Origin: a bacterium
GTDB taxonomy: Bacteria; Bacteroidota; Ignavibacteria; UBA10030
Length of the DNA stretch: 64,000 bases
Direction of reading: 5' to 3'
Assembly (NCBI GenBank): GCA_043803945.1
Contig: JAZDJN010000098.1
Span: 26,947-90,946, forward strand
This document shows, in pieces, positions 1-64,000 of this stretch. The position numbers and the translations under genes were made by a program. Each line of letters opens with the position of its first letter. Position 1 is the stretch's first letter. Below the pieces are notes generated by a model, which was not told the origin of the DNA, made no database searches, and saw nothing but the letters and a program-made list of their open reading frames with translations.

Positions 1-401
1 CTCACCATGGAGGAGTAGGGGAGTATCTGTTGATGGCACTTTCCGTTGGTGTTGCTGCCGGTGGAATCTACTTCGCCTATATCGTCTATCAACGCCGCAC
101 TGACCTGGCAAATGCCCTCAAGTCGCGTTTTTCATTTTTCCATAAAGTGCTCTGGAATAAATACTATGTCGATGAAGTGTACGACGCCACTGTGGTTCGT
201 CCAACAGTGAAAATCTCCGAGGTGCTGCTTTGGAAAGGTGTCGATGTCGCTGTCATCGATGGCATCGTAAACGGTTCTGCTAAAGTCGTTGACTGGATTG
301 CATCGTGGTTGAGAAAAATTCAAACGGGAGTTGTGCAGATGTACGCGACAGTCTTTGTAGGAGGAATTGTCGTGATTTTGGTCTGGTTGCTCATCAAGTA
401 A
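1..401 (+). CDS. nuoL: NADH-quinone oxidoreductase subunit L, 3' part (truncated by window edge)
   Basis: C-terminal motifs NKYYVDEVYD, IDGIVNG, RKIQTGVVQMYA; directly upstream of nuoM; the frame is open from position 3. Confidence 0.92.
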   Translation, partial: HHGGVGEYLLMALSVGVAAGGIYFAYIVYQRRTDLANALKSRFSFFHKVLWNKYYVDEVYDATVVRPTVKISEVLLWKGVDVAVIDGIVNGSAKVVDWIASWLRKIQTGVVQMYATVFVGGIVVILVWLLIK

Positions 402-419
402 CAAATTGAAGTGTGCGGA

Positions 420-2015
420 ATGCTGACTGACTCCATTCTTTCCCTGACAATCTTTCTCCCGGCAGCGGGTGTGGCCGCTCTCTTTGCCGTGAAGAAAGAG
501 AATATCGAGCTTATCAAGAGCGTCGGATTTGGTGCGACGGTGTTGACGTTTCTGGTATCTCTTGCCCTGTTCTTCCGATTTGACATGCTTGCCGAGGGAT
601 TCCAATTTCAACAACGGATCCTCTGGATACCGTCATTGAATATCAGTTACTTTGTGGGTATCGATGGCATGTCGCTGCTTCTCATCCTTCTCACCACGTT
701 CCTAACTCCACTAGCACTGCTGGGAACATGGAACTCAATCACGCATCGCCTTCGTGAATACACGATGATGATCCTGTTGCTCGAAGTGGGTATGACCGGG
801 GTCTTCGCGGCGCTCGATCTCTTTCTCTTCTACATGTTTTGGGAAGCGATGTTGATTCCGATGTATTTCATCATCGGCATCTGGGGAGGCCCGGAAAGAG
901 TGTATGCTGCGGTAAAGTTCTTTCTCTTCACTCTCTTTGGCAGTTTGTTGATGCTTGTTGCAATCCTCTCTCTCGGATATTTCGCTTCGACGCTTCCGGG
1001 CGGTCAATTTACGACAAACCTTCTCGAGCTCTACAGCATTGCGCCCCAGGCGACGCTTGCCCTTCAGTCCTGGATGTTCCTGGCGTTTGCACTCAGCTTT
1101 GCTATTAAAGTCCCGCTCTTTCCGCTGCATACATGGCTGCCTGATGCGCACGTGCAGGCACCAACCGCTGGCAGTGTTATCCTGGCCGGCGTCCTGCTGA
1201 AGATGGGTACGTATGGACTAATCAGGTTTTGCCTTCCGTTGTTCCCAGATGCGGCGCTTCGCTTCACTCCACTTATGGCAACACTCGCGGTGATTGGCAT
1301 CATCTATGGCGGATTGGTGGCAATGGTTCAGACCGATATTAAAAAGCTTGTGGCCTACTCATCAGTTTCCCATCTGGGATTTGTTGTCCTCGGCATCTTT
1401 GCGATGACTGAGGAAGGCCTTCAGGGAGCCATTATCCAGATGATTAACCATGGACTCTCAACCGGAGCACTCTTTCTTTTGGTAGGAATGATTTACGATC
1501 GTGCCCACACCAGAACCATTTCCGATTTTGGAGGCGTGGCTAAGCTGATGCCTGTCTATGCAACATTCTTTATGATTGTTACACTCTCTTCAGTCGGCTT
1601 ACCCGGATTGAATGGATTTGTCGGAGAATTTCTTGTCCTCATCGGCAGTTTTCAATCTGCTATCCTGAATACGTATGTCTATACTGTTTTCGCCGGACTC
1701 GGAGTGATTATTGCAGCGGTCTATCTGTTCTGGATGTATCAACGGGTGATGTTTGGGCCAATCCGGGAGGGTGGACAGTACGGAGGTCATACACTTCAAG
1801 ATATTTCCTCTCGTGAGATTGCAGCACTTGTGCCGATTGCTCTCTTCATTGTATGGATCGGAGTTTACCCTTCGACATTTCTTAGAACATCAGCACCACT
1901 TGTAAAGAAAACTGTCCAGGTGATGGAGGGAGCCCGTCAAGGGAAGCAGATACGATTGGTCGAGGGAGAACAATTTAAGTCGCAATCTGCAGGAAGTACT
2001 CAACATAAACAATAG
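420..2015 (+). CDS. nuoM: NADH-quinone oxidoreductase subunit M
   Basis: Motifs FWEAMLIPMYFIIGIWG, KVPLFPLHTWLPDAHVQAPT, LKMGTYG, KKLVAYSSVSH; ATG at 420 preferred to GTG at 411. Confidence 0.95.
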   Translation: MLTDSILSLTIFLPAAGVAALFAVKKENIELIKSVGFGATVLTFLVSLALFFRFDMLAEGFQFQQRILWIPSLNISYFVGIDGMSLLLILLTTFLTPLALLGTWNSITHRLREYTMMILLLEVGMTGVFAALDLFLFYMFWEAMLIPMYFIIGIWGGPERVYAAVKFFLFTLFGSLLMLVAILSLGYFASTLPGGQFTTNLLELYSIAPQATLALQSWMFLAFALSFAIKVPLFPLHTWLPDAHVQAPTAGSVILAGVLLKMGTYGLIRFCLPLFPDAALRFTPLMATLAVIGIIYGGLVAMVQTDIKKLVAYSSVSHLGFVVLGIFAMTEEGLQGAIIQMINHGLSTGALFLLVGMIYDRAHTRTISDFGGVAKLMPVYATFFMIVTLSSVGLPGLNGFVGEFLVLIGSFQSAILNTYVYTVFAGLGVIIAAVYLFWMYQRVMFGPIREGGQYGGHTLQDISSREIAALVPIALFIVWIGVYPSTFLRTSAPLVKKTVQVMEGARQGKQIRLVEGEQFKSQSAGSTQHKQ

Positions 2016-2030
2016 AATCCTGATCACACA

Positions 2031-3458
2031 TTGAGAAAAAAACGGAATCAACATCTACTGGTTTTTATTGTTGTCGGAATTATCGTATTCATCTTTTTCA
2101 ATGTTACAGAACATGTTTTTGAAGCTGCAGAGATTCTTCCGGTAAGCAGTTGGCTTGTCACGCCATTCGTTCTTTTACTTGCTGCGATTGCCCTTGTGCC
2201 TTTTATCAACCGGCATTGGTGGGAGCATAACTATCAGTACATCTCTTATGCCCTGGGAGGAGCGGTGGTGCTCTATTATCTCTTCGGGTTGGGGAATGGA
2301 CCAAGAGTGCTGCTGACATTCTATGAGTATGTCAGTTTTATTTCACTCATCGGATCGCTCTTTGTGGTTTCCGGGGGCATCCATCTCAGGATTAGGGGCA
2401 AAGCCTCTCCCTGGGATAATGTTGCGCTTCTTGCCGTGGGTGCGGTGCTGTCCAATCTTCTGGGGACAACAGGCGCATCGATGATCCTCATTCGCCCGTA
2501 TCTCAGGGTGAATAGGTATAGAGTCAAACCTTACCATGTCGTCTTCTTTATTTTTGTGGTAAGCAATATCGGAGGGGCGTTAACACCAATTGGAGATCCA
2601 CCGCTTTTTCTCGGATATCTCAAGGGGATACCGTTCTTTTGGGTGATTACTCGGGTCTGGCATATCTGGTTGATAACGACAGGGCTTGTTCTCCTGGTCT
2701 TCTTCCTGATTGATTGGAGGGCTTTTCATAAACAGCGAAAATCAATTCAGCATCAGGCGATGGTACCGGATGAACCGGAGGCATCGGGACTCAATAATTT
2801 ATTATTCCTGGCCATCATTCTCGGTTCAGTGTTTATTCAGAGGCCGATTATGCTCCGGGAAATTCTCATGTGGAGTGCGGCATTCGCCTCCTATTACACG
2901 ACAAAGAAGGAGATTCACGAGAAGAACGAATTCAATTTCATTCCAATAAAAGAGGTTGCAATTCTGTTCATTGGAATTTTTGCGACAATGATTCCAGCGC
3001 TCGATTGGCTTGAACTGAATTCACAAACACTTGGCATCATTACTCCCGGCCAATACTATTGGGGTTCAGGAATTCTTTCGAGTTTTTTAGACAATGCTCC
3101 GACGTATCTAAACTTCTTAAGCGCAGCGTTCGGATTGCATGGTGCCAATGTCGATAATGTCCAGCATATGCAGGTGATACTCGGGTATGCAACGCCGCAA
3201 GCACTTGGCCTTCAAAATCCATTGCATCCGGGAGCATTTGAGGTCACAGCAGAGACCTGGAAATATATTCAAGCGATTTCACTTGGAGCAGTCTTCTTCG
3301 GAGCAAACACCTATATTGGGAACGGCCCGAACTTTATGGTAAAGTCGATTGCAGAGCACTCTGGAGTGAAAGTACCGAGTTTCTTCGGCTATATGATCCA
3401 ATACAGTATTCCGATTTTGTTACCGATATTTTTTATAGTCTGGCTATTATTCTTTTAA
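2031..3458 (+). CDS. Putative sodium:proton antiporter / ion-transporter (IT) superfamily membrane protein
   Basis: Polytopic; NIGGALTPIGDPPLFLG, SSFLDNAPTYL and TYIGNGPNFMVKSIAE motifs of CitMHS/NhaD-like IT transporters; start uncertain (TTG). Confidence 0.8.
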   Translation: MRKKRNQHLLVFIVVGIIVFIFFNVTEHVFEAAEILPVSSWLVTPFVLLLAAIALVPFINRHWWEHNYQYISYALGGAVVLYYLFGLGNGPRVLLTFYEYVSFISLIGSLFVVSGGIHLRIRGKASPWDNVALLAVGAVLSNLLGTTGASMILIRPYLRVNRYRVKPYHVVFFIFVVSNIGGALTPIGDPPLFLGYLKGIPFFWVITRVWHIWLITTGLVLLVFFLIDWRAFHKQRKSIQHQAMVPDEPEASGLNNLLFLAIILGSVFIQRPIMLREILMWSAAFASYYTTKKEIHEKNEFNFIPIKEVAILFIGIFATMIPALDWLELNSQTLGIITPGQYYWGSGILSSFLDNAPTYLNFLSAAFGLHGANVDNVQHMQVILGYATPQALGLQNPLHPGAFEVTAETWKYIQAISLGAVFFGANTYIGNGPNFMVKSIAEHSGVKVPSFFGYMIQYSIPILLPIFFIVWLLFF

Positions 3459-3473
3459 GGATGAACGAAGAGC

Positions 3474-4904
3474 ATGAATGTAACGACACACGACCTTTGG
3501 TATAGTGCACCACTCATCGCCCTTACAGCGTTGAGTCTTGTTACCCTTCTGTACGAATCTGGAAAACGTGGGGATTCCGCCGGGACATTCTGGCTTTCTC
3601 TCCTTTCTCTGGGCACTGCGTTTATCCTTTCAACATTCAATCTCGATGTTCGGCACATAGTCTTTGGCGGGATGATCCTTGCCGGTGGGTATGCGAACTA
3701 CTTCAATCTGGTCTTTCTCTCGTCAGGCATTGTTACGCTGATATTCTCACGAACCTATTTTGAAAAAGCTCAATACAGGCATGGAGAACTTTATGTTCTT
3801 CTCCAGTTTGCTATTATCGGCATGATGCTGATGGCTGCAGCCAATGACCTGATGATTGTATTCTTAGGAATCGAATTAATGTCGGTTTGCTTATACATAC
3901 TTGCCGGATTTCTGAGAAAGAAAGACCGGGGAAATGAAGCGGCTCTAAAATATTTTCTTCTCGGAGCATTTGCGACGGGCTTTCTACTCTACGGCATCGC
4001 CCTTGTCTATGGTACGGCAGGGACTACAAATTTTGATGGAATCGCTGCATTGAAGCAGCAATTACTCTCAAATACCATGTTCGTTATCGGTGCGGGGATG
4101 CTGGTTATCGCGTTTGCATTTAAAGTGTCGGCAGTACCGTTCCACATGTGGGCACCGGATGTGTATGAGGGTGCACCAACGCCGATTACCGCGTTTATGG
4201 CGACAGGAGCTAAGGCGGCAGCGTTTTCGATTTTTGTGACAGTGTTTATTCACACATTCGCGATTGAACATACCAAGCTTAATGAAGTCATCGCATTCAT
4301 TGCTGCAGCTTCCATGGTTGTTGGAAATATTATCGCGATTGCCCAGACTAACATCAAGCGGATGCTGGCCTATTCGAGCATTGCGCATGCCGGTTATATG
4401 CTCAGTGGTATAGCGGCAGGAAGCATTGAAGGCGAAATCGGTGTACTCTTTTATGTCGCTGCCTACACACTCATGAATGTCGGGGCGTTTGCAGTCGTAT
4501 CCTGGCTTGAGGGAATTAACGATCAGAAATTGACAGTCGACGATTATGCAGGATTGAGTACGCGTCAACCGCTTGTTGCTGCCCTTATGGCAATATTTCT
4601 CTTTTCTCTCGCCGGCATTCCGCCCTTTGCTGGGTTCTTTGGCAAATACTATGTGTTCCTCGCTGCCGTCAAAGCGGATATGGTTTGGCTAGCGATTGTC
4701 GGTGTACTGGCAAGCCTGGTGTCGGTTTACTACTATCTTAGAATCGTGGTCTTGATGTACTTCCGCGAAGGCAGCGCCGATATCGATAGTAAATTATCAG
4801 TGACCAGCGTTGGTGTGGTGACATTTCTGGCCGTGCTGCTCTTTCTGTTCGGTCTCTTTCCCTCCCTGGTTGTGAATCTGTTTAAAGGATTTCCCAACTT
4901 CTAA
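3474..4904 (+). CDS. nuoN: NADH-quinone oxidoreductase subunit N
   Basis: EAALKYFLLGA, FKVSAVPFHMWAPDVYEGAPT, KRMLAYSSIAHAGY, SLAGIPPFAGFFGK. Confidence 0.95.
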   Translation: MNVTTHDLWYSAPLIALTALSLVTLLYESGKRGDSAGTFWLSLLSLGTAFILSTFNLDVRHIVFGGMILAGGYANYFNLVFLSSGIVTLIFSRTYFEKAQYRHGELYVLLQFAIIGMMLMAAANDLMIVFLGIELMSVCLYILAGFLRKKDRGNEAALKYFLLGAFATGFLLYGIALVYGTAGTTNFDGIAALKQQLLSNTMFVIGAGMLVIAFAFKVSAVPFHMWAPDVYEGAPTPITAFMATGAKAAAFSIFVTVFIHTFAIEHTKLNEVIAFIAAASMVVGNIIAIAQTNIKRMLAYSSIAHAGYMLSGIAAGSIEGEIGVLFYVAAYTLMNVGAFAVVSWLEGINDQKLTVDDYAGLSTRQPLVAALMAIFLFSLAGIPPFAGFFGKYYVFLAAVKADMVWLAIVGVLASLVSVYYYLRIVVLMYFREGSADIDSKLSVTSVGVVTFLAVLLFLFGLFPSLVVNLFKGFPNF

Positions 4905-4915
4905 TCAGCGATGTC

Positions 4916-6487
4916 ATGGAAAAAGTTGTATCGGCAGAGGAAATGAGATGGTGCGACACGACCGCCATCAATCGTTTTGGAATTCCCGGCATGATCCTTA
5001 TGGAGAATGCAGGGAAGGGAGTTGTCGAATGCATGGTGCAGCGGTTCCCCCAACTCACCAAATCTCACATACTCGTTGTATGCGGAAAGGGAAATAATGG
5101 CGGTGATGGATTTGTGATCGCCAGACACCTCCTGAACAAGTGCCCGTATATTTCAGTAGTGATGATGGTGTCACCGGCTCATCTCACGGGCGATACGCTC
5201 CTCAATTATCAAATTCTCCGAAAAGTGCAAAAAGCAAATCCTCAGGAACTGGTAATTCAGCGGTACCATCACACCATACTCCGGACTCTGAGGTCTCCCG
5301 ATATCTTTGTCGATGCAATATTCGGAACTGGTTTCAGCGGATCGGTCAAGGCACCGACCGATGCAATGATCCGATGGATGAACGCTCAATCCTGCCCGGT
5401 GGTCTCGGTCGATATTCCTTCGGGGGTTCATGGAACCTCAGGGATAGTGGAAAACATCGCGGTTCGTGCAACGATGACGGTCACCATGGGATTGATGAAA
5501 ACTGGTTTACTCAGCAACCAGGGCCGCGATCATACTGGAGCAATTCAGGTGATTGATATTGGAATTCCAAAAACGGTTACGGGCTCCCCGAAATTACGAA
5601 CCGAGTTCGTTCGTGGAAACGACATTCATTCAGTTCTTCCGGTGCGTCCATCCACAGCGCATAAGTACAGCGTTGGGAAAGTCTTGGTACTGGCAGGAGC
5701 AAAGGGTTATACAGGTGCTCCGGCGCTCTGCGCTAATGCAGCTCTTCGCTCTGGCGCTGGTGCTGTAATACTCGGGACCCCTGAACCGATCTATCCCATT
5801 CTTGCGCGCAAGCTCACTGAGACGATTACTCTTCCTTTGCCGTCAACGTCCGATGGATCTCTCGCTTTAGAAGCATGGGATCTAGTTTCTGAAAAGTTGT
5901 CCTGGGCGGATGTGCTCGTCATTGGCCCCGGACTCTCCCGGCACGAAGCAACTCAGCAGCTTGTCCATCGGATCATCTCTTCCTGGAATGGGAGGATGGT
6001 GGTTGATGCGGACGCATTATTTGCCCTGGCGACACTGGGAAAGAAGAAATTAAAAGAACTCAAAGGTGAGCTTATCCTTACTCCGCACAGCGGAGAATTT
6101 AGCAAATTCATCGACCGGTCATCGAAGGAAATTGAAATTGACAGGATTGAAACCTGTCGTGAATTTGCTCAGAGCACCAAAACCACCCTTGTCTTAAAAG
6201 GAGCACCCACTGTAACCGGAACTCCGGATGGGATGATCTACATGAATTCAACCGGCAATCCCGGGATGGCAACCGTTGGATCAGGTGATGTGCTTGCGGG
6301 GATTATCGGTTCCTTATGGGCGCAGGGGATGGAAAGAAATCAAGCAGCTTACGCCGGAGTTTTCCTCCATGGCCTGGCCGGGGACTGTGCGAAAGTAAGA
6401 TTTGGTGAACGCAGCATCGTAGCTCAGGATCTCATCGACTTTCTCCCGGAAGCTGTGACATCAGTAGAATTCGGGGAAACGGTTTGA
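4916..6487 (+). CDS. nnr: Bifunctional NAD(P)H-hydrate epimerase/dehydratase (YjeF)
   Basis: LMENAG, CGKGNNGGDG, DIPSG (YjeF_N); HKYSVG, DADAL, LTPHSGEF, GNPGMATVGSGDVLAG (YjeF_C). Confidence 0.95.
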   Translation: MEKVVSAEEMRWCDTTAINRFGIPGMILMENAGKGVVECMVQRFPQLTKSHILVVCGKGNNGGDGFVIARHLLNKCPYISVVMMVSPAHLTGDTLLNYQILRKVQKANPQELVIQRYHHTILRTLRSPDIFVDAIFGTGFSGSVKAPTDAMIRWMNAQSCPVVSVDIPSGVHGTSGIVENIAVRATMTVTMGLMKTGLLSNQGRDHTGAIQVIDIGIPKTVTGSPKLRTEFVRGNDIHSVLPVRPSTAHKYSVGKVLVLAGAKGYTGAPALCANAALRSGAGAVILGTPEPIYPILARKLTETITLPLPSTSDGSLALEAWDLVSEKLSWADVLVIGPGLSRHEATQQLVHRIISSWNGRMVVDADALFALATLGKKKLKELKGELILTPHSGEFSKFIDRSSKEIEIDRIETCREFAQSTKTTLVLKGAPTVTGTPDGMIYMNSTGNPGMATVGSGDVLAGIIGSLWAQGMERNQAAYAGVFLHGLAGDCAKVRFGERSIVAQDLIDFLPEAVTSVEFGETV

Positions 6488-7269
6488 AACGACTATTACT
6501 GTATCAATTTCCCCCTGTTCTCTGGCTTCTTTGTATCGTAGTTCTTTCCACAATACGGATAACTCCGAGAATTCAAACACCGATCGCTCCTGACAAGCTT
6601 GCCCACGCCGGCATGTTCTTTGTACTCAGTCTTCTCATCTATCGATCCTTTTTTCATCAGGAACGGTTTAAGTTTCTGAAGAGGCATGCTATTCTGGCTG
6701 CATTCCTTTTTACAGTTGTGTATGGCATTCTGGATGAGTTGTATCAGCTCTATATTCCCTGGCGAACAGCGGATGTCTTCGATGCGATTGCCGATACCAT
6801 TGGAGCCTTTTTGTTCTCTTTCTTCATCATCATCTGGTGTTGGTTGAAAAAGTTCGAACGGTTCAGCCGCGTGCTGAAGTATCAGGTATCGCCGGTCCTT
6901 GGTATAGCGTGTATTCTGGCAACGCCTGCGTTGCATATCAAGATTGTGGAATGGAACATGCCATTCAGCATACAAAAGGCAATCGATATTGTCCTCTATT
7001 TTTTCTTGGCATATTTACTGCAACGCGCGTTCTACCATCAGAGTGTCTCCAAATTCTTAAGCAGGCATTCCATAGTATTTTCATTTCTGATGACGATTCT
7101 GATCAGTGCCGCGTCTATGTTGTATCTAAAAGAATCGCTGCAACCATTGCTTCGAATGAGAAATCACGTTGCGAGTATCGGTGGGGGACTTCTCTTCTCT
7201 CTCCTCTGGTATGGATGGATACGATTGAAGATGTTACTAGAGCACAAACAAGAGAACAGTTTGACATAA
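6484..7269 (+). CDS. VanZ-family membrane protein with a degenerate second VanZ-like half
   Basis: DKLAHAGMF...YGILDELYQLYIPWRTADVFDAIADTIG; the C-terminal half repeats the pattern (YFFLAYLLQRAFYHQ...KFLSRH). Confidence 0.75.
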   Translation: MKRLLLYQFPPVLWLLCIVVLSTIRITPRIQTPIAPDKLAHAGMFFVLSLLIYRSFFHQERFKFLKRHAILAAFLFTVVYGILDELYQLYIPWRTADVFDAIADTIGAFLFSFFIIIWCWLKKFERFSRVLKYQVSPVLGIACILATPALHIKIVEWNMPFSIQKAIDIVLYFFLAYLLQRAFYHQSVSKFLSRHSIVFSFLMTILISAASMLYLKESLQPLLRMRNHVASIGGGLLFSLLWYGWIRLKMLLEHKQENSLT

Positions 7270-7289
7270 CTGGAAAATCTCGCTATATT
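7261..7289 (+). promoter_or_regulatory. Sigma70-type promoter for tgt-yajC-ribBA
   Basis: TTGACA-17 bp-TATATT about 55 bp upstream of tgt. Confidence 0.6.
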
Positions 7290-7300
7290 TTCATTGTTAA

Positions 7301-8530
<1,230 letters not shown>

Positions 8531-8540
8531 GGAGAAAATA

Positions 8541-8834
8541 ATGGGAGAAGGTGGTAATCCGTTAGTGAGCGTGGGATTTCTTGTCATGCTCTTTGCAATA
8601 TTCTATTTTATGATCATTCGCCCTCAGAGCAAGCGGCAAAAAGATCGTCAGAAGATGCTGGATGCCGTGAAGAAGGGGGACAAAATTGTAACAGCGGGCG
8701 GTATTTATGCTACTGTCATTGGTGTTGAAGAGAAAACCGTTCTGGTTCAAATTGCTGATAATGTTAAAGTGAAGTTGGATCGGTCGGGCATCTCAACATT
8801 ACTCACAGACTCAACAGAGAAGCCTGCTGCATAA
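8541..8834 (+). CDS. yajC: Preprotein translocase subunit YajC
   Basis: FYFMIIRPQ...KKGDKIVTAGGI; canonical position after tgt; GAGGAG RBS. Confidence 0.95.
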   Translation: MGEGGNPLVSVGFLVMLFAIFYFMIIRPQSKRQKDRQKMLDAVKKGDKIVTAGGIYATVIGVEEKTVLVQIADNVKVKLDRSGISTLLTDSTEKPAA

Positions 8835-8861
8835 CCACACCGATGTGGAGAGAGTCGGTCA

Positions 8862-10097
8862 ATGAAAGAGAATCATCGGGCAGTTTTGAATTCGATCGAA
8901 GAGGCTATTGAGTCTCTTCAGCAGGGGAATGTCGTTATTGTGGTTGATGATGAAGACCGTGAGAATGAAGGTGACTTTGTTGCCGCAGCGGAGAAGGTGA
9001 CACCGGAAATTATCAACTTCTTCACTCGTGAAGGGCGCGGTATTGTCTGTACGCCCATCACGGCCGCGCGTGCTGAAGAACTGGATTTGGATTCCATGGT
9101 AGAAACGAATACTTCTCTCCATGAGACATCCTTCACCATCTCCATCGATTACATTCATGGCACTACGACTGGGGTCTCAGCAGCAGACAGAGCTGCAACA
9201 GTGAAAGCCCTCACAGAATCAAAGACACAACCGAGTGATTTTGCTCGCCCCGGACATATCTTTCCTCTCCGCGCAGCGGAAGGAGGCGTCTTACGCAGGA
9301 CAGGCCATACTGAAGCGGTCATCGATCTTTGTCGGTTGGCAGGATTGAATCCTGTTGGGATTCTCTGCGAAATACTGAATGATGATGGCACGATGGCCAG
9401 AGTACCGCAACTTCATCAGATTGCGAGAAAGTTCGATCTGAAGATGATTTCTGTCCGAAGCCTGATTGAATTCAGGATGCAGCGTGAAAAGCTTGTTCAT
9501 CAGACTGTTCAAACGCATCTTCCCTCGAAGTACGGCGATTTTCAGCTTTATCTCTATCGGAGCGACACCGATCACAAGGAGCATATGGCACTGGTCAAAG
9601 GTACAATTTCAAAGGATGTACCGACGCTGGTCCGTGTTCACTCCGAATGTCTGACCGGTGATGTTTTTGGATCATTGCGATGTGATTGCAATCAGCAACT
9701 GGTTGCGGCCATGGATATGGTAGAGAGGGACGGATGTGGCGTGGTACTCTATATGAGGCAGGAAGGTCGAGGTATTGGCTTATCGAATAAATTGAAAGCC
9801 TACCGTCTGCAGGACGAGGGGATGGATACGGTTGAGGCTAACGAGAAGCTCGGCTTTCGGGCGGATCTTCGCGACTATGGTATCGGCGCTCAGATCCTTC
9901 GTGATCTGGGAGTAGGGAAGATGCGCCTGATGACAAATAATCCGAAGAAGATTGTTGGCCTCGATGGTTATGGATTGCTGGTGGTTGAACGTGTACCGCT
10001 TGAAGTGCATCCCAATAATTATAATGAAAAATATTTGAAGTCGAAGAGAGATAAATTGGGACACTTGATCCTCATTGAGCAATCGGCACAGAAGTAA
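8862..10097 (+). CDS. ribBA: Bifunctional DHBP synthase / GTP cyclohydrolase II
   Basis: [30 protein letters not shown]...[19 protein letters not shown]. Confidence 0.97.
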
Positions 10098-10245
10098 CCA
10101 TCGACCCTAGAAGTCTGAGCTGCCGCTAGAGTATTTATACTGGCGGGCAGGAGTGTCTTTGAGGCAGACTTTTCAATCAGGCTTGTTGCTGTTTTTATCT
10201 TGCGTCTATAATTAATTTATTCTACTTTGCTTTTGAAACAAGAAT

Positions 10246-10285
10246 AGCCACCATCCGGGATATTGTGATGATGGCTTTTCTTTTT
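10246..10285 (+). terminator. Terminator-like hairpin in the greA leader (possible attenuator)
   Basis: AGCCACCATC...GATGATGGCT stem then TTTCTTTTT, between a TATAAT box (10207-10212) and the greA start. Confidence 0.5.
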
Positions 10286-10325
10286 GCCTTATCATCATAG
10301 TTTTTTTAGTGAATTTGGAGGTAGA

Positions 10326-10811
10326 ATGGGAGAAAAGAGTAACGGGATAGTCTATCTATCGCGCGAGCGCCTGGTAGAGATTGAAATCGAACTTCGGGAG
10401 TTGAAAGTTCAGGGAAGAGCGGAGATGGCGCAAAAAATTGCAGAGGCACGCAGCTACGGCGATCTCAGCGAAAATGCCGAATACGATGCTGCGAAGGAAG
10501 CGCAACAGCATTTGGAATTGCGTATCGCTAAACTGGGAGAGACTCTTTCTCGAGCACGGATCGTCAATACCTCGGAATTGAAGAATGACAAAATTTATAT
10601 TCTTTCCCTTGTCAAGTTGAAAGATGTGGTAACGAAGGAGATCATTGAGTATCGACTCGTCGCTCCCGAAGAAGCCGATTTTGATAGAAATAAAATCTCC
10701 GTGACTTCACCGATTGGCAAGGGATTGATGGGGAAAACAGCAGGGGAGATCGTGAAGATAAAAGTGCCAGCGGGTTTTTTAGAGTATGAGATTCTGGAAA
10801 TCAGTAAATAA
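10326..10811 (+). CDS. greA: Transcription elongation factor GreA
   Basis: EARSYGDLSENAEYDAAK, ISVTSPIGKGL; GGAGG RBS before ATG at 10326. Confidence 0.96.
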   Translation: MGEKSNGIVYLSRERLVEIEIELRELKVQGRAEMAQKIAEARSYGDLSENAEYDAAKEAQQHLELRIAKLGETLSRARIVNTSELKNDKIYILSLVKLKDVVTKEIIEYRLVAPEEADFDRNKISVTSPIGKGLMGKTAGEIVKIKVPAGFLEYEILEISK

Positions 10812-10868
10812 ATAGTAAGGATTATTCGCACGTTGTAATTCTCTTCATATTCTCATACCGTAACAGAA

Positions 10869-11381
10869 ATGCCATCGAATTTAGAACTTAAAGCAATCTG
10901 TCCTTCGATATCAACAGCACGCCTTATTGCAAAAAACCTCGGTGCAACTTTTGGTGGGATTCTCCAACAGCGTGATACCTATCTCAATGGAGCATCAGGA
11001 AGAATCAAAATACGGGAGTTCGGTAACTCAGTGGGAGAATTGATCTACTATCGGCGTCCTGACCTCTGTGGAAATCGTTATTCCAATTATGATGTGGAAC
11101 CAGTAGCTCAAGTTGTCAAATTGAAGAGAATGCTAATAGGGGCATTTGGTGTCAAGATTGTGGTATTAAAGAAGCGGGAACTGTACCTCTTCGAGAATGC
11201 ACGTATTCATCTTGATAAGGTGCAAGATTTAGGGAATTTTATTGAGTTTGAAGTCATGAACCAACGAGGGGAAAAACAAACCGAACAACTTATGAAATTC
11301 CTCAGAACACAATTTGGGATCAGCGAAAAAGATATTATCTGTAGTTCGTATAGCGATCTCCTGCTTGCAAAGAAAGGCTAG
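10869..11381 (+). CDS. CYTH-domain protein (class IV adenylate cyclase/CyaB-like triphosphatase)
   Basis: N-terminal ExK-like NLELK, QRDTY, KKRELY, RIHLDKVQDLGNFIEFEV, SYSDLL. Confidence 0.85.
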   Translation: MPSNLELKAICPSISTARLIAKNLGATFGGILQQRDTYLNGASGRIKIREFGNSVGELIYYRRPDLCGNRYSNYDVEPVAQVVKLKRMLIGAFGVKIVVLKKRELYLFENARIHLDKVQDLGNFIEFEVMNQRGEKQTEQLMKFLRTQFGISEKDIICSSYSDLLLAKKG

Positions 11382-11434
11382 CATTCATTGGGATTTTCGA
11401 GAGAAAGGATTCTTTTCAGTAAAAAAATTATTAC

Positions 11435-11463
11435 TTGCCATGAGAAGAGTATTTTATTATATT
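11435..11463 (+). promoter_or_regulatory. Sigma70-type promoter of the tRNA cluster
   Basis: TTGCCA-17 bp-TATATT, 12 bp before tRNA-Gly, AT-rich upstream. Confidence 0.55.
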
Positions 11464-11475
11464 TTCACTGCCTAT

Positions 11476-11548
<73 letters not shown>

Positions 11549-11632
11549 CTGTCCTGATACTCGCAAGAGTTGAGGGACATCCGACAATCTTCAAAGCAAT
11601 AAGATTGGCGGAAGTACTTCCTCTATGAACTT

Positions 11633-11672
11633 GCCCCGTTGCCAATTTCTCCCACCAGGCAACGGGGTTTTT
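11633..11672 (+). terminator. Intrinsic terminator
   Basis: CCCCGTTGCC...GGCAACGGGG perfect 10-bp stem followed by TTTTT. Confidence 0.7.
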
Positions 11673-11689
11673 ATTCAGAGGAAGCATGG

Positions 11690-11912
11690 TGTGAATGCCA
11701 AGTGCGGAATAGGGAATGCGGGATTATATATTTTGGACCATTGATCCATTGAACCATTAAATCATTGAATTAGTTATCGTTGATCTGTTTATTCCTAACA
11801 ATTCCCCATTCACCATTCGCAATTCCGAATTTCCACAATGCGGAATGTGGAATTTGGTATGCGGAAATCGGTTTAAAGAATTCCGCAATCAACATTTATC
11901 ATTCCAATTTTT
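11690..11912. repeat. Degenerate 7-8-mer simple repeats (AATGCGG/CCGCAAT-like) in both orientations
   Basis: aatgccaagtgcggaatagggaatgcggg; ccattcaccattcgcaattccgaatttccacaatgcggaatgtggaatttggtatgcggaa. Confidence 0.55.
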
Positions 11913-11915
11913 TTT

Positions 11916-11987
11916 GGCGCCGTACCCAAGTGGTAAGGGAGAGGTCTGCAAAACCTTTATGCGGCGGTTCGAATCCGCCCGGCGCCT
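11916..11987 (+). tRNA. tRNA-Cys (GCA)
   Basis: GGCGCCG...CGGCGCC acceptor stem, anticodon loop CTGCAAA, GGTTCGAATCC. Confidence 0.97.
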
Positions 11988-11991
11988 CAAA

Positions 11992-12183
11992 GAAATATGT
12001 AAATGAGGGAATGGGAAAATTGAGGAATTAGATAATTACAATCTAAAGGAAGTCGGGGAGTGAGGAAGAGAAGAACTAGAAATTTCTTCAGGCCTTAACG
12101 ATCATCTCATTCACCCCAACACTTCCACACTTCCACAATCCCACGTTTCCATATTCCTATATTCCCACCTTCCCATATTTCCC
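11992..12183. repeat. Purine-rich and pyrimidine-rich degenerate 8-mer arrays forming a loose inverted pair
   Basis: gggaatgggaaaattgaggaa...ggaagtcggggagtgaggaag versus cacttccacacttccacaatcccacgtttccatattcctatattcccaccttcccatatttccc. Confidence 0.5.
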
Positions 12184-12184
12184 T

Positions 12185-12270
12185 GCCGGGGTGGCGGAAC
12201 TGGTAGACGCACAGGACTTAAAATCCTGTGTCCTGCAAGGGGCGTGCGGGTTCAAGTCCCGCCCTCGGCA
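12185..12270 (+). tRNA. tRNA-Leu (TAA)
   Basis: GCCGGGG...CCTCGGC acceptor stem, anticodon loop CTTAAAA, long variable arm, GGTTCAAGTCC. Confidence 0.97.
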
Positions 12271-12312
12271 CGTTCTCACAAAGCAATACTCACAGATTTA
12301 TCAGACGAGATA

Positions 12313-12373
12313 GCGTGCGGGTTCTCAGCCGTAGGCTGATCCGCCTCTGGCTGAGAGTTCCGCCCTCGGCACG
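12313..12373 (+). repeat. Duplicated 3' end of tRNA-Leu (att-like direct repeat) interrupted by a 30-nt insertion
   Basis: GCGTGCGGGTTC[30 nt]GAGTTCCGCCCTCGGCACG versus tRNA GCGTGCGGGTTCAAGTCCCGCCCTCGGCACG at 12242-12272. Confidence 0.85.
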
Positions 12374-12740
12374 AAAAACGCCACTTTTGAAATTACGTCC
12401 TTGCATCAGACGTATTTTCTCGGTTAATTCTCTTTATCAATCAGGTCTCATCTGAAGATTCTGATCTCAATAGCACAACCACAACCGCAGCGGTTTGTAT
12501 GGGACATTATTCCACACATGTTCCAATATCCTATGATATATCCTTAAAGAGAGTGGACTGTCCGACTTGGATGACCTCCACGAGTAATACTATCGAAGGC
12601 CTATCTTTTTTTCCGATCGGGGAATACATGCATGTGTTTTATTCAAATTCGATCCCTTCTGGGGTGGTTCAACATTTTTCTTGTAAACTAAATAACCTCA
12701 GAATTCTACTGTACTGGGAATTCAAGTAACCTATAAAGAA

Positions 12741-14240
12741 GTGAGGTTCTTTATGGATATAATTAAGACTTACAGGTTAGCATTCATGATGTTGGCAGCT
12801 CTCTTGCTTACATCCGGCGCCTTCGCACAAGAGGATGAATATAAGAAGTGGCTCAAGAAGGAGCAGGAACAACTCCAGCAATTCAAGGATGCACGGGATA
12901 AGGAATTCACTGATTTTCTAAAACAGCAGTGGAAAGAATTTCAATCCTTTAAGGGAATCGTCCCTGATGACATTCCCAAACCAACCAAGATGCCGATCTT
13001 CAAGCGCACAAAGCCTGAGGTGAGGGACAGCTCAACGAAGAAGGTCGAGATAAAGGAAATTCCTCAGCAGAGAGATCAGGAGGAAGCCACCAAACAACCC
13101 GCTCCGCAACCACAGCCACAACCGGAAGAGAAGAAATCTCAATTCACCATTGATCTGACTTTTTTCGGCGTTCCCATTACTCTACCGCACGACATTGCCA
13201 CCAGGCCAACACTGGCAACCCCCATTAATGAGAAATCGATAAGCGATTTTTGGGCGGCACTGAGCCGTATGAGCTATGAAAGCCTTCTTGCACAAGCGCA
13301 GAATGAAAGAGTCAATCGCAAATTAAACGATTGGGGTTATATCCTGCTTCTCAATCGCATCGGGCGAAGCCTGTTCAACAATGCCCGGAACGAAGCGGTG
13401 CTCTTCGTCTGGTTCATGTTATCAAAATCGGGTTTCGACACTCGACTGGGCTACCAGGGCGATTTTGTTCATCTGCTCCTTCCTACACCTAATATGCTCT
13501 ATCAGGTAAGTTACTTTGAGCTTGGCGGTACGAATCGCTACTACGCTGTGCAGCTTGATCCATCAGATCAACCATTCAAGGGAGCGATCTATACCTACGG
13601 TAAGAAATATCCCGGTGCGGAAAAATCTGCCGATTTTTGCGTCAAGAGTGCACCGTACTTAAAGAATCAGATCAAGGAGCGAACTCTCAAGTTTACCTAT
13701 GGTAGTAAGGAATACACCCTGCAGACAAAGGTGAGCCGAGATGCGGTTGATTTCTTTTGGGAGTACCCACAAACGAATTTTGAGATTTATTTTTCTGCCA
13801 CTCCCTCCAAGGAATTCATGCAATCTCTTCTCAACCAGCTCACACCGTTAGTCGAAGGGAAGACAGAGTGGGATGCCGTGAATATGATTCTCCGTTTTGT
13901 TCAAACGGCCTTCGAGTATAAAACAGATCCCGATCAGTTTGGCAGGGAAAAGCCGCTCTTTCCCGATGAAACAGTATACTATCCCTTCTCAGATTGTGAA
14001 GATCGGGGTATTCTTTTTGCGTATTTGGTGCGAACGCTGTTAGGATTAACAGTTGTCGGCCTCGATTATCCCGGGCACATTGCAACCGCTGTGCTCTTTA
14101 GCACACCGGTGGAAGGGGATTCGATTATATTTCAAGAAAAGCGCTTTACGATCTGCGATCCGACGTACATCAATGCAGATGTGGGAAGATGTATGCCCCA
14201 ATTTAAAGGAGTGAAACCAGAAATTATTATCATTCAATAA
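12741..14240 (+). CDS. Exported protein with C-terminal transglutaminase-like (Cys-His-Asp) domain
   Basis: Signal peptide ending AFA|Q; SDCEDR...YPGHIATAV...CDPTYINA; start may be ATG 12753. Confidence 0.65.
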   Translation: MRFFMDIIKTYRLAFMMLAALLLTSGAFAQEDEYKKWLKKEQEQLQQFKDARDKEFTDFLKQQWKEFQSFKGIVPDDIPKPTKMPIFKRTKPEVRDSSTKKVEIKEIPQQRDQEEATKQPAPQPQPQPEEKKSQFTIDLTFFGVPITLPHDIATRPTLATPINEKSISDFWAALSRMSYESLLAQAQNERVNRKLNDWGYILLLNRIGRSLFNNARNEAVLFVWFMLSKSGFDTRLGYQGDFVHLLLPTPNMLYQVSYFELGGTNRYYAVQLDPSDQPFKGAIYTYGKKYPGAEKSADFCVKSAPYLKNQIKERTLKFTYGSKEYTLQTKVSRDAVDFFWEYPQTNFEIYFSATPSKEFMQSLLNQLTPLVEGKTEWDAVNMILRFVQTAFEYKTDPDQFGREKPLFPDETVYYPFSDCEDRGILFAYLVRTLLGLTVVGLDYPGHIATAVLFSTPVEGDSIIFQEKRFTICDPTYINADVGRCMPQFKGVKPEIIIIQ

Positions 14241-14298
14241 TTCGCTGATTCCTAAATTCACTAATTCTCGTGTCTCATCATCACATATTGGAGGTACC

Positions 14299-14862
14299 AT
14301 GCGAACGCTCAATTATCTTCTCTCTGTTCTCTTTATTGGCATAACAATGATTGGTTGCGCCAGTTCTACTGGTGGTGGAGGAGATGTACCAGATTGGTTT
14401 TTAACTCCCCCTGATGATCCGAATTTCTGGTATGCACCAAATTCCCAGGTGTCCGCGGATATGCAGCTTGCTCTTGATAAAGCCGTCCAGGGCGGTCGAA
14501 CTGAAATAGGCAGGAAGGCCGAAGTGCTTATCCAGGGATTACAGAAGAGGTTTACAGAAGAGACTGGAACCGTGGGTAATTCACAATTGCTCGATATGTT
14601 TACCCAGGCCAGCAAAACTGTGGTGAACACTTCACTTTCTGGTAGTCGTATTGCAAAGCAAAAGATCATGAAAGAAGGAAACGGCTGGCGCGGCTATGCA
14701 CTCGTTGAATACGCTGTTGGTGCTGCAAGGGAAGCAATGATGCAGCAAATAAAGAACAACGAGCAATTGTACACCCGCTTCAGACAGACACAAACCTTCA
14801 AAGAACTCGATGAAGAAGTCAAAAAGTTCGACGAGTTCAAGAAGAATCAGAAACAGCAATAA
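14299..14862 (+). CDS. LPP20-like lipoprotein
   Basis: Lipobox MIGC; VPDWF...LALDKA...GRTEI pattern; GGAGG RBS. Confidence 0.65.
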   Translation: MRTLNYLLSVLFIGITMIGCASSTGGGGDVPDWFLTPPDDPNFWYAPNSQVSADMQLALDKAVQGGRTEIGRKAEVLIQGLQKRFTEETGTVGNSQLLDMFTQASKTVVNTSLSGSRIAKQKIMKEGNGWRGYALVEYAVGAAREAMMQQIKNNEQLYTRFRQTQTFKELDEEVKKFDEFKKNQKQQ

Positions 14863-14871
14863 CATACCGTA

Positions 14872-15609
14872 ATGAAATGGTGTCGTATAGCCATTGCTGC
14901 CGTTATCCAATGTGCTATTCAGACCGCATCCGCACAGGAGTATCCCGCCTGGTTTCTTAACCAGGGGGTACTCAGGTGTGGCAGGACTGTTGTTGGTTTT
15001 GCTAATACTGCGTTTTATAAAGACTCGGCAATCGCATTTGCGCTTCGGAACGGTGCCGAAGATGCTGGACGCATGGCAAAAACCAAGATCCAAGGTGGGC
15101 AGATATATTGGTCTACTGAAGGCGGCACATTCTGGATGGGAGCTGATTTCCGCGAGCAGTTTGACAGTTCTGCTGCCCAGACCGCTCTCACCTCGTTTAC
15201 TCCAATCGATACATTTATTTCCTCCTCCCTCGTTCTTGTTCTCTTTGCTAATGCACCCTGCGAACTTGACGTTGCGCTACGTTCTCATGGACGAATCAAT
15301 GCACGTGCCCCATCGTGGACGGAAACTATTCCCCGCGATACAAATTATCTTTATGCTGTTGGCATTGCACCGGAGTACTATTATGAGATAAGCTCATGGA
15401 GGGAAGCGGAACGAATTGCTCGAAGGAATTTAGCTGGAAATGTTCATATTAAGATTCGAGCTCTGCAGAAATTAACCGCATATGAAGGTCAGGACATTCG
15501 CCATGAGGAGATCTCTGTTACCCTGAAGGATATTCAAGTGGTAGCACGATGGAGAGATCTTGGCAAAAAGATATTCTACGTACTCATTCGAATGCCCAAT
15601 GCACCATGA
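14872..15609 (+). CDS. Exported protein with two LPP20-like segments
   Basis: Signal peptide ASA|Q; YPAWF and APSWTE...YAVG...AERIARRNLA repeats. Confidence 0.55.
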   Translation: MKWCRIAIAAVIQCAIQTASAQEYPAWFLNQGVLRCGRTVVGFANTAFYKDSAIAFALRNGAEDAGRMAKTKIQGGQIYWSTEGGTFWMGADFREQFDSSAAQTALTSFTPIDTFISSSLVLVLFANAPCELDVALRSHGRINARAPSWTETIPRDTNYLYAVGIAPEYYYEISSWREAERIARRNLAGNVHIKIRALQKLTAYEGQDIRHEEISVTLKDIQVVARWRDLGKKIFYVLIRMPNAP

Positions 15610-15626
15610 ATCCATAAGGTGATGCT

Positions 15627-17201
15627 ATGAAAACACTCCCTTTTTTACTCCTCATTCCCATGCTTCTGTTTAGTCAAAGGCCAGACTGGGTAGGTTCAAC
15701 AGGCAAAAGCATACGGTATCCAAATCAACTCTACCTGACAGGGTTTGGACTCTGCAAAGTTAATAAGGAGTTCGATCAGACAAAGAGTATGCAGCGTGCG
15801 TTGAGCGATGCACAAGGAAACCTCATACAAAGCATCAGAGTAAACATTCAAAGCACCGTTGGATCGACGGTGATTGAACGGGAATCAAAAATCTCTTCCT
15901 ACTTCAGTAACGCGACACAATCTTCATCGACAATGGAACTTCAAGGACTGGAGTCGGAAACCTACTACGATGATGACGACGAGGTGTCCCTTGCGCTTGC
16001 CTTTATCTCGCGAAGCAAGACTACTTCTATTTATCGTGAGAAAGAAAAGTCGATCCAGAAAGAAATCCGGCAGCATCTCGATGCTGGAAAACGGTTTGAG
16101 GAGCAGGGTGAGAGGACGAAAGCGCTCAATGAGTACCAGGCATGCTTTCCGTTTTTCTTACAGCTCCAGGAGGCACAGGCTATTATCATGGTGGCAAGCA
16201 CTGCAATTGACAAAGGGATGAATGAGCTCGAAGGTCAAGTCGAGAAGGATGAGGTAAATAAATCGACAGTCCAGGAAGCGATCGATCGTTTAAAAGCAAA
16301 ACCGATCAATTCACCCGAGGATCTTGCTTGGTACCTTGCCGATGGATTACATGAGCAAAGCGATCTGAGATCAGCATCGGTACTGGTGTACCCATTTGTC
16401 TATCAAGACACAAAGATTGGAAGCCCTTTTTCCCGGTACTTCAAAAACGTTCTGGAAAGCAAGTTAGTGGAGGTGGCAAAATGGACACCCGTGCAACAGC
16501 TCGAGGTAGACAAGCCGAGGACGCGGAATATCACGCTGGAGAGCGCCAAAGCCTCCGATGCTGAATATATTGTGAAAGGATCGTACTGGATTCAGGAACG
16601 CGGCATAAAATTAATCGTCTCGCTCCTGCGTATCCAGGATGGAAAAATTGTAGGCAGTGTTGAGAAAGTCGTTAGTGATTCTACGCTTAAAAATACCGGG
16701 CAGAGCCTAATGCCGCCAAATCTTGAACAAGCTCTTGCCGATGAGAAGAAGCTCGCTCAGGGTGAAGAGGCTGGTGCGGGCTTAACTATCGATGTTTGGA
16801 CGAACAGGGGAGCAGAGGATCTCGTCTTCACAAAGGGCGATAGGATGCGTGTGTTTGTGCGTGTAAATCTTCCCTGCTACATCCGCTTCATCTATCATCT
16901 CGCTGATGGAAAGCGTACGGTTCTCGAAAGAAATCACTATATCGACGAATCGAAAGTGAACAAAGAGTATCATTCGCCTCAGTGGGAATTCGAGTGCGAT
17001 GAGCCCTATGGAGTCGAGCGTCTGCAGGTTTTTGCCAGCACTGAGGAGTTCTCTCCGATCGAGACAGAGTACATAAACGGTTATTACTATCTCAAAGAAG
17101 ACCTTGGTGATTTTCTTCTGAAGCAACGCGGGATGAAGAAAGTGAAGAAGGGAGTGATGAATACGGAGGCTCGTTTGGCGGTGACAACAATGGAGAGGTA
17201 G
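15627..17201 (+). CDS. Exported LPP20-like + FlgO/CsgG-like + DUF4384 domain protein
   Basis: RPDWV...YLTGFG N-terminus; VLVYPF...AEYIVKGSY central domain; IDVWTNRG...FTKGDRMRVFVRVN...YIRFIY...EPYGVERLQVFAS C-terminal DUF4384-like domain. Confidence 0.6.
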   Translation: MKTLPFLLLIPMLLFSQRPDWVGSTGKSIRYPNQLYLTGFGLCKVNKEFDQTKSMQRALSDAQGNLIQSIRVNIQSTVGSTVIERESKISSYFSNATQSSSTMELQGLESETYYDDDDEVSLALAFISRSKTTSIYREKEKSIQKEIRQHLDAGKRFEEQGERTKALNEYQACFPFFLQLQEAQAIIMVASTAIDKGMNELEGQVEKDEVNKSTVQEAIDRLKAKPINSPEDLAWYLADGLHEQSDLRSASVLVYPFVYQDTKIGSPFSRYFKNVLESKLVEVAKWTPVQQLEVDKPRTRNITLESAKASDAEYIVKGSYWIQERGIKLIVSLLRIQDGKIVGSVEKVVSDSTLKNTGQSLMPPNLEQALADEKKLAQGEEAGAGLTIDVWTNRGAEDLVFTKGDRMRVFVRVNLPCYIRFIYHLADGKRTVLERNHYIDESKVNKEYHSPQWEFECDEPYGVERLQVFASTEEFSPIETEYINGYYYLKEDLGDFLLKQRGMKKVKKGVMNTEARLAVTTMER

Positions 17202-17242
17202 GATTGTAAGAGTGTGAGAGTGTAAGAGTGTATGAGAGTAAG

Positions 17243-17290
17243 ATCCCCTGAGCGAGCCAGTCATTGGGCGAGTCGAAGGGGAGGGGGAGA
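17243..17290 (+). repeat. Intergenic repeat ATCCCCTGAGCGAGCCAGTC(A/G)TTGGGCGAGTCGAAGGGGAGGG, copy 1
   Basis: Near-identical copies at 26861-26904 and 26924-26971, each just after a stop codon. Confidence 0.85.
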
Positions 17291-17604
17291 ATGGGAGACG
17301 GGGTGAGTGGAAGTAAGAAGTATTAGAGTAGAAAGTAGGAAGTATCTAGATTGCAGGTGGGAGAATGCAGATAGCAGGCGGAAGATTGACGATTGGAAGT
17401 AACCAGGGAATTTGAATATTCCCGAAACGTCCATCTCTATTCACAGAATCGAGATGAGACATCGACCTGTTATATAAAACAGATTTTGTTCAAGCTATCA
17501 ACTATCTCCCCCTTTCCACGGATTCAGATTGAAAAGGGGGAGAGAAGAAGTGGATCTCTAAGGAACGCAACGGAAAAAGTGAAATGGGGAAAAAAGAAAA
17601 GCTC

Positions 17605-17914
17605 TGACTCAATCCCCCAATCGGGGTTGTCTCAAAAGAAAAAACATAGGGCGTCACGAACCACTTCGTGACGCAAAATGCGGATTACATTCAGATTTCA
17701 TGTGTCACGGTGTGCCTGCCCCGTGTTTTTTGCGGGGGACCGTGACACCCTTGGCGTACTTTTTAGTTACCCCCATATATTGGAATGGTCGGTATGATAG
17801 TCTCATCCCACTGTAATAAATCAAAGACTATACTCCCCTTCTCTTGACAAAGAGAAGGGGTGAGCCTGCCCCGCCATTTATCGATCTTAAAATAGAAAGG
17901 CGGGGGGATGAGTC
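17605..17914. mobile_element. Composite MITE-like element (TGACTCA...TGAGTCA shell containing a GGGGTTGTCTCAAAA...TTTTAGTTACCCC element)
   Basis: Termini shared with copies at 23298, 28640, 32301, 33892 and 36745; 17821-17914 nearly identical to 40297-40392. Confidence 0.6.
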
Positions 17915-18008
17915 AGAAAAAAAGAAAGCCACCCATCCCCAACTCTCAAGCTGCGGGAATTTAGCATACAACTATGATAGGCTTTCGACTATAAAAGGAG
18001 AAAGTAAT

Positions 18009-19460
18009 ATGAAAATTACTGCTCTGGCATTTTTGATTCTTATAATCATTTATGCTCATTGCTTTGCTCAACAGAGAGGGATGAAATCCTTTCAGGAGAA
18101 TAATTCTGAGCAGCGCATTGCTCTTGTTATTGGCAACGGTAGTTACCGCGAGGCGCCGCTTGTAAATCCCCCCAATGATGCTCGTGCGATAAGCAGTACT
18201 CTTCGTACGCTTGGATTCACCGTGATCGAAAAGCTCAATGTAAATCAGGAGCAGATGGAAACCGCCATTGGTGATTTTGGTAACCGGCTTAGAAGGGGTG
18301 GTGTCGGGTTGTTTTACTACGCGGGTCACGGCGTGCAGGTTAACGGCCAAAACTTTCTCATCCCGATTGGCGCTGCAATAAACAAAGAGACCGAGGTGAA
18401 GTATAAGGCGGTTGATGCGGGACTTGTGCTTGCGCAGATGGAGGATGCAAGGAACAGGCTAAACATTGTTATTCTCGATGCCTGCAGAGATAATCCTTTC
18501 TCCAGAAGCTGGAGGTCTTCCACGCGTGGTTTGGTAAGCGTTGATGCGCCAAAGGGGACAATCATTTCGTACGCAACTGCACCCGGCAAAGTAGCGAGCG
18601 ACGGTGATAGAGGCAATGGACTCTATACGGAGCGGCTGCTTTATTATATCAAGCAACCCGGATTGGCAATTGAGGAGGTCTTTAAAAATGTTCGGCGCGA
18701 CGTGCAGAGACGGACAAACGAAGCTCAAACACCGTGGGAACAATCATCGCTCACGGGAGATTTTTATTTTGTTGCCGGTACCGGTGAGGCTCCGAAAAAA
18801 CAGCAAGAAATTGTCTCAGAACCTGAGAAGATAACTGCGACTCCCGATTTTGGTGTCGATATGGTGTATGTAGATGGTGGTACATTTACAATGGGGAGTA
18901 ACGATTATGATGATGAAAAACCACCTCATCAAGTTACTGTGCGAAACTTTTCCATTGATAAATATGAAGTGACCGTTGCGAAGTTTAAGCAGTATTGTCA
19001 AGCGACTAACCGATCAATGCCCGCAGCTCCATCGTGGGGTTGGAACGATAATGATCCTGTTGTGAATGTAAGTTGGGAAGATGCAAATGCCTACGCAAAG
19101 TGGGCGGGGAAAAGATTGCCAACTGAAGCGGAGTGGGAATATGCGGCAAGAGGAGGCAACAAGAGCCGTGGATTTAAATATGCCGGAAGTGATGATGAGA
19201 ATACTGTTGCTTGGAATACGAATAATTCTGGTAGCAAAGTACATCCTGTTGGCGGCAAGTATCCAAATGAACTCGGCATCTATGATCTTAGCGGTAATGT
19301 ATGGGAGTGGTGCAGTGATTGGTATGTATCATATCCTTCTGGTTCACAAACGAATCCAACAGGTTCCATTAGTGGCCAGAACCGTGTGTTGCGGGGCGGT
19401 TCGTGGAACGGCGATTCGAGCGTCCTCCGGGCGGCGAATCGCGTCGGGAGCACACCCTGA
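18009..19460 (+). CDS. DGR target 1: signal peptide + caspase-like (C14) protease + FGE-sulfatase/CLec domain; stop/frameshift inside VR1 (corrected end 19509)
   Basis: AAAGGAG RBS then MKITALAFL; YYAGHG...ILDACR dyad; RLPTEAEWEYAARGG, LSGNVWEWC, RVLRGGSW; terminal NGFRCSLDIK lies in the +1 frame. Confidence 0.9.
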   Translation: MKITALAFLILIIIYAHCFAQQRGMKSFQENNSEQRIALVIGNGSYREAPLVNPPNDARAISSTLRTLGFTVIEKLNVNQEQMETAIGDFGNRLRRGGVGLFYYAGHGVQVNGQNFLIPIGAAINKETEVKYKAVDAGLVLAQMEDARNRLNIVILDACRDNPFSRSWRSSTRGLVSVDAPKGTIISYATAPGKVASDGDRGNGLYTERLLYYIKQPGLAIEEVFKNVRRDVQRRTNEAQTPWEQSSLTGDFYFVAGTGEAPKKQQEIVSEPEKITATPDFGVDMVYVDGGTFTMGSNDYDDEKPPHQVTVRNFSIDKYEVTVAKFKQYCQATNRSMPAAPSWGWNDNDPVVNVSWEDANAYAKWAGKRLPTEAEWEYAARGGNKSRGFKYAGSDDENTVAWNTNNSGSKVHPVGGKYPNELGIYDLSGNVWEWCSDWYVSYPSGSQTNPTGSISGQNRVLRGGSWNGDSSVLRAANRVGSTP

Positions 19461-19500
19461 TACCGGACTCTACTATAACGGTTTTCGATGTTCCCTGGAC
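19377..19500 (+). repeat. DGR variable repeat VR1
   Basis: Aligns to TR 20937-21059 with ~22 substitutions at TR adenines, one non-A mismatch, a 1-nt insertion near 19458-19470, and the terminal CTGGAC vs CAGGTC difference. Confidence 0.95.
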
Positions 19501-19550
19501 ATTAAGTAACACTTTTTGCTGTTAGCCTTTTACACTTGGGTCGAATAAAA

Positions 19551-19892
19551 ATGGCTGAAAAAGAGGATGTACTTACCAAGACGTACGATCTGCTTTTATA
19601 CCTTATCCCTCAGCTTGAGAAGTTTCCAAGAGCCCAGAAATTTCTACTTGCTGATCGAATCGAGTTGAAAGTCCTCGATATTTTAGAACGGTTACTTGAG
19701 GCATACTATTCCCCTCCAGATGCTAAGATGGTACCATTAAAGAAAGCAAATATCGAGATTGAGCAATTTCGCTACCTTGTTAGGTTGAGTCATGACCTGG
19801 GTTTCTTGAGTCATCAAAAATATGGTATCCTCAGCGAAAAGATTAACGAAGTCGGAAGAATGGTTGGAGGTTGGATCAAGTCGCTCAAATGA
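19551..19892 (+). CDS. avd: DGR accessory variability determinant (four-helix bundle)
   Basis: KTYDLLLYLIPQLEKFPRAQKFLLADRI...EVGRMVGGWIK; ATGA overlap with the RT gene. Confidence 0.93.
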   Translation: MAEKEDVLTKTYDLLLYLIPQLEKFPRAQKFLLADRIELKVLDILERLLEAYYSPPDAKMVPLKKANIEIEQFRYLVRLSHDLGFLSHQKYGILSEKINEVGRMVGGWIKSLK

Positions 19893-21037
19893 AAACTCAT
19901 AAGAACTTGTATATGAAACTTTGTTCGTTTGAGAATTTACTTCTTGCCTCAAGGAAAGCGAGACTCGGTAAGCGAATGAATACCGATGTCGCTCGATTCG
20001 AGATCAACCTCGAACATGAGCTTGTGAATCTTGCAAAGGATCTCCAGGATCAATCATATCGACCTGGAGAATACCGTGAGTTTATCATCTCTGAGCCAAA
20101 GAAGCGCATGATCAGTGCCGCGCCTTATCGAGATCGAGTGCTTCATCATGCCCTATGCAATGTCATTGAGCCAATCTTTGAGCGCACATTTATCTCAGAT
20201 AGTTATGCTAACCGTAAAGGTAAAGGGACACACAAGGCAATTCTGCGGTACTTGCAATTCGCCCAACACAACACGTATGCCCTGAAATGCGATATACAGA
20301 AGTTCTTCCCAAGCATCGACCATCAACTATTAAAGCAGAACATTCGAAAGAAAGTAGCTTGCAAGAAAACAATCTGGCTTATTGATACTGTTATCGATCA
20401 CAGCAACAGGCAAGAAGCTGTCTTGAATTATTATTCTGGTGACTCGCTGTTTACGCCATTCGAGCGTCGGAAAGGTTTGCCAATTGGGAACCTGACAAGT
20501 CAATTCTTTGCCAATGTCTATCTGAATCCACTGGATCATTTTATTAAGGAAGTACTGCAGTGCAAGCATTATATTCGGTATGTCGATGATTTTGTACTCT
20601 TCAGTGAAGAGAAACAGCAGCTTCAGCGGTGGAAAGAAGAGATAGAGTCATGGTTGGAATCACTGCGGCTAACGCTTCATCCAAAGAAGACGAGAGTGTT
20701 GCCTGTGAATGTTGGACTTTCATTCCTTGGGCATCGAGTTTTCCCGGAATTTCTTTTGCTCAACAAGGATAATGTGCTCCGGTTTAAGAGGCGATTGAAG
20801 AAGATGAGCGCTGGGCTTGTTTCAGGAAATGTTACCATGGAGCATCATCGATCTTCGATTGCTAGCTGGGAGGGGCATGCAAAGTTTTCAAATACCTATC
20901 GTCTTCGAAAAAAGATTTTTAGGGATGGATCCGAATCAGAACCGTGTGTTGCGGGGCGGTTCGTGGAACAACAAAACGAACAACCTCCGGACAACGAATC
21001 GCAACAGGAACACACCCGAAAACCGAAACAACAATAA
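19889..21037 (+). CDS. DGR reverse transcriptase
   Basis: KKRMISAAPYRDRVLHHAL, LKCDIQKFFPSIDH, GLPIGNLTSQFFANVYL (DGR-type), YIRYVDDF; no maturase or endonuclease domain. Confidence 0.96.
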   Translation: MKTHKNLYMKLCSFENLLLASRKARLGKRMNTDVARFEINLEHELVNLAKDLQDQSYRPGEYREFIISEPKKRMISAAPYRDRVLHHALCNVIEPIFERTFISDSYANRKGKGTHKAILRYLQFAQHNTYALKCDIQKFFPSIDHQLLKQNIRKKVACKKTIWLIDTVIDHSNRQEAVLNYYSGDSLFTPFERRKGLPIGNLTSQFFANVYLNPLDHFIKEVLQCKHYIRYVDDFVLFSEEKQQLQRWKEEIESWLESLRLTLHPKKTRVLPVNVGLSFLGHRVFPEFLLLNKDNVLRFKRRLKKMSAGLVSGNVTMEHHRSSIASWEGHAKFSNTYRLRKKIFRDGSESEPCVAGRFVEQQNEQPPDNESQQEHTRKPKQQ

Positions 21038-21059
21038 CGGTTTTCGATGTTCCCAGGTC
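20937..21059 (+). ncRNA. DGR template repeat (TR), overlapping the RT 3' end
   Basis: CAG AAC CGT GTG TTG CGG GGC GGT TCG TGG AAC AAC AAA ACG AAC AAC ... AAC AAC AAT AAC GGT TTT CGA TGT TCC CAG; ~42 adenines by hand count. Confidence 0.95.
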
Positions 21060-21215
21060 TTTCATCAAGCTGTTGCCAGAGCCTTCCTGTCGATCGACAA
21101 GAAGGGAGTGCAGCGGAAAGTCCAGGATCTGTTCCCGTGTTGGTGCAGTCAGCCAACCGAACACAAAGACCAATTCCGGCGCGGTTGGTAGCTTCGGCGA
21201 AGACCGTGCCGGAAT
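21060..21215 (+). ncRNA. Structured spacer downstream of TR (putative 3' part of the DGR RNA)
   Basis: 13-bp stem ATTCCGGCGCGGT/ACCGTGCCGGAAT (21173-21215, one G-U) around TGGTAGCTTCGGCGAAG; second imperfect stem GTGTTGG...CCAACCGAACAC. Confidence 0.6.
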
Positions 21216-21247
21216 GTGGACACTAACAGGATAATCATAGGATTGGA

Positions 21248-23125
21248 ATGATAATGAAATCACTTTGCTATAGTATTCTGGCGAGCATTCTTCTCTTCGG
21301 TAATCTCCACGCTCAAACCGGCAGGGGTATGAAACCGATCTCCATACAAGATGCTACCGGTAAAGAAGTAGCAATCTACTCCGGCAGTTTTGCCCTTATT
21401 ATTGGCATGAGTAATTACAGCCAGGGGTGGCCAAGTCTACCCGGGGTTCAGCGGGATGCTCAGGCAGTCCGCTCAACTCTCGAAACTCAGGGGTTCCGTG
21501 TAGAGGTGAAAATGGATCTGGATAAAGCATCTCTCGATAAAGTAATTTCTGATTTTATCGCCCGGTATGGAGGCGAGCCGGATCATCGCTTACTCTTCTA
21601 TTTTGCCGGTCACGGATATACTGTGAAATCCAGCTACGGTGATGAACTCGGATATTTTGTACCTGTCGATGCACCCCTCCCACGGAAAGATGTTGGGGCC
21701 TTTCAGAGCAAAGCGATGGAGATGGCACAAGTAGAGATCTATGCAAAGCGTATTCAGTCGAAGCATGCTTTCTTTATGTTCGATGCTTGCTTCTCGGGGT
21801 CGCTTTTTGATATTTCTCGCGCTGTTCCCGAGGTCATTTCCTATAAGACATCACAGCCGGTTCGGCAGTTTATCACTTCAGGCACTGCTGAAGAAACGGT
21901 GCCCGATGTGAGTATTTTCCGATCGCAGTTTGAGCGTGCATTGAAAGGTGAGGCAGATACGGATAAGGACGGTTACGTAACGGGAACGGAACTAGGGGAG
22001 TTTCTCCAAAAAACAGTCATCAATTATTCCCGCAGCAGTCAGCATCCGCGATATGGAAAAATCCGCAATCCTAATTTGGACAAAGGAGATTTTGTTTTTA
22101 CACTGGGAAGTACATCTGAGGCATCACCCTCTCCGACAAAGCTTCCAGACAAAACAGATTTTTCCATTGAGAAAGAGAAACGAGAGGCAGAAACTGAGCG
22201 CACGGCACGCGATGCATGGGCAAAGAATCTGAAAGAGATGGAGGGAAAATATAATGAAGTCATCGAATTAGAAAAGACCGATATCTCCGCGCAGCGTAAA
22301 GCAGAGGTGTGGAAGAGGTTCCAGCAGGCGTATGCAGATAATAATCCATATAGCACACGTGATGATGAGCTTCGAACCAAGGCGGGAGAGAAAGTATCCT
22401 TCTGGAATAGAGATGCAAATAAGCCAGCCGAAAAGAAAGCTGCTAAAAAAGAAATATCTTCTCCCGACTTTGGAGCAGATATGGTGTATGTTGATGGTGG
22501 TACGTTTACAATGGGGAGTAACGATTATGATGATGAAAAACCACCGCATCAGGTAACTGTGCGAAACTTTTACATTGATAAATATGAAGTGACTGTTGCG
22601 AAGTTTAAGCAATTTGTGGATGCAACAGGCTATAAGACCGACGCAGAAAATGGAGATGGCAGTTATAAATGGACAGGGTCAACCTATGAGAAGAAAGCGG
22701 GTGTTGATTGGCGCTGTGATGAGCAAGGCAATAGAAGATCCGAAAGTCAGTATAACCATCCGGTCATTCATGTGAGTTGGAACGATGCCAATGCTTATGC
22801 AAGGTGGGCGGGGAAAAGATTGCCAACAGAAGCAGAGTGGGAATTTGCGGCAAGAGGAGGCACCAAGAGTCGTGGATTTAAATATGCCGGAAGTGATGAT
22901 GAGAATAGTGTTGCTTGGAATACAAGTAATTCTGGTGGCAAAGTACATCCTGTTGGCGACAAGTATCCAAATGAACTTGGTATCTATGATATGAGCGGTA
23001 ATGTATGGGAGTGGTGTGCTGATTGGTACGATGCAACTTATTATAGCAACAGCCCTGAGATGAATCCAACTGGCCCAACAAGTGGTACTCTCCGTGTGTT
23101 GCGGGGCGGTTCGTGGGGCTCCTAA
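21248..23125 (+). CDS. DGR target 2: signal peptide + caspase-like protease + helical linker + FGE-sulfatase/CLec domain; TAA and +1 G inside VR2 (corrected end 23219)
   Basis: YFAGHG...FDACFSG; RLPTEAEWEFAARGG, MSGNVWEWC, RVLRGGSW; VR2 continues past the stop to GFRCSLDFR in the shifted frame. Confidence 0.9.
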   Translation: MIMKSLCYSILASILLFGNLHAQTGRGMKPISIQDATGKEVAIYSGSFALIIGMSNYSQGWPSLPGVQRDAQAVRSTLETQGFRVEVKMDLDKASLDKVISDFIARYGGEPDHRLLFYFAGHGYTVKSSYGDELGYFVPVDAPLPRKDVGAFQSKAMEMAQVEIYAKRIQSKHAFFMFDACFSGSLFDISRAVPEVISYKTSQPVRQFITSGTAEETVPDVSIFRSQFERALKGEADTDKDGYVTGTELGEFLQKTVINYSRSSQHPRYGKIRNPNLDKGDFVFTLGSTSEASPSPTKLPDKTDFSIEKEKREAETERTARDAWAKNLKEMEGKYNEVIELEKTDISAQRKAEVWKRFQQAYADNNPYSTRDDELRTKAGEKVSFWNRDANKPAEKKAAKKEISSPDFGADMVYVDGGTFTMGSNDYDDEKPPHQVTVRNFYIDKYEVTVAKFKQFVDATGYKTDAENGDGSYKWTGSTYEKKAGVDWRCDEQGNRRSESQYNHPVIHVSWNDANAYARWAGKRLPTEAEWEFAARGGTKSRGFKYAGSDDENSVAWNTSNSGGKVHPVGDKYPNELGIYDMSGNVWEWCADWYDATYYSNSPEMNPTGPTSGTLRVLRGGSWGS

Positions 23126-23210
23126 GCGGGCTACCTCCGGACCTCGAATCGCGGCAGGATCACACCCGGGTACCGGGACGGCAGTTACGGGTTTTCGCTG
23201 TTCCCTGGAC
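23090..23210 (+). repeat. DGR variable repeat VR2
   Basis: ~27 substitutions versus TR, all at TR adenines (e.g. AAC->GGC/TCC/TAC/ATC/GAC, AAA->TAA), plus one extra G at 23189-23191 and the terminal CTGGAC. Confidence 0.96.
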
Positions 23211-23297
23211 TTTAGATAGCGCTTTTTCCTTTTAGCCTTTTACACTTGGGGGGGATTGTGCGGGGAAATTTTTTTGGGGATGGTAGATGGGAATAGT

Positions 23298-23596
23298 TGA
23301 CTCAACCCCCCTGGCCGGGGCCGTCCAAAAAGAAAAGAACTGTCACACCGGAATGTGCCGCTTTACGGCATCTCGTACTGCGGGACTTCAATCCGGTGTC
23401 CAGTGCCTTATTTAAGCATTTTTCTTGATTCCGGTTAGAAGATTACCGGAATGACAGTGCACTAGTTTTCTTTTTAGACAGCCCCCGGGGGGGATGAGTC
23501 AGATAAAACCAATGCCATTAAGCGTCGAACCGTTCCTTACGCTATAGTCCTCAAGAGAGAGGGAACGGTTCGGTCAAAAGATCTTTCAGAAGGCTG
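23298..23596. mobile_element. Composite MITE-like element with nested TGTCAC...GGAATGACA palindrome and GAACCGTTCC...GGAACGGTTC hairpin
   Basis: GGGGCCGTCCAAAAAG (23317)...CTTTTTAGACAGCCCC (23485) inside TGACTCA...TGAGTCA; colinear with 36745-37143. Confidence 0.7.
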
Positions 23597-23697
23597 AGGT
23601 GTATTTATCTGGATGAACATGCCCGGACCTTCTTACCTCGCTGAAGAAAGACAGGTTATGGAATGAGAAGTTAAGAGAATACATTTAGAGGCCCCAT

Positions 23698-26600
23698 ATG
23701 AAATTCCTTACACACCTAATCGCGCTATTCATAGTTCTCTCTCCATTTGCTCAAGCACAAAAACCGGAGCTGGTAATTCAAACCGGACACACCAACGGGC
23801 TCACTTCGGCAGTATTCAGTCGTGATGAAAAGTATGTACTGACGGGGAGTTGGGACAACACAGCGAAACTCTGGGATGCCTCAACAGGAAGAGAAATAAG
23901 AACATTTGCCGGGCACTCAGAACGCATTTGGTCTGTCGCTATCAGTCCAGATGGACGATATGTAGCGACAGGAAGTTATGACAAGACGGCAAAAATCTGG
24001 GAGACTTCAACGGGAAAAGAACTGAGGGTATTGACTGGTCATAAGGATGAAGTTCACTCCGTTTCTTTCAGTCCCGACGGTCAGTATTTAGCAACGGGCA
24101 GTTGTGACAAGACAGCGAAGCTATGGGAAACCTCAACGGGAAGAGAAGTAAAGTCTTTTACTGGACATTCTGAAGACATTTATTGCTTGGCTTTTAGTCC
24201 AAATGGACAGTATATGGTGACGGGAAGTTTTGACAAGACCGCAAAACTCTGGGAGGTATCAACAGGAAAGGAAATGAAGACATTCACTGGACATTCATCC
24301 TCGATCAATTCTGTCGCATTCAGTCCTAGTGGACGATATGTGGTAACAGGAAGCCGGGATAGCACTGCAAGACTATGGGATGTATCCACGGGGAGAGAAG
24401 TGAAGACATTGGCAAGGATCTCATCGTGGATTAATTCTGTCGCACTTAGTCCTGATGGGATGTATGTGGTGATAGGGAGTTATAATGGAACAATAAAACT
24501 GTATGATATCTCTACTGATCAAGAGGTAAGTTCATTTGCCGGACATCCCCTTTCGGTTACCTCTGTTACTTTCAGTAATAATGGGAAGTACATTCTGTCG
24601 GGGAGTTGGGATAGTAAAGCAAAACTTTGGAAGGCATCAACAGGCAGAGAAGTGATGAAAATTGCAGGACATTCTTCGGAGATTCGTACAGTCGCATTCA
24701 GTTCAGATGGAAGAAATGTGGTAATGGGGAGTGATAGTGTAGCGAAGATTTGGGAAGCCATGACCGGAAGAGGTTTGCGGGGACTATCTAATCATTCTGG
24801 TATCTATTCCGCGGCATTTAGTCAAAATGGGCGGTATGCGGTGACCGGGAGTGTTGTTAGTGGAATAGCGAGAATCTTCGATGTTTCGACGGGAAGAGAG
24901 GTTAGAACATTAACGGGGAAATGGGGCAGCATATATTCCGTAGCCTTCAGCCCCGATGATCAATATGTAGTAACAGGGAGTATGAATGGGAGAGTAAAAC
25001 TCTGGGATGTCTCTACAGGAAAAGAGGAGCGAACATTCATAGGTCATTCTGGCGATGTCGCTGCAGTAGCGTTCAGTCCTGATGGGCAGATGATTTTGGC
25101 GGGGAGCACTCGTGATGTCAAGCTTTGGGATGCATCGACAGGAATAGAAGTGAAAACTTTGAAAGGTCACAGTAGCCTCATTCGCTCAGTTGCATTCAGC
25201 CCCGATGGGAAGGATGTAGTGACTGGAAGCGCAGACAAAACAGCGAAGCTCTGGGATATCTCAACAGGAGCAGAAGTAAAGACTTTGACCGGCCATTCAG
25301 ATTGGGTAAATTCCGTTGTATTCAGTTCTGATGGGCGATATCTGGTGACGGGGAGTTGGGATAAGACTGCGAAACTGTGGGAGGTCTCAACAGGAAAAGA
25401 GGTGAGGACATTCATTGGGAGTTCAGGTGGCATCAATTCTGTGGCCTTCAGTCTGAATGGGAAATATATCGTTGGTGGATGTAAAACTGGCGAGTGCATC
25501 ATTTGGGATTTGCAGACAGGTATAAAGCTTGCCTCAAGAATTGCACTCGATGAAAAGGATTGGGTTGTCGTCACTCCGGATGGCCGCTTCGATGCATCGG
25601 CAAATGGGATGAAGTTGCTCCACTACGTTCAAGGAATGGAAGTCCTCCCTCTCGAATCCTTCTTCGAACAATTCTATACACCTAATCTGTTTGCGCGAGT
25701 TCTCTCAGGAGAGAAGATCGAAACCACACCCACGGTCGATTTCTCCAAAGCCATCAAACTTCCTCCACTCGTAAGGATCGTTTCACCGAAGACAGGAGAG
25801 ACTTTCACTTCAGATCGAGCTCAAATTAGTGTTGAAGTCACCGATCAGGGTGGGGGGATCGATGAAATCCGTCTCTATCACAATGGAAAACTTATCTCAG
25901 AAGATCAGCGGGGGATGAAGGTCATTGAATCGAAGACAACGAAGATCACAAAGACGTTTGATGTCACGCTCCTACCGGGCATCAACGAGTTTAAAATCAC
26001 AGCCTTCAATATGGAGAGAACCGAATCAGTCCCGGTGTCTCTTTCAATCGAGCTTACGGCAACGGAAGCTTCAGCAGAACTCTACATACTTGCGATTGGC
26101 ATCAATCAGTACAAGAACTCAGTGCTCAACCTCAACTATGGAAGGCCGGATGCAGAAGCATTCTTGCAGGTTGCTGAAAGGAAAGCACGGGGAATATTCA
26201 GAGCGATCAAGAAATATGAAGTCTACGATCAACAAGCAACAAAGGTAAACATCGAAGGCATCTTGACACAGATCATTCAGCTTTCAAAGCCGCAGGATGT
26301 ATTTCTGTTTTTCTATGCCGGTCATGGAGTGATGAGCGAAGGCGATGCCGCGTTGAAACCGGATTTCTATCTTATTCCGAGCGATATCACTCAGCTCTAT
26401 GGGAACGATCGACAGTTAGTCGCTAAGGGAATCTCTGCATCGTTGCTGAAAGAGCATTGCACGAACATGCGAGCACAGAAGCAACTGGTAGTCATCGATG
26501 CCTGTCAGGCTGGAGGTGCAGTGGAGACGTTTGCGATGCGGGGAGCTGCGGAGCAGAAAGCGATGGCGCAGTTGGCAAGAGCGACAGGAGTTGTCATACT

Positions 26601-26853
26601 GGCAGCGACGGGCACAGAGCAGTTTGCGACAGAGTTCAAGCAATTGGGTCACGGAGTGTTTACCTATGCGTTACTGCAAGGACTCGAAGGAGAAGCCGAT
26701 GGAAGTCCAAAGGATGGAAAGGTTACGGTGGCAGAGCTGAGAGCGTATCTTGACGATCAAATACCTGAGCTGACGAAGAAGTATAGAGGGCAGGCGCAAT
26801 ATCCAGTCGCATATTCAAGAGGAAATGATTTTCCTGTAAGCGCTGGAAGATGA
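23698..26853 (+). CDS. Exported WD40-repeat (about 14 blades) + Ig-like + caspase-like (C14) protein
   Basis: Signal peptide AQA|QKPELVIQTGH; GH...FSPDG...TGS.D.TAKLWD repeats; DQGGGIDEIRLY; FYAGHG...DACQAG. Confidence 0.9.
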   Translation: MKFLTHLIALFIVLSPFAQAQKPELVIQTGHTNGLTSAVFSRDEKYVLTGSWDNTAKLWDASTGREIRTFAGHSERIWSVAISPDGRYVATGSYDKTAKIWETSTGKELRVLTGHKDEVHSVSFSPDGQYLATGSCDKTAKLWETSTGREVKSFTGHSEDIYCLAFSPNGQYMVTGSFDKTAKLWEVSTGKEMKTFTGHSSSINSVAFSPSGRYVVTGSRDSTARLWDVSTGREVKTLARISSWINSVALSPDGMYVVIGSYNGTIKLYDISTDQEVSSFAGHPLSVTSVTFSNNGKYILSGSWDSKAKLWKASTGREVMKIAGHSSEIRTVAFSSDGRNVVMGSDSVAKIWEAMTGRGLRGLSNHSGIYSAAFSQNGRYAVTGSVVSGIARIFDVSTGREVRTLTGKWGSIYSVAFSPDDQYVVTGSMNGRVKLWDVSTGKEERTFIGHSGDVAAVAFSPDGQMILAGSTRDVKLWDASTGIEVKTLKGHSSLIRSVAFSPDGKDVVTGSADKTAKLWDISTGAEVKTLTGHSDWVNSVVFSSDGRYLVTGSWDKTAKLWEVSTGKEVRTFIGSSGGINSVAFSLNGKYIVGGCKTGECIIWDLQTGIKLASRIALDEKDWVVVTPDGRFDASANGMKLLHYVQGMEVLPLESFFEQFYTPNLFARVLSGEKIETTPTVDFSKAIKLPPLVRIVSPKTGETFTSDRAQISVEVTDQGGGIDEIRLYHNGKLISEDQRGMKVIESKTTKITKTFDVTLLPGINEFKITAFNMERTESVPVSLSIELTATEASAELYILAIGINQYKNSVLNLNYGRPDAEAFLQVAERKARGIFRAIKKYEVYDQQATKVNIEGILTQIIQLSKPQDVFLFFYAGHGVMSEGDAALKPDFYLIPSDITQLYGNDRQLVAKGISASLLKEHCTNMRAQKQLVVIDACQAGGAVETFAMRGAAEQKAMAQLARATGVVILAATGTEQFATEFKQLGHGVFTYALLQGLEGEADGSPKDGKVTVAELRAYLDDQIPELTKKYRGQAQYPVAYSRGNDFPVSAGR

Positions 26854-26860
26854 GAGTAAG

Positions 26861-26971
26861 ATCCCCTGAGCGAGCTAGTCGTTGGGCGAGTCGAAGGGGA
26901 GGGTGAGAGTGTATGAGAATAAAATCCCCTGAGCGAGCCAGTCGTTGGGCGAGTCGAAGGGGAGGGGGAGA
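26861..26971 (+). repeat. Tandem pair of the ATCCCCTGAGCGAG...GTCGAAGGGGAGGG repeat
   Basis: Two copies 63 bp apart, matching 17243-17290. Confidence 0.85.
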
Positions 26972-27080
26972 ATATGAGATGGGGCGAGGAGATGAGATAT
27001 TACCGATTTCCAATTTCCGAGTTTCGATTGGAATGCAAGAGTGTATGAGCGTAAGCAAAGAATGCAGATTGGAAAATTCT

Positions 27081-27626
27081 ATGTCGAATACAACTTCAAT
27101 TCTCGGGCTCTTGGATGCCCTGCAATTCGCGGCTGAGAAGCACAGCCGTCAGCGAAGAAAAGATGCCGATGCCTCTCCGTATATCAACCATCCTATTGCC
27201 GTCGCGGCGAGTCTAGCCCGGTGCGGTGTCTCCGATCTTGTCACGCTGCAGGCAGCAATTCTTCATGATACGATTGAGGATACGAAAACCACTCCTCCAG
27301 AACTAGAAGGGCGGTTTGGAAAAGACGTAACAGCGATTGTCCAGGAGCTCACGGATGATAAACAGTTGCCGAAAGAAAAGCGAAAGCAGCGGCAGATTGA
27401 ACACGCACCATTGATATCTGCAAAGGCAAAGTCGATTAAGATCGCCGACAAGATTAGCAATGTGCACGACATTATTTATACACCGCCGAGGTTCTGGAGC
27501 AGGAGGGAAAAGAAGAAATACCTTGAGTTTACAGAACAGGTGGTAAAAGGCTGTCGGGGAGTAAACAAGGAACTTGAGAATGAGTTTGATAAATATCTTG
27601 AAGAGGCAGGAAAAAGTCTGAAATAA
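27081..27626 (+). CDS. HD-domain protein, MESH1/small alarmone hydrolase-like
   Basis: FAAEKHSRQRRKD...PYINHP...AAILHDTIEDT...ELTDDK...IKIADKISN; ATG at 27081 (the upstream extension runs through repeats). Confidence 0.88.
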   Translation: MSNTTSILGLLDALQFAAEKHSRQRRKDADASPYINHPIAVAASLARCGVSDLVTLQAAILHDTIEDTKTTPPELEGRFGKDVTAIVQELTDDKQLPKEKRKQRQIEHAPLISAKAKSIKIADKISNVHDIIYTPPRFWSRREKKKYLEFTEQVVKGCRGVNKELENEFDKYLEEAGKSLK

Positions 27627-27745
27627 AGGCAGTCCAAAATGTAGGACGAGTTGCCAACTCGTCCACAGTGAGCATGCGAATATTCAATGTATTGTGCTCA
27701 CTTGAATAGTGAATCATGAAGTCCAATAATAAATAGGGTGCAATT

Positions 27746-28621
27746 GTGAGGAAGCACAGAATATTGAGAACAGTATTTCAATACATTCTCATGCTTGTGA
27801 TCTGCAAACCAGTATTTTCTCAAGATGTTCATAGCGGCAAGAACGCTGCTGAATCCAACCGAATCAATGCTGGCAGCGAGATGGTTCTTGTTGAAGGTGG
27901 GACATTCACGATGGGAAGCAACGAAGGAAACTCCGATGAGAAACCGGCTCATCAAGTTACAGTGAGCAGTTTTTATATCGATAAGTATGAAGTAACGGTA
28001 GCACAGTTTAAACAATTTGTAGATGTCACGGGATATAACACCGATGCTGAAAAAAGCGATGGAAGTAACATATGGACAGGGTCGACTTGGGAGAAGAAGG
28101 CGGGCGTCAACTGGCGGTGTGACGAGCGAGGGAAAAGAAGGCCGGTAAGTCAGTACAACTATCCAGTGATCCATGTCAGTTGGAACGATGCAGCGGCGTT
28201 TGCTGCATGGGCCGGAAAGCGTTTGCCGACGGAAGCTGAGTGGGAGTTTGCAGCAAAAGGTGGCAGGCAAAGTAAACGGTATAAATATAGCGGTGGAGAT
28301 AATCCTGATGCAGTCGGGTGGCTTGATATAAATAGCGGTTGGAAAATACATCCACCAGGACAGAAACAACCAGATGAGCTTGGCATTTATGATATGTCCG
28401 GAAATGTATTTGAGTGGTGCAGCGATTGGTATGATGGGAAGTACTATAGCACGAGTCCAAAACAAAATCCTCATGGACCACTCTCCGGCCAATTTCGTGT
28501 TCTACGGGGTGGTTCGTGGGTCATCGACTTGGACGCTGTTCGGCCTACCTACCGCAACGGTGCAACGCCCGAAGATCGGAGCGGTGATTTCGGGTTTCGA
28601 TGTGCGAAGGCGGTGAAATAG
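27746..28621 (+). CDS. Exported stand-alone FGE-sulfatase/CLec-fold protein (paralog of the DGR target domain)
   Basis: Signal peptide; GGTFTMGS, YPVIHVSWNDA, RLPTEAEWEFAA, RVLRGGSW...GFRCAK; shares the KKAGVNWRCDE insert with target 2. Confidence 0.88.
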   Translation: MRKHRILRTVFQYILMLVICKPVFSQDVHSGKNAAESNRINAGSEMVLVEGGTFTMGSNEGNSDEKPAHQVTVSSFYIDKYEVTVAQFKQFVDVTGYNTDAEKSDGSNIWTGSTWEKKAGVNWRCDERGKRRPVSQYNYPVIHVSWNDAAAFAAWAGKRLPTEAEWEFAAKGGRQSKRYKYSGGDNPDAVGWLDINSGWKIHPPGQKQPDELGIYDMSGNVFEWCSDWYDGKYYSTSPKQNPHGPLSGQFRVLRGGSWVIDLDAVRPTYRNGATPEDRSGDFGFRCAKAVK

Positions 28622-28658
28622 GGATAAAAGAAAATTTTTTGACTCAACCCCGAATCCT

Positions 28659-28767
28659 GAGGCTGTCCCAAAAGTCTTCTTTTGACTCTCTGGGTGCGGT
28701 AAAACGTTTGATTTTCGTAAGTCTCGTAGGTCGAGCAGCCTGCTCGACCAACATTTTGAACAGCCTC
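28659..28767. mobile_element. MITE-like element with GAGGCTGT...ACAGCCTC terminal inverted repeats
   Basis: GAGGCTGTCCCAAAAG / TTTTGAACAGCCTC; internal palindrome GGTCGAGCAGCCTGCTCGACC. Confidence 0.65.
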
Positions 28768-28931
28768 GGTACCTGGAATGATGAGCATCATTGAAGACAA
28801 CTTCTGCCAAGTGTACAAAGAAAGCTCTGTACTCCCCTTCTCATGGCAAAGAGAAGGGTTTGGAATAAACCTTCGGTGCAAAGTGTAAGTTGTAAGGAAT
28901 TAAGCAGAATGCAGGGTAAAAAGGATATCGA

Positions 28932-30410
28932 ATGAAAAGATATATATCGCTCTTGATAATTCTGATGTTTATAGCAGTAAAGCTTTGGCCACAGGATCTC
29001 TCAGAGTTACGAATTGCAGGGAAAGGAGAATACCTCAAATCGGAGCTTATTAATAAAGCCGTAAGAGATGCCAATGGTATTGTCTGTGCCGGGTTGATGA
29101 TCCTCTCCGATCTCGATGGATTAAGTTATGAATCTAATAATGGCGTAGTGAAAATTAATCGGAGCCCTGGAAAAGATCTGCTCTTTCTCTCGCCGGATGA
29201 GCGTATGGTGACAGTGTTGAAAACGGGCTATAAGCCGTTGAAGGTGATCATTAATGAGTTTGGCATCAAGTTCGCAAGCGGCACAGTGTGGAAGCTTGAG
29301 GTAACAGGGAGTAAAAAAGTTGAACAGGTCCCGATTGTTGTTCGAGTTGATCCATCAGACGCAGTTATCATACTTGATAGCGTTTCGGTTACGAGTGGTA
29401 GACCAATTACCGTTCAAGAAGGAAAGCATACCGTAAAGATTCTCAGAGATGGATATAGATCTGTAACCGAACAAATCACTGTCTCACCAAAAGAGAGAGA
29501 ATTCCCTTTCACATTGAAGAAAGATAAAGTCAGCCTGAATGTACTCGTTTATCCTGCTGATGCATCGGTAGCAGTCGATAGTATTTCACTCATTTCAGGA
29601 AGAGGATTCCCGACAGAAATTGGTCTTCATAAGCTCAGAATAGAGAGAGATGGATATGAACCTGAGATGCACGATATAGAGGTATCGAAAATAAATAATT
29701 CGTTTTCCTATCAACTCAGGAAGAAAAAGTACACAATAAGTATTATTGGAGATCCATCCGATGCAATAATGAGTGTCGACTCAATCAGAGTACAGGGAAA
29801 CACCACTGTAGCAGAATGGGGTTACCATGTGCTCCGGGTTGAAAATAGCGGATACGAATCTCTCTCGAAAGAGATCGAAGTGATGTCGAAGCAAACATCA
29901 TTTTCTTACTCACTAAACAAAATTCGTACTTACAGCTTTGAGGTAAGCTCGGGAATTGGATTCATAGCGCTTGAGGGAAAGCCTAAAAGTCCACCGCCAA
30001 TTCTCTCTTTTCAATACAGGCTCTCGAATATGTTTACTATCGAGTTAGCAGGTGGTAGCGTTGATGCAGGAGACTCCATCAAGTATGACAACTTCACATT
30101 TGGGTATCTGTCGAACAAATATACCATTGTGAGCTTAAGGGGACGTATCAATATTTATCAGACAGGATCTTTGGAAACGTATGTAGGAGCATGCATCACC
30201 TTTGTGTTAAACGACAGAACATTCACTTCTTTGCCACTCAATAACAGTTCAACGAGATATTATGACTCTTATATGAATAGTGATGTTGATAGATTATTTG
30301 GAGGCGGATTTATTGGGGCTCGTTATTGGGTATTCAATAAATTCGGTCTTGTCCTAGAGACTGGACATCACTTTATAAATTTGCGTGCTGGAATTACATT
30401 CACATTCTAA
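28932..30410 (+). CDS. PEGA-repeat protein with probable C-terminal outer-membrane beta-barrel
   Basis: Three DP.DA...DS....G.H.L.IE..GY repeats; alternating beta strands ending LRAGITFTF; N-terminal domain shared with the 38176 gene. Confidence 0.7.
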   Translation: MKRYISLLIILMFIAVKLWPQDLSELRIAGKGEYLKSELINKAVRDANGIVCAGLMILSDLDGLSYESNNGVVKINRSPGKDLLFLSPDERMVTVLKTGYKPLKVIINEFGIKFASGTVWKLEVTGSKKVEQVPIVVRVDPSDAVIILDSVSVTSGRPITVQEGKHTVKILRDGYRSVTEQITVSPKEREFPFTLKKDKVSLNVLVYPADASVAVDSISLISGRGFPTEIGLHKLRIERDGYEPEMHDIEVSKINNSFSYQLRKKKYTISIIGDPSDAIMSVDSIRVQGNTTVAEWGYHVLRVENSGYESLSKEIEVMSKQTSFSYSLNKIRTYSFEVSSGIGFIALEGKPKSPPPILSFQYRLSNMFTIELAGGSVDAGDSIKYDNFTFGYLSNKYTIVSLRGRINIYQTGSLETYVGACITFVLNDRTFTSLPLNNSSTRYYDSYMNSDVDRLFGGGFIGARYWVFNKFGLVLETGHHFINLRAGITFTF

Positions 30411-30419
30411 TGAGGAGCT

Positions 30420-32261
30420 ATGAAAAAGTGCTCAATCATTTTATTCCTTTTTACTGTCGGTTCACAACTCCTTTTCTCTCAGACTGTATTAAAGGATACC
30501 ATTAAACAATCTAACCGCTACTATTATGGCGAGGGAATTGCCGAGAATGAAACTGAAGCTTCCAATTCTGCACTCGCTCGCCTGACCCAGCATATCGCCG
30601 TGACAGTCTCTTCCACGTTTCAGAGCGATCAATTTGAGGATAAAAACAATTATCAACAGACTGTCCGGCAGGTGGTCGAAACCTATTCAGTGGCATCGCT
30701 GAGTAATTTTCATACCCTCCGAAACCAGCAAGGTAGCAAGATTGAAATTTTTCATTACATCGAGAAGAAAGAGGTAGAAAAAATATTCCACGGGCGCATA
30801 CAGCTTGTGCGAAATATCATTGAGCGGGCGAAGGAATTTGAAGCCGAGCTCAATCTTGGCAATGCGTTGAAATGGTACTACTTCGCTTCCATACTTCTGA
30901 ACTCGGTGCCGGCGCAGTTCATCGAGCAGGAGGGGAAAGTACTTATTACGGAAATACCCTCCCGCATCACGAAAATCCTCCAGAGCGTGCGTTTGTCGTT
31001 AATTGAAGATCGCCATGTTTCTGAGAAGGAGAGGGTGCTTGTATTTTCGGTGAGATCAAACGATCTGCCGGCGCAATCCATTGAGTTATTGTTTTGGGAT
31101 GGTTCGGGGTATGGCAAGATGCAGGCTGCCGATGGGGAAGCGAGTATACAACTTTATGGTTCAGCCATTGGAATGACAAAGCTCGATCTCCAGATCAAAT
31201 ACAGCTACGATGATTGCCGGGATGAGATTAAAGAAGTGGGTGACCTCTGGAATGTGGTTAAAAAACCATCCTATAAAAATACGCAGCAGATTGATTTGGT
31301 ATCGAAACCGGCAGTGAAGAAATCCGAGCCGGTTAAAAGTAAGCCGATGGTTATTGAGAAGACAGGTCATTTCAGTATGAGATTATTTTCGAAGGAACAG
31401 GCGCCTGTTGTTGAAACGATACGGAAAGAGGCAGGCGGGGTTCTCGATCTTCTCGCTGAGCGACAGGTGGATGCAATAAAGAAGTTCTTTACGAAAGATC
31501 AGTTCCTCCAACGTAAAGTCCTCGATATACTGCAATACAATAATCTCACAATACTCGACACACTGATTGATGCCAATATCAATAAAACAGCTATGGGCTG
31601 GGAACTCCGCCGCATCCGTACGCTTGCTTACTACCCTACATTACGGAAGCAGTCCTTAGAGTATTTGATCTTAGATTTTGATACGGAAGGCAAATTATAC
31701 GATCTAAATTTTGGCATTACGGATACTCTGTATCGCTTGTTTGTCGAGCAGGCTTCGTACGGCCAGGATTGGGGGAACCGACAGGTGATAATCAAATTTG
31801 CTGAGAGATACCGGACAGCGTTTCTCAGCAGGGACATCAACATGCTCGATTCGCTCTTTGCCGATGAGGCAGTGATAATTATAGGCCGGGAGTTAAAGAA
31901 AACAAAAGTGAAGGATATCTATGGCTTTACTCCTTCAAGCACTGCACAGCCCGATTATTCCTATACGCAGTACACGAAGAAGCAATATCTGAAGAACCAG
32001 AACGAAGTCTTCAAGAGGCAGAAAGATCTTTATGTCGGATTCTCGACATTTAAAATCAATAGAAAAAACGATTCGGCGGGGACTTATGGACTGAGCATGA
32101 GGCAGCATTATAATTCCACAACCTATGCGGATGAGGGGTACCTGTTTTTGCTGGTAGATTTCAATGAAGATCTGCCGCAGATTTATGTACGAACCTGGCA
32201 GCCGCATGAATGGAACGATGAGGCGCTTTACAAATTGTCGAATTTCAAGTTAAATCGTTGA
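30420..32261 (+). CDS. Exported LPP20-like protein with C-terminal NTF2/SnoaL-like domain
   Basis: YYYGEG...EASNSALARLTQHIAVTVSS; ERYRTAF...LFADEAVIIIG...YADEGYLFLLVDF...QIYVRTWQP. Confidence 0.55.
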   Translation: MKKCSIILFLFTVGSQLLFSQTVLKDTIKQSNRYYYGEGIAENETEASNSALARLTQHIAVTVSSTFQSDQFEDKNNYQQTVRQVVETYSVASLSNFHTLRNQQGSKIEIFHYIEKKEVEKIFHGRIQLVRNIIERAKEFEAELNLGNALKWYYFASILLNSVPAQFIEQEGKVLITEIPSRITKILQSVRLSLIEDRHVSEKERVLVFSVRSNDLPAQSIELLFWDGSGYGKMQAADGEASIQLYGSAIGMTKLDLQIKYSYDDCRDEIKEVGDLWNVVKKPSYKNTQQIDLVSKPAVKKSEPVKSKPMVIEKTGHFSMRLFSKEQAPVVETIRKEAGGVLDLLAERQVDAIKKFFTKDQFLQRKVLDILQYNNLTILDTLIDANINKTAMGWELRRIRTLAYYPTLRKQSLEYLILDFDTEGKLYDLNFGITDTLYRLFVEQASYGQDWGNRQVIIKFAERYRTAFLSRDINMLDSLFADEAVIIIGRELKKTKVKDIYGFTPSSTAQPDYSYTQYTKKQYLKNQNEVFKRQKDLYVGFSTFKINRKNDSAGTYGLSMRQHYNSTTYADEGYLFLLVDFNEDLPQIYVRTWQPHEWNDEALYKLSNFKLNR

Positions 32262-32354
32262 GGGTGGGTTGTTGATTGGAGGTGACGAGTTGGTTAGGAT
32301 GGACTCATCCCTGCCTGCCCGCTAGGGCCTGCAGGCGGCAGGCAGGCCCCCGGC

Positions 32355-32514
32355 GAGGCTATCCAAAAAGAGCCTTTGTCATTTCGATCCCGATTTATCG
32401 GGAGAGAAATCTTGCTTTTTGTTTAGATTTCTCAGTTGCTGCGCGCCTTCGAAATGACAAAACGGTCTTTTTGGTCAATCCCTGAGGGGATGAGTCAGGC
32501 AATACCAACACCAT
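32355..32514 (+). repeat. Left copy of ~160-bp direct repeat (MITE-like) flanking the AAA ATPase gene
   Basis: Near-identical to 33892-34051, including GTCATTTCGATCCCGATTTATCGGGAGAGAAATCT...TCGAAATGAC. Confidence 0.9.
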
Positions 32515-32661
32515 ACTTCCCCGACTCTCAAGCTCTCGAATGATAAAATGAACAGATGGACGCAGAAACCTTCCGAAGGTCTATAGAGTACAACGAGAAA
32601 CCTTCGGAAGGTTATGCAGGCTTGAAAAGAAGTCCCTCGTTCTAATGAATTGTCAATTCCC

Positions 32662-32690
32662 TTGCGGAATGATACGCAATTAATTATAAT
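32662..32690 (+). promoter_or_regulatory. Sigma70-type promoter of the AAA ATPase gene
   Basis: TTGCGG-17 bp-TATAAT, 27 bp before ATG 32718. Confidence 0.5.
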
Positions 32691-32717
32691 ATATTGCGTA
32701 TAGAACCGACAAACATT

Positions 32718-33848
32718 ATGATACCTCGAATCTTACAATCGAAAATCAAACAAAGACTCTTTAAAGGAAAAGCAATTATCCTCTACGGCCCTCGACAAGC
32801 TGGTAAAACGACTCTGGTAAAAAACCTGCTCAGTGATCTGAAATTAAGCTCGATTGTATTTGATGGTGATGAAGCCGATATACGGGAAGTGCTTACTAAC
32901 ACGACATCGACCAAATTAAAATCGCTGGTGGGAAAAAATAGAATTGTCTTCATCGATGAAGCTCAGCGAATTCCAGGGATAGGGCTCACCATGAAGCTGT
33001 TTACAGATAAGCTCTCTGATGTACAACTAATAGCTTCTGGGTCGTCTGCATTTCAACTTGCATCACAGTCGAGCGAGGCACTTACAGGGAGAAAATATGA
33101 GTTTGTCCTTTACCCACTTTCCTTTGGAGAGCTTGCCGGTGCTCAAAGCATCCTGGAAGAGAAACGGGTGCTTGACCATCGGCTGATCTTCGGATCATAT
33201 CCGGAGATTGCGACACATCCCGGTGAAGAGAGGGAGCTTCTTAAGCTTTTAGTTCAGAGTTATTTGTATAAGGATGTTCTCTCGTACGAGCGTTTATCAA
33301 AGCCGGCAGTTCTTGAAAAGCTTGTCCGTGCACTGGCTTTGCAGGTAGGCAGCGAGGTATCATATCGTGAACTTGGCCAACTCATTGGTATCGATAACGA
33401 GACAGTGGAGAGATATATCGACATGCTCGAAAAGTGCTACGTGCTTTTCCGTCTTCCTTCCTACAGCCGTAATGTTCGGAACGAAATTAAGAAAGGTAAA
33501 AAAATATACTTTTTCGACACAGGTGTACGAAATGCAATTCTCGGTCATTATTCCATGCTGCATTCGCGCAGCGATACCGGAGCGCTCTGGGAGAATTATC
33601 TGATAGTAGAGCGGATGAAAACTCTTGCTTACCGGGGGAGCGATGCACGCTCCTTTTTCTGGCGTACGGCACAACAGCAGGAGATTGATTATGTAGAAGA
33701 GGAGGAGGGCCGGTTGAGAGCGTTCGAATTCAAATGGAACCGAAAGGCAAAACCAAAGGTTCCGAAAACATTTACATCAAGCTACCCTGGTTCGGCGACT
33801 TCACTGGTAACTCCGGAAACCTATGACTCATTTCTCACTGGTGACTAA
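32718..33848 (+). CDS. AAA+ ATPase (AAA_14 + DUF4143 restriction-endonuclease-like C-terminus)
   Basis: Walker A GPRQAGKTT, Walker B FIDEAQR, SGSS, LTGRK, KIYFFDTG, EIDYV...AFEFKW. Confidence 0.88.
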   Translation: MIPRILQSKIKQRLFKGKAIILYGPRQAGKTTLVKNLLSDLKLSSIVFDGDEADIREVLTNTTSTKLKSLVGKNRIVFIDEAQRIPGIGLTMKLFTDKLSDVQLIASGSSAFQLASQSSEALTGRKYEFVLYPLSFGELAGAQSILEEKRVLDHRLIFGSYPEIATHPGEERELLKLLVQSYLYKDVLSYERLSKPAVLEKLVRALALQVGSEVSYRELGQLIGIDNETVERYIDMLEKCYVLFRLPSYSRNVRNEIKKGKKIYFFDTGVRNAILGHYSMLHSRSDTGALWENYLIVERMKTLAYRGSDARSFFWRTAQQQEIDYVEEEEGRLRAFEFKWNRKAKPKVPKTFTSSYPGSATSLVTPETYDSFLTGD

Positions 33849-33891
33849 TTGCATTTTGCTGAGAGTAGGAGAAAGATTTGAGCTATAAACT

Positions 33892-34126
33892 GGGGCTGTC
33901 TAAAAAGAGCCTTTGTCATTTCGATCCCGATTTATCGGGAGAGAAATCTTGCTTTTTGTTTAGATTTCTCAGTTGCTGCGCGCCTTCGAAATGACAAAAC
34001 GGTCTTTTTGGTCAACCCCTGAGGGGATGAGTCAGACAATACCAAAGCCATTGAGCATCGAACCGTTCCCTGCGCTATAGGCCTCAAGAGAGAGGGAACG
34101 GTTCGGTTACAAGATTCTTCGGAAAG
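33892..34126 (+). repeat. Right copy of the direct repeat plus GAACCGTTCCC...GGGAACGGTTC hairpin
   Basis: Matches 32355-32514; tail matches 23490-23596 and 37043-37143. Confidence 0.88.
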
Positions 34127-34151
34127 TGTCACGGTGTAAAAGAAAATGATA

Positions 34152-34202
34152 GAAGTCCGTCTTTTTCCGTTGGTTACTCTCTGGTAAAAGACGGACTTCT
34201 AC
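34152..34202. repeat. Palindromic REP-like repeat AGAAGTCCGTCTT...AAGACGGACTTCTAC
   Basis: Three copies: 34152-34202, 36479-36530, 40399-40450. Confidence 0.85.
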
Positions 34203-34226
34203 CAGAATAGGAAGGAGCGAAGAGGT

Positions 34227-36215
34227 TTGAAATATTCTATCAAACTAATCGGCATTGTTTCCTTTTCATTTATTATCCTCTCTCTTTTCCAAAGCTGTAC
34301 GGAAAAAGAGTTTAACAATCCTGTTGATCCGAATGTAAAGATTCTGCCTCCTACAAACCTCCTGCTTTCCCTTACGACCGATACATCTGCGACAATAAGC
34401 TGGAGCGACCCAAATAACTTTTCTCTTGAACAGCAGAAGAGTATTCGATATGAGATACAACAGAGCACAGACCAGAATACTTACACGCCAGTAAAATCTG
34501 TACAAGGGGATACGACATCTGTTATTATAAGAGGTACATTCCTTTCAACGAATTCTTATTACTTCAGGATAAAAGCTGTTGCGGGTATTAATGCTTCCGG
34601 GTATGCAGATGCTGTGAGTGGAAGTATTACCTTTTCAGCCCCAACGAATGTTCAGGTGACAGCGATAACAGAGACACGAGCTACAGTAACTTGGGCGTTG
34701 AACAATCCAATTGCCACGATGGTGATGATTGAGCGAAGCGCTAATGCAATGATAGGATTTGTACTCGTTGATAGTGCGACCGCTTCAAACAATTCAAAGT
34801 TAGTAACAGGAAGATATAGTGCTGATAGTACTTATTATTTCAGGATACAGGCGAAATCCAATATCAATAAGAGTGTCTACTCGGCAGTAGCTTCAAACCA
34901 ATATGTATTTTCGGCACCAACAAACCTTACAATATCCTCATTGACAGAGACACAGGCAACATTAAGTTGGGCACTTAACAATCCACTTGCAACGATCGTG
35001 ATGATCGAGCGGAGCACTGCTGCTTCTTCCGGCTATAGAGCCGTTGATAGTGTCTCAGCGAGCCTAACGACAAAAGGGATAGTTGGTATTTATTGTACGG
35101 ACTCGACATATTATTTCCGTCTTAAGACAAAGTCATCCATCAATCAAAGTAGTTACACACCCGCGGTTTTACAGAAACTTCTGTTCCCAGCCCCTTCCAA
35201 TCTTCTGGTAACTTCATTTTCAGCTACATCTGCTTCTTTACAGTGGAAGGATAATAGCTCGTTTGAGACAGGATTTGAAATCAACTCTGGAATCGACAGT
35301 ACAAATCTATCTCTCATAAAAACTGAGCTAGCAAATTCAACTGCATCAGTGATTAATAGTGCGTTTGATATTAAGAAAGTCTACTATTTCCGTGTCCGTG
35401 CAAAGTCTTTATATAACATTTCAGCTTTCTCATCTGCTGAGATTGCTCCCCTTGTTCCCACAGGTATGGTTTTTATTAAAGGCAGTACATTCACTGCAAA
35501 CTCTACTCCGATTACTATCAGCAGTTTCAATATAGACCAATATGAAGTGACGTACGAGCTTTGGACCGATGTAAGAAATTGGGGATTGACACATGGCTAT
35601 ACCGATTTGCCTTCGGGACGAAATGGCTACAATCCAATTGGAACAAACAATCCCGTCACAGAGGTAAACTGGTATGACATCGTTAAATGGTGCAATGCCC
35701 GTTCGGAAAAAGATGGCTTGACACCTGTATATTATACAAACAGCTCACAGAACACAGTCTATCGCACAGGTCAAACAGATATTAATAATGATGCGGTGAA
35801 ATGGACGGCAAATGGCTATCGTCTACCGACGGAAGCAGAGTGGGAGTATGCAGCCCGTGGAGGAATCCAAACGCATGGATACACCTACAGTGGCAGCAAC
35901 ACGATAGAGGACGTGGCATGGTATAATTCAAACTCTCCAAACAACACCCATCCCGTTGGACAAAAGAGTACAAACGAGCTTTGTATTTATGATATGAGCG
36001 GGAATGTATGGGAGTGGTGCTGGGACTGGCATGGGTCTACATATCCCTCAGGTGGGACTATGGATCCGAAAGGACCCTCGACAACCCAATCGTACCGTTT
36101 GCTGCGTGGCGGTTCTTTCGACGGCAGCGAGTACGTCTGTCGGGTAGTCATCCGCAGCTACAACCTCCCTTCCGGCTGCAACTTCTTTTACGGTTTCCGA
36201 TGTGTCCAGGATTAA
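34227..36215 (+). CDS. Lipoprotein with four fibronectin-III-like repeats and C-terminal FGE-sulfatase/CLec domain (probable target of a second DGR)
   Basis: Lipobox FQSC; APTNL...W...YYFR repeats; GYRLPTEAEWEYAARGG; NNC-rich 3' end; followed by an avd fragment. Confidence 0.85.
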   Translation: MKYSIKLIGIVSFSFIILSLFQSCTEKEFNNPVDPNVKILPPTNLLLSLTTDTSATISWSDPNNFSLEQQKSIRYEIQQSTDQNTYTPVKSVQGDTTSVIIRGTFLSTNSYYFRIKAVAGINASGYADAVSGSITFSAPTNVQVTAITETRATVTWALNNPIATMVMIERSANAMIGFVLVDSATASNNSKLVTGRYSADSTYYFRIQAKSNINKSVYSAVASNQYVFSAPTNLTISSLTETQATLSWALNNPLATIVMIERSTAASSGYRAVDSVSASLTTKGIVGIYCTDSTYYFRLKTKSSINQSSYTPAVLQKLLFPAPSNLLVTSFSATSASLQWKDNSSFETGFEINSGIDSTNLSLIKTELANSTASVINSAFDIKKVYYFRVRAKSLYNISAFSSAEIAPLVPTGMVFIKGSTFTANSTPITISSFNIDQYEVTYELWTDVRNWGLTHGYTDLPSGRNGYNPIGTNNPVTEVNWYDIVKWCNARSEKDGLTPVYYTNSSQNTVYRTGQTDINNDAVKWTANGYRLPTEAEWEYAARGGIQTHGYTYSGSNTIEDVAWYNSNSPNNTHPVGQKSTNELCIYDMSGNVWEWCWDWHGSTYPSGGTMDPKGPSTTQSYRLLRGGSFDGSEYVCRVVIRSYNLPSGCNFFYGFRCVQD

Positions 36216-36294
36216 ATTTATACTTTAACACTTTTACGCTTTTACACTTTAAAACGCGTGTACAATATTTTAAAAAACAATTACAGAGGAGGAT

Positions 36295-36405
36295 ATGGCA
36301 GCTACCGAAGCAATCATAGTAAAGACATATCATTTTTTGGTATACATGATACCGCTTTTATCGAAACTGCCGAGGGAACAGAAGTTTCTTGTTGCAGATC
36401 GGTAA
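36295..36405 (+). pseudogene. avd: Truncated avd (N-terminal 36 codons)
   Basis: GAGGAGG RBS; MAATEAIIVKTYHFLVYMIPLLSKLPREQKFLVADR* aligns with MAEKEDVLTKTYDLLLYLIPQLEKFPRAQKFLLADR at 19551. Confidence 0.85.
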
Positions 36406-36744
36406 AATGACTGGAGGTTGGTTATAGTCCATCACGTGAAAACATTATCGATTGTTGATGAACTAATGAAAATAAGAAAGAAGTCCGTCTTTTTCCGATG
36501 GTTATTCTCCGTTAAAAGACGGACTTCTACCTATGAACTGCAGGAAGAGGTATACAGATTGGTGCAGAAAGAACGTTCCTACAGGCAAAGTTGATCCCTG
36601 CCTGCGGCAGGCAGGCGGACGAAGTGAGGCCTGCAAAGGCGAGCGAAGAGCTTGCCCGAAATAAGACAGATGAAGAAGAGAGACGAGAAATGGATCTGTA
36701 AGGAACGCGATGGAAGAAGTGAAATGGGGATTAAAGAACTATTT

Positions 36745-37143
36745 TGACTCACCCCTGGCCCCCTTCTCTAAAAGATAGAGAAGGGGGTATCTGGAATGGT
36801 GAACATCATTAAGATAACTTTTTCGAATTGTACAGAAAGATTACTCTATACTCCGGGGTTGTCCAAAAAGAAAAGAAACTGTCACACCCGAATGATTTTA
36901 CCTGCCTGCCGGCAGGCAGGTCGGGTGTCCAGTGCCTTAATCTTTCAAATTTCTGGATTCCCGCTAGAAGCATGCCTGCCCGACGCAGGCGGGCGGGAAT
37001 GACAGCGTTCTTTTTTACTTTTTTGGACAACCCCGGTATGGTGATGAGTCAGACAATACCAAAGCCATCGCGCATCGAACCGTTCCCTACGCTATAGGCA
37101 TCGAGAGGGAGGGAACGGTTCGGTCAGAAGATCCTTCGGAAGG
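36745..37143. mobile_element. Composite MITE-like element with nested CCTGCCTGCCGGCAGGCAGG insertions
   Basis: GGGGTTGTCCAAAAAG (36855)...TTTTTGGACAACCCC (37034) inside TGACTCA...TGAGTCA; colinear with 23298-23596. Confidence 0.7.
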
Positions 37144-37320
37144 TAACGCAGCTTTCATTCAGACCTTCCGAAGGTTACTAAGGAATCGCATTTGAGGTGA
37201 GCTGTTATGTAGATTGCATTGCCGTTATTCCTGCTTGCCTTTTATAGGGCAGAATAGTACTATGGATACAAAAAGCTCCATATGGAGCATAAAGTATCCA
37301 ATATAGATGAGTGAGATAAT

Positions 37321-37944
37321 ATGATTTTCCACAAAACGCTTGATACTCTTCTCGCAACATGGTCGCACATCGCTGTATTACGCACACTACAGGATTCGGT
37401 TCATGGCCTTACAGGCAGAGAGATCGCCCGCCAATCAGGGATGAATCATCGTTCCTGCCTCAGAGCACTGACAACCCTGGAGGAACTTTCTCTTGTCACC
37501 CGTCAGCGCGGCGGTCGGGACCATCTCTTCACATTCAATCGCGAGCATATTCTGGTATCACAGGGCATTATCCCTTTGCTCGCTCTCGAACGAAGATTCA
37601 TTCAGGATTTTACTGACTTTCTCTCCAGCCGAATCGGCAAACGTGCAGAAAGCATTATCCTCTTTGGCAGTGTCGCCCGAAAGCAGGAGACCCTTGCCAG
37701 TGATGTTGATCTCTGCATCATTGTACGGAGAGTCAACGAGAAGGAGAAGATTCAATCGATCATTCACGATAGTGCAGAGATACTCTTAAGGCGATATGGG
37801 GCTCGTGTCTCTCCCCTTATCTTTACCCTTGCTGAATTTTCGTCGAAAGCTCGTCAGAAGAAACCCCCTGTTCAGGAAATCCTCGAGGAAGGGGTGGTCA
37901 TAAAAGGAAAATCTCTCAGGAGGCATTGTTATGACGCGACATAG
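37321..37944 (+). CDS. HTH + minimal nucleotidyltransferase (MNT/MntA-like antitoxin)
   Basis: N-terminal wHTH (LTGREIARQSGM); ILFGSVAR......SDVDL pol-beta motif. Confidence 0.82.
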   Translation: MIFHKTLDTLLATWSHIAVLRTLQDSVHGLTGREIARQSGMNHRSCLRALTTLEELSLVTRQRGGRDHLFTFNREHILVSQGIIPLLALERRFIQDFTDFLSSRIGKRAESIILFGSVARKQETLASDVDLCIIVRRVNEKEKIQSIIHDSAEILLRRYGARVSPLIFTLAEFSSKARQKKPPVQEILEEGVVIKGKSLRRHCYDAT

Positions 37945-38089
37945 CGTCCGTATCCATTTGCGGCGCATTATTGATCATAAAAACGCAGTCTCGTATGCTG
38001 GTCATCTTTACAGTCAGAAGGATGTCGATAATTTGTGGAAGCTTGTCGAACGTTTTCGTGCTTGGGCAATTCAACTACTCGAATCTTGA
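37931..38089 (+). pseudogene. Short HEPN-like remnant (52 aa) paired with the MNT gene
   Basis: MTRHSVRIHLRRIIDHKNAVSYAG...VERFRAWAIQLL overlaps the MNT stop and resembles only the C-terminal half of a HEPN domain. Confidence 0.5.
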
Positions 38090-38175
38090 AGACTTGAATG
38101 CATTCTAGTGAAACATTGGTCAAAAAAAGAGACGGGCCTAAATGAACGGACATGAAATCTACAAGGGCTAAACAA

Positions 38176-40146
38176 ATGAAAAAGGGGTCAATACTTATCT
38201 TCCTTTTCTTTTTATTTGATCTAAGTCTCATGGCACAGGAGATCTCAGAGCTGCATATTGTCGGAAAGGGAGAATACCTTCAATCGGAGCAAATTGCTAA
38301 GACCATACGAGATGTCAATGGCACCGTCTGTGCCGGCTTGATTATCCTCTCGGACCTGGAGGGTTTGAACTACGAATCCAACAATGGAATCGTAAAGCGG
38401 AATACAGCACCGGGAAAAGATTTTCTCTTTCTCTCGCCAGATGAGCGGATGGTCACTGTCTTGAAAACAGGTTTCAAGCCGTTAAAGATTATTCTGAATG
38501 AGTATGGCATTAAGCTTGAGTCTGGGAAGACCTGGCAGATCCAGGTGACGGGCACCATAAAAAGAGAAGAGGCAGATAAAGACCTGTTCGACATGGTATT
38601 TCATTGTAGTGAAGGGGATGTGTATTCATCCTATGGTGAATATGCTCCCATCCTATCCAAAGAGAAAACCATCTCCTACAAACTCCCCAAAGGAAATTAC
38701 ACGTTTCGATTTCAGAAGCAGGGCTTTGCAGACGAAGTTCAGTCAGTCAATTTAACTGGACTTAAGGAAATTACCATCACTCTGAAAACCGGCATGATGT
38801 CAACAGCTAATCGGATCAAACTGCTGGGCATTATTAGGATTACATCGGAACCGAGCGGTGCAGAGGTACTTATCAATGGCCAGAAGGTTGGGACCACACC
38901 GTACGACAACGATCTTGTAGCAGGCAATCATCAACTCGAATTACGTAAAGCGCTCTATCACCCGGATATCTCCAGTTTCACACTCGATGAAGGGAAAACC
39001 GTTCAGATTCCCCGCCGATTGAAACCGCGTTTTGGCTATATTACTGTTACAAGCTCACCCGCGAATTCTTCTGTATATATCGATGGAAAACCTATAGGCA
39101 GCACACCGTTACAGCGAAAGGAACTGGAAAGTGCACGTCATACGCTCCGCATCGAATCGCAGTTGTATCATTATCTAAACCAGGAGATTGAAATTAAGGA
39201 TGGAGAGGAAGTGCACATAACGGAGAACCTGAAGCCTGCATTTGGCTCTCTTGAAGTTCTATCCACACCAGAATCGGGTGCGGAAGTATTTATCGATGGC
39301 AAGAGGGTAGGAGTTACACCTTACGACACATTGCAAATAGCATCGGGGAAATATCTGCTGAAAGTTCAGAAGCAATTATTCTCCGATGCTGAGGAACAGA
39401 TTGTCATCGCCGATGGCCAGCCATTGAAGAGAACAATTATCCTCAACAAATATTTTGGCGAGCTTCAGATCGGTGCCCCCCAGTCAACCATCTTTGTCAA
39501 TGGAAAGCAGGTCGGCAATGGTACCTATACGGAACGATTGGCTCCGGGGAAATATACAGTGAAAGCAGATCGAGGAGCGTTATATACACCGGCAGAGCAA
39601 GATGTGTTTGTGAGGATTGGAGAGAAGCTAGAAATTACGCTTGACCCAAAACCACGATTGGGGTATGTCACAGTATTCGTCGAACCAAAGGAAGGGGATG
39701 ATGCTCGTATATATATTGGAGATGAATTAAAAGGGAATGCACCGAAAATGTTGGATCTCCTGATCGGGAAATATACGATCACCACAAAAAAGAATAACTT
39801 TCTTGATGCCAGTCAGGATGTATCATTAAGCGAGGGTGAGCAGAAGCGTTTGGACTTCAGACTGATGACCTACGAAGGCTCGATCCAGGCGAACCGTGAT
39901 CGCTGGGGTCAGGCGAAGTGGATCAGCGCAGCAGCGACTGTGCTTGCCGGTGCGGCAGCGGTTTACTTCAATTCTACTTCTACCACAAATCATAATAATT
40001 ACTTAAAAGCGACCATAAGCGATGATGCAGTAAAATACCGAGATCTGACAAAGCAGAATGACCTGTATGTCAAGATTTCATTGGGAGCAGCGGCTGTAAC
40101 GGCGGTGAGTACGATTGTCTCGTGGATTGTGCAGAAATCGAAGTGA
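38176..40146 (+). CDS. Exported PEGA-repeat protein with C-terminal hydrophobic segments
   Basis: ITSEPSGAEVLINGQKVGTTP-type repeats (about 5); N-terminal domain paralogous to the 28932 gene. Confidence 0.85.
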   Translation: MKKGSILIFLFFLFDLSLMAQEISELHIVGKGEYLQSEQIAKTIRDVNGTVCAGLIILSDLEGLNYESNNGIVKRNTAPGKDFLFLSPDERMVTVLKTGFKPLKIILNEYGIKLESGKTWQIQVTGTIKREEADKDLFDMVFHCSEGDVYSSYGEYAPILSKEKTISYKLPKGNYTFRFQKQGFADEVQSVNLTGLKEITITLKTGMMSTANRIKLLGIIRITSEPSGAEVLINGQKVGTTPYDNDLVAGNHQLELRKALYHPDISSFTLDEGKTVQIPRRLKPRFGYITVTSSPANSSVYIDGKPIGSTPLQRKELESARHTLRIESQLYHYLNQEIEIKDGEEVHITENLKPAFGSLEVLSTPESGAEVFIDGKRVGVTPYDTLQIASGKYLLKVQKQLFSDAEEQIVIADGQPLKRTIILNKYFGELQIGAPQSTIFVNGKQVGNGTYTERLAPGKYTVKADRGALYTPAEQDVFVRIGEKLEITLDPKPRLGYVTVFVEPKEGDDARIYIGDELKGNAPKMLDLLIGKYTITTKKNNFLDASQDVSLSEGEQKRLDFRLMTYEGSIQANRDRWGQAKWISAAATVLAGAAAVYFNSTSTTNHNNYLKATISDDAVKYRDLTKQNDLYVKISLGAAAVTAVSTIVSWIVQKSK

Positions 40147-40296
40147 GGGAGTATGGGAATTGGTGAATTGGAGTAAAAAGTACATAGTATTAAGTATGAA
40201 GTATCAAGTAGAAAGCACCAACTAAGAAGTATCAAGGATAAAGATTGAAGAAGGCAGAATGCAGACGGCATTGGCGATATGTTCTAACGGTAATAA

Positions 40297-40450
40297 TCAA
40301 AGACCATACACCCCTTCTCTTGACAAAGAGAAGGGGTGAGCCTGCCCCGCCATTCATCGATATTCAACTAGAAAGGCGGGGGGGATGAATCAATAGAAAG
40401 AAGTCCGTCTTCTCTCTATGGTGACTCTCGGTAAGAAGACGGACTTCTAC
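40297..40450 (+). repeat. Copy of the 17821-17914 hairpin repeat followed by the AGAAGTCCGTC palindrome
   Basis: CCCCTTCTCTTGACAAAGAGAAGGGGTGAGCCTGCCCCGCC...GGCGGGGGGGATGA. Confidence 0.8.
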
Positions 40451-40490
40451 CAGTGTATGCCAAAATCAAACATTTTGCAAAAGGATCATC

Positions 40491-42689
40491 ATGGAAGAAC
40501 AGCCCAATCCGATAAAGACGAGATTACAACAGAAAAGAAACCTTGCAATCGCTCTTGCCCTCTTATGTTCGGCAATCGTCATTGTTCTCTTTGAATATGA
40601 GATCTTTGAACCTGTGGAATTGAATACACTCGATGTCCGCTCGCGGCTCTTCGCAGAGAAGAAAGACGCAGATACCAATATCGTGATCATTGCCATCGAT
40701 GAGAGCAGCCTGTATGGAATTAAAAAAGAGAATAACGTCGTCTGGCCATGGCCGCGTGACCTCTATGCGGCACTCGTCGATTATTTACATCATGCAGGAG
40801 CTAAGATGGTCATTTTCGACATTCTTTTCACCGATCCTGACATCGACCGCCTTTCCTCTGATGGTATCGAGAATGATCGAAAATTTGCTGAGGCAATGAA
40901 ACAAGCGGGCAATGTCATACTTCCCGGACAACTATTAAAAGGGAACAATACCTATCATAATGACAATCCAATCAACTATCGGCAGAACCTTTCGATCGTT
41001 GGTCATCCAGGTTCACTAAAGAATGAAGAGTATTCCAGTCATCTCTTCCCCATACCGATGTATCAGGATGCTTTGGCCGGCATTGGAATGGCAAATTATT
41101 ATGCCGACCCGGAGGATGGTACGTGCCGTCGAACTCCTGTCATGTTTCCATACAACGGAAGTTACTATCCACAATTAGGATTTTCAGCATATCTCAAAAC
41201 CATCAAAGCTGATACAGTCACGATTGAGAAAAAATTATTGAGAATCAGGAATAGAGATATCCCGGTTGATCAAGACGGCAATTTTCTGATCAAGTGGTAC
41301 GGCAAAGGGGGAACAAACGGGTGCTTCAACTATTATCCCATTGCTTCCGTCATTCTGTCGCAAAGGGATATCCTTGTTGGTGAAAAACCAAGAATCGATC
41401 CGGTACGTTTCAAAGATAAATATGTTTTCATTGGATCGACTGCAGCAGGATTGCTCGATTTTAAAAACACTCCCTTTACCGGGTACGAGCCATATCCTGG
41501 ATTGGAAATATCAGCAACGATCTTGAGCAACCTTCTCAAATCGGATTATCTTACACGCAATCACACCATAGTTCCATTAACGGCAATTGTCCTGTTCTCG
41601 CTCATCATCTCCTTGTCGTTTGTGCTGCTCAGAAAAGTACGGGAAGTGGTGGTGCTCATGCTCGCATGTATGGCTCTCTGGTCGGGGATTGCATTGCTCG
41701 GATTTGCCTACGCCAATAGCTGGATCGATGTTGTGGCGCCGAACACCGCAATGATTCTCTCATTTGCTGCTATGGCAGTGGTGAGCTACAGTACGGAATG
41801 GCGGGAGCGGAATCGTCTTCGGTCTATCTTTTCCCACTACGTCGGCCAGGAGGTCATTAGCGAGATCGTCGAAAAATCAGAGACGATCGATCTTGGCGGC
41901 AAGGATGTGCAAGGCACAATACTGTTCACCGATATAAAAAATTTTACAAACATCAGTGAAGACATCGGTGATCCACATAAATTAGTCGAGATGATGAATA
42001 TCTACTTTGGAAGCGCGACGGAGTGCATATTCCGGAACAAAGGTCTTCTCGATAAATATATTGGCGATTCGATCATGGCAATTTTCGGTGCGCCTGTCCC
42101 TCTACAAAATCATGGCTGGCTCGCGTGTAACACGGCATTGGAAATTCAGAAGTTGCTGGAGGAGCAGAGGCACACGTTGTTGAGCGCATATCCTGAATTA
42201 TTCACACGCTTTGGAATTAATACCGGCAAGATGATTGTAGGAAATATTGGCTCTCTCAAACGAATGAATTACACCGCTCTGGGTGACTCTGTCAACCTCG
42301 CATCGCGCCTGGAGACAGCAAATAAAACATACCATACAAATATTCTTATCAGTGAGTATACACTGAAAGAGGTTGCCGATCTCTTTGTCGTGCGTCCGCT
42401 CGATAAGATTACCGTGATGGGAAAAACCAAGCCGGTCTCCATTTACGAGTTGGTAGGAAAACCGGGGGAAGTATCGGATGAGAGACTTGAGGCGGTGAAT
42501 CAATTTCGCTCGGGATTGAATTTCTATTTTGAAAGAAATTTCAGAAAAGCGAAACGTGTATTCGAGGAGATTCTTAAAAACCATAAGGAAGATGGTCCAT
42601 CGGAAATTTTCCGTATGCGATGCGAAGCCTATATTAAAACGCCACCGGCAAAAACCTGGGACGGGACTTACACGATGACTTCAAAATAG
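40491..42689 (+). CDS. CHASE2-domain class III adenylate/guanylate cyclase
   Basis: IIAIDESS...WPWPR...FDILF (CHASE2); three TM helices; LFTDIKNFT, DKYIGDSIMAIFGAP, YTALGDSVNLASRLE. Confidence 0.93.
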   Translation: MEEQPNPIKTRLQQKRNLAIALALLCSAIVIVLFEYEIFEPVELNTLDVRSRLFAEKKDADTNIVIIAIDESSLYGIKKENNVVWPWPRDLYAALVDYLHHAGAKMVIFDILFTDPDIDRLSSDGIENDRKFAEAMKQAGNVILPGQLLKGNNTYHNDNPINYRQNLSIVGHPGSLKNEEYSSHLFPIPMYQDALAGIGMANYYADPEDGTCRRTPVMFPYNGSYYPQLGFSAYLKTIKADTVTIEKKLLRIRNRDIPVDQDGNFLIKWYGKGGTNGCFNYYPIASVILSQRDILVGEKPRIDPVRFKDKYVFIGSTAAGLLDFKNTPFTGYEPYPGLEISATILSNLLKSDYLTRNHTIVPLTAIVLFSLIISLSFVLLRKVREVVVLMLACMALWSGIALLGFAYANSWIDVVAPNTAMILSFAAMAVVSYSTEWRERNRLRSIFSHYVGQEVISEIVEKSETIDLGGKDVQGTILFTDIKNFTNISEDIGDPHKLVEMMNIYFGSATECIFRNKGLLDKYIGDSIMAIFGAPVPLQNHGWLACNTALEIQKLLEEQRHTLLSAYPELFTRFGINTGKMIVGNIGSLKRMNYTALGDSVNLASRLETANKTYHTNILISEYTLKEVADLFVVRPLDKITVMGKTKPVSIYELVGKPGEVSDERLEAVNQFRSGLNFYFERNFRKAKRVFEEILKNHKEDGPSEIFRMRCEAYIKTPPAKTWDGTYTMTSK

Positions 42690-42699
42690 GATGGGTACA

Positions 42700-43941
42700 A
42701 TGAATAAAATAATCATGTCCTCAGTAGTTCTTTTCATCACGATGACCCTGCACGCGCAATCAATCGAGTACACAAAAAGAGAGAAGAATGAGGTTCGTGA
42801 AGGACCCGGAAGCTATTATCGATTGATGGGATTGATTTTGAAGGGGACAGCAATACCTGTTTTAAAAAAAGAGGGCGGGTGGATAAATTTTTCGACCAAA
42901 CAGATGAAAGATCTCGCAAAATTCAATGCGGGCTGGCTGTCGAAGAATTGCCTGTCGGAAAAACAATTGGGAAAAGATATTCAAAACTTCAAAGGCGGGG
43001 CAGGTGCTATGCAAGTATCCCAGGCTGCGGTGGCGGCTGCTGTGCGAGGATTTGCACTTCGTTACGGCCGGACGAATCCGCCGACCATAGACTCATTGCT
43101 CAGCTATTCAAGCGACATATTCGCTCCTGAGGAATTTGAGAATTTCAAAACATCTGCTGAATCACCGAAATCGAGATCGGCAATAACTCCTGCGGAGGTG
43201 AAAGGAGTCGTTGAAGAAGAAGGGATCACTCTTCAGGAGGAAGGAATCGGTTTGGGCATTGCAGCCCGCATTGCTGCAGATGGATTGATAAACGAACCGA
43301 AACTGATCAAATATGCAAATCTCCTTGCTGCGCTCCTGATCGAATCGACGGGTGCCTACGATATGCCAATGAGAGTGTACGTCAGGACAAGTGAAAATCT
43401 CGATGCGTTTGCACTTCCCGGCGGGTACATCTTTATCAGTAAAGGACTGGTCAATGCCTGTGAAGATGAAGCTGAGTTTGCTGCCGTGATCGCACATGAG
43501 ATTGTGCATGTCCTCTTCCGGCATGGGTTGCAGGAGGTCCAGAAGAGAATGCCGAATATTCGAATGGACGAGGCGATGGATGAATTGGATCGGGAGGTGG
43601 GGGTGAAGAACAATGAAGCAGTTCAGGAATTGGAAGATTTTGCAATTGCCGCCTATGAAACTGTCGTAAAGCCCCGTCTGCAATCGTACGAGGAGGAAGC
43701 GGATCGCTATGCGGCGCTCATCCTCGCTCGGACAGGATACGATCCCTCTGCGGTCGCACGAATGATTTTGAGAATTCGCGATTCCATCAAACCGGCGGAA
43801 GATCTGGATAAGGACAATCCATTCCTCAAATATGATTTTCAGAAGCGATATAAGAAATTGACTTCCTTCATCAAGGAATCACAGTTACCCACGAGTGGTA
43901 TGACGAATGCGGAAAGATTGAGAGCGGTAACGGGAAGATAA
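42700..43941 (+). CDS. Exported SH3-like + M48-family zinc metallopeptidase
   Basis: VREGPGSYY (SH3b-like); DAFALPGGYIFISKGL...AAVIAHEIVH...EEEADR. Confidence 0.82.
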   Translation: MNKIIMSSVVLFITMTLHAQSIEYTKREKNEVREGPGSYYRLMGLILKGTAIPVLKKEGGWINFSTKQMKDLAKFNAGWLSKNCLSEKQLGKDIQNFKGGAGAMQVSQAAVAAAVRGFALRYGRTNPPTIDSLLSYSSDIFAPEEFENFKTSAESPKSRSAITPAEVKGVVEEEGITLQEEGIGLGIAARIAADGLINEPKLIKYANLLAALLIESTGAYDMPMRVYVRTSENLDAFALPGGYIFISKGLVNACEDEAEFAAVIAHEIVHVLFRHGLQEVQKRMPNIRMDEAMDELDREVGVKNNEAVQELEDFAIAAYETVVKPRLQSYEEEADRYAALILARTGYDPSAVARMILRIRDSIKPAEDLDKDNPFLKYDFQKRYKKLTSFIKESQLPTSGMTNAERLRAVTGR

Positions 43942-44282
43942 GATTCGGAACAGGAATTCGCTTCAGGTGAAGAATGACATAGATATGTCATTGAATGAGT
44001 AAAGGGCAGTAGTGAACTTCTCTCTCGTTACTGTCCGCAATCACATGCATCTTGTTTATGAGTAACTCATATCTATTACAAATCGGAAGCGATTATCGAA
44101 GCATTCAAACAGGGATTAATTTGGTGACATCGCTTCGATCATTCCGAGTGGATGAGGAAAGAAATTCTCACGAAGGAACATCAGAAGCGAATCCTGATGC
44201 TCCAGTTTTAAAGATATGTCGATGAAAAACAAGTCAGACCCATCATATCATAACATTTACGCCTCATAGGCAGGAGGATATC

Positions 44283-47144
44283 ATGATCCGAGTATTTCAT
44301 ATTCTAATCTTATGTGCAATCGTTAGCTCTTTGTTATTGAGCCAGACTGCTAAGGTTTCAGAATCCGATCCACTTGTACCCTTTAGCGAAAATGGTAAGT
44401 GGGGGTATATCGATGGAACCGGTAAAATCGTTGTACCCGCGAAGTACGACCTAACAGATTTCTTCTCTGATGGCATGGCACGAATTACTGTAAAAGATAG
44501 AATTGGCTTTGTTGACAAGGCAGGGAAGCTGGTAATTGATCCACAATTTGAGAGCGCTAAAAATTTCTTTGAAGGTTTGGCCGCGGTTAATGTGAATGGC
44601 AAATGGGGATACATCGATAAGAATGGAAAGATAGTTATCAAAGCTATATATGATAAGGCTGAGAAATTTTCGGAAGGATTCGCTCTCGTCAAATTAGGTG
44701 GAATGTCAGGATATCTCGATAAAACTGGTAAAATGCATATCATAATGGGATATACTGCCATCCTCGATTATGCAGAGGGGATGGCTGGAATATCAAAAGG
44801 GGGTAAAGTTGGATTTATAGATTCAAAAGGTGAAGTAGCTATTGATCCAACGTTTGATGGAATCCTGGATTTTTCTGAAGGTGTTGCAGCAGTAAAAGCC
44901 GGGAAAAGAGCCGGTTTCATCGATAAGTCAGGCAAATATATAATTGAGCTTCTATATGATAATGTTGGAAGTTACTATCAAGGACGTGCCCGGGTAGAAC
45001 TGGGAAAGAAGTGGGGAGTCATTGATAAGACGGGGGCGTACATTGTTGAGCCCAAATTTGATGCTGTCCTTGACTTCAATGATGGTTTCGCGTCGGTGGG
45101 AGCAAAGGGAAAATTTGGATTTATCGATTTGAATGGACGGAGTGTGATCGAGCTTCAATATAACGACGTTGAAAAATTTTCTCAGGGATTAGCGGCTGTC
45201 AAAATTGGTGAGAAGTGGGGGTATATCGATAAGTCGGGGAAACTTGTAATCGAAGCGCAATTCAACGTTGCTAATAAGTTTATGGGAATAGGATTGGCGC
45301 AAGTGTCGCAGAGTGATAAATGGGGATATTGTGATAAGAGCGGGAAGATTGTCTGGATGAGTTCGGAATTGGATGGATTAATCTTTGGAGCGGATGAATG
45401 CTTACGAGAAGACAAGTACGATGATGCGATTGAGAAATACACGAAAGCGCTCAAGCTTGATCCAAAGAAAAGTTATGCCTACCACTGGCGGGCTGGGGCA
45501 TATCTTGGGAAGAAAATGTACGATGAGGCGATCCAGGATTTCAGCAAAGCGATTGAATTTGATCCCAAAGATGCTAATGCTTACTACTATCGAGGAGCAT
45601 GTCTTCGCTACAAAGATTCTTATGACGAGGCCATTAAGGATCTGACAAAAGCAATCGAGTTAAGTCCCAAACAGGTCAAGTGCTATTCTGATCGCGCTGA
45701 CACTTACTTCCGTAAGAAAATGTATGCAGAAGCAATTCGAGATTATACGAAAGCAATCGAGCTTCAACCCACACAAGGAGACTTCTATATCTATAGAGGG
45801 AGTGCATACAATGCGATGAACAATCCTGAGAAGGCGTTGGCGGATTTCAAGAAAACCGTTGAGGTAGATCCCTATGGTGCAAAAAGCCATTACAGCCTTG
45901 CTCATTATTATTACGGAGCGGGTAAGTATGATGAGGCGATTCAAAGTTGTACGAAAGCTATTGAGTACAATCCAGAATATGCAGAAGCCCATTACATTCG
46001 GGCATCGTCTTGCTTTTCGAAAAAAGGATACGATGATGCGATCAAGGATTATACTGCGGCTATCGAATTGGACCCAAAGTATGTCGACGCCTACTATTGG
46101 CGTGGGATGTCATATCATATGAAGAATTCGATGAATGAGGCAGTAAAAGATTACAGCAAAGCCATTGAGTTGAATCCAAAGCATGCAGATGCTTACTATC
46201 AACGGGGAAAATGCTATTATGCAAAAGATTCTTTTAATGATGCAATTAAGGATCAGACCAGTGCGATTGAACTCGATCCGAAATATAGGGATGCGTACTT
46301 CTGGCGGGCTGCCGCTTACGGTGGCAAGGAAATGTATAATGAAGCAATACAAGAGTACACCAAGCTCATTGAGCTATTCCCGGATTATGCCGATGCCTAC
46401 TACGAGCGGGGCAATATGTATTATCAAAAGGGCTCGTACGATGAAGCTATCAAAGAGTACACAATAGCAATTAAGATGGACCCGAAGAAGACAGACTACT
46501 ATTTATATCGAGGAAATGCTTTCTATGCAACGCAAGCATATGACAGGGCGATTGAGGACTACAAGAAGATTGTTGAATTGGATCCAAAGAATGCTAAGGG
46601 ATTCTATTGGCTCGGCACCAGCTACTATGTAAAAGGCTCAAGTGATGAGGCGATAGCGAATTTCACCAAGACTATTCAACTTGATCCAAAGCAGGCCGAT
46701 GCATTTCTTATGCGTGGTCATATCTATTATAAGAAGAAGACATTCGATGATGCAATCAGTAATTATTCAGAGGCAATCGAGGTGAATCCCAACTCCTCTG
46801 AGCCGTACTACTGGCGTGCGAATTGTTATCGTAAGCTGCAGAAAGAACAGTTGACTCTCGAGGATTTTTCAAAGGCGATTCAGCTTGGCACTAAATATGC
46901 CTATGCCTATTCATACCGCGGTTCATATTACCAGAATCAGAGTAAATATAATGAAGCGGTAGCGGATTATACGAAAGCGATAAGCTTGGATCCATCAGAG
47001 GCAACGTATTACTACAATCGTGGAATTGCCTATTACGGATTGGGGCAGAGAGATCCGGCTATACGGGATTTCAAGAAAGCAGCAGACTTAGGGGATACTG
47101 ATGCAAGAGAGACGCTAAAGAAATATTACAATATTAACTATTAG
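44283..47144 (+). CDS. Exported WG-repeat + TPR-repeat protein
   Basis: KWGYIDK.GK..I...F.EGLAAV repeats, then about 17 TPRs (AYY.RG......Y.EAI.DY.KAIELDP); AGGAGG RBS. Confidence 0.9.
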   Translation: MIRVFHILILCAIVSSLLLSQTAKVSESDPLVPFSENGKWGYIDGTGKIVVPAKYDLTDFFSDGMARITVKDRIGFVDKAGKLVIDPQFESAKNFFEGLAAVNVNGKWGYIDKNGKIVIKAIYDKAEKFSEGFALVKLGGMSGYLDKTGKMHIIMGYTAILDYAEGMAGISKGGKVGFIDSKGEVAIDPTFDGILDFSEGVAAVKAGKRAGFIDKSGKYIIELLYDNVGSYYQGRARVELGKKWGVIDKTGAYIVEPKFDAVLDFNDGFASVGAKGKFGFIDLNGRSVIELQYNDVEKFSQGLAAVKIGEKWGYIDKSGKLVIEAQFNVANKFMGIGLAQVSQSDKWGYCDKSGKIVWMSSELDGLIFGADECLREDKYDDAIEKYTKALKLDPKKSYAYHWRAGAYLGKKMYDEAIQDFSKAIEFDPKDANAYYYRGACLRYKDSYDEAIKDLTKAIELSPKQVKCYSDRADTYFRKKMYAEAIRDYTKAIELQPTQGDFYIYRGSAYNAMNNPEKALADFKKTVEVDPYGAKSHYSLAHYYYGAGKYDEAIQSCTKAIEYNPEYAEAHYIRASSCFSKKGYDDAIKDYTAAIELDPKYVDAYYWRGMSYHMKNSMNEAVKDYSKAIELNPKHADAYYQRGKCYYAKDSFNDAIKDQTSAIELDPKYRDAYFWRAAAYGGKEMYNEAIQEYTKLIELFPDYADAYYERGNMYYQKGSYDEAIKEYTIAIKMDPKKTDYYLYRGNAFYATQAYDRAIEDYKKIVELDPKNAKGFYWLGTSYYVKGSSDEAIANFTKTIQLDPKQADAFLMRGHIYYKKKTFDDAISNYSEAIEVNPNSSEPYYWRANCYRKLQKEQLTLEDFSKAIQLGTKYAYAYSYRGSYYQNQSKYNEAVADYTKAISLDPSEATYYYNRGIAYYGLGQRDPAIRDFKKAADLGDTDARETLKKYYNINY

Positions 47145-47308
47145 AGTAGCTGCCCAGCTATGTAGTCACGAAGACACTATGGCACGAAGTTTCTTACATA
47201 ACAAATTTATTGAAATCAGATATTTCTTGGTGTCTTCGAGCCTTTGTGGCGAAAACGCTGAGCAAACACCTATTAGATTGATGTGTTCAGTTTATTGTGA
47301 GGTCTACA

Positions 47309-50300
47309 ATGGAAACACAACACAAAATCGTCTCTTGGTTCGTCGTACGGTTTGTTGTTATGAGCGTAAATGTTTTTGCACAACAACCGGAGCTCGTTGT
47401 TCAAACCGGACACGCAGAAGATGTGAGCACGGTGGCATTTAGCTTGGACGGCAAGCTCTTGGCATCCGGCGGCAGAGACAAAGCAGTAATTCTCTGGGAT
47501 GTGAAGACCGGTAAACAGATGCGAACATTGACTGGTCATTCGGATAAAATTAAAACAGTCGCGTTCTTACCAGGGGGTAAATACTTTATCTCTTCATCCA
47601 TAGGAGAGACAAAGCTGTGGAATATGGAAACGTGGAATGAGCTGAGAAGATTTTCAAGCGGAGGGACAGTCGCCGTCAGCACTGACGGGAAAACGATTGC
47701 TACTGGAGGTGGAGATGGTGTCCAGCTTTTTGACGTGAAGGCAGGGAGGGCAGTACAAACATTTAAGGGATCAGCAAGTGCACTCAAGTTCAGCCCAGAC
47801 GGTACGATGCTCGCTTCAGCGACGTCAAATGGGAAATCAGTACAATTGTGGGATCTCAACTCCGGCAAATCCCTCCGCGTGATGGGAGGACATAAAGGGA
47901 CTGTTATCTCGATAGCATTTAGTCCTGATAGTAAGCTTCTTGCATCCGGTGATGAATTGGGAGATGGAACAATTGAACTTTTTGATGTTGCCACCGGGAA
48001 GGAGCTGAAGACCTTCTCGATGGGTACGCCGTGGGCGAATGGCTCGCTTGAGTTCAGCCGCGATGGGAAGGTTCTCATCTCAGCTATTCGCGATGCCCTT
48101 GATCCCGTGATCCGGTTTTGGGATATCGAGAAAGGTGTCGTTATAAAGACCCTCAAGGGTCACGCCTCCTCTGTATACTCAATCTCGCTTAGCCCTGATG
48201 GAATGATGTTAGCATCAGGGAGCGCTGATAAATCGATTCGGTTATGGGAGATTGATGCAATCATGCCAAGCTCGATTTTGGCAGGATACTCAAGTCCTGT
48301 TCAACAGGTTGCGTTGAGCCCGGATGGAAAGCTCCTCGCAACAGCACATGGGGAGGGAGGAATACTTGGAAGTAAAAATGAATCTGTGCGATTGTGGGAC
48401 CTGGCAACGGGTCAGGGAGTCAAAACACTCTCAGGACATTTAAGAACCGTGACTTGTGTTGCCTTCAATCCGAATGGGAAACTCCTTGCTTCTGGCAGCA
48501 AGGATTACCTCGTGAAGATTTGGGATATCTCGACGGGAAAAGAGATCAGATCATTCAATGCTCATAATAAGAATGAGATATGTGCTGTGGCATTTAGTCC
48601 TGATGGAAAAACACTTGCTACCGGAGGCAGCGATAAATACTTAAGACTCTGGGATACAGAGTCATGGCAGGAGATCAAGAGTGCTCAGCATGAAGACGGT
48701 GTCGTTGGAATCGCATATAGCTCTGATGGAAAAATCGTCGCGACATGTATCGGTTCCGCTTTTGGGATAGGGAGACTTTCCAAGAAGAACGATATACAAT
48801 TGTGGAATGCGAAGACTGGCGAAAATATACGTTCTCTTTCGGAACCGGGTCGTGGTGAAAAGCCGCTCGATTTTGTACCTGATGTGAAATCAGTTGCCTT
48901 CAGCCCAAACGGGAAAATACTTGCAGCCGGATGCAGCGATAAGACAATAAAAATGTGGGAAGTCGCCTCCGGACGGTTCATTGGCAGCGGGGAAGCACAT
49001 ACAGATGATGTACGTTCAATTGCTTACAGCCCGGATGGCGGACTACTCGCTTCATCAAGTGCCAGTCTCTATGGAGCAGGTGATGACTTCGATATCAAAC
49101 TCTGGGACACTAAAGCGGGGCGGCAATTGAACACACTTTCAGGTCACTCCAATGGAGTGGTCTCTGTGGCCTTCAGTCGCGATGGAAAATTTCTCTTTTC
49201 TGGAAGCTCCGATGCAAGAACAAAAATCTGGGATGTGGCGACAGGCAAGGAACTGGCAACACTCATCGGCCTGGGTGAGAAAGATTGGGTTGTCGTTACT
49301 CCCGATGGACGGTTTGACGGCCCAACCGAAGGAATGAAACTCATTCATTACGTCCAGGAGGACCAGGTCATTCCTCTCGATGCTCTATTCGAGCAGTTCT
49401 ATACACCGAAACTTCTGGCTCAGGTGATGTCGGGTCAGTTGGCAACGCTGAAACCACCGGCGGTGGATTTATCGAAAGGGATGAAGCTGCCGCCGCTCGT
49501 TCGTATCGTGTCACCGAAGGAGGGAGAATCATTCTCGAAGGAATCGATAACGGTGAGTGTTGAAGCAACAGATCAAGGAGGAGGAATTGACGAGATCCGG
49601 TTATATCAGAATGGCAAGCTTGTCTCGGAAGACCAACGCGGGATGAAGGTAGTCTCAACCGTCGGTAGTAAGAGAACGAAAGAATTTAAAGTTACCTTGC
49701 TGCCGGGGATGAATGAGTTTTCAGCGACGGCATTCAATACGGATAGAACGGAATCGACACCAGCATCACTAAAGATAGAACTGAGAGCAGTGAGTTCGGG
49801 TGCAAACCTCTACGTACTTGCAATCGGCATCAATGAGTATACGAATTCGAAGTATACGTTAAACTATGGGAGACCTGATGCACAGGCGTTTTTAGAGAGC
49901 GTTGTACAGCGGGCGGTAGGGATTTTCAAGGAGGTCAAGCAAGAGAAAGTCTATGATCGTGAGGCAGTTCGCAGCACGATCGAAGGAGCATTCAAGAAGG
50001 TAATGTCGGAGGCGAGGCCACAGGATGTCTTTGTGTTTTTCTATGCGGGGCACGGAGTGATGAGCGAGGGAGATGCGGCGAGTCCGGCAGAGTTTTATCT
50101 CATACCGAGCGATATCACCCAGTTGTATGGCAGGGACGAGATGCTCAAGGCGAAGGGGATTTCAGCGAAGATGTTGCGGGAGTACTGTTCAGGGATTAAG
50201 GCGCAGAAGCAGTTGGTGGTGATCGATGCGTGTCAGTCGGGAGGAGCAGTAGAAACGTTTGCGATGCGTGGAGCGTCCGAGGAGAAAGCGATCTTGCAAT

Positions 50301-50578
50301 TGGCGCGGAGTGCTGGTGTGGTGGTGCTGGCATCGACGGGATCGGAGCAGTTTGCATCGGAGTTCAAGCAGTTGGGTCATGGCGTTTTTACGTATGCATT
50401 ACTGGAGGGAATAGCAGGAGAGGCAGATGGATCTCCGAAGGATGGGAAAATTACGGTGAAGGAACTTGAGGCGTATCTGAATGAGAAGGTGCCGGAGTTG
50501 ACGACGAGGTATCGTGGGGCGGCGCAATATCCCAACAGCTATTCGAAAGGCCAGGATTTCCCGCTGGTTGTTAAGTAA
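47309..50578 (+). CDS. Exported WD40 + Ig-like + caspase-like protein
   Basis: FA|QQPELVVQTGH; WD40 repeats; DQGGGIDEIRLY; FYAGHG...DACQSG. Confidence 0.9.
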   Translation: METQHKIVSWFVVRFVVMSVNVFAQQPELVVQTGHAEDVSTVAFSLDGKLLASGGRDKAVILWDVKTGKQMRTLTGHSDKIKTVAFLPGGKYFISSSIGETKLWNMETWNELRRFSSGGTVAVSTDGKTIATGGGDGVQLFDVKAGRAVQTFKGSASALKFSPDGTMLASATSNGKSVQLWDLNSGKSLRVMGGHKGTVISIAFSPDSKLLASGDELGDGTIELFDVATGKELKTFSMGTPWANGSLEFSRDGKVLISAIRDALDPVIRFWDIEKGVVIKTLKGHASSVYSISLSPDGMMLASGSADKSIRLWEIDAIMPSSILAGYSSPVQQVALSPDGKLLATAHGEGGILGSKNESVRLWDLATGQGVKTLSGHLRTVTCVAFNPNGKLLASGSKDYLVKIWDISTGKEIRSFNAHNKNEICAVAFSPDGKTLATGGSDKYLRLWDTESWQEIKSAQHEDGVVGIAYSSDGKIVATCIGSAFGIGRLSKKNDIQLWNAKTGENIRSLSEPGRGEKPLDFVPDVKSVAFSPNGKILAAGCSDKTIKMWEVASGRFIGSGEAHTDDVRSIAYSPDGGLLASSSASLYGAGDDFDIKLWDTKAGRQLNTLSGHSNGVVSVAFSRDGKFLFSGSSDARTKIWDVATGKELATLIGLGEKDWVVVTPDGRFDGPTEGMKLIHYVQEDQVIPLDALFEQFYTPKLLAQVMSGQLATLKPPAVDLSKGMKLPPLVRIVSPKEGESFSKESITVSVEATDQGGGIDEIRLYQNGKLVSEDQRGMKVVSTVGSKRTKEFKVTLLPGMNEFSATAFNTDRTESTPASLKIELRAVSSGANLYVLAIGINEYTNSKYTLNYGRPDAQAFLESVVQRAVGIFKEVKQEKVYDREAVRSTIEGAFKKVMSEARPQDVFVFFYAGHGVMSEGDAASPAEFYLIPSDITQLYGRDEMLKAKGISAKMLREYCSGIKAQKQLVVIDACQSGGAVETFAMRGASEEKAILQLARSAGVVVLASTGSEQFASEFKQLGHGVFTYALLEGIAGEADGSPKDGKITVKELEAYLNEKVPELTTRYRGAAQYPNSYSKGQDFPLVVK

Positions 50579-50595
50579 TCCCTGGAAATCCGGTT

Positions 50596-50712
50596 GAAAA
50601 GTCCACCACTGCGCCAGCGGCGCACCTGTCCACCCTGCCTGCGGCAGGCAGGCGTCTGTTTGGCGGATCAGCCTCTGGCTGAGAAGGACACCCTGCCTGC
50701 CGCAGGCAGGGA
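50596..50712. repeat. AAAAGTCCA(A)CCAC element with nested twin-hairpin and CCTGCCTGC(G/C)GCAGGCAGG palindromes
   Basis: Related starts at 57109 and 62389; CCTGCCTGC palindromes at 50634 and 50692. Confidence 0.7.
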
Positions 50713-50812
50713 GGGGATATGGGGTGGTTCGGATTTGCAAATGAGAACCTATATTGATTGATGACATTTCTTATTTGCGCAAGGTGAGTAATTCATTTTT
50801 TTTGGATTGAAC

Positions 50813-52891
50813 ATGAAAACAAATATCTGCTTGGCAGTATTGGTGGTCTTCATTACTACGATTTTTTCACCGGCGATTGCCCAACAGCCTGAGCTTGTCG
50901 TTCAAACCGGACACACAGATAATGTCAACACAGTTGCTTTCAGCCCGGACGGCAAACTATTAGCGTCCGGGGGGAAAGACAGAGCAGTTATTCTCTGGGA
51001 CGTGAAGAGCGGTAAACGGATACGAACATTGACAGGTTTTTCTGATGAAATTAAAACTCTCTTATTCATTCCGGAGAGTAAGTTCTTTGTCTGTTCATCA
51101 AGGAGAGAAACAAAGTTGTGGGATATGGCAACGATGGAGGAGGTGAAAGGATTATCTCGCTTGGATGCAAAGACAAAAAAGGTGATCCAAGTACTTGAGG
51201 GATTACCACGGGATGTCAAGTTCAGCCCAGACTTGAAAATGCTTGCATTAGTTACGACAGGAGGCGATTCAGTACAAGTGTGGGACCTCAAATCCGGCAA
51301 ACCGCTATGGACGAGTGATCGACTCAAAGATAAGATTACTTCAATAGCATTTAATCCTGATAATACATTTCTTGCTGGAGGGGTCGAATCAAAAGATGGA
51401 ACAATCATGTTCCTGGATGCTGCGACAGGAAATGAGTTGAAGACCTTCACAACGGGTGGTACATCGCCGATCAAATCGATAGAGTTCAGTCGAGATGGCA
51501 AGGTTCTTCTCCTGGCTGGTAGGGCGGTAATCCGTTTGTGGGATGTCGAGAATGCGAGAGAGACAAAATCTCTCAGGGATCGTAACCGTACCACACTTAA
51601 TTTTGTTGATGTGAATGCAATTTCTCTAAGCCCGGATGGAACAGTACTGGCTTCGGCAAACTCAGATAAAGCGATTCGGCTATGGGAGTTCGATGTCATT
51701 AGGGCACGCACAACATTCTTACCTAAGCCTAATACAATCCTTGAAGGGTATACAAATCCTATCCAGCAAATTGCCCTTAGTGCTGATGGAAAACTCCTCG
51801 CAACGGCACATGGAAGAGGAGGAATGCTGGGAAGCGAGAAAGAATCTGTGCGACTGTGGGATCTTGCTGCGGGTCAAGCAATGAAAACATTCTCCGGCCA
51901 TTCTTCAACCGTGTTATGTGTAGCGTTTAGTCCAAATGGAATGCTCCTTGCTTCAGCCAGCATGGATCGCGTCATCAAGATCTGGGATATTTTGACCGGA
52001 GAGCAACTTCAAACACTCAACGCAGAAAGAACGGTCTATTCAGTGGCATTTAGTCTCGATGGAAAGAGACTTGCTTCAGGGGATGGCAATAAATATTTGA
52101 AGCTTTGGGATACCGATACATGGCAGGAGAGTAAGAGTATTCAACATGAAGACGCAGTGGTCGCAATCGCATACAGCCCTGATGGAAATATTTTCGCAAC
52201 TGGTGTCGGTACAAACATTGGGGTGGTACCATTTGCTAAAAATAGAGATATACAACTTTGGGATGCCATGACGGGGGAAGAAATCCGTTCTCTTAAAGAA
52301 CCAGGTCGCGGTGAAAGACTGCTCGACTATAAACCTGATGCACATTCACTTGCTTTCAGTCCGGATGGAAAAATACTTGCTGCCGGATGTAGTGATAAGA
52401 CGATAAAACTATGGGATGTTGCTACCGGAGAATTCCTTACCAGCTTCGAAGGGCATGCAGACGAAGTGCGCTCAATTGCTTTCAGCCCGGATGGCAAAAT
52501 GATTGCTTCATCAAGCGGCAGACACGAAGAAGGTGGCATTGACTTCAATGTTAAACTTTGGGAGCTTCGAACTGGCAAGGAATTGAAAACCTTTTCAGGT
52601 CACTCCAACGAAGTTTCCTCAGTAGTCTTCAGTCCGGATGGGAAATTCCTCATCTCGGGGAGTATGGATGGGAGAACAAAAATCTGGGATGTATTGACGG
52701 GGAAGGAGCTCATCACATTGATCGCTCTTGGAAAGGAAGATTGGATCGCGGTTACGCCCGATGGGCATTTCGATGGCTCAGCAGAAGGAATGAAGCTGAT
52801 TCACTATGTGCAAAATAATCAGATCATTCCTCTCAATAATCTGTTTGAGAAATTCCATACTCCGAAGTTATTGACTCGCATTCTCTATTAA
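50813..52891 (+). CDS. Exported WD40-repeat protein lacking the Ig and caspase domains
   Basis: Paralog of both neighbours but ends at FHTPKLLTRILY*, where they continue into Ig + caspase. Confidence 0.88.
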   Translation: MKTNICLAVLVVFITTIFSPAIAQQPELVVQTGHTDNVNTVAFSPDGKLLASGGKDRAVILWDVKSGKRIRTLTGFSDEIKTLLFIPESKFFVCSSRRETKLWDMATMEEVKGLSRLDAKTKKVIQVLEGLPRDVKFSPDLKMLALVTTGGDSVQVWDLKSGKPLWTSDRLKDKITSIAFNPDNTFLAGGVESKDGTIMFLDAATGNELKTFTTGGTSPIKSIEFSRDGKVLLLAGRAVIRLWDVENARETKSLRDRNRTTLNFVDVNAISLSPDGTVLASANSDKAIRLWEFDVIRARTTFLPKPNTILEGYTNPIQQIALSADGKLLATAHGRGGMLGSEKESVRLWDLAAGQAMKTFSGHSSTVLCVAFSPNGMLLASASMDRVIKIWDILTGEQLQTLNAERTVYSVAFSLDGKRLASGDGNKYLKLWDTDTWQESKSIQHEDAVVAIAYSPDGNIFATGVGTNIGVVPFAKNRDIQLWDAMTGEEIRSLKEPGRGERLLDYKPDAHSLAFSPDGKILAAGCSDKTIKLWDVATGEFLTSFEGHADEVRSIAFSPDGKMIASSSGRHEEGGIDFNVKLWELRTGKELKTFSGHSNEVSSVVFSPDGKFLISGSMDGRTKIWDVLTGKELITLIALGKEDWIAVTPDGHFDGSAEGMKLIHYVQNNQIIPLNNLFEKFHTPKLLTRILY

Positions 52892-52934
52892 GAATTGTGA
52901 TATCTTGAAAAATACATTGGTGTGATGGCTGATC

Positions 52935-55900
52935 ATGGGGATGGCAATGAAGACACGATTGATAATTGTCTCCTGGAGTGTCGTACTCTTAGCTGCGATG
53001 GCTTCGGATGGTTTTGCGCAGAAACCGGAAGTTGTTGTTCAAACCGGACACGCAGAAGAGATCACTACTATTGCATTCAGCTTGGACGGCAAGATATTGG
53101 CGTCTGGTGGTAAGGACAAAGCAGTGATTCTCTGGGACGTGAAGACCGGTAAACAGATGCGAACATTGGCAGGGCATGCCAATGATATTGGCAGAGTCTT
53201 GTTCCTCCCTAATAATAAACATGTTGCCTCATCATCTGCGGCAGAGGTCAAATTGTGGGATTTGGAAACAGGGAGGGAGGTGAAAGAAAAATCACGCCTG
53301 GATGGAAATACAAAAAAGATCGTGCAATTTCTTGAGGGATCACCGCGGGATATCAAGGTCAGCCCGAACTTGAAAATGCTTGCAGTGGCAAAAATAGGAG
53401 GTGACACTCTGCACATGTGGGACCTCAAATCCGGCAAACTCCTTTGGACTGTTGATCGGCATAAAAGCAATGTTTACTCGTTGACGTTCAGCCCTGACAA
53501 TGAGCTTCTTGCTGGAGCAATTGAATCGAACGATGGAACAATTGTGTTCTTTGATGTTGCATCGGGGAAAGAGCAAAAGACCCTCTCGACAGGAGTAAAG
53601 ATTAATTCGCTAGAGTTCAGCCGTGATGGAAAAGTCCTCCTCGTCGCCAGCGGAGCGGTAATCCGCTTTTGGGATATCGAGCAGGCGAAAGTGATAAAAA
53701 CTCTCAAAGGCCATTCATCTACTGTGAACTCACTTTCTCTCAGCCCTGATGGAACAGTGATAGCTTCGGGAAGCGCAGATAAATCGATCCGGCTATGGGA
53801 ACTCGACGCGATAATGCCAAGTATGATCCTCATAGGATACACGAGCCCTATCCAAAAAATTTCTCTTAGCGTTGATGGGAAGCTCCTCGCAACCGCACAT
53901 GGAAGCGAGGGAATACTAGGAAGTAGAAATGAGTCTGTGCGATTATGGGACCTTGCTACAGGTCAGGGAATTAAATCGTTCTCAGGACATTTAAGCACTG
54001 TTACCTGTGTTGCTGTTAGTCTGAATGGAAAGCTTCTCGCTTCCGGCAGTATGGATAACCGCGTCAAGATATGGGATATCTCGATTGGGAAGGAGCTTAA
54101 AACTCTCGATTCGAAGAGCACGGTATTCTCAGTCGCATTTAGTCTCGATGGTAAGACCCTTGCTACTGGAGGTAGCGATAAATATTTGAGACTCTGGGAT
54201 ACGGAATCATGGCAGGAGACTAAGAGCGCCCAGCACGAAGACGCGGTGCTTGCAATCGCATACAGTCCCAACGGAAAAATCCTCGCGACAGGCATTGGTT
54301 CCAGCATAGGATTGCCAAGTTTTTCTAAAAAGAGAGATATACAGCTTTGGGATGCGAAGACGGGGGAGGGAATCCGTTCTCTTAAAGAACCGGGTCGTGG
54401 CGAAAGACCACTCGATTGTCCGCCTGATATATATTCACTTTCTTTCAGCCCGGATGGGAAATTACTTGTAGCCGGATGCATCGATGGGACAATAAAAATT
54501 TGGGATATCGCTTCCGGGCAATTCCTTATAAGCATCGAAGCACATTCAAATTTTGTCCTCTCGGTTGCTTTCAGCCCGGATGGTAAACTGCTCGCTTCGT
54601 CGAGCGGTGGTGGTTATGGAACCAATGCTGACTTCAATATCAAACTCTGGGAGCTTCGAACGGGGCGGGAATTGAAAACTTTTTCAGGTCATTCCAACGG
54701 AGTCTCCTCTGTAGCTTTCAGCCCGGATGGGAAATTTCTCATCTCGGGTAGTATGGATGCGAAAACAAAGATCTGGGATGTGGCGACAGGTAAGGAGCTT
54801 GCAACATTGGTTGCCTTTGGCAAAAAAGATTGGGTTGTGATTACACCCGATGGACGGTTTGACGGCTCCAAAGAGGGAATGAAGCTGATTCACTACGTTC
54901 AAAAAAATCAGATTATTCCTCTCGATGCTCTGTTCGAGCAGTTCTATACACCGAAACTCCTGGCTCAAGTGCTGTCAGGCCAGGTGACCTCGCTGAAGCC
55001 GCCAGTGATAGATTTGTCGAAAGGGATGAAGCTGCCGCCGCTCATCCGGATCGTTTCACCCAAGGAAGGAGAATCACTCTCTACGGAATCGATAACGATA
55101 AGTGTTGAGGCAACCGACCAGGGTGGAGGGATCGATGAGATCCGTTTATATCAGAACGGCAAGCTTGTCTCGGAAGATCAACGCGGCATGAAGGTGGTCT
55201 CTACTGTTGGTGCCAAGAGGACAAAAGAATTCACGGTTACCTTGCTGCCGGGGATAAATGAGTTTTCTACGACAGCCTTCAATACTGATAGGACGGAATC
55301 AACTCCGGCGGTGCTGAAAATCATGCAGAGAGCAATGAGTTCGGGTGCTAATCTATACATCATAACTATTGGGATCAATGAGTATAAGAATGCGAAGTAT
55401 CGATTGAACTATGGAAAACCGGATGCGCAGGCGTTTCTGCAACGGATTGTCCAAAAAGCCGGTGGAATATTTGGAGCGATCAAGCAGAAGGAGATCTACG
55501 ATACAGATGCGATACGCGGTTCAATTGAAGGGACATTGAAAAGCATGATGTCAGAGGCAAGGCCGCAGGACGTCTTTGTATTCTTCTATGCAGGACATGG
55601 TGTAATGAGCGAAGGGGATGCAGGGACACCACCTGAGTTCTACCTGGTGCCGAGCGATGTGACGCAGTTGTATGGGAATGATGAAATGTTGAAGACGAAG
55701 GGGATATCAGCAAAGATGCTGCGGGAGTATTGTGCAGGAATTAAAGCACAGAAACAGTTGGTGGTGATCGATGCATGTCAGTCAGGAGGAGCAGTTGAGA
55801 CGTTTGCGATGCGGGGAGCGGCGGAGGAGAAGGCAATGATGCAGTTGGGGAGGAGTGCAGGAGTGGTAGTCTTGTCGTCAACAGGAACAGAGCAGTTTGC

Positions 55901-56123
55901 ATCGGAATTCAAACAGTTGGGCCATGGAGTTTTCACCTATGCACTGTTGAAGGGAATCGATGGAGCCGCAGATGGATCACCACTGGATGGAAAGATTACG
56001 GTGAAAGAGATTGAGGCGTATTTGAACGAGATGGTGCCTGAGTTGACGGCGCAGTATCGGGGATCGACACAATATCCAACTAGCTATTCCAAAGGACAGG
56101 ATTTCCCGCTGGTTGTTAAATGA
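52935..56123 (+). CDS. Exported WD40 + Ig-like + caspase-like protein
   Basis: Same architecture as 47309, same terminal SYSKGQDFPLVVK; start may be ATG 52947. Confidence 0.9.
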   Translation: MGMAMKTRLIIVSWSVVLLAAMASDGFAQKPEVVVQTGHAEEITTIAFSLDGKILASGGKDKAVILWDVKTGKQMRTLAGHANDIGRVLFLPNNKHVASSSAAEVKLWDLETGREVKEKSRLDGNTKKIVQFLEGSPRDIKVSPNLKMLAVAKIGGDTLHMWDLKSGKLLWTVDRHKSNVYSLTFSPDNELLAGAIESNDGTIVFFDVASGKEQKTLSTGVKINSLEFSRDGKVLLVASGAVIRFWDIEQAKVIKTLKGHSSTVNSLSLSPDGTVIASGSADKSIRLWELDAIMPSMILIGYTSPIQKISLSVDGKLLATAHGSEGILGSRNESVRLWDLATGQGIKSFSGHLSTVTCVAVSLNGKLLASGSMDNRVKIWDISIGKELKTLDSKSTVFSVAFSLDGKTLATGGSDKYLRLWDTESWQETKSAQHEDAVLAIAYSPNGKILATGIGSSIGLPSFSKKRDIQLWDAKTGEGIRSLKEPGRGERPLDCPPDIYSLSFSPDGKLLVAGCIDGTIKIWDIASGQFLISIEAHSNFVLSVAFSPDGKLLASSSGGGYGTNADFNIKLWELRTGRELKTFSGHSNGVSSVAFSPDGKFLISGSMDAKTKIWDVATGKELATLVAFGKKDWVVITPDGRFDGSKEGMKLIHYVQKNQIIPLDALFEQFYTPKLLAQVLSGQVTSLKPPVIDLSKGMKLPPLIRIVSPKEGESLSTESITISVEATDQGGGIDEIRLYQNGKLVSEDQRGMKVVSTVGAKRTKEFTVTLLPGINEFSTTAFNTDRTESTPAVLKIMQRAMSSGANLYIITIGINEYKNAKYRLNYGKPDAQAFLQRIVQKAGGIFGAIKQKEIYDTDAIRGSIEGTLKSMMSEARPQDVFVFFYAGHGVMSEGDAGTPPEFYLVPSDVTQLYGNDEMLKTKGISAKMLREYCAGIKAQKQLVVIDACQSGGAVETFAMRGAAEEKAMMQLGRSAGVVVLSSTGTEQFASEFKQLGHGVFTYALLKGIDGAADGSPLDGKITVKEIEAYLNEMVPELTAQYRGSTQYPTSYSKGQDFPLVVK

Positions 56124-57097
56124 AATTTGAGAGGTTCGCCATGATAAAGCTTATCACCTCACCATTTTTCTGTTTTATACTGTTTTGTATTCTACAGCCA
56201 TCCTTGAATGTGCAACAGGAGAAAGTGAATGTTATCTCCTGTCTTGCTGAAGAGGGAAACTATATTTGGATTGGCACCGGCAACGGTCTCGTGCGCCTCG
56301 AGAAAACTACAGGCGAGACACTCCGTTATACCAACTCAAACTCCAAGCTGCCGAACAATGAAATTACCTGCATCGCAATTGATAGTGCCAGGATTAAATG
56401 GATTGGAACTTCAGAAGGGCTCGCACGGTTCGACGGAACGTCCTGGCATGTTTTTACGATGTCAGACAGCGATATTCCTAACGATTACATCTCCACTCTT
56501 ACCATAGACCAGAAAGGATACATTTGGATCTGCACGAGCGATGGATTGATTCGTTATGATGGAATGCAGTGGAGCATTTACAATAAAAAAAATTCAAAAC
56601 TTCCATTCGTTCTCTTTAAAAATCTGGTTATCGATAAGAACGGTACTTTCTGGATTGGAACCTATAGCGATGGCTTGGTAAAATATGACGGTAAAAATTC
56701 GGTAACCTATATGACTAAACAGTATGGCATGCCAGGGAATGATGTTAAGGCCATTGCAATTGACGGAGAAGGGCATAAGTGGATCGTCACCGACGGCGGT
56801 GGATTGGTTCGCTACGATGATAAGAAATGGATTGCTTATCTGCCAACTTCCCAATATGCTGCCGAAATCAATACCATAGTTGTAGACGGAAAGCGGAACG
56901 TGTGGATCGGCATGGATGGGGGCGGATTGGGGAAATTCGACCGGCAAAAGTGGACAGCCTACAATACCGAGAATTCGAACATCCCTCAAAATGTCGTAAC
57001 CGCTCTTCTCATTGATGAGAGTGGTAACATCTGGGTTGGAACAGAGGATGGCCTTGCCAGGTTCGATGGATCGAAATGGACGAAGTTCACGTTCTAG
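56120..57097 (+). CDS. Beta-propeller protein of two-component-regulator-propeller (Reg_prop) type
   Basis: Repeats NS.LP.N.I..IAID..G..WIGT..GL.RFDG; ATGA overlap with the upstream caspase gene. Confidence 0.82.
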   Translation: MKFERFAMIKLITSPFFCFILFCILQPSLNVQQEKVNVISCLAEEGNYIWIGTGNGLVRLEKTTGETLRYTNSNSKLPNNEITCIAIDSARIKWIGTSEGLARFDGTSWHVFTMSDSDIPNDYISTLTIDQKGYIWICTSDGLIRYDGMQWSIYNKKNSKLPFVLFKNLVIDKNGTFWIGTYSDGLVKYDGKNSVTYMTKQYGMPGNDVKAIAIDGEGHKWIVTDGGGLVRYDDKKWIAYLPTSQYAAEINTIVVDGKRNVWIGMDGGGLGKFDRQKWTAYNTENSNIPQNVVTALLIDESGNIWVGTEDGLARFDGSKWTKFTF

Positions 57098-57451
57098 AAA
57101 CCTGGACGAAAAGTCCAACCACTGCGCCAGCGGCGCATCAGCCTCTGGCTGAGAAGGACACTAAGAACGCGAAGATTAAAAAGAGAAAAGAGCTCTTGAA
57201 AAAATAATTAATTCAACAGTTTTTCCTTTGAGCCCTTGGTGAACTTTGTGGTTTGATCATGTTCTTAACTTTTCGGTCAGATCTCTAGTCGACTGATTTG
57301 GTGATTACACAATAGCGAAGATCTAGTATTGATCTTTTATAATTGCTCAGGATAGTGCACCCAAAGGATAATTTGTTTTCCATTTGTTTATCTACAGGTA
57401 AGATAATAAGTGGATTTGTTGATGTAGTAATGGTCGCTGCGGAAATATTTT

Positions 57452-57570
57452 GTGGTTATCCAAAAAGTATTTTCTAACGCGAAGGCGTCCTCGCCGAGCA
57501 TAATAATTTGGCTATGCCCCTCGGCGAGACGCCATCGGGCTAGTGATATTATTTCATTTTGGACAACCTC
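57452..57570. mobile_element. MITE-like element GTGGTTATCCAAAA...TTTTGGACAACCTC
   Basis: Same TIR family; internal palindrome GGCGTCCTCGCCGAG...CTCGGCGAGACGCC. Confidence 0.6.
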
Positions 57571-57700
57571 AGAAAGATAAGTGAAAGTAGTAAGAGTAAT
57601 AAACAGGTTGAGTAAATTTGATCTTTTATTATAATGAAATCGATACAAACGAAAGCAAATAGTATCTACATACTCAGAGCAACTATAAAGGAGATTTCAT

Positions 57701-58423
57701 ATGCACTTCATTTTCGTGATTGAGAAATCGACAGGCGCAATCATTGACAAGAATGAAATCGAAGAAACGACTTCGGGTAATCGACTCGATGATGAACTAT
57801 CTTTCATCACCGAAATTGCACGGAAACAAATAGAAAGGAAATATCCCAGTCCGCAGTACGAGGTGGTCTCCTATACCGGACCCAACCTCGATCATGTCCT
57901 TGCTGCTCATCCCGAACTCAATCCCCAGCGGGCAAAGGTGAACTTTCGCATGGAAGGATCGCGCAAATCACTCCTCATTGTGAATGCCTCCGGATTGATG
58001 ATTGGCATTGTGTTGATCATTCTGTTATCGATCGCACGCCAATTTGCATGGAGTGGTTTTATCATCCTGGCGTGTACTATCCTCTTTTTCTACATGCTCA
58101 TCGATTATATTCTCTGGGAAATTCGGGGAATCAAGCTCGTCGAGATTGATGAGGAAGGTGTAACATTCTATCGCGGCATACGGAAGCGTAAAGTGAGAAT
58201 TGAAGCGACACAAATCACCGGCATCGATGAGTTCAAGAAGTTGCATCGGAAGGTGGTCAACATTCTCTTAGGCGGGGAGGCAGAAAAGGTGTTACCCGGT
58301 GTGACAATATTCGCCGGACCCCGATTGAGAATTACAAACGATGCGTTTCGCGACTTAGAGTTCAACCAATTTATCGAAAGAATACGAGCGCTCCATGGCA
58401 AGAGTTCTCTGACAGAAAATTAG
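57701..58423 (+). CDS. Hypothetical membrane protein (two TM helices, possibly PH-like C-terminus)
   Basis: AAGGAG RBS, 240 aa ORF, two central hydrophobic segments; upstream TTGAGT-16-TATAAT at 57608-57635. Confidence 0.65.
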   Translation: MHFIFVIEKSTGAIIDKNEIEETTSGNRLDDELSFITEIARKQIERKYPSPQYEVVSYTGPNLDHVLAAHPELNPQRAKVNFRMEGSRKSLLIVNASGLMIGIVLIILLSIARQFAWSGFIILACTILFFYMLIDYILWEIRGIKLVEIDEEGVTFYRGIRKRKVRIEATQITGIDEFKKLHRKVVNILLGGEAEKVLPGVTIFAGPRLRITNDAFRDLEFNQFIERIRALHGKSSLTEN

Positions 58424-58597
58424 AGTAATGTGTATTCCATCAGCTGAGGTATCTGCCAATATCGATGGAGTTCTCATTCTGAGAAATTCACCTTTTGGCG
58501 ATCTTGGCGTTTTGCCCGCCTGCCCACTTAGTTCATTTATGTCGGGCAGGGCGGTTCAATTTTAATACCAGTAAATATCATAAATAGGAGGCTTACC

Positions 58598-59032
58598 ATG
58601 TATTGTTCATCCTGCGGTTCGGAAAATGTATCGCAAGGCATGCGATGCGAAAAGTGCCATAAATACTCTGCGTGGTTTTGGTATAATGCATATGCAGCAT
58701 TCCTGCTCCTCACAACAATTCTAGCGAATGGGTGGCTTATGATGATTGCCGTCCCGCAAGTTGCTGAGCGCTATGCTGCCTCAGGGCAGATGATGCCTCT
58801 CTCCTTGCGGACTCTGAGTGATGGAAATTACTTCATCATAACAGCGCTTCCCTGGATAGTAGGAATTCTTATTATTCTCGGAATCGTCAAGTGGCGTATG
58901 AAAGCTCCGCTACCGAGATTGCTGAAAAATGGTTTGGTCCTGAGTGTTGTGGCATGGCTGGTAACTTCAGGATTTCTCGTTCTTGTTGTGCGTGCATGCC
59001 GACATGTGGCGCCGATTATTGGCCATAACTAA
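58598..59032 (+). CDS. Zinc-ribbon membrane protein
   Basis: AGGAGG RBS; MYCSSCG...CEKC followed by three hydrophobic segments. Confidence 0.65.
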   Translation: MYCSSCGSENVSQGMRCEKCHKYSAWFWYNAYAAFLLLTTILANGWLMMIAVPQVAERYAASGQMMPLSLRTLSDGNYFIITALPWIVGILIILGIVKWRMKAPLPRLLKNGLVLSVVAWLVTSGFLVLVVRACRHVAPIIGHN

Positions 59033-59098
59033 AACGTCTGTGAAATCTCTCATGAGTGATGTTCCGCTTCACAAGGATAAAAACGTTTTTTTAGGAAT

Positions 59099-62000
59099 AT
59101 GAAAATTAACTATCTGCGAAGAGGATATCCAAAATATCTTCACGCGATTGCCATATCGGTTTGCCTGTTTTGTATAGAATCCCTGGGGAACATTCTGTTC
59201 GCACAAAAACCTGAGCTGGTGATTCAGCGAGGACATACAAGCGTCATTTATGCCGTTTCATTCAGCCCGGACGGAAACTATGTACTCACAACAAGCGAGG
59301 ATAATACAGCAATACTTTGGGAGGTATCGACAGGCAGAGAGATTCGCACATTTACCGAACATACAAATTCTATCTATAGCGCTTCGTTCAGCCCGGATGG
59401 AAAATATGCATTAACGGGAGGCAAGGATAGTACGGCAAAATTGTGGGAGGTTTCGACGGGCAAAGTATTCCGAAATTTTAAAGGACATCGAGATATGGTT
59501 TCTTCAGTCGCGTGCAGCCCTGACGGAAAGTACGTCGCAATTGGATATCGACATGAGACTACTATGAAGTTGTTGGAGATTTCTACTGGAACAGAAGTGC
59601 ACACATTTACCGGACATAAAGATAATATTACCTCCATCGCCTTCAGTCCGGACGGGAAGTACGTGCTCACAGGGAGTTGGGATCAAACAGCCAAACTCTG
59701 GGAAGTAGCTACAGGTCGTGGGCTACGAACCTTTAGCGGGCACACCGCAAATGTTCGCTCCGTTGCATATAGTCCGGATGGGAATTATATCCTTACCGGC
59801 GGTGGCGATTCGACTGCAAAACTCTGGGGTGTTTCGACAGGGAAAGAAGTCCGTACATTTACCGGACACACGAATTTTCTACTTTCCGTTGCTTTCAGTC
59901 CGGACGGGAAATATGTGATGACAGGTAGTGGAGATAGGACTGCTAAGCTGTGGGATGTCTCGACAGGAAAAGTAATTCACACTTTCAAAAAGCATACATT
60001 CATTGTGAGTTCCGTCTCATTTAGCCCGAACGGAAAATATGTTCTAACAGGAAGCCTGGATCAGACAGTGAAATTGTGGGAAGTATCGACCGGGAACGAA
60101 GTTCGTACCCTCGGAGGAAATACAGATTGGATTGAATCAATCTCTTGCAGTAACGATGGAAAATATTTAATGACAGTGAGTTGGGAGGGGGAAACGGATT
60201 TCTGGGATCTATCCACAGACAAGAAAGTTCGGATGCCGCAACGAAAGTCCATCTATTTCTCTAATAATAGAGTTTCGTTCAGTCCTGATGTAAAAGATGT
60301 AATAGCGTGGAGTTCACAAGGTCCGGCAGCACTCTGGGAAGTTTCCACTGGCAAAGAACTTCGAACGTTCGAAAGGCCTGTTACTTCAGCCCTCTACAGT
60401 CCGGATGGTAAGTATGTATTGATCGGAAGCGCGAATACGACGGCAATGCTCTGGGAAGTTACCAGCGGTCTGAAGGTGCATACCTTTATTGGACATACCG
60501 GATGGGTTACTTCCCTCTCCTTTAGTCCGGATGGAAAGTATATAGTTACAGGCAGTACCGATAGTACGGCAAAACTCTGGGAGGTTTCCACAGGAAAAGA
60601 AGTACTAACATTTAAAGGACATAGACACGGCGTTTCATCAATCTCATACAGTCCGGACGGAAAGTACGTCCTCACCGGCAGTGGAGATTCGACAGCAAAG
60701 TTGTGGAAAGCTAAGTCAGGCGAAGAGGTTCGGACCCTTGCCGGACATGCAAGCTACGTTCTTTCCGTCTCATTTAGTCCGGATGGAAAATATATGCTGA
60801 CCAGAAGCGGAGATGATATAGCAAAGCTGTGGGAGGTTTCCTCGGGAAAAGAGGTGCGCACATTGACCGGTAGTACTTCGTACCATGGTGTCGAATGTGC
60901 CGCATTCAGTCCCGATGGCAAATATGTACTGACAGGGACTCAAGGTGGTACGACAAAAATATGGAGTCTCTCTACGGGGCAACTCCTCGCAACACTCATC
61001 TCGATGGATCAGTCAGATTGGGCTGTTGTCACTCCCGATGGACGGTTCGATGCATCGCAAGGCGGGATGCAGCATATGTATTATGTGCAGGGTTTGGAGG
61101 TTCTCCCCCTTGAATCCTTCTTCGATCAGTTCTATACACCAAAGCTGCTGGCACAGGTCATTTCCGGTGAGTATGTCACCGAAAAGCAACTCAGCACAGA
61201 TTTTTCTAAAGCGATCAAATTGCCCCCTGCGGTAAAGATCATATCTCCGAAAACCGGCACATCATTCTTCTCCGATGAGATTCAAATCACTCTGGAAGCA
61301 ACCGATCAAGGAGGCGGAATTGATGAGATTCGTTTATTCCAGAATGGAAAGCTTATCTCCGAAGAACAGCGAGGAATGAAGAAAGTTGTTTCAAGAAGCG
61401 AAAAAGTATCAAGATCATACCATGTAACGTTACTGCCTGGAGTCAATATGTTTCGCGCTACGGCGTTTAATCAAGAGAGAACGGAAGCAATGCCGTACGA
61501 AATCGCCATTACATTACAAGCGGCAGATGCCGGATCGAATCTCTACATAGTAGCAATTGGAATCAATGAATATAAGAATGCTAAATACAATTTAAACTAT
61601 GGCAGACCTGACGCGATGGCGTTCGTACAAGCAGCGGAGAAAAGAGCCAAATCAATTTTTAAACGGATAGTGAAGTATGAACTATATGACGCTCAAGCTA
61701 CTCGTCCGGCCATCGAAGCGATCTTCAAGACACTAGCATCTGACGCAAAGCCTCAAGATGCGTTCATCTTCTACTATGCCGGTCATGGAGTGATGAGTGA
61801 AGGAAGTCCAACGATAGCGACCGAATTCTATTTGATACCGACCGATGTGACAAAACTATATGGCGATGATGAGATGCTCGCATCCAAAGCCATTTCTGCA
61901 GCACGATTGAAGACGTTTTGCACGACAATTAAAGCACAGAAACAATTGGTTGTCCTGGATGCGTGCCAATCCGGAGGGGCTGTAGAGACATTTGCCATGC

Positions 62001-62314
62001 GCGGCGCGGCAGAGGAAAAAGCCATCCTGCAGCTTGCCCGAAGTGCCGGGACTGTTGTTCTTGCCGCTACCGGTACAGAACAATATGCAACTGAATTTAA
62101 AGCGCTGGGACATGGTGTCTTTACATATGCATTGTTGCAGGGATTGAATGGTGATGCTGATGGAAGTCCGCTTGATGGCAAGGTAACGGTTAAAGAACTG
62201 GAAGCATATTTGAATGACCAAGTACCTGAACTTACAAAAAAATACCGCGGTACTGCTCAATACCCCAACAGTTATGCACGAGGGCAGGATTTCCCGCTAG
62301 CGATATCAAAGTAG
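59099..62314 (+). CDS. Exported WD40 + Ig-like + caspase-like protein (closest to the 23698 gene)
   Basis: FA|QKPELVIQRGH; WD40 repeats; YYAGHG...LDACQSG; shares VQG.EVLPLESFF and DFSKAIKLPP with 23698. Confidence 0.9.
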   Translation: MKINYLRRGYPKYLHAIAISVCLFCIESLGNILFAQKPELVIQRGHTSVIYAVSFSPDGNYVLTTSEDNTAILWEVSTGREIRTFTEHTNSIYSASFSPDGKYALTGGKDSTAKLWEVSTGKVFRNFKGHRDMVSSVACSPDGKYVAIGYRHETTMKLLEISTGTEVHTFTGHKDNITSIAFSPDGKYVLTGSWDQTAKLWEVATGRGLRTFSGHTANVRSVAYSPDGNYILTGGGDSTAKLWGVSTGKEVRTFTGHTNFLLSVAFSPDGKYVMTGSGDRTAKLWDVSTGKVIHTFKKHTFIVSSVSFSPNGKYVLTGSLDQTVKLWEVSTGNEVRTLGGNTDWIESISCSNDGKYLMTVSWEGETDFWDLSTDKKVRMPQRKSIYFSNNRVSFSPDVKDVIAWSSQGPAALWEVSTGKELRTFERPVTSALYSPDGKYVLIGSANTTAMLWEVTSGLKVHTFIGHTGWVTSLSFSPDGKYIVTGSTDSTAKLWEVSTGKEVLTFKGHRHGVSSISYSPDGKYVLTGSGDSTAKLWKAKSGEEVRTLAGHASYVLSVSFSPDGKYMLTRSGDDIAKLWEVSSGKEVRTLTGSTSYHGVECAAFSPDGKYVLTGTQGGTTKIWSLSTGQLLATLISMDQSDWAVVTPDGRFDASQGGMQHMYYVQGLEVLPLESFFDQFYTPKLLAQVISGEYVTEKQLSTDFSKAIKLPPAVKIISPKTGTSFFSDEIQITLEATDQGGGIDEIRLFQNGKLISEEQRGMKKVVSRSEKVSRSYHVTLLPGVNMFRATAFNQERTEAMPYEIAITLQAADAGSNLYIVAIGINEYKNAKYNLNYGRPDAMAFVQAAEKRAKSIFKRIVKYELYDAQATRPAIEAIFKTLASDAKPQDAFIFYYAGHGVMSEGSPTIATEFYLIPTDVTKLYGDDEMLASKAISAARLKTFCTTIKAQKQLVVLDACQSGGAVETFAMRGAAEEKAILQLARSAGTVVLAATGTEQYATEFKALGHGVFTYALLQGLNGDADGSPLDGKVTVKELEAYLNDQVPELTKKYRGTAQYPNSYARGQDFPLAISK

Positions 62315-62749
62315 ATCCTGTTGTGATTGTCTGAACTAAAACCAAATTGATTATTCTCAGTATCACACATCGCTCTGGAAGCCTGGACAAAAAGTCCAAC
62401 CACAAAGAACACAGAGATAATCTTTTTGAAATATTGAGGATATAACAAATATTTATCGATCTCAGTGAACTCCCCGCCTGCCACCATGGTATCTAAACAG
62501 GCGGGCAGGTGTGTCTCTGTGGCGGACTTTTCAATCGCTTCTTTAGACGATTTTAACAGATTGAAGATTACAATAGAAAAGAGTACTATAGCAGCAAGCT
62601 TTTCCCCGTGCACCAGAACTCTCGATCCTCAAGTGGAGGAGATGTATTATTCCATCACAATGAAACGAGAATCGTAGAATCAATCTGGTTTCTTTGTGGT
62701 TCACCGTCGGTCTCTTCGGATGATCGACTAACTGTGAAGGAACTTGGAG

Positions 62750-64000
62750 ATGAGTAGCATCTTATACACCCTTCTTATTTCTCTCAACAGAAGTTTCACA
62801 TTTCTCCGGCAAAGAATAAACTTGTGGTTCGTCACGAAGGTTTTACTAATTATTCCCATCGTAGCACTACACTTCAATGTCGGATTGGCCAATAACTACT
62901 ACGTCAATGCATCTACCGGAAGCAATTCGTCGGGCAATGGGAGTCAGTCTAGCCCCTGGAAGACAATCACATTTGCTCTAAGCAATATTTCTGGTTCAGG
63001 ACATACTATAACTGTAGCTGCAGGAACATACAATTCAGCACTCGGTGAGACATTCCCGATACTGATGAAGAATGGCGTTTCACTCGTAGGGGCAGGCATG
63101 GATATCAGCATTATTGATGCCGCTTCAAGTAACATTGTTTTAAGGTGTGTCAGTATTGTGGATCCAGCAACACGAGTAGAAGGATTTACAATAAAAGGCG
63201 GAAAGGTAACGGCGTCGTCTTCCGCAGGCGCCGGCATGTTTATATCGGCAGGTTCCACATTGAAGATTTCAAATAATAAAATCATCGGTAACATCAATGG
63301 TAGCGTAGGAAAGGGAGGGGGGCTCTATCTAGAAAACTCATCACCATGGATTTTTAACAATACAATTAGCGGCAATAGCGCTGGATCATCTGGCGATGGA
63401 GCTGGGATCTATATTACGAATGGATCACCGGTGATAGAAGGGAATAGAATTGTAAACAATACTTCCGGCAATTATAGCTATGGCGGTGGAGTATACATTA
63501 CCGGCTCGACAAGTGCACCAAGGATAATGAACAATCTGATTGTGAAGAATCCCGAGGGCGGAATTATTTGTGAAAATTCTTGTAAGCCGCGTATCATCAA
63601 CAATACGATCTGTGAGAACGCAGGTCACGGCATCATGATATCATCGGCAATGCCTGACACGATCATGAACAACATCCTCTCGTTGAATACAGGCTACGGG
63701 ATCTACGAGGGGTGGACGACGAGTGATCCGGGGAAAGTTTGGTACAATCTCTTTTATGCGAACAACTCCGGAGTGTATCGCGATGAGGGAGCAACGGATT
63801 ACTACACGGTGAACACGTTGCACGCCTCTGTTTCAGAATGCAAGTATAATATTGAGGGCGATCCTCTCTTCACAGATAAAACAAATGAAGATTATCATGA
63901 ACAACTCGGCTCTCCAGCTATTGATGCTGGTGATCCTGGATTCTCATACGCTAATGAGCCATCGCCTAATGGCAGCAGAGTGAATATTGGTGCCTATGGG
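62750..64000 (+). CDS. Exported DUF1565 / right-handed parallel beta-helix protein (runs off the window; absent from the ORF track)
   Basis: ATG 62750; translated by hand: YYVNASTGSNSSGNGSQSSPWKTITFAL...VAAGTY...GETFPI; NNTISGN, GGGLY repeats; SPAIDAGDP...RVNIGAYG near the edge. Confidence 0.8.
   Translation, partial: MSSILYTLLISLNRSFTFLRQRINLWFVTKVLLIIPIVALHFNVGLANNYYVNASTGSNSSGNGSQSSPWKTITFALSNISGSGHTITVAAGTYNSALGETFPILMKNGVSLVGAGMDISIIDAASSNIVLRCVSIVDPATRVEGFTIKGGKVTASSSAGAGMFISAGSTLKISNNKIIGNINGSVGKGGGLYLENSSPWIFNNTISGNSAGSSGDGAGIYITNGSPVIEGNRIVNNTSGNYSYGGGVYITGSTSAPRIMNNLIVKNPEGGIICENSCKPRIINNTICENAGHGIMISSAMPDTIMNNILSLNTGYGIYEGWTTSDPGKVWYNLFYANNSGVYRDEGATDYYTVNTLHASVSECKYNIEGDPLFTDKTNEDYHEQLGSPAIDAGDPGFSYANEPSPNGSRVNIGAYG

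Follow-up and report, generated by a model that had tools for sequence, protein, structure and literature searches.

Does the compact avd-reverse transcriptase-template repeat cassette that sits between two paralogous genes (18009-23250) diversify exported proteases, and what do the interruptions in both of these genes mean? The locus lies in a window of 64,000 nucleotides, the whole stretch of DNA analysed here, from an uncultured Ignavibacteria-type bacterium. The explanation we favour, and consider highly probable, is that a chromosomal diversity-generating retroelement (DGR) diversifies the lectin tips of two exported caspase-like proteases.

A DGR cassette predicted to serve two targets with one template

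The accessory gene avd (19551-19892, + strand; ORF from 19536) matched Pfam bAvd with 71.5 bits (cut-off 40) and NCBIfam DivGenRetAVD NF033474 with 103.4 bits (cut-off 80). Its stop codon overlaps the start of the DGR reverse transcriptase (RT) gene (19889-21037, +) as ATGA. The RT (RVT_1, E=2e-28) contains the LTSQ and YVDD strings; its conserved portion stops near 20920, and the tail of the ORF enters the template repeat (TR) in a different frame. The TR (about 20936-21058, +), delimited by repeat comparison with the variable repeats VR1 and VR2, is in frame and of canonical length. Its W-to-GFRC spacing is 24 residues, as in the TRs of relatives (e.g. locus L018), and it has a single stop-prone codon (AAA); such codons are rare in relatives' TRs (10 of 1885 codons, 50 relatives). 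In the assembly, avd, RT and TR are all intact and open.

VR1 (19382-19499, +) and VR2 (23092-23209, +) are TR copies located at the 3' ends of target 1 and target 2, and they are the only matches to the TR in the 5.54-Mb genome. Substitutions were counted by formal alignment over a 111-nt TR stretch (20942-21052) with 38 A and 73 non-A positions. VR1 was substituted at 21-22 A sites and 1 non-A site and VR2 at 24 and 0, each with one inserted base in addition; the Fisher p values for adenine bias, calculated over 117 nt including IMH-proximal bases, were 2.8e-11 (VR1) and 1.6e-14 (VR2). A preliminary description, made from the letters alone, had listed avd, a DGR-type RT, a TR and two VRs, all of which are present, and had placed the substitutions at TR adenines, which the formal alignment confirmed. 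Its count for VR1 (about 22) was exact and that for VR2 (about 27) slightly high.

A three-way alignment of the repeat family showed that the segment following VR2 (23190-23250, +) is common with 19480-19540 (87% identity) and not with the TR. It contains the VR-type IMH CCCTGGAC, the TR counterpart of which is CCCAGGTC. No hairpin 3' of the VRs scored above shuffled sequence (z = -0.11 and +1.20). The RTs of 80 genome loci shared 45-60% identity with the RT described here, and 58 of these loci had adenine-biased repeat pairs. The RT was not found in the 24 same-family genomes searched, which have C14-CLec proteins without it, indicating that the C14-CLec family is independent of the DGR. Collectively, the repeats and gene content identify the locus as a genuine chromosomal DGR, with one template predicted to serve two flanking targets.

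Both targets combine a predicted export signal, a caspase-like protease and a CLec domain

Target 1 (18009-19460, +; 483 aa as assembled) was described using Pfam, MALT1 alignment, an AF2 model and hydropathy. It is made of a signal-like N-terminus (residues 1-20 approximately), a Peptidase_C14 domain (about 18114-18767; PF00656, E=1.4e-39) and an FGE-sulfatase/CLec domain (about 18858-19451; PF03781, E=7e-57). Target 2 (21248-23125, +; 625 aa as assembled), described using Pfam, alignment of T2-type proteins and hydropathy, has a signal-like N-terminus (residues 1-22 approximately), a Peptidase_C14 domain containing an EF-hand-like loop (about 21389-21997; PF00656, E=8e-19), a linker of about 150 aa and an FGE-sulfatase/CLec domain (about 22475-23119; PF03781, E=7e-65). 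Both domains exceeded the Pfam cut-offs in both targets. The aligned CLec parts are 67% identical, as opposed to 28% for the protease modules, in agreement with the earlier proposal that one template serves two flanking targets with different protease modules.

The AGHG and DAC motifs were found in both translations. Target 1 aligned to the MALT1 paracaspase (E=3.9e-18) over a region that spans YYAGHG and LDACR and brings the GHG and DxCR motifs into register. Across 30 family members, the G-H-G and D-A-C-R columns were invariant or nearly so, and the GHG and DxC columns were invariant in 5 T2-type proteins. The AF2 model of target 1 (pLDDT 81.7) matched the folds of MALT1 (TM 0.80 to 3v4o_A) and FGE/TvpA, and displayed a helix at residues 2-21 followed by a disordered segment (21-32). 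In all 12 N-termini analysed (11 C14-CLec proteins and the neighbouring WD40-C14 protein), a hydropathy heuristic, not a trained predictor, scored an n-region, a hydrophobic run of 12 aa or more with a mean hydropathy of 2.4-3.3, and a small-residue site. The signal peptides, the intact His-Gly and Asp-Ala-Cys motifs and the terminal FGE-sulfatase/CLec domains attributed to both targets in the preliminary description were therefore all recovered, and export signals and catalytic dyads appear intact. As predicted from these matches, each target is a signal peptide followed by a caspase-like C14 (clan CD) protease with a His/Cys dyad, a linker and an FGE-sulfatase/CLec domain that bears the VR at the tip. 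At another site, the genome encodes a third C14-CLec paralogue (G000:C16), which has an intact open frame of 609 aa and no VR.

The cassette lies among genes for predicted exported proteins

Upstream of the block, four exported/lipoprotein genes (12741-17201, +), assigned by Pfam and by conservation of the module in relatives, encode a 499-aa protein of unknown family, an LPP20-like protein, an LPP20 protein and an LPP20+DUF4384 protein. Orthologous LPP20/DUF4384 modules are found in genomes G032 and G009 without a downstream DGR. Directly downstream of the targets is a gene encoding an exported WD40-Big_7-Peptidase_C14 protein (23698-26853, +; Pfam, N-terminal hydropathy). DUF4384 proteins adjoin C14-CLec genes at three related loci (L095, L097 and L048). 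The DGR block is, on predicted gene content, embedded in an uncharacterised exported caspase/LPP20/DUF4384 module. The window is also rich in exported PEGA, fn3-FGE, WD40 and TPR proteins. Pfam searches found no STAND NTPase, MoxR-vWA or adaptor domain at the locus, and PADLOC returned generic caspase and RT matches only.

Following established DGR biology, RT-Avd would reverse-transcribe TR RNA and misincorporate bases at random opposite adenines, and the cDNA would replace the VRs, guided by VR-specific 3' sequence. The target proteins would act in the periplasm or at the cell surface, where the variable lectin tip may provide an Arg/Lys-type cysteine protease with a binding specificity that can change. 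The tip could bring the protease to its ligand, or switch it on upon ligand binding. The earlier suggestion of a hypervariable receptor wired to an extracytoplasmic protease is a reasonable inference from the sequence, and the targets probably act together with the neighbouring exported LPP20/DUF4384 lipoproteins and the WD40-caspase.

Both variable repeats are interrupted

As assembled, neither target reaches the conserved GFRC end or has a complete lectin fold. In VR1, an in-frame TGA (19458-19460) ends target 1, and one extra base is present within 19458-19469. Three-frame translation and family alignment revealed an out-of-frame 3' remnant (19461-19509, +), which in the +1 frame encodes the ...NGFRC... 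end with a stop at 19507-19509; homologues in the alignment terminate in GFR. In VR2, an in-frame TAA (23123-23125) ends target 2 through an A-to-T change at the sole stop-prone TR codon (AAA), and an extra G is found in the run 23189-23191; the stop of the GFRC frame would be at 23217-23219. The inserted bases of VR1 and VR2 are at different TR positions. The DGR had been called complete, which holds for the cassette but not for the targets, both cut short inside their VRs. The preliminary description underplayed these interruptions, hinting at them only with the term 'frame-corrected'.

We judge it likely that the lesions exist in real molecules, either as unselected or 'off' products of mutagenesis or as early decay. 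An artefact of assembling a heterogeneous population, with an erroneous consensus path through many VR variants and intact targets in real cells, is possible but doubtful. The genome is a 118-contig draft, the TR and both VRs share exact stretches of at least 25 nt within 4 kb, and one insertion is within a G run. The VRs, about 236 nt in total, contain two indels, while other open frames in the window run for 1051-1093 aa without interruption; errors would therefore be specific to the VRs, as heterogeneity would predict. Mixed variants of equal length alone make no indels, however, and the TAA requires only a plausible real A-to-T change. That both targets are dead, pseudogenised in a decaying locus with no working variable protease made from the element, seems unlikely. 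Each VR does carry a stop and a frameshift, and broken candidate VRs, with out-of-frame length differences or early stops, make up only 4 of 74 in related loci (L022, L046, L088), which makes the interruption of both VRs here unusual and a possible sign of decay. The intact paralogue could cover the function, and an inactivated DGR is on record for Trichodesmium IMS101 in the available text of PMC4143802. Against this, avd, RT and TR are open and canonical, both target genes stay open over their first 1400-1850 nt or so, with the catalytic motifs intact, and the VR2 stop is a typical product of adenine mutagenesis. Moreover, as every lesion is confined to TR-homologous sequence, one further homing event could overwrite them.

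A different role for the variable proteins, as adhesins or in nutrient capture instead of as sensors or in defence, was also weighed. The tip would attach to polymers in the environment or to the surfaces of prey, with the C14 domain processing what is bound or releasing the protein. DGR targets of the classical exported type are binding proteins, one of the closest solved CLec structures is that of TvpA, and the abundance of exported proteins in the window and the generic PADLOC matches are in agreement with this role. The targets also have no fused STAND/NACHT or other recognised defence domain, unlike most targets of related RTs, which are NACHT/STAND-CLec proteins. We find this role possible but less likely than not. 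Strict conservation of the catalytic dyad throughout the family indicates that proteolysis matters, and the tie to the LPP20/DUF4384/caspase module suggests a dedicated envelope pathway over plain adhesion.

Comparison with known systems

The reading as a DGR acting on exported caspase-like proteases has close counterparts among the related loci. L048 (uncultured bacterium MAG) and L097 (metagenome contig), with RTs 50% and 52% identical to the one described here, have the same design in intact form. L048 has two C14-CLec targets on either side of RT-avd-TR and an adjacent DUF4384 protein; L097 has RT-TR, three C14-CLec targets that stand in tandem and carry VRs, and five DUF4384 proteins in the neighbourhood. 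All of these targets have signal-like N-termini, as here. Unlike here, VR length equals TR length and the ORFs stop 4-16 nt past the VR. Gene order also differs: it is RT-avd-TR in L048, and in L097 about 4.7 kb separate the targets from the TR. Two further loci (L036 and L086), likewise intact, have one C14-CLec target each.

TvpA from Treponema denticola (PDB 2y3c) is likewise an exported CLec/FGE-fold DGR target with its VR at the C-terminal tip, and matched the CLec part by sequence (E=7e-27) and fold (E=2.7e-13), but has no protease domain. The closest solved relative of the target 1 protease domain is the MALT1 paracaspase domain (PDB 3v4o and others). MALT1 is a cytosolic protein of eukaryotes whose activation takes place in a signalling complex; the likeness is uninformative on the regulation of the bacterial protein. 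According to the available text on the putative Thiohalocapsa PB-PSB1 antigen sensors (PMC10907252) and on conflict systems (PMC7159879, PMC8195603), CLec targets there are fused or adjacent to effectors including CHAT or caspase-like peptidases, some are predicted to be periplasmic, and duplicated targets flank the cassette; those systems differ from our locus in their STAND NTPase, MoxR-vWA or adaptor domains.

The preliminary description implied that the architecture was new. This did not hold, as the caspase-CLec design of DGR targets is already known beyond L048 and L097. In the accessible parts of the 2012 survey by Asplund-Samuelsson et al. (PMC3501461), the metacaspase/FGE-sulfatase fusion accounted for 33 of 671 bacterial metacaspases, the architectures included metacaspase-WD40 fusions resembling the neighbouring gene products here, and N-terminal helices were taken as possible signal peptides; the FGE domain was regarded there as an enzyme, with no link to DGRs. 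As far as the text available to us goes, a caspase-CLec DGR target was reported in 2014 (Tery_2077, Trichodesmium erythraeum IMS101; PMC4143802) and cyanobacterial orthocaspase variable proteins in 2020 (PMC7517822). These share with our targets an N-terminal Peptidase_C14 and a C-terminal FGE-sulfatase/CLec domain with a VR tip, and a single TR can serve several targets. The host here is an Ignavibacteria-type bacterium instead of a cyanobacterium, and its targets have Sec-type N-termini, whereas most cyanobacterial variable proteins are predicted to be cytosolic in the portion available of PMC7517822, although exported orthocaspase ones may already be among them.

A two-target DGR with adenine-restricted variable regions

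The preliminary description placed a diversity-generating retroelement (DGR) with two targets at 18009-23250. Our analysis confirmed this assignment through an avd gene, a reverse transcriptase (RT), a template repeat (TR) and adenine-restricted differences in two variable regions (VR1 and VR2). The + strand holds every gene of this stretch, together with the TR and the VRs. Target 1 occupies 18009-19460, with its signal-like start at ATG 18009 (the ORF can be opened from 17844), and is followed by avd (19551-19892; ORF from 19536) and by the RT gene (19889-21037), whose start ATG overlaps the avd stop codon as ATGA. The conserved part of the RT extends to ~20920 and its tail crosses the TR (~20936-21058) in another frame; target 2 lies at 21248-23125. 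Repeat finding and alignment revealed a unit of ~120 nt present in three copies, corresponding to VR1 (19382-19499), the TR and VR2 (23092-23209).

The avd product matched the NCBIfam model DivGenRetAVD (NF033474; 103.4 bits for a cut-off of 80) and the Pfam model bAvd (PF22296; 71.5 bits for a cut-off of 40), and the RT matched RVT_1 in Pfam (E=2e-28). Scores of the RT against the NCBIfam models for group II intron, retron and Drt enzymes were all under the cut-offs. Its translation contains the strings LTSQ and YVDD, which are typical of DGR RTs. By its signature the element is unambiguous, and it is a real DGR. A recent foreign origin was considered and rejected, as GC content is flat across the window (0.42-0.50). 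Rfam returned only three tRNAs over the whole window, and a promoter and terminator scan of 17100-23800 gave counts that were not above those of shuffled sequences.

Substitutions were formally counted over a 111-nt stretch of the TR (20942-21052) comprising 38 adenines and 73 other bases. VR1 is substituted at 21-22 of the adenine sites versus a single non-adenine site, and VR2 at 24 adenine sites versus none of the others. The enrichment at adenines expected from the sequence was therefore upheld by formal alignment, with Fisher p values of 2.8e-11 (VR1) and 1.6e-14 (VR2) over 117 nt, a stretch that takes in two differences common to both VRs and proximal to the putative IMH, the VR-specific 3' recognition sequence. 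VR1 and VR2 have CCCTGGAC and a tail of ~45 nt in common; in the TR the corresponding bases are CCCAGGTC, and divergence follows. No hairpin or cruciform downstream of the VRs scored above shuffled sequence, and no VR besides VR1 and VR2 was found in the whole genome (5.54 Mb, 118 contigs).

The targets combine dissimilar caspase-like domains with a shared lectin fold

Both targets carry a caspase-like protease domain (C14) and a C-terminal FGE-sulfatase/CLec domain. Peptidase_C14 (PF00656, cut-off 21.4 bits) was detected in target 1 with E=1.4e-39 (136.6 bits) and in target 2 with E=8e-19 (68.6 bits), and FGE-sulfatase (PF03781) with E=7e-57 and 7e-65, respectively. Among solved structures, the MALT1 paracaspase is closest to the target 1 protease domain (E=3.9e-18), in an alignment spanning YYAGHG and LDxCR; AGHG and DAC of target 1 align with MALT1 motifs that hold what we take to be its catalytic residues. 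Across 30 aligned family members there is no variation in the D-A-C-R columns, including the Cys, or in the two glycines flanking the His of G-H-G, and conservation of that His is 90% or more. GHG and DxC are likewise invariant in all five proteins resembling target 2 (T2-type). Aligned with MALT1 and conserved in the family, the His and Cys motifs are intact, as had been proposed.

Target 1 as assembled was modelled with AlphaFold2 (mean pLDDT 81.7). The model matched the MALT1 caspase domain with a TM score of 0.80 (3v4o_A), and its fold also matched those of FGE and of TvpA, a DGR variable protein. Sequence comparison of the lectin-fold part gave matches to the same two proteins (FGE, 1.6e-31; TvpA, 7e-27). 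In the FGE alignment the VR starts directly after RVLRGGS, where FGE has a Cys-containing segment, the cysteines of which presumably serve its active site. The targets thus present an FGE-sulfatase fold in which the VR forms the C-terminal tip and replaces the active-site segment of the enzyme. Identity between targets 1 and 2 is 67% in the aligned portion of the lectin fold, where target 2 has a 27-residue insertion, but only 28% in the protease parts, in agreement with the earlier proposal that two different protease modules share one template.

An EF-hand-like loop (DxDxDG...E) follows the protease core of target 2 at about residues 235-255 and recurs in T2-type proteins of two related loci, L086 and L095 (10301-12217). 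The Pfam EF-hand_1 match to the target 2 loop (E=0.0039) is under the cut-off, and the conservation of this loop hints at control of T2-type proteins by Ca2+. Homodimer prediction for the C14 domain of target 1 gave 0.10 for a mark of 0.42, which speaks neither for nor against dimerisation. Orthocaspases are reported to have an Arg/Lys specificity (PMC6426788), and by analogy the target proteases are probably Arg/Lys-directed.

Export was scored with a heuristic combining hydropathy and motifs. Both targets, the WD40-caspase encoded downstream of target 2 and all nine relatives examined were positive, sharing a short basic segment, a hydrophobic stretch (12-residue mean hydropathy 2.4-3.3) and a small-residue site that often precedes Q. 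In the target 1 model, residues 2-21 form a helix followed by a disordered linker. This pattern fits the signal peptides previously assigned to both N-termini, and the targets are predicted to be exported.

Each VR carries a stop and an extra base

A VR forms the 3' end of both targets, but neither target frame is open, each being interrupted by a stop and a +1 insertion. Between two fixed anchors the TR measures 97 nt and VR1 and VR2 measure 98 nt each. The VR1 stop is a TGA at 19458-19460, and its extra base lies somewhere in 19458-19469; if placed at 19458, one inserted T making CCC-TGA is the sole lesion of VR1. In the +1 frame, VR1 runs to the conserved ...NGFRC... end and stops at 19507-19509. 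In VR2 the stop is a TAA at 23123-23125, resulting from an A-to-T change in the TR codon AAA, and the extra base is a G in the run 23189-23191. Target 1 ends 17 codons short of its own end and target 2 ~31 codons short, with the GFRC codons of both out of frame. Homologues end in ...GFR(L/C)...; as assembled, the lectin fold of both targets is incomplete and does not reach this conserved C-terminal motif.

The TR keeps its frame as far as ...GFRC, with 24 residues separating this motif from the conserved W, and TRs of relatives, for example that of locus L018, have the same spacing; the VRs are therefore the aberrant copies. Loss of one base from an originally longer TR, with the VRs retaining the original length, is at odds with this frame and spacing, and the extra bases of VR1 and VR2 lie at different TR positions, which excludes a simple TR deletion. 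Among the TR codons, only AAA can be converted into a stop by changes at adenines. Such stop-prone codons (AAA, AAG, AGA) account for only 10 of the 1885 codons in the TRs of 50 relatives and are confined to seven TRs. Nearly all of the 74 candidate VRs at related loci have the length of their TR, with the ORF stop 0-25 nt past the VR; out-of-frame length differences or early stops were seen in only four (L022, L046, L088). Reading the VR1 TGA as selenocysteine was rejected, as the frame past TGA misses the conserved C-terminus and runs into another stop.

Open frames of 1051-1093 aa elsewhere in the window are uninterrupted, indicating that the indels are specific to the VRs. Two origins of the lesions were weighed, and we lean towards the lesions being real alleles. 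The competing explanation, that they arose when reads from a mixed population were assembled, is somewhat less probable and carries appreciable weight. Ribosomal reading one base forward from the VR1 CCC-TGA (19455-19460) gives the full conserved C-terminus, and a hypothetical +1 slip at this site could yield some full-length product.

The DGR is attached to an older family of C14-CLec proteins

RTs with 45-60% identity to the one described here occur at 80 loci in many phyla, the taxa including KSB1, Bacteroidota, Poribacteria, Marinimicrobia, Chloroflexota, Planctomycetota and Crocosphaera. Adenine-biased repeat pairs were present in 58 of these loci, and in at least 12 the VRs are placed like those of the window, one upstream of the RT and the other past the TR. 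A Pfam scan covered 73 of 74 candidate target ORFs, omitting one 92-aa edge fragment. FGE-sulfatase was found in 69 of the scanned ORFs, most targets carry NACHT/STAND domains, and Peptidase_C14 was found in four (one in L036, both targets of L048 and one in L086). The closest analogue, L048, has intact reading frames in both of its C14-CLec targets, which have signal-like N-termini and flank RT-avd-TR. The VR peptide is identical in the two L048 targets (4254-6281 and 8979-10961), as are the 22 differences from their TR, a pattern that suggests gene conversion, very recent duplication or assembly collapse.

Scanning metagenomes with target 1 gave 80 loci, seven of them matching across both domains. 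One of the seven, locus L097, has an RT, a TR and, in tandem, three C14-CLec targets, each with a VR and an open frame. Another of them, locus L095, has a gene like target 1 and one like target 2, 2.7 kb apart, and no RT or TR within 13 kb of them. Among the other matches listed for target 1 in a protein database, 64 of 119 combined C14 and FGE-sulfatase. At E<=1e-30, the RT was not found in 24 genomes of the same family and was found in two of 16 genomes of the same order. One related genome (G030) carries a two-domain (C14 and CLec) match to target 1, and in another (G014) a C14 match lies in an open frame long enough for both domains.

The window's own genome (G000) encodes a third C14-CLec paralogue elsewhere (C16:127485-129218, - strand; partly in locus L004), with an open frame of 609 aa and 54-56% identity to target 1. 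Its homology to the TR at the 3' end made that end a candidate third VR, but it diverges at non-adenines and has no VR-type IMH, so the paralogue is no current DGR target. Together with C14-CLec proteins in genomes without the RT, this paralogue indicates that the DGR joined a pre-existing family of proteins predicted to be exported.

A putative envelope-associated neighbourhood

Upstream of the targets lie four genes whose products are exported proteins or lipoproteins: a 499-aa protein (12741-14240), an LPP20-like protein (14299-14862), an LPP20 protein (14872-15609) and a protein combining LPP20 with DUF4384 (15627-17201). The 499-aa protein had no Pfam or NCBIfam match; in the Atlas it falls into unnamed clusters, one of which has PF04473 on 23%. 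A C/H/D pattern in its sequence may point to a transglutaminase-like protein. Three tRNA genes (11476-12270) lie just upstream of this group, and no GC island signal was seen. Downstream of target 2 is a gene for a WD40-Big_7-Peptidase_C14 protein with a signal-like N-terminus (23698-26853), and three more proteins with the WD40-Big_7-Peptidase_C14 architecture are encoded at 47297-50578, 52935-56123 and 59099-62314, bringing the C14 proteases of the window to six with the two targets.

The upstream group is a module conserved among relatives, and orthologues of the DUF4384 gene were present in 8 of 40 related genomes. Genes of the upstream group surround a Big_7-C14 caspase in genome G032 (locus L184, 2938-10110), and three of them are adjacent in genome G009 (locus L187, 5612-9797); neither a DGR nor a C14-CLec gene stands beside them in these two genomes. 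DUF4384 proteins adjoin the C14-CLec genes of L095, L097 and L048, of which only L048 is an independent match since the window, L095 and L097 had supplied the sequences for the search profile. Just two weak DUF4384 matches were seen among the remaining 76 RT loci. In the records returned by a full-text literature search, DUF4384 was mentioned in passing and no title announced work devoted to its function.

An intergenic repeat built around a 16-nt core is present five times (17603 on the - strand, 17902, 23488, 32484 and 34021) versus 0.06 expected. The copies at ~23426-23576 and 33959-34109 have ~100 nt in common with an internal inverted repeat, so the element looks REP- or MITE-like. Its copies bracket the block of target 1, DGR and target 2 as well as an AAA_14/DUF4143 gene (32694-33848); a gene of the same family stands between the two C14-CLec genes of L095. 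Two further genes with an FGE-sulfatase domain, one short (27746-28621) and one fused to fn3 (34227-36215), contain no match to the TR.

Possible function and comparison with known systems

In DGRs, the RT and Avd make cDNA from the TR RNA, misincorporating at adenines, and this cDNA takes the place of the VR. Here, the products would act as periplasmic or surface proteins in which a variable lectin tip would lend changeable specificity to a caspase-type protease, and they would probably work with LPP20/DUF4384 partners. Binding may guide the protease to a substrate or switch it on, and the role served may be defence, competition or attachment. One possibility is that the C14-CLec targets form the changeable sensor arm of a widespread envelope caspase module, by which we mean the LPP20-like lipoproteins, the DUF4384 protein, the 499-aa protein and the WD40-caspase. 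As such an arm, they would draw from the DGR an adaptive set of binding specificities, periplasmic or at the surface, that would direct or trigger caspase-type proteolysis against invaders, for example phage parts or imported toxins. The TR codon AAA would be a built-in off switch, silencing a target in ~1/12 of homing events (our estimate from VR substitution frequencies), and VR2, perhaps also VR1, would be off-variants. Taken jointly, a DGR-varied sensor arm acting against invaders and an off switch in the template make up a reading that we regard as improbable.

If the hypervariable binding domain does feed an exported caspase/LPP20/DUF4384 module, ligands selected in natural populations of VRs could reveal what that module detects or attacks. 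The interrupted VRs beside an intact template may illustrate DGR targets after mutagenesis goes wrong, here as a stop at the single stop-prone template codon and as single-base insertions. These findings leave the current understanding of DGRs unchanged; only the interrupted VRs and the envelope-module context go beyond the ordinary.

Related proteins are described in earlier work. Metacaspase/FGE-sulfatase fusions made up 33 of 671 bacterial metacaspases in 2012 (PMC3501461), the caspase-domain protein Tery_2077 was described as a DGR target in 2014 (PMC4143802), and variable orthocaspase-CLec proteins, most of them predicted to be cytosolic, were described in cyanobacteria in 2020 (PMC7517822). 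CHAT/TIR-CLec targets as well as periplasmic CLec domains are described in Thiohalocapsa (PMC10907252), and links of FGS and DGRs to caspase-bearing conflict systems have been discussed (PMC7159879, PMC8195603). Our literature search found no exported C14-CLec DGR targets outside cyanobacteria, with the proviso that the localisation table of PMC7517822 may list exported cases, and no link of such targets to an LPP20/DUF4384 module. The C14-CLec design is already on record and the element is a further instance of it: a caspase-like protease with a tip rewritten by a DGR, known from cyanobacteria, is now seen in an Ignavibacteria-type genome and in related loci from several further phyla. The cyanobacterial orthocaspase-CLec proteins are mostly predicted to be cytosolic, whereas the targets of the window, like the C14-CLec proteins of the related loci, are all predicted to be exported.
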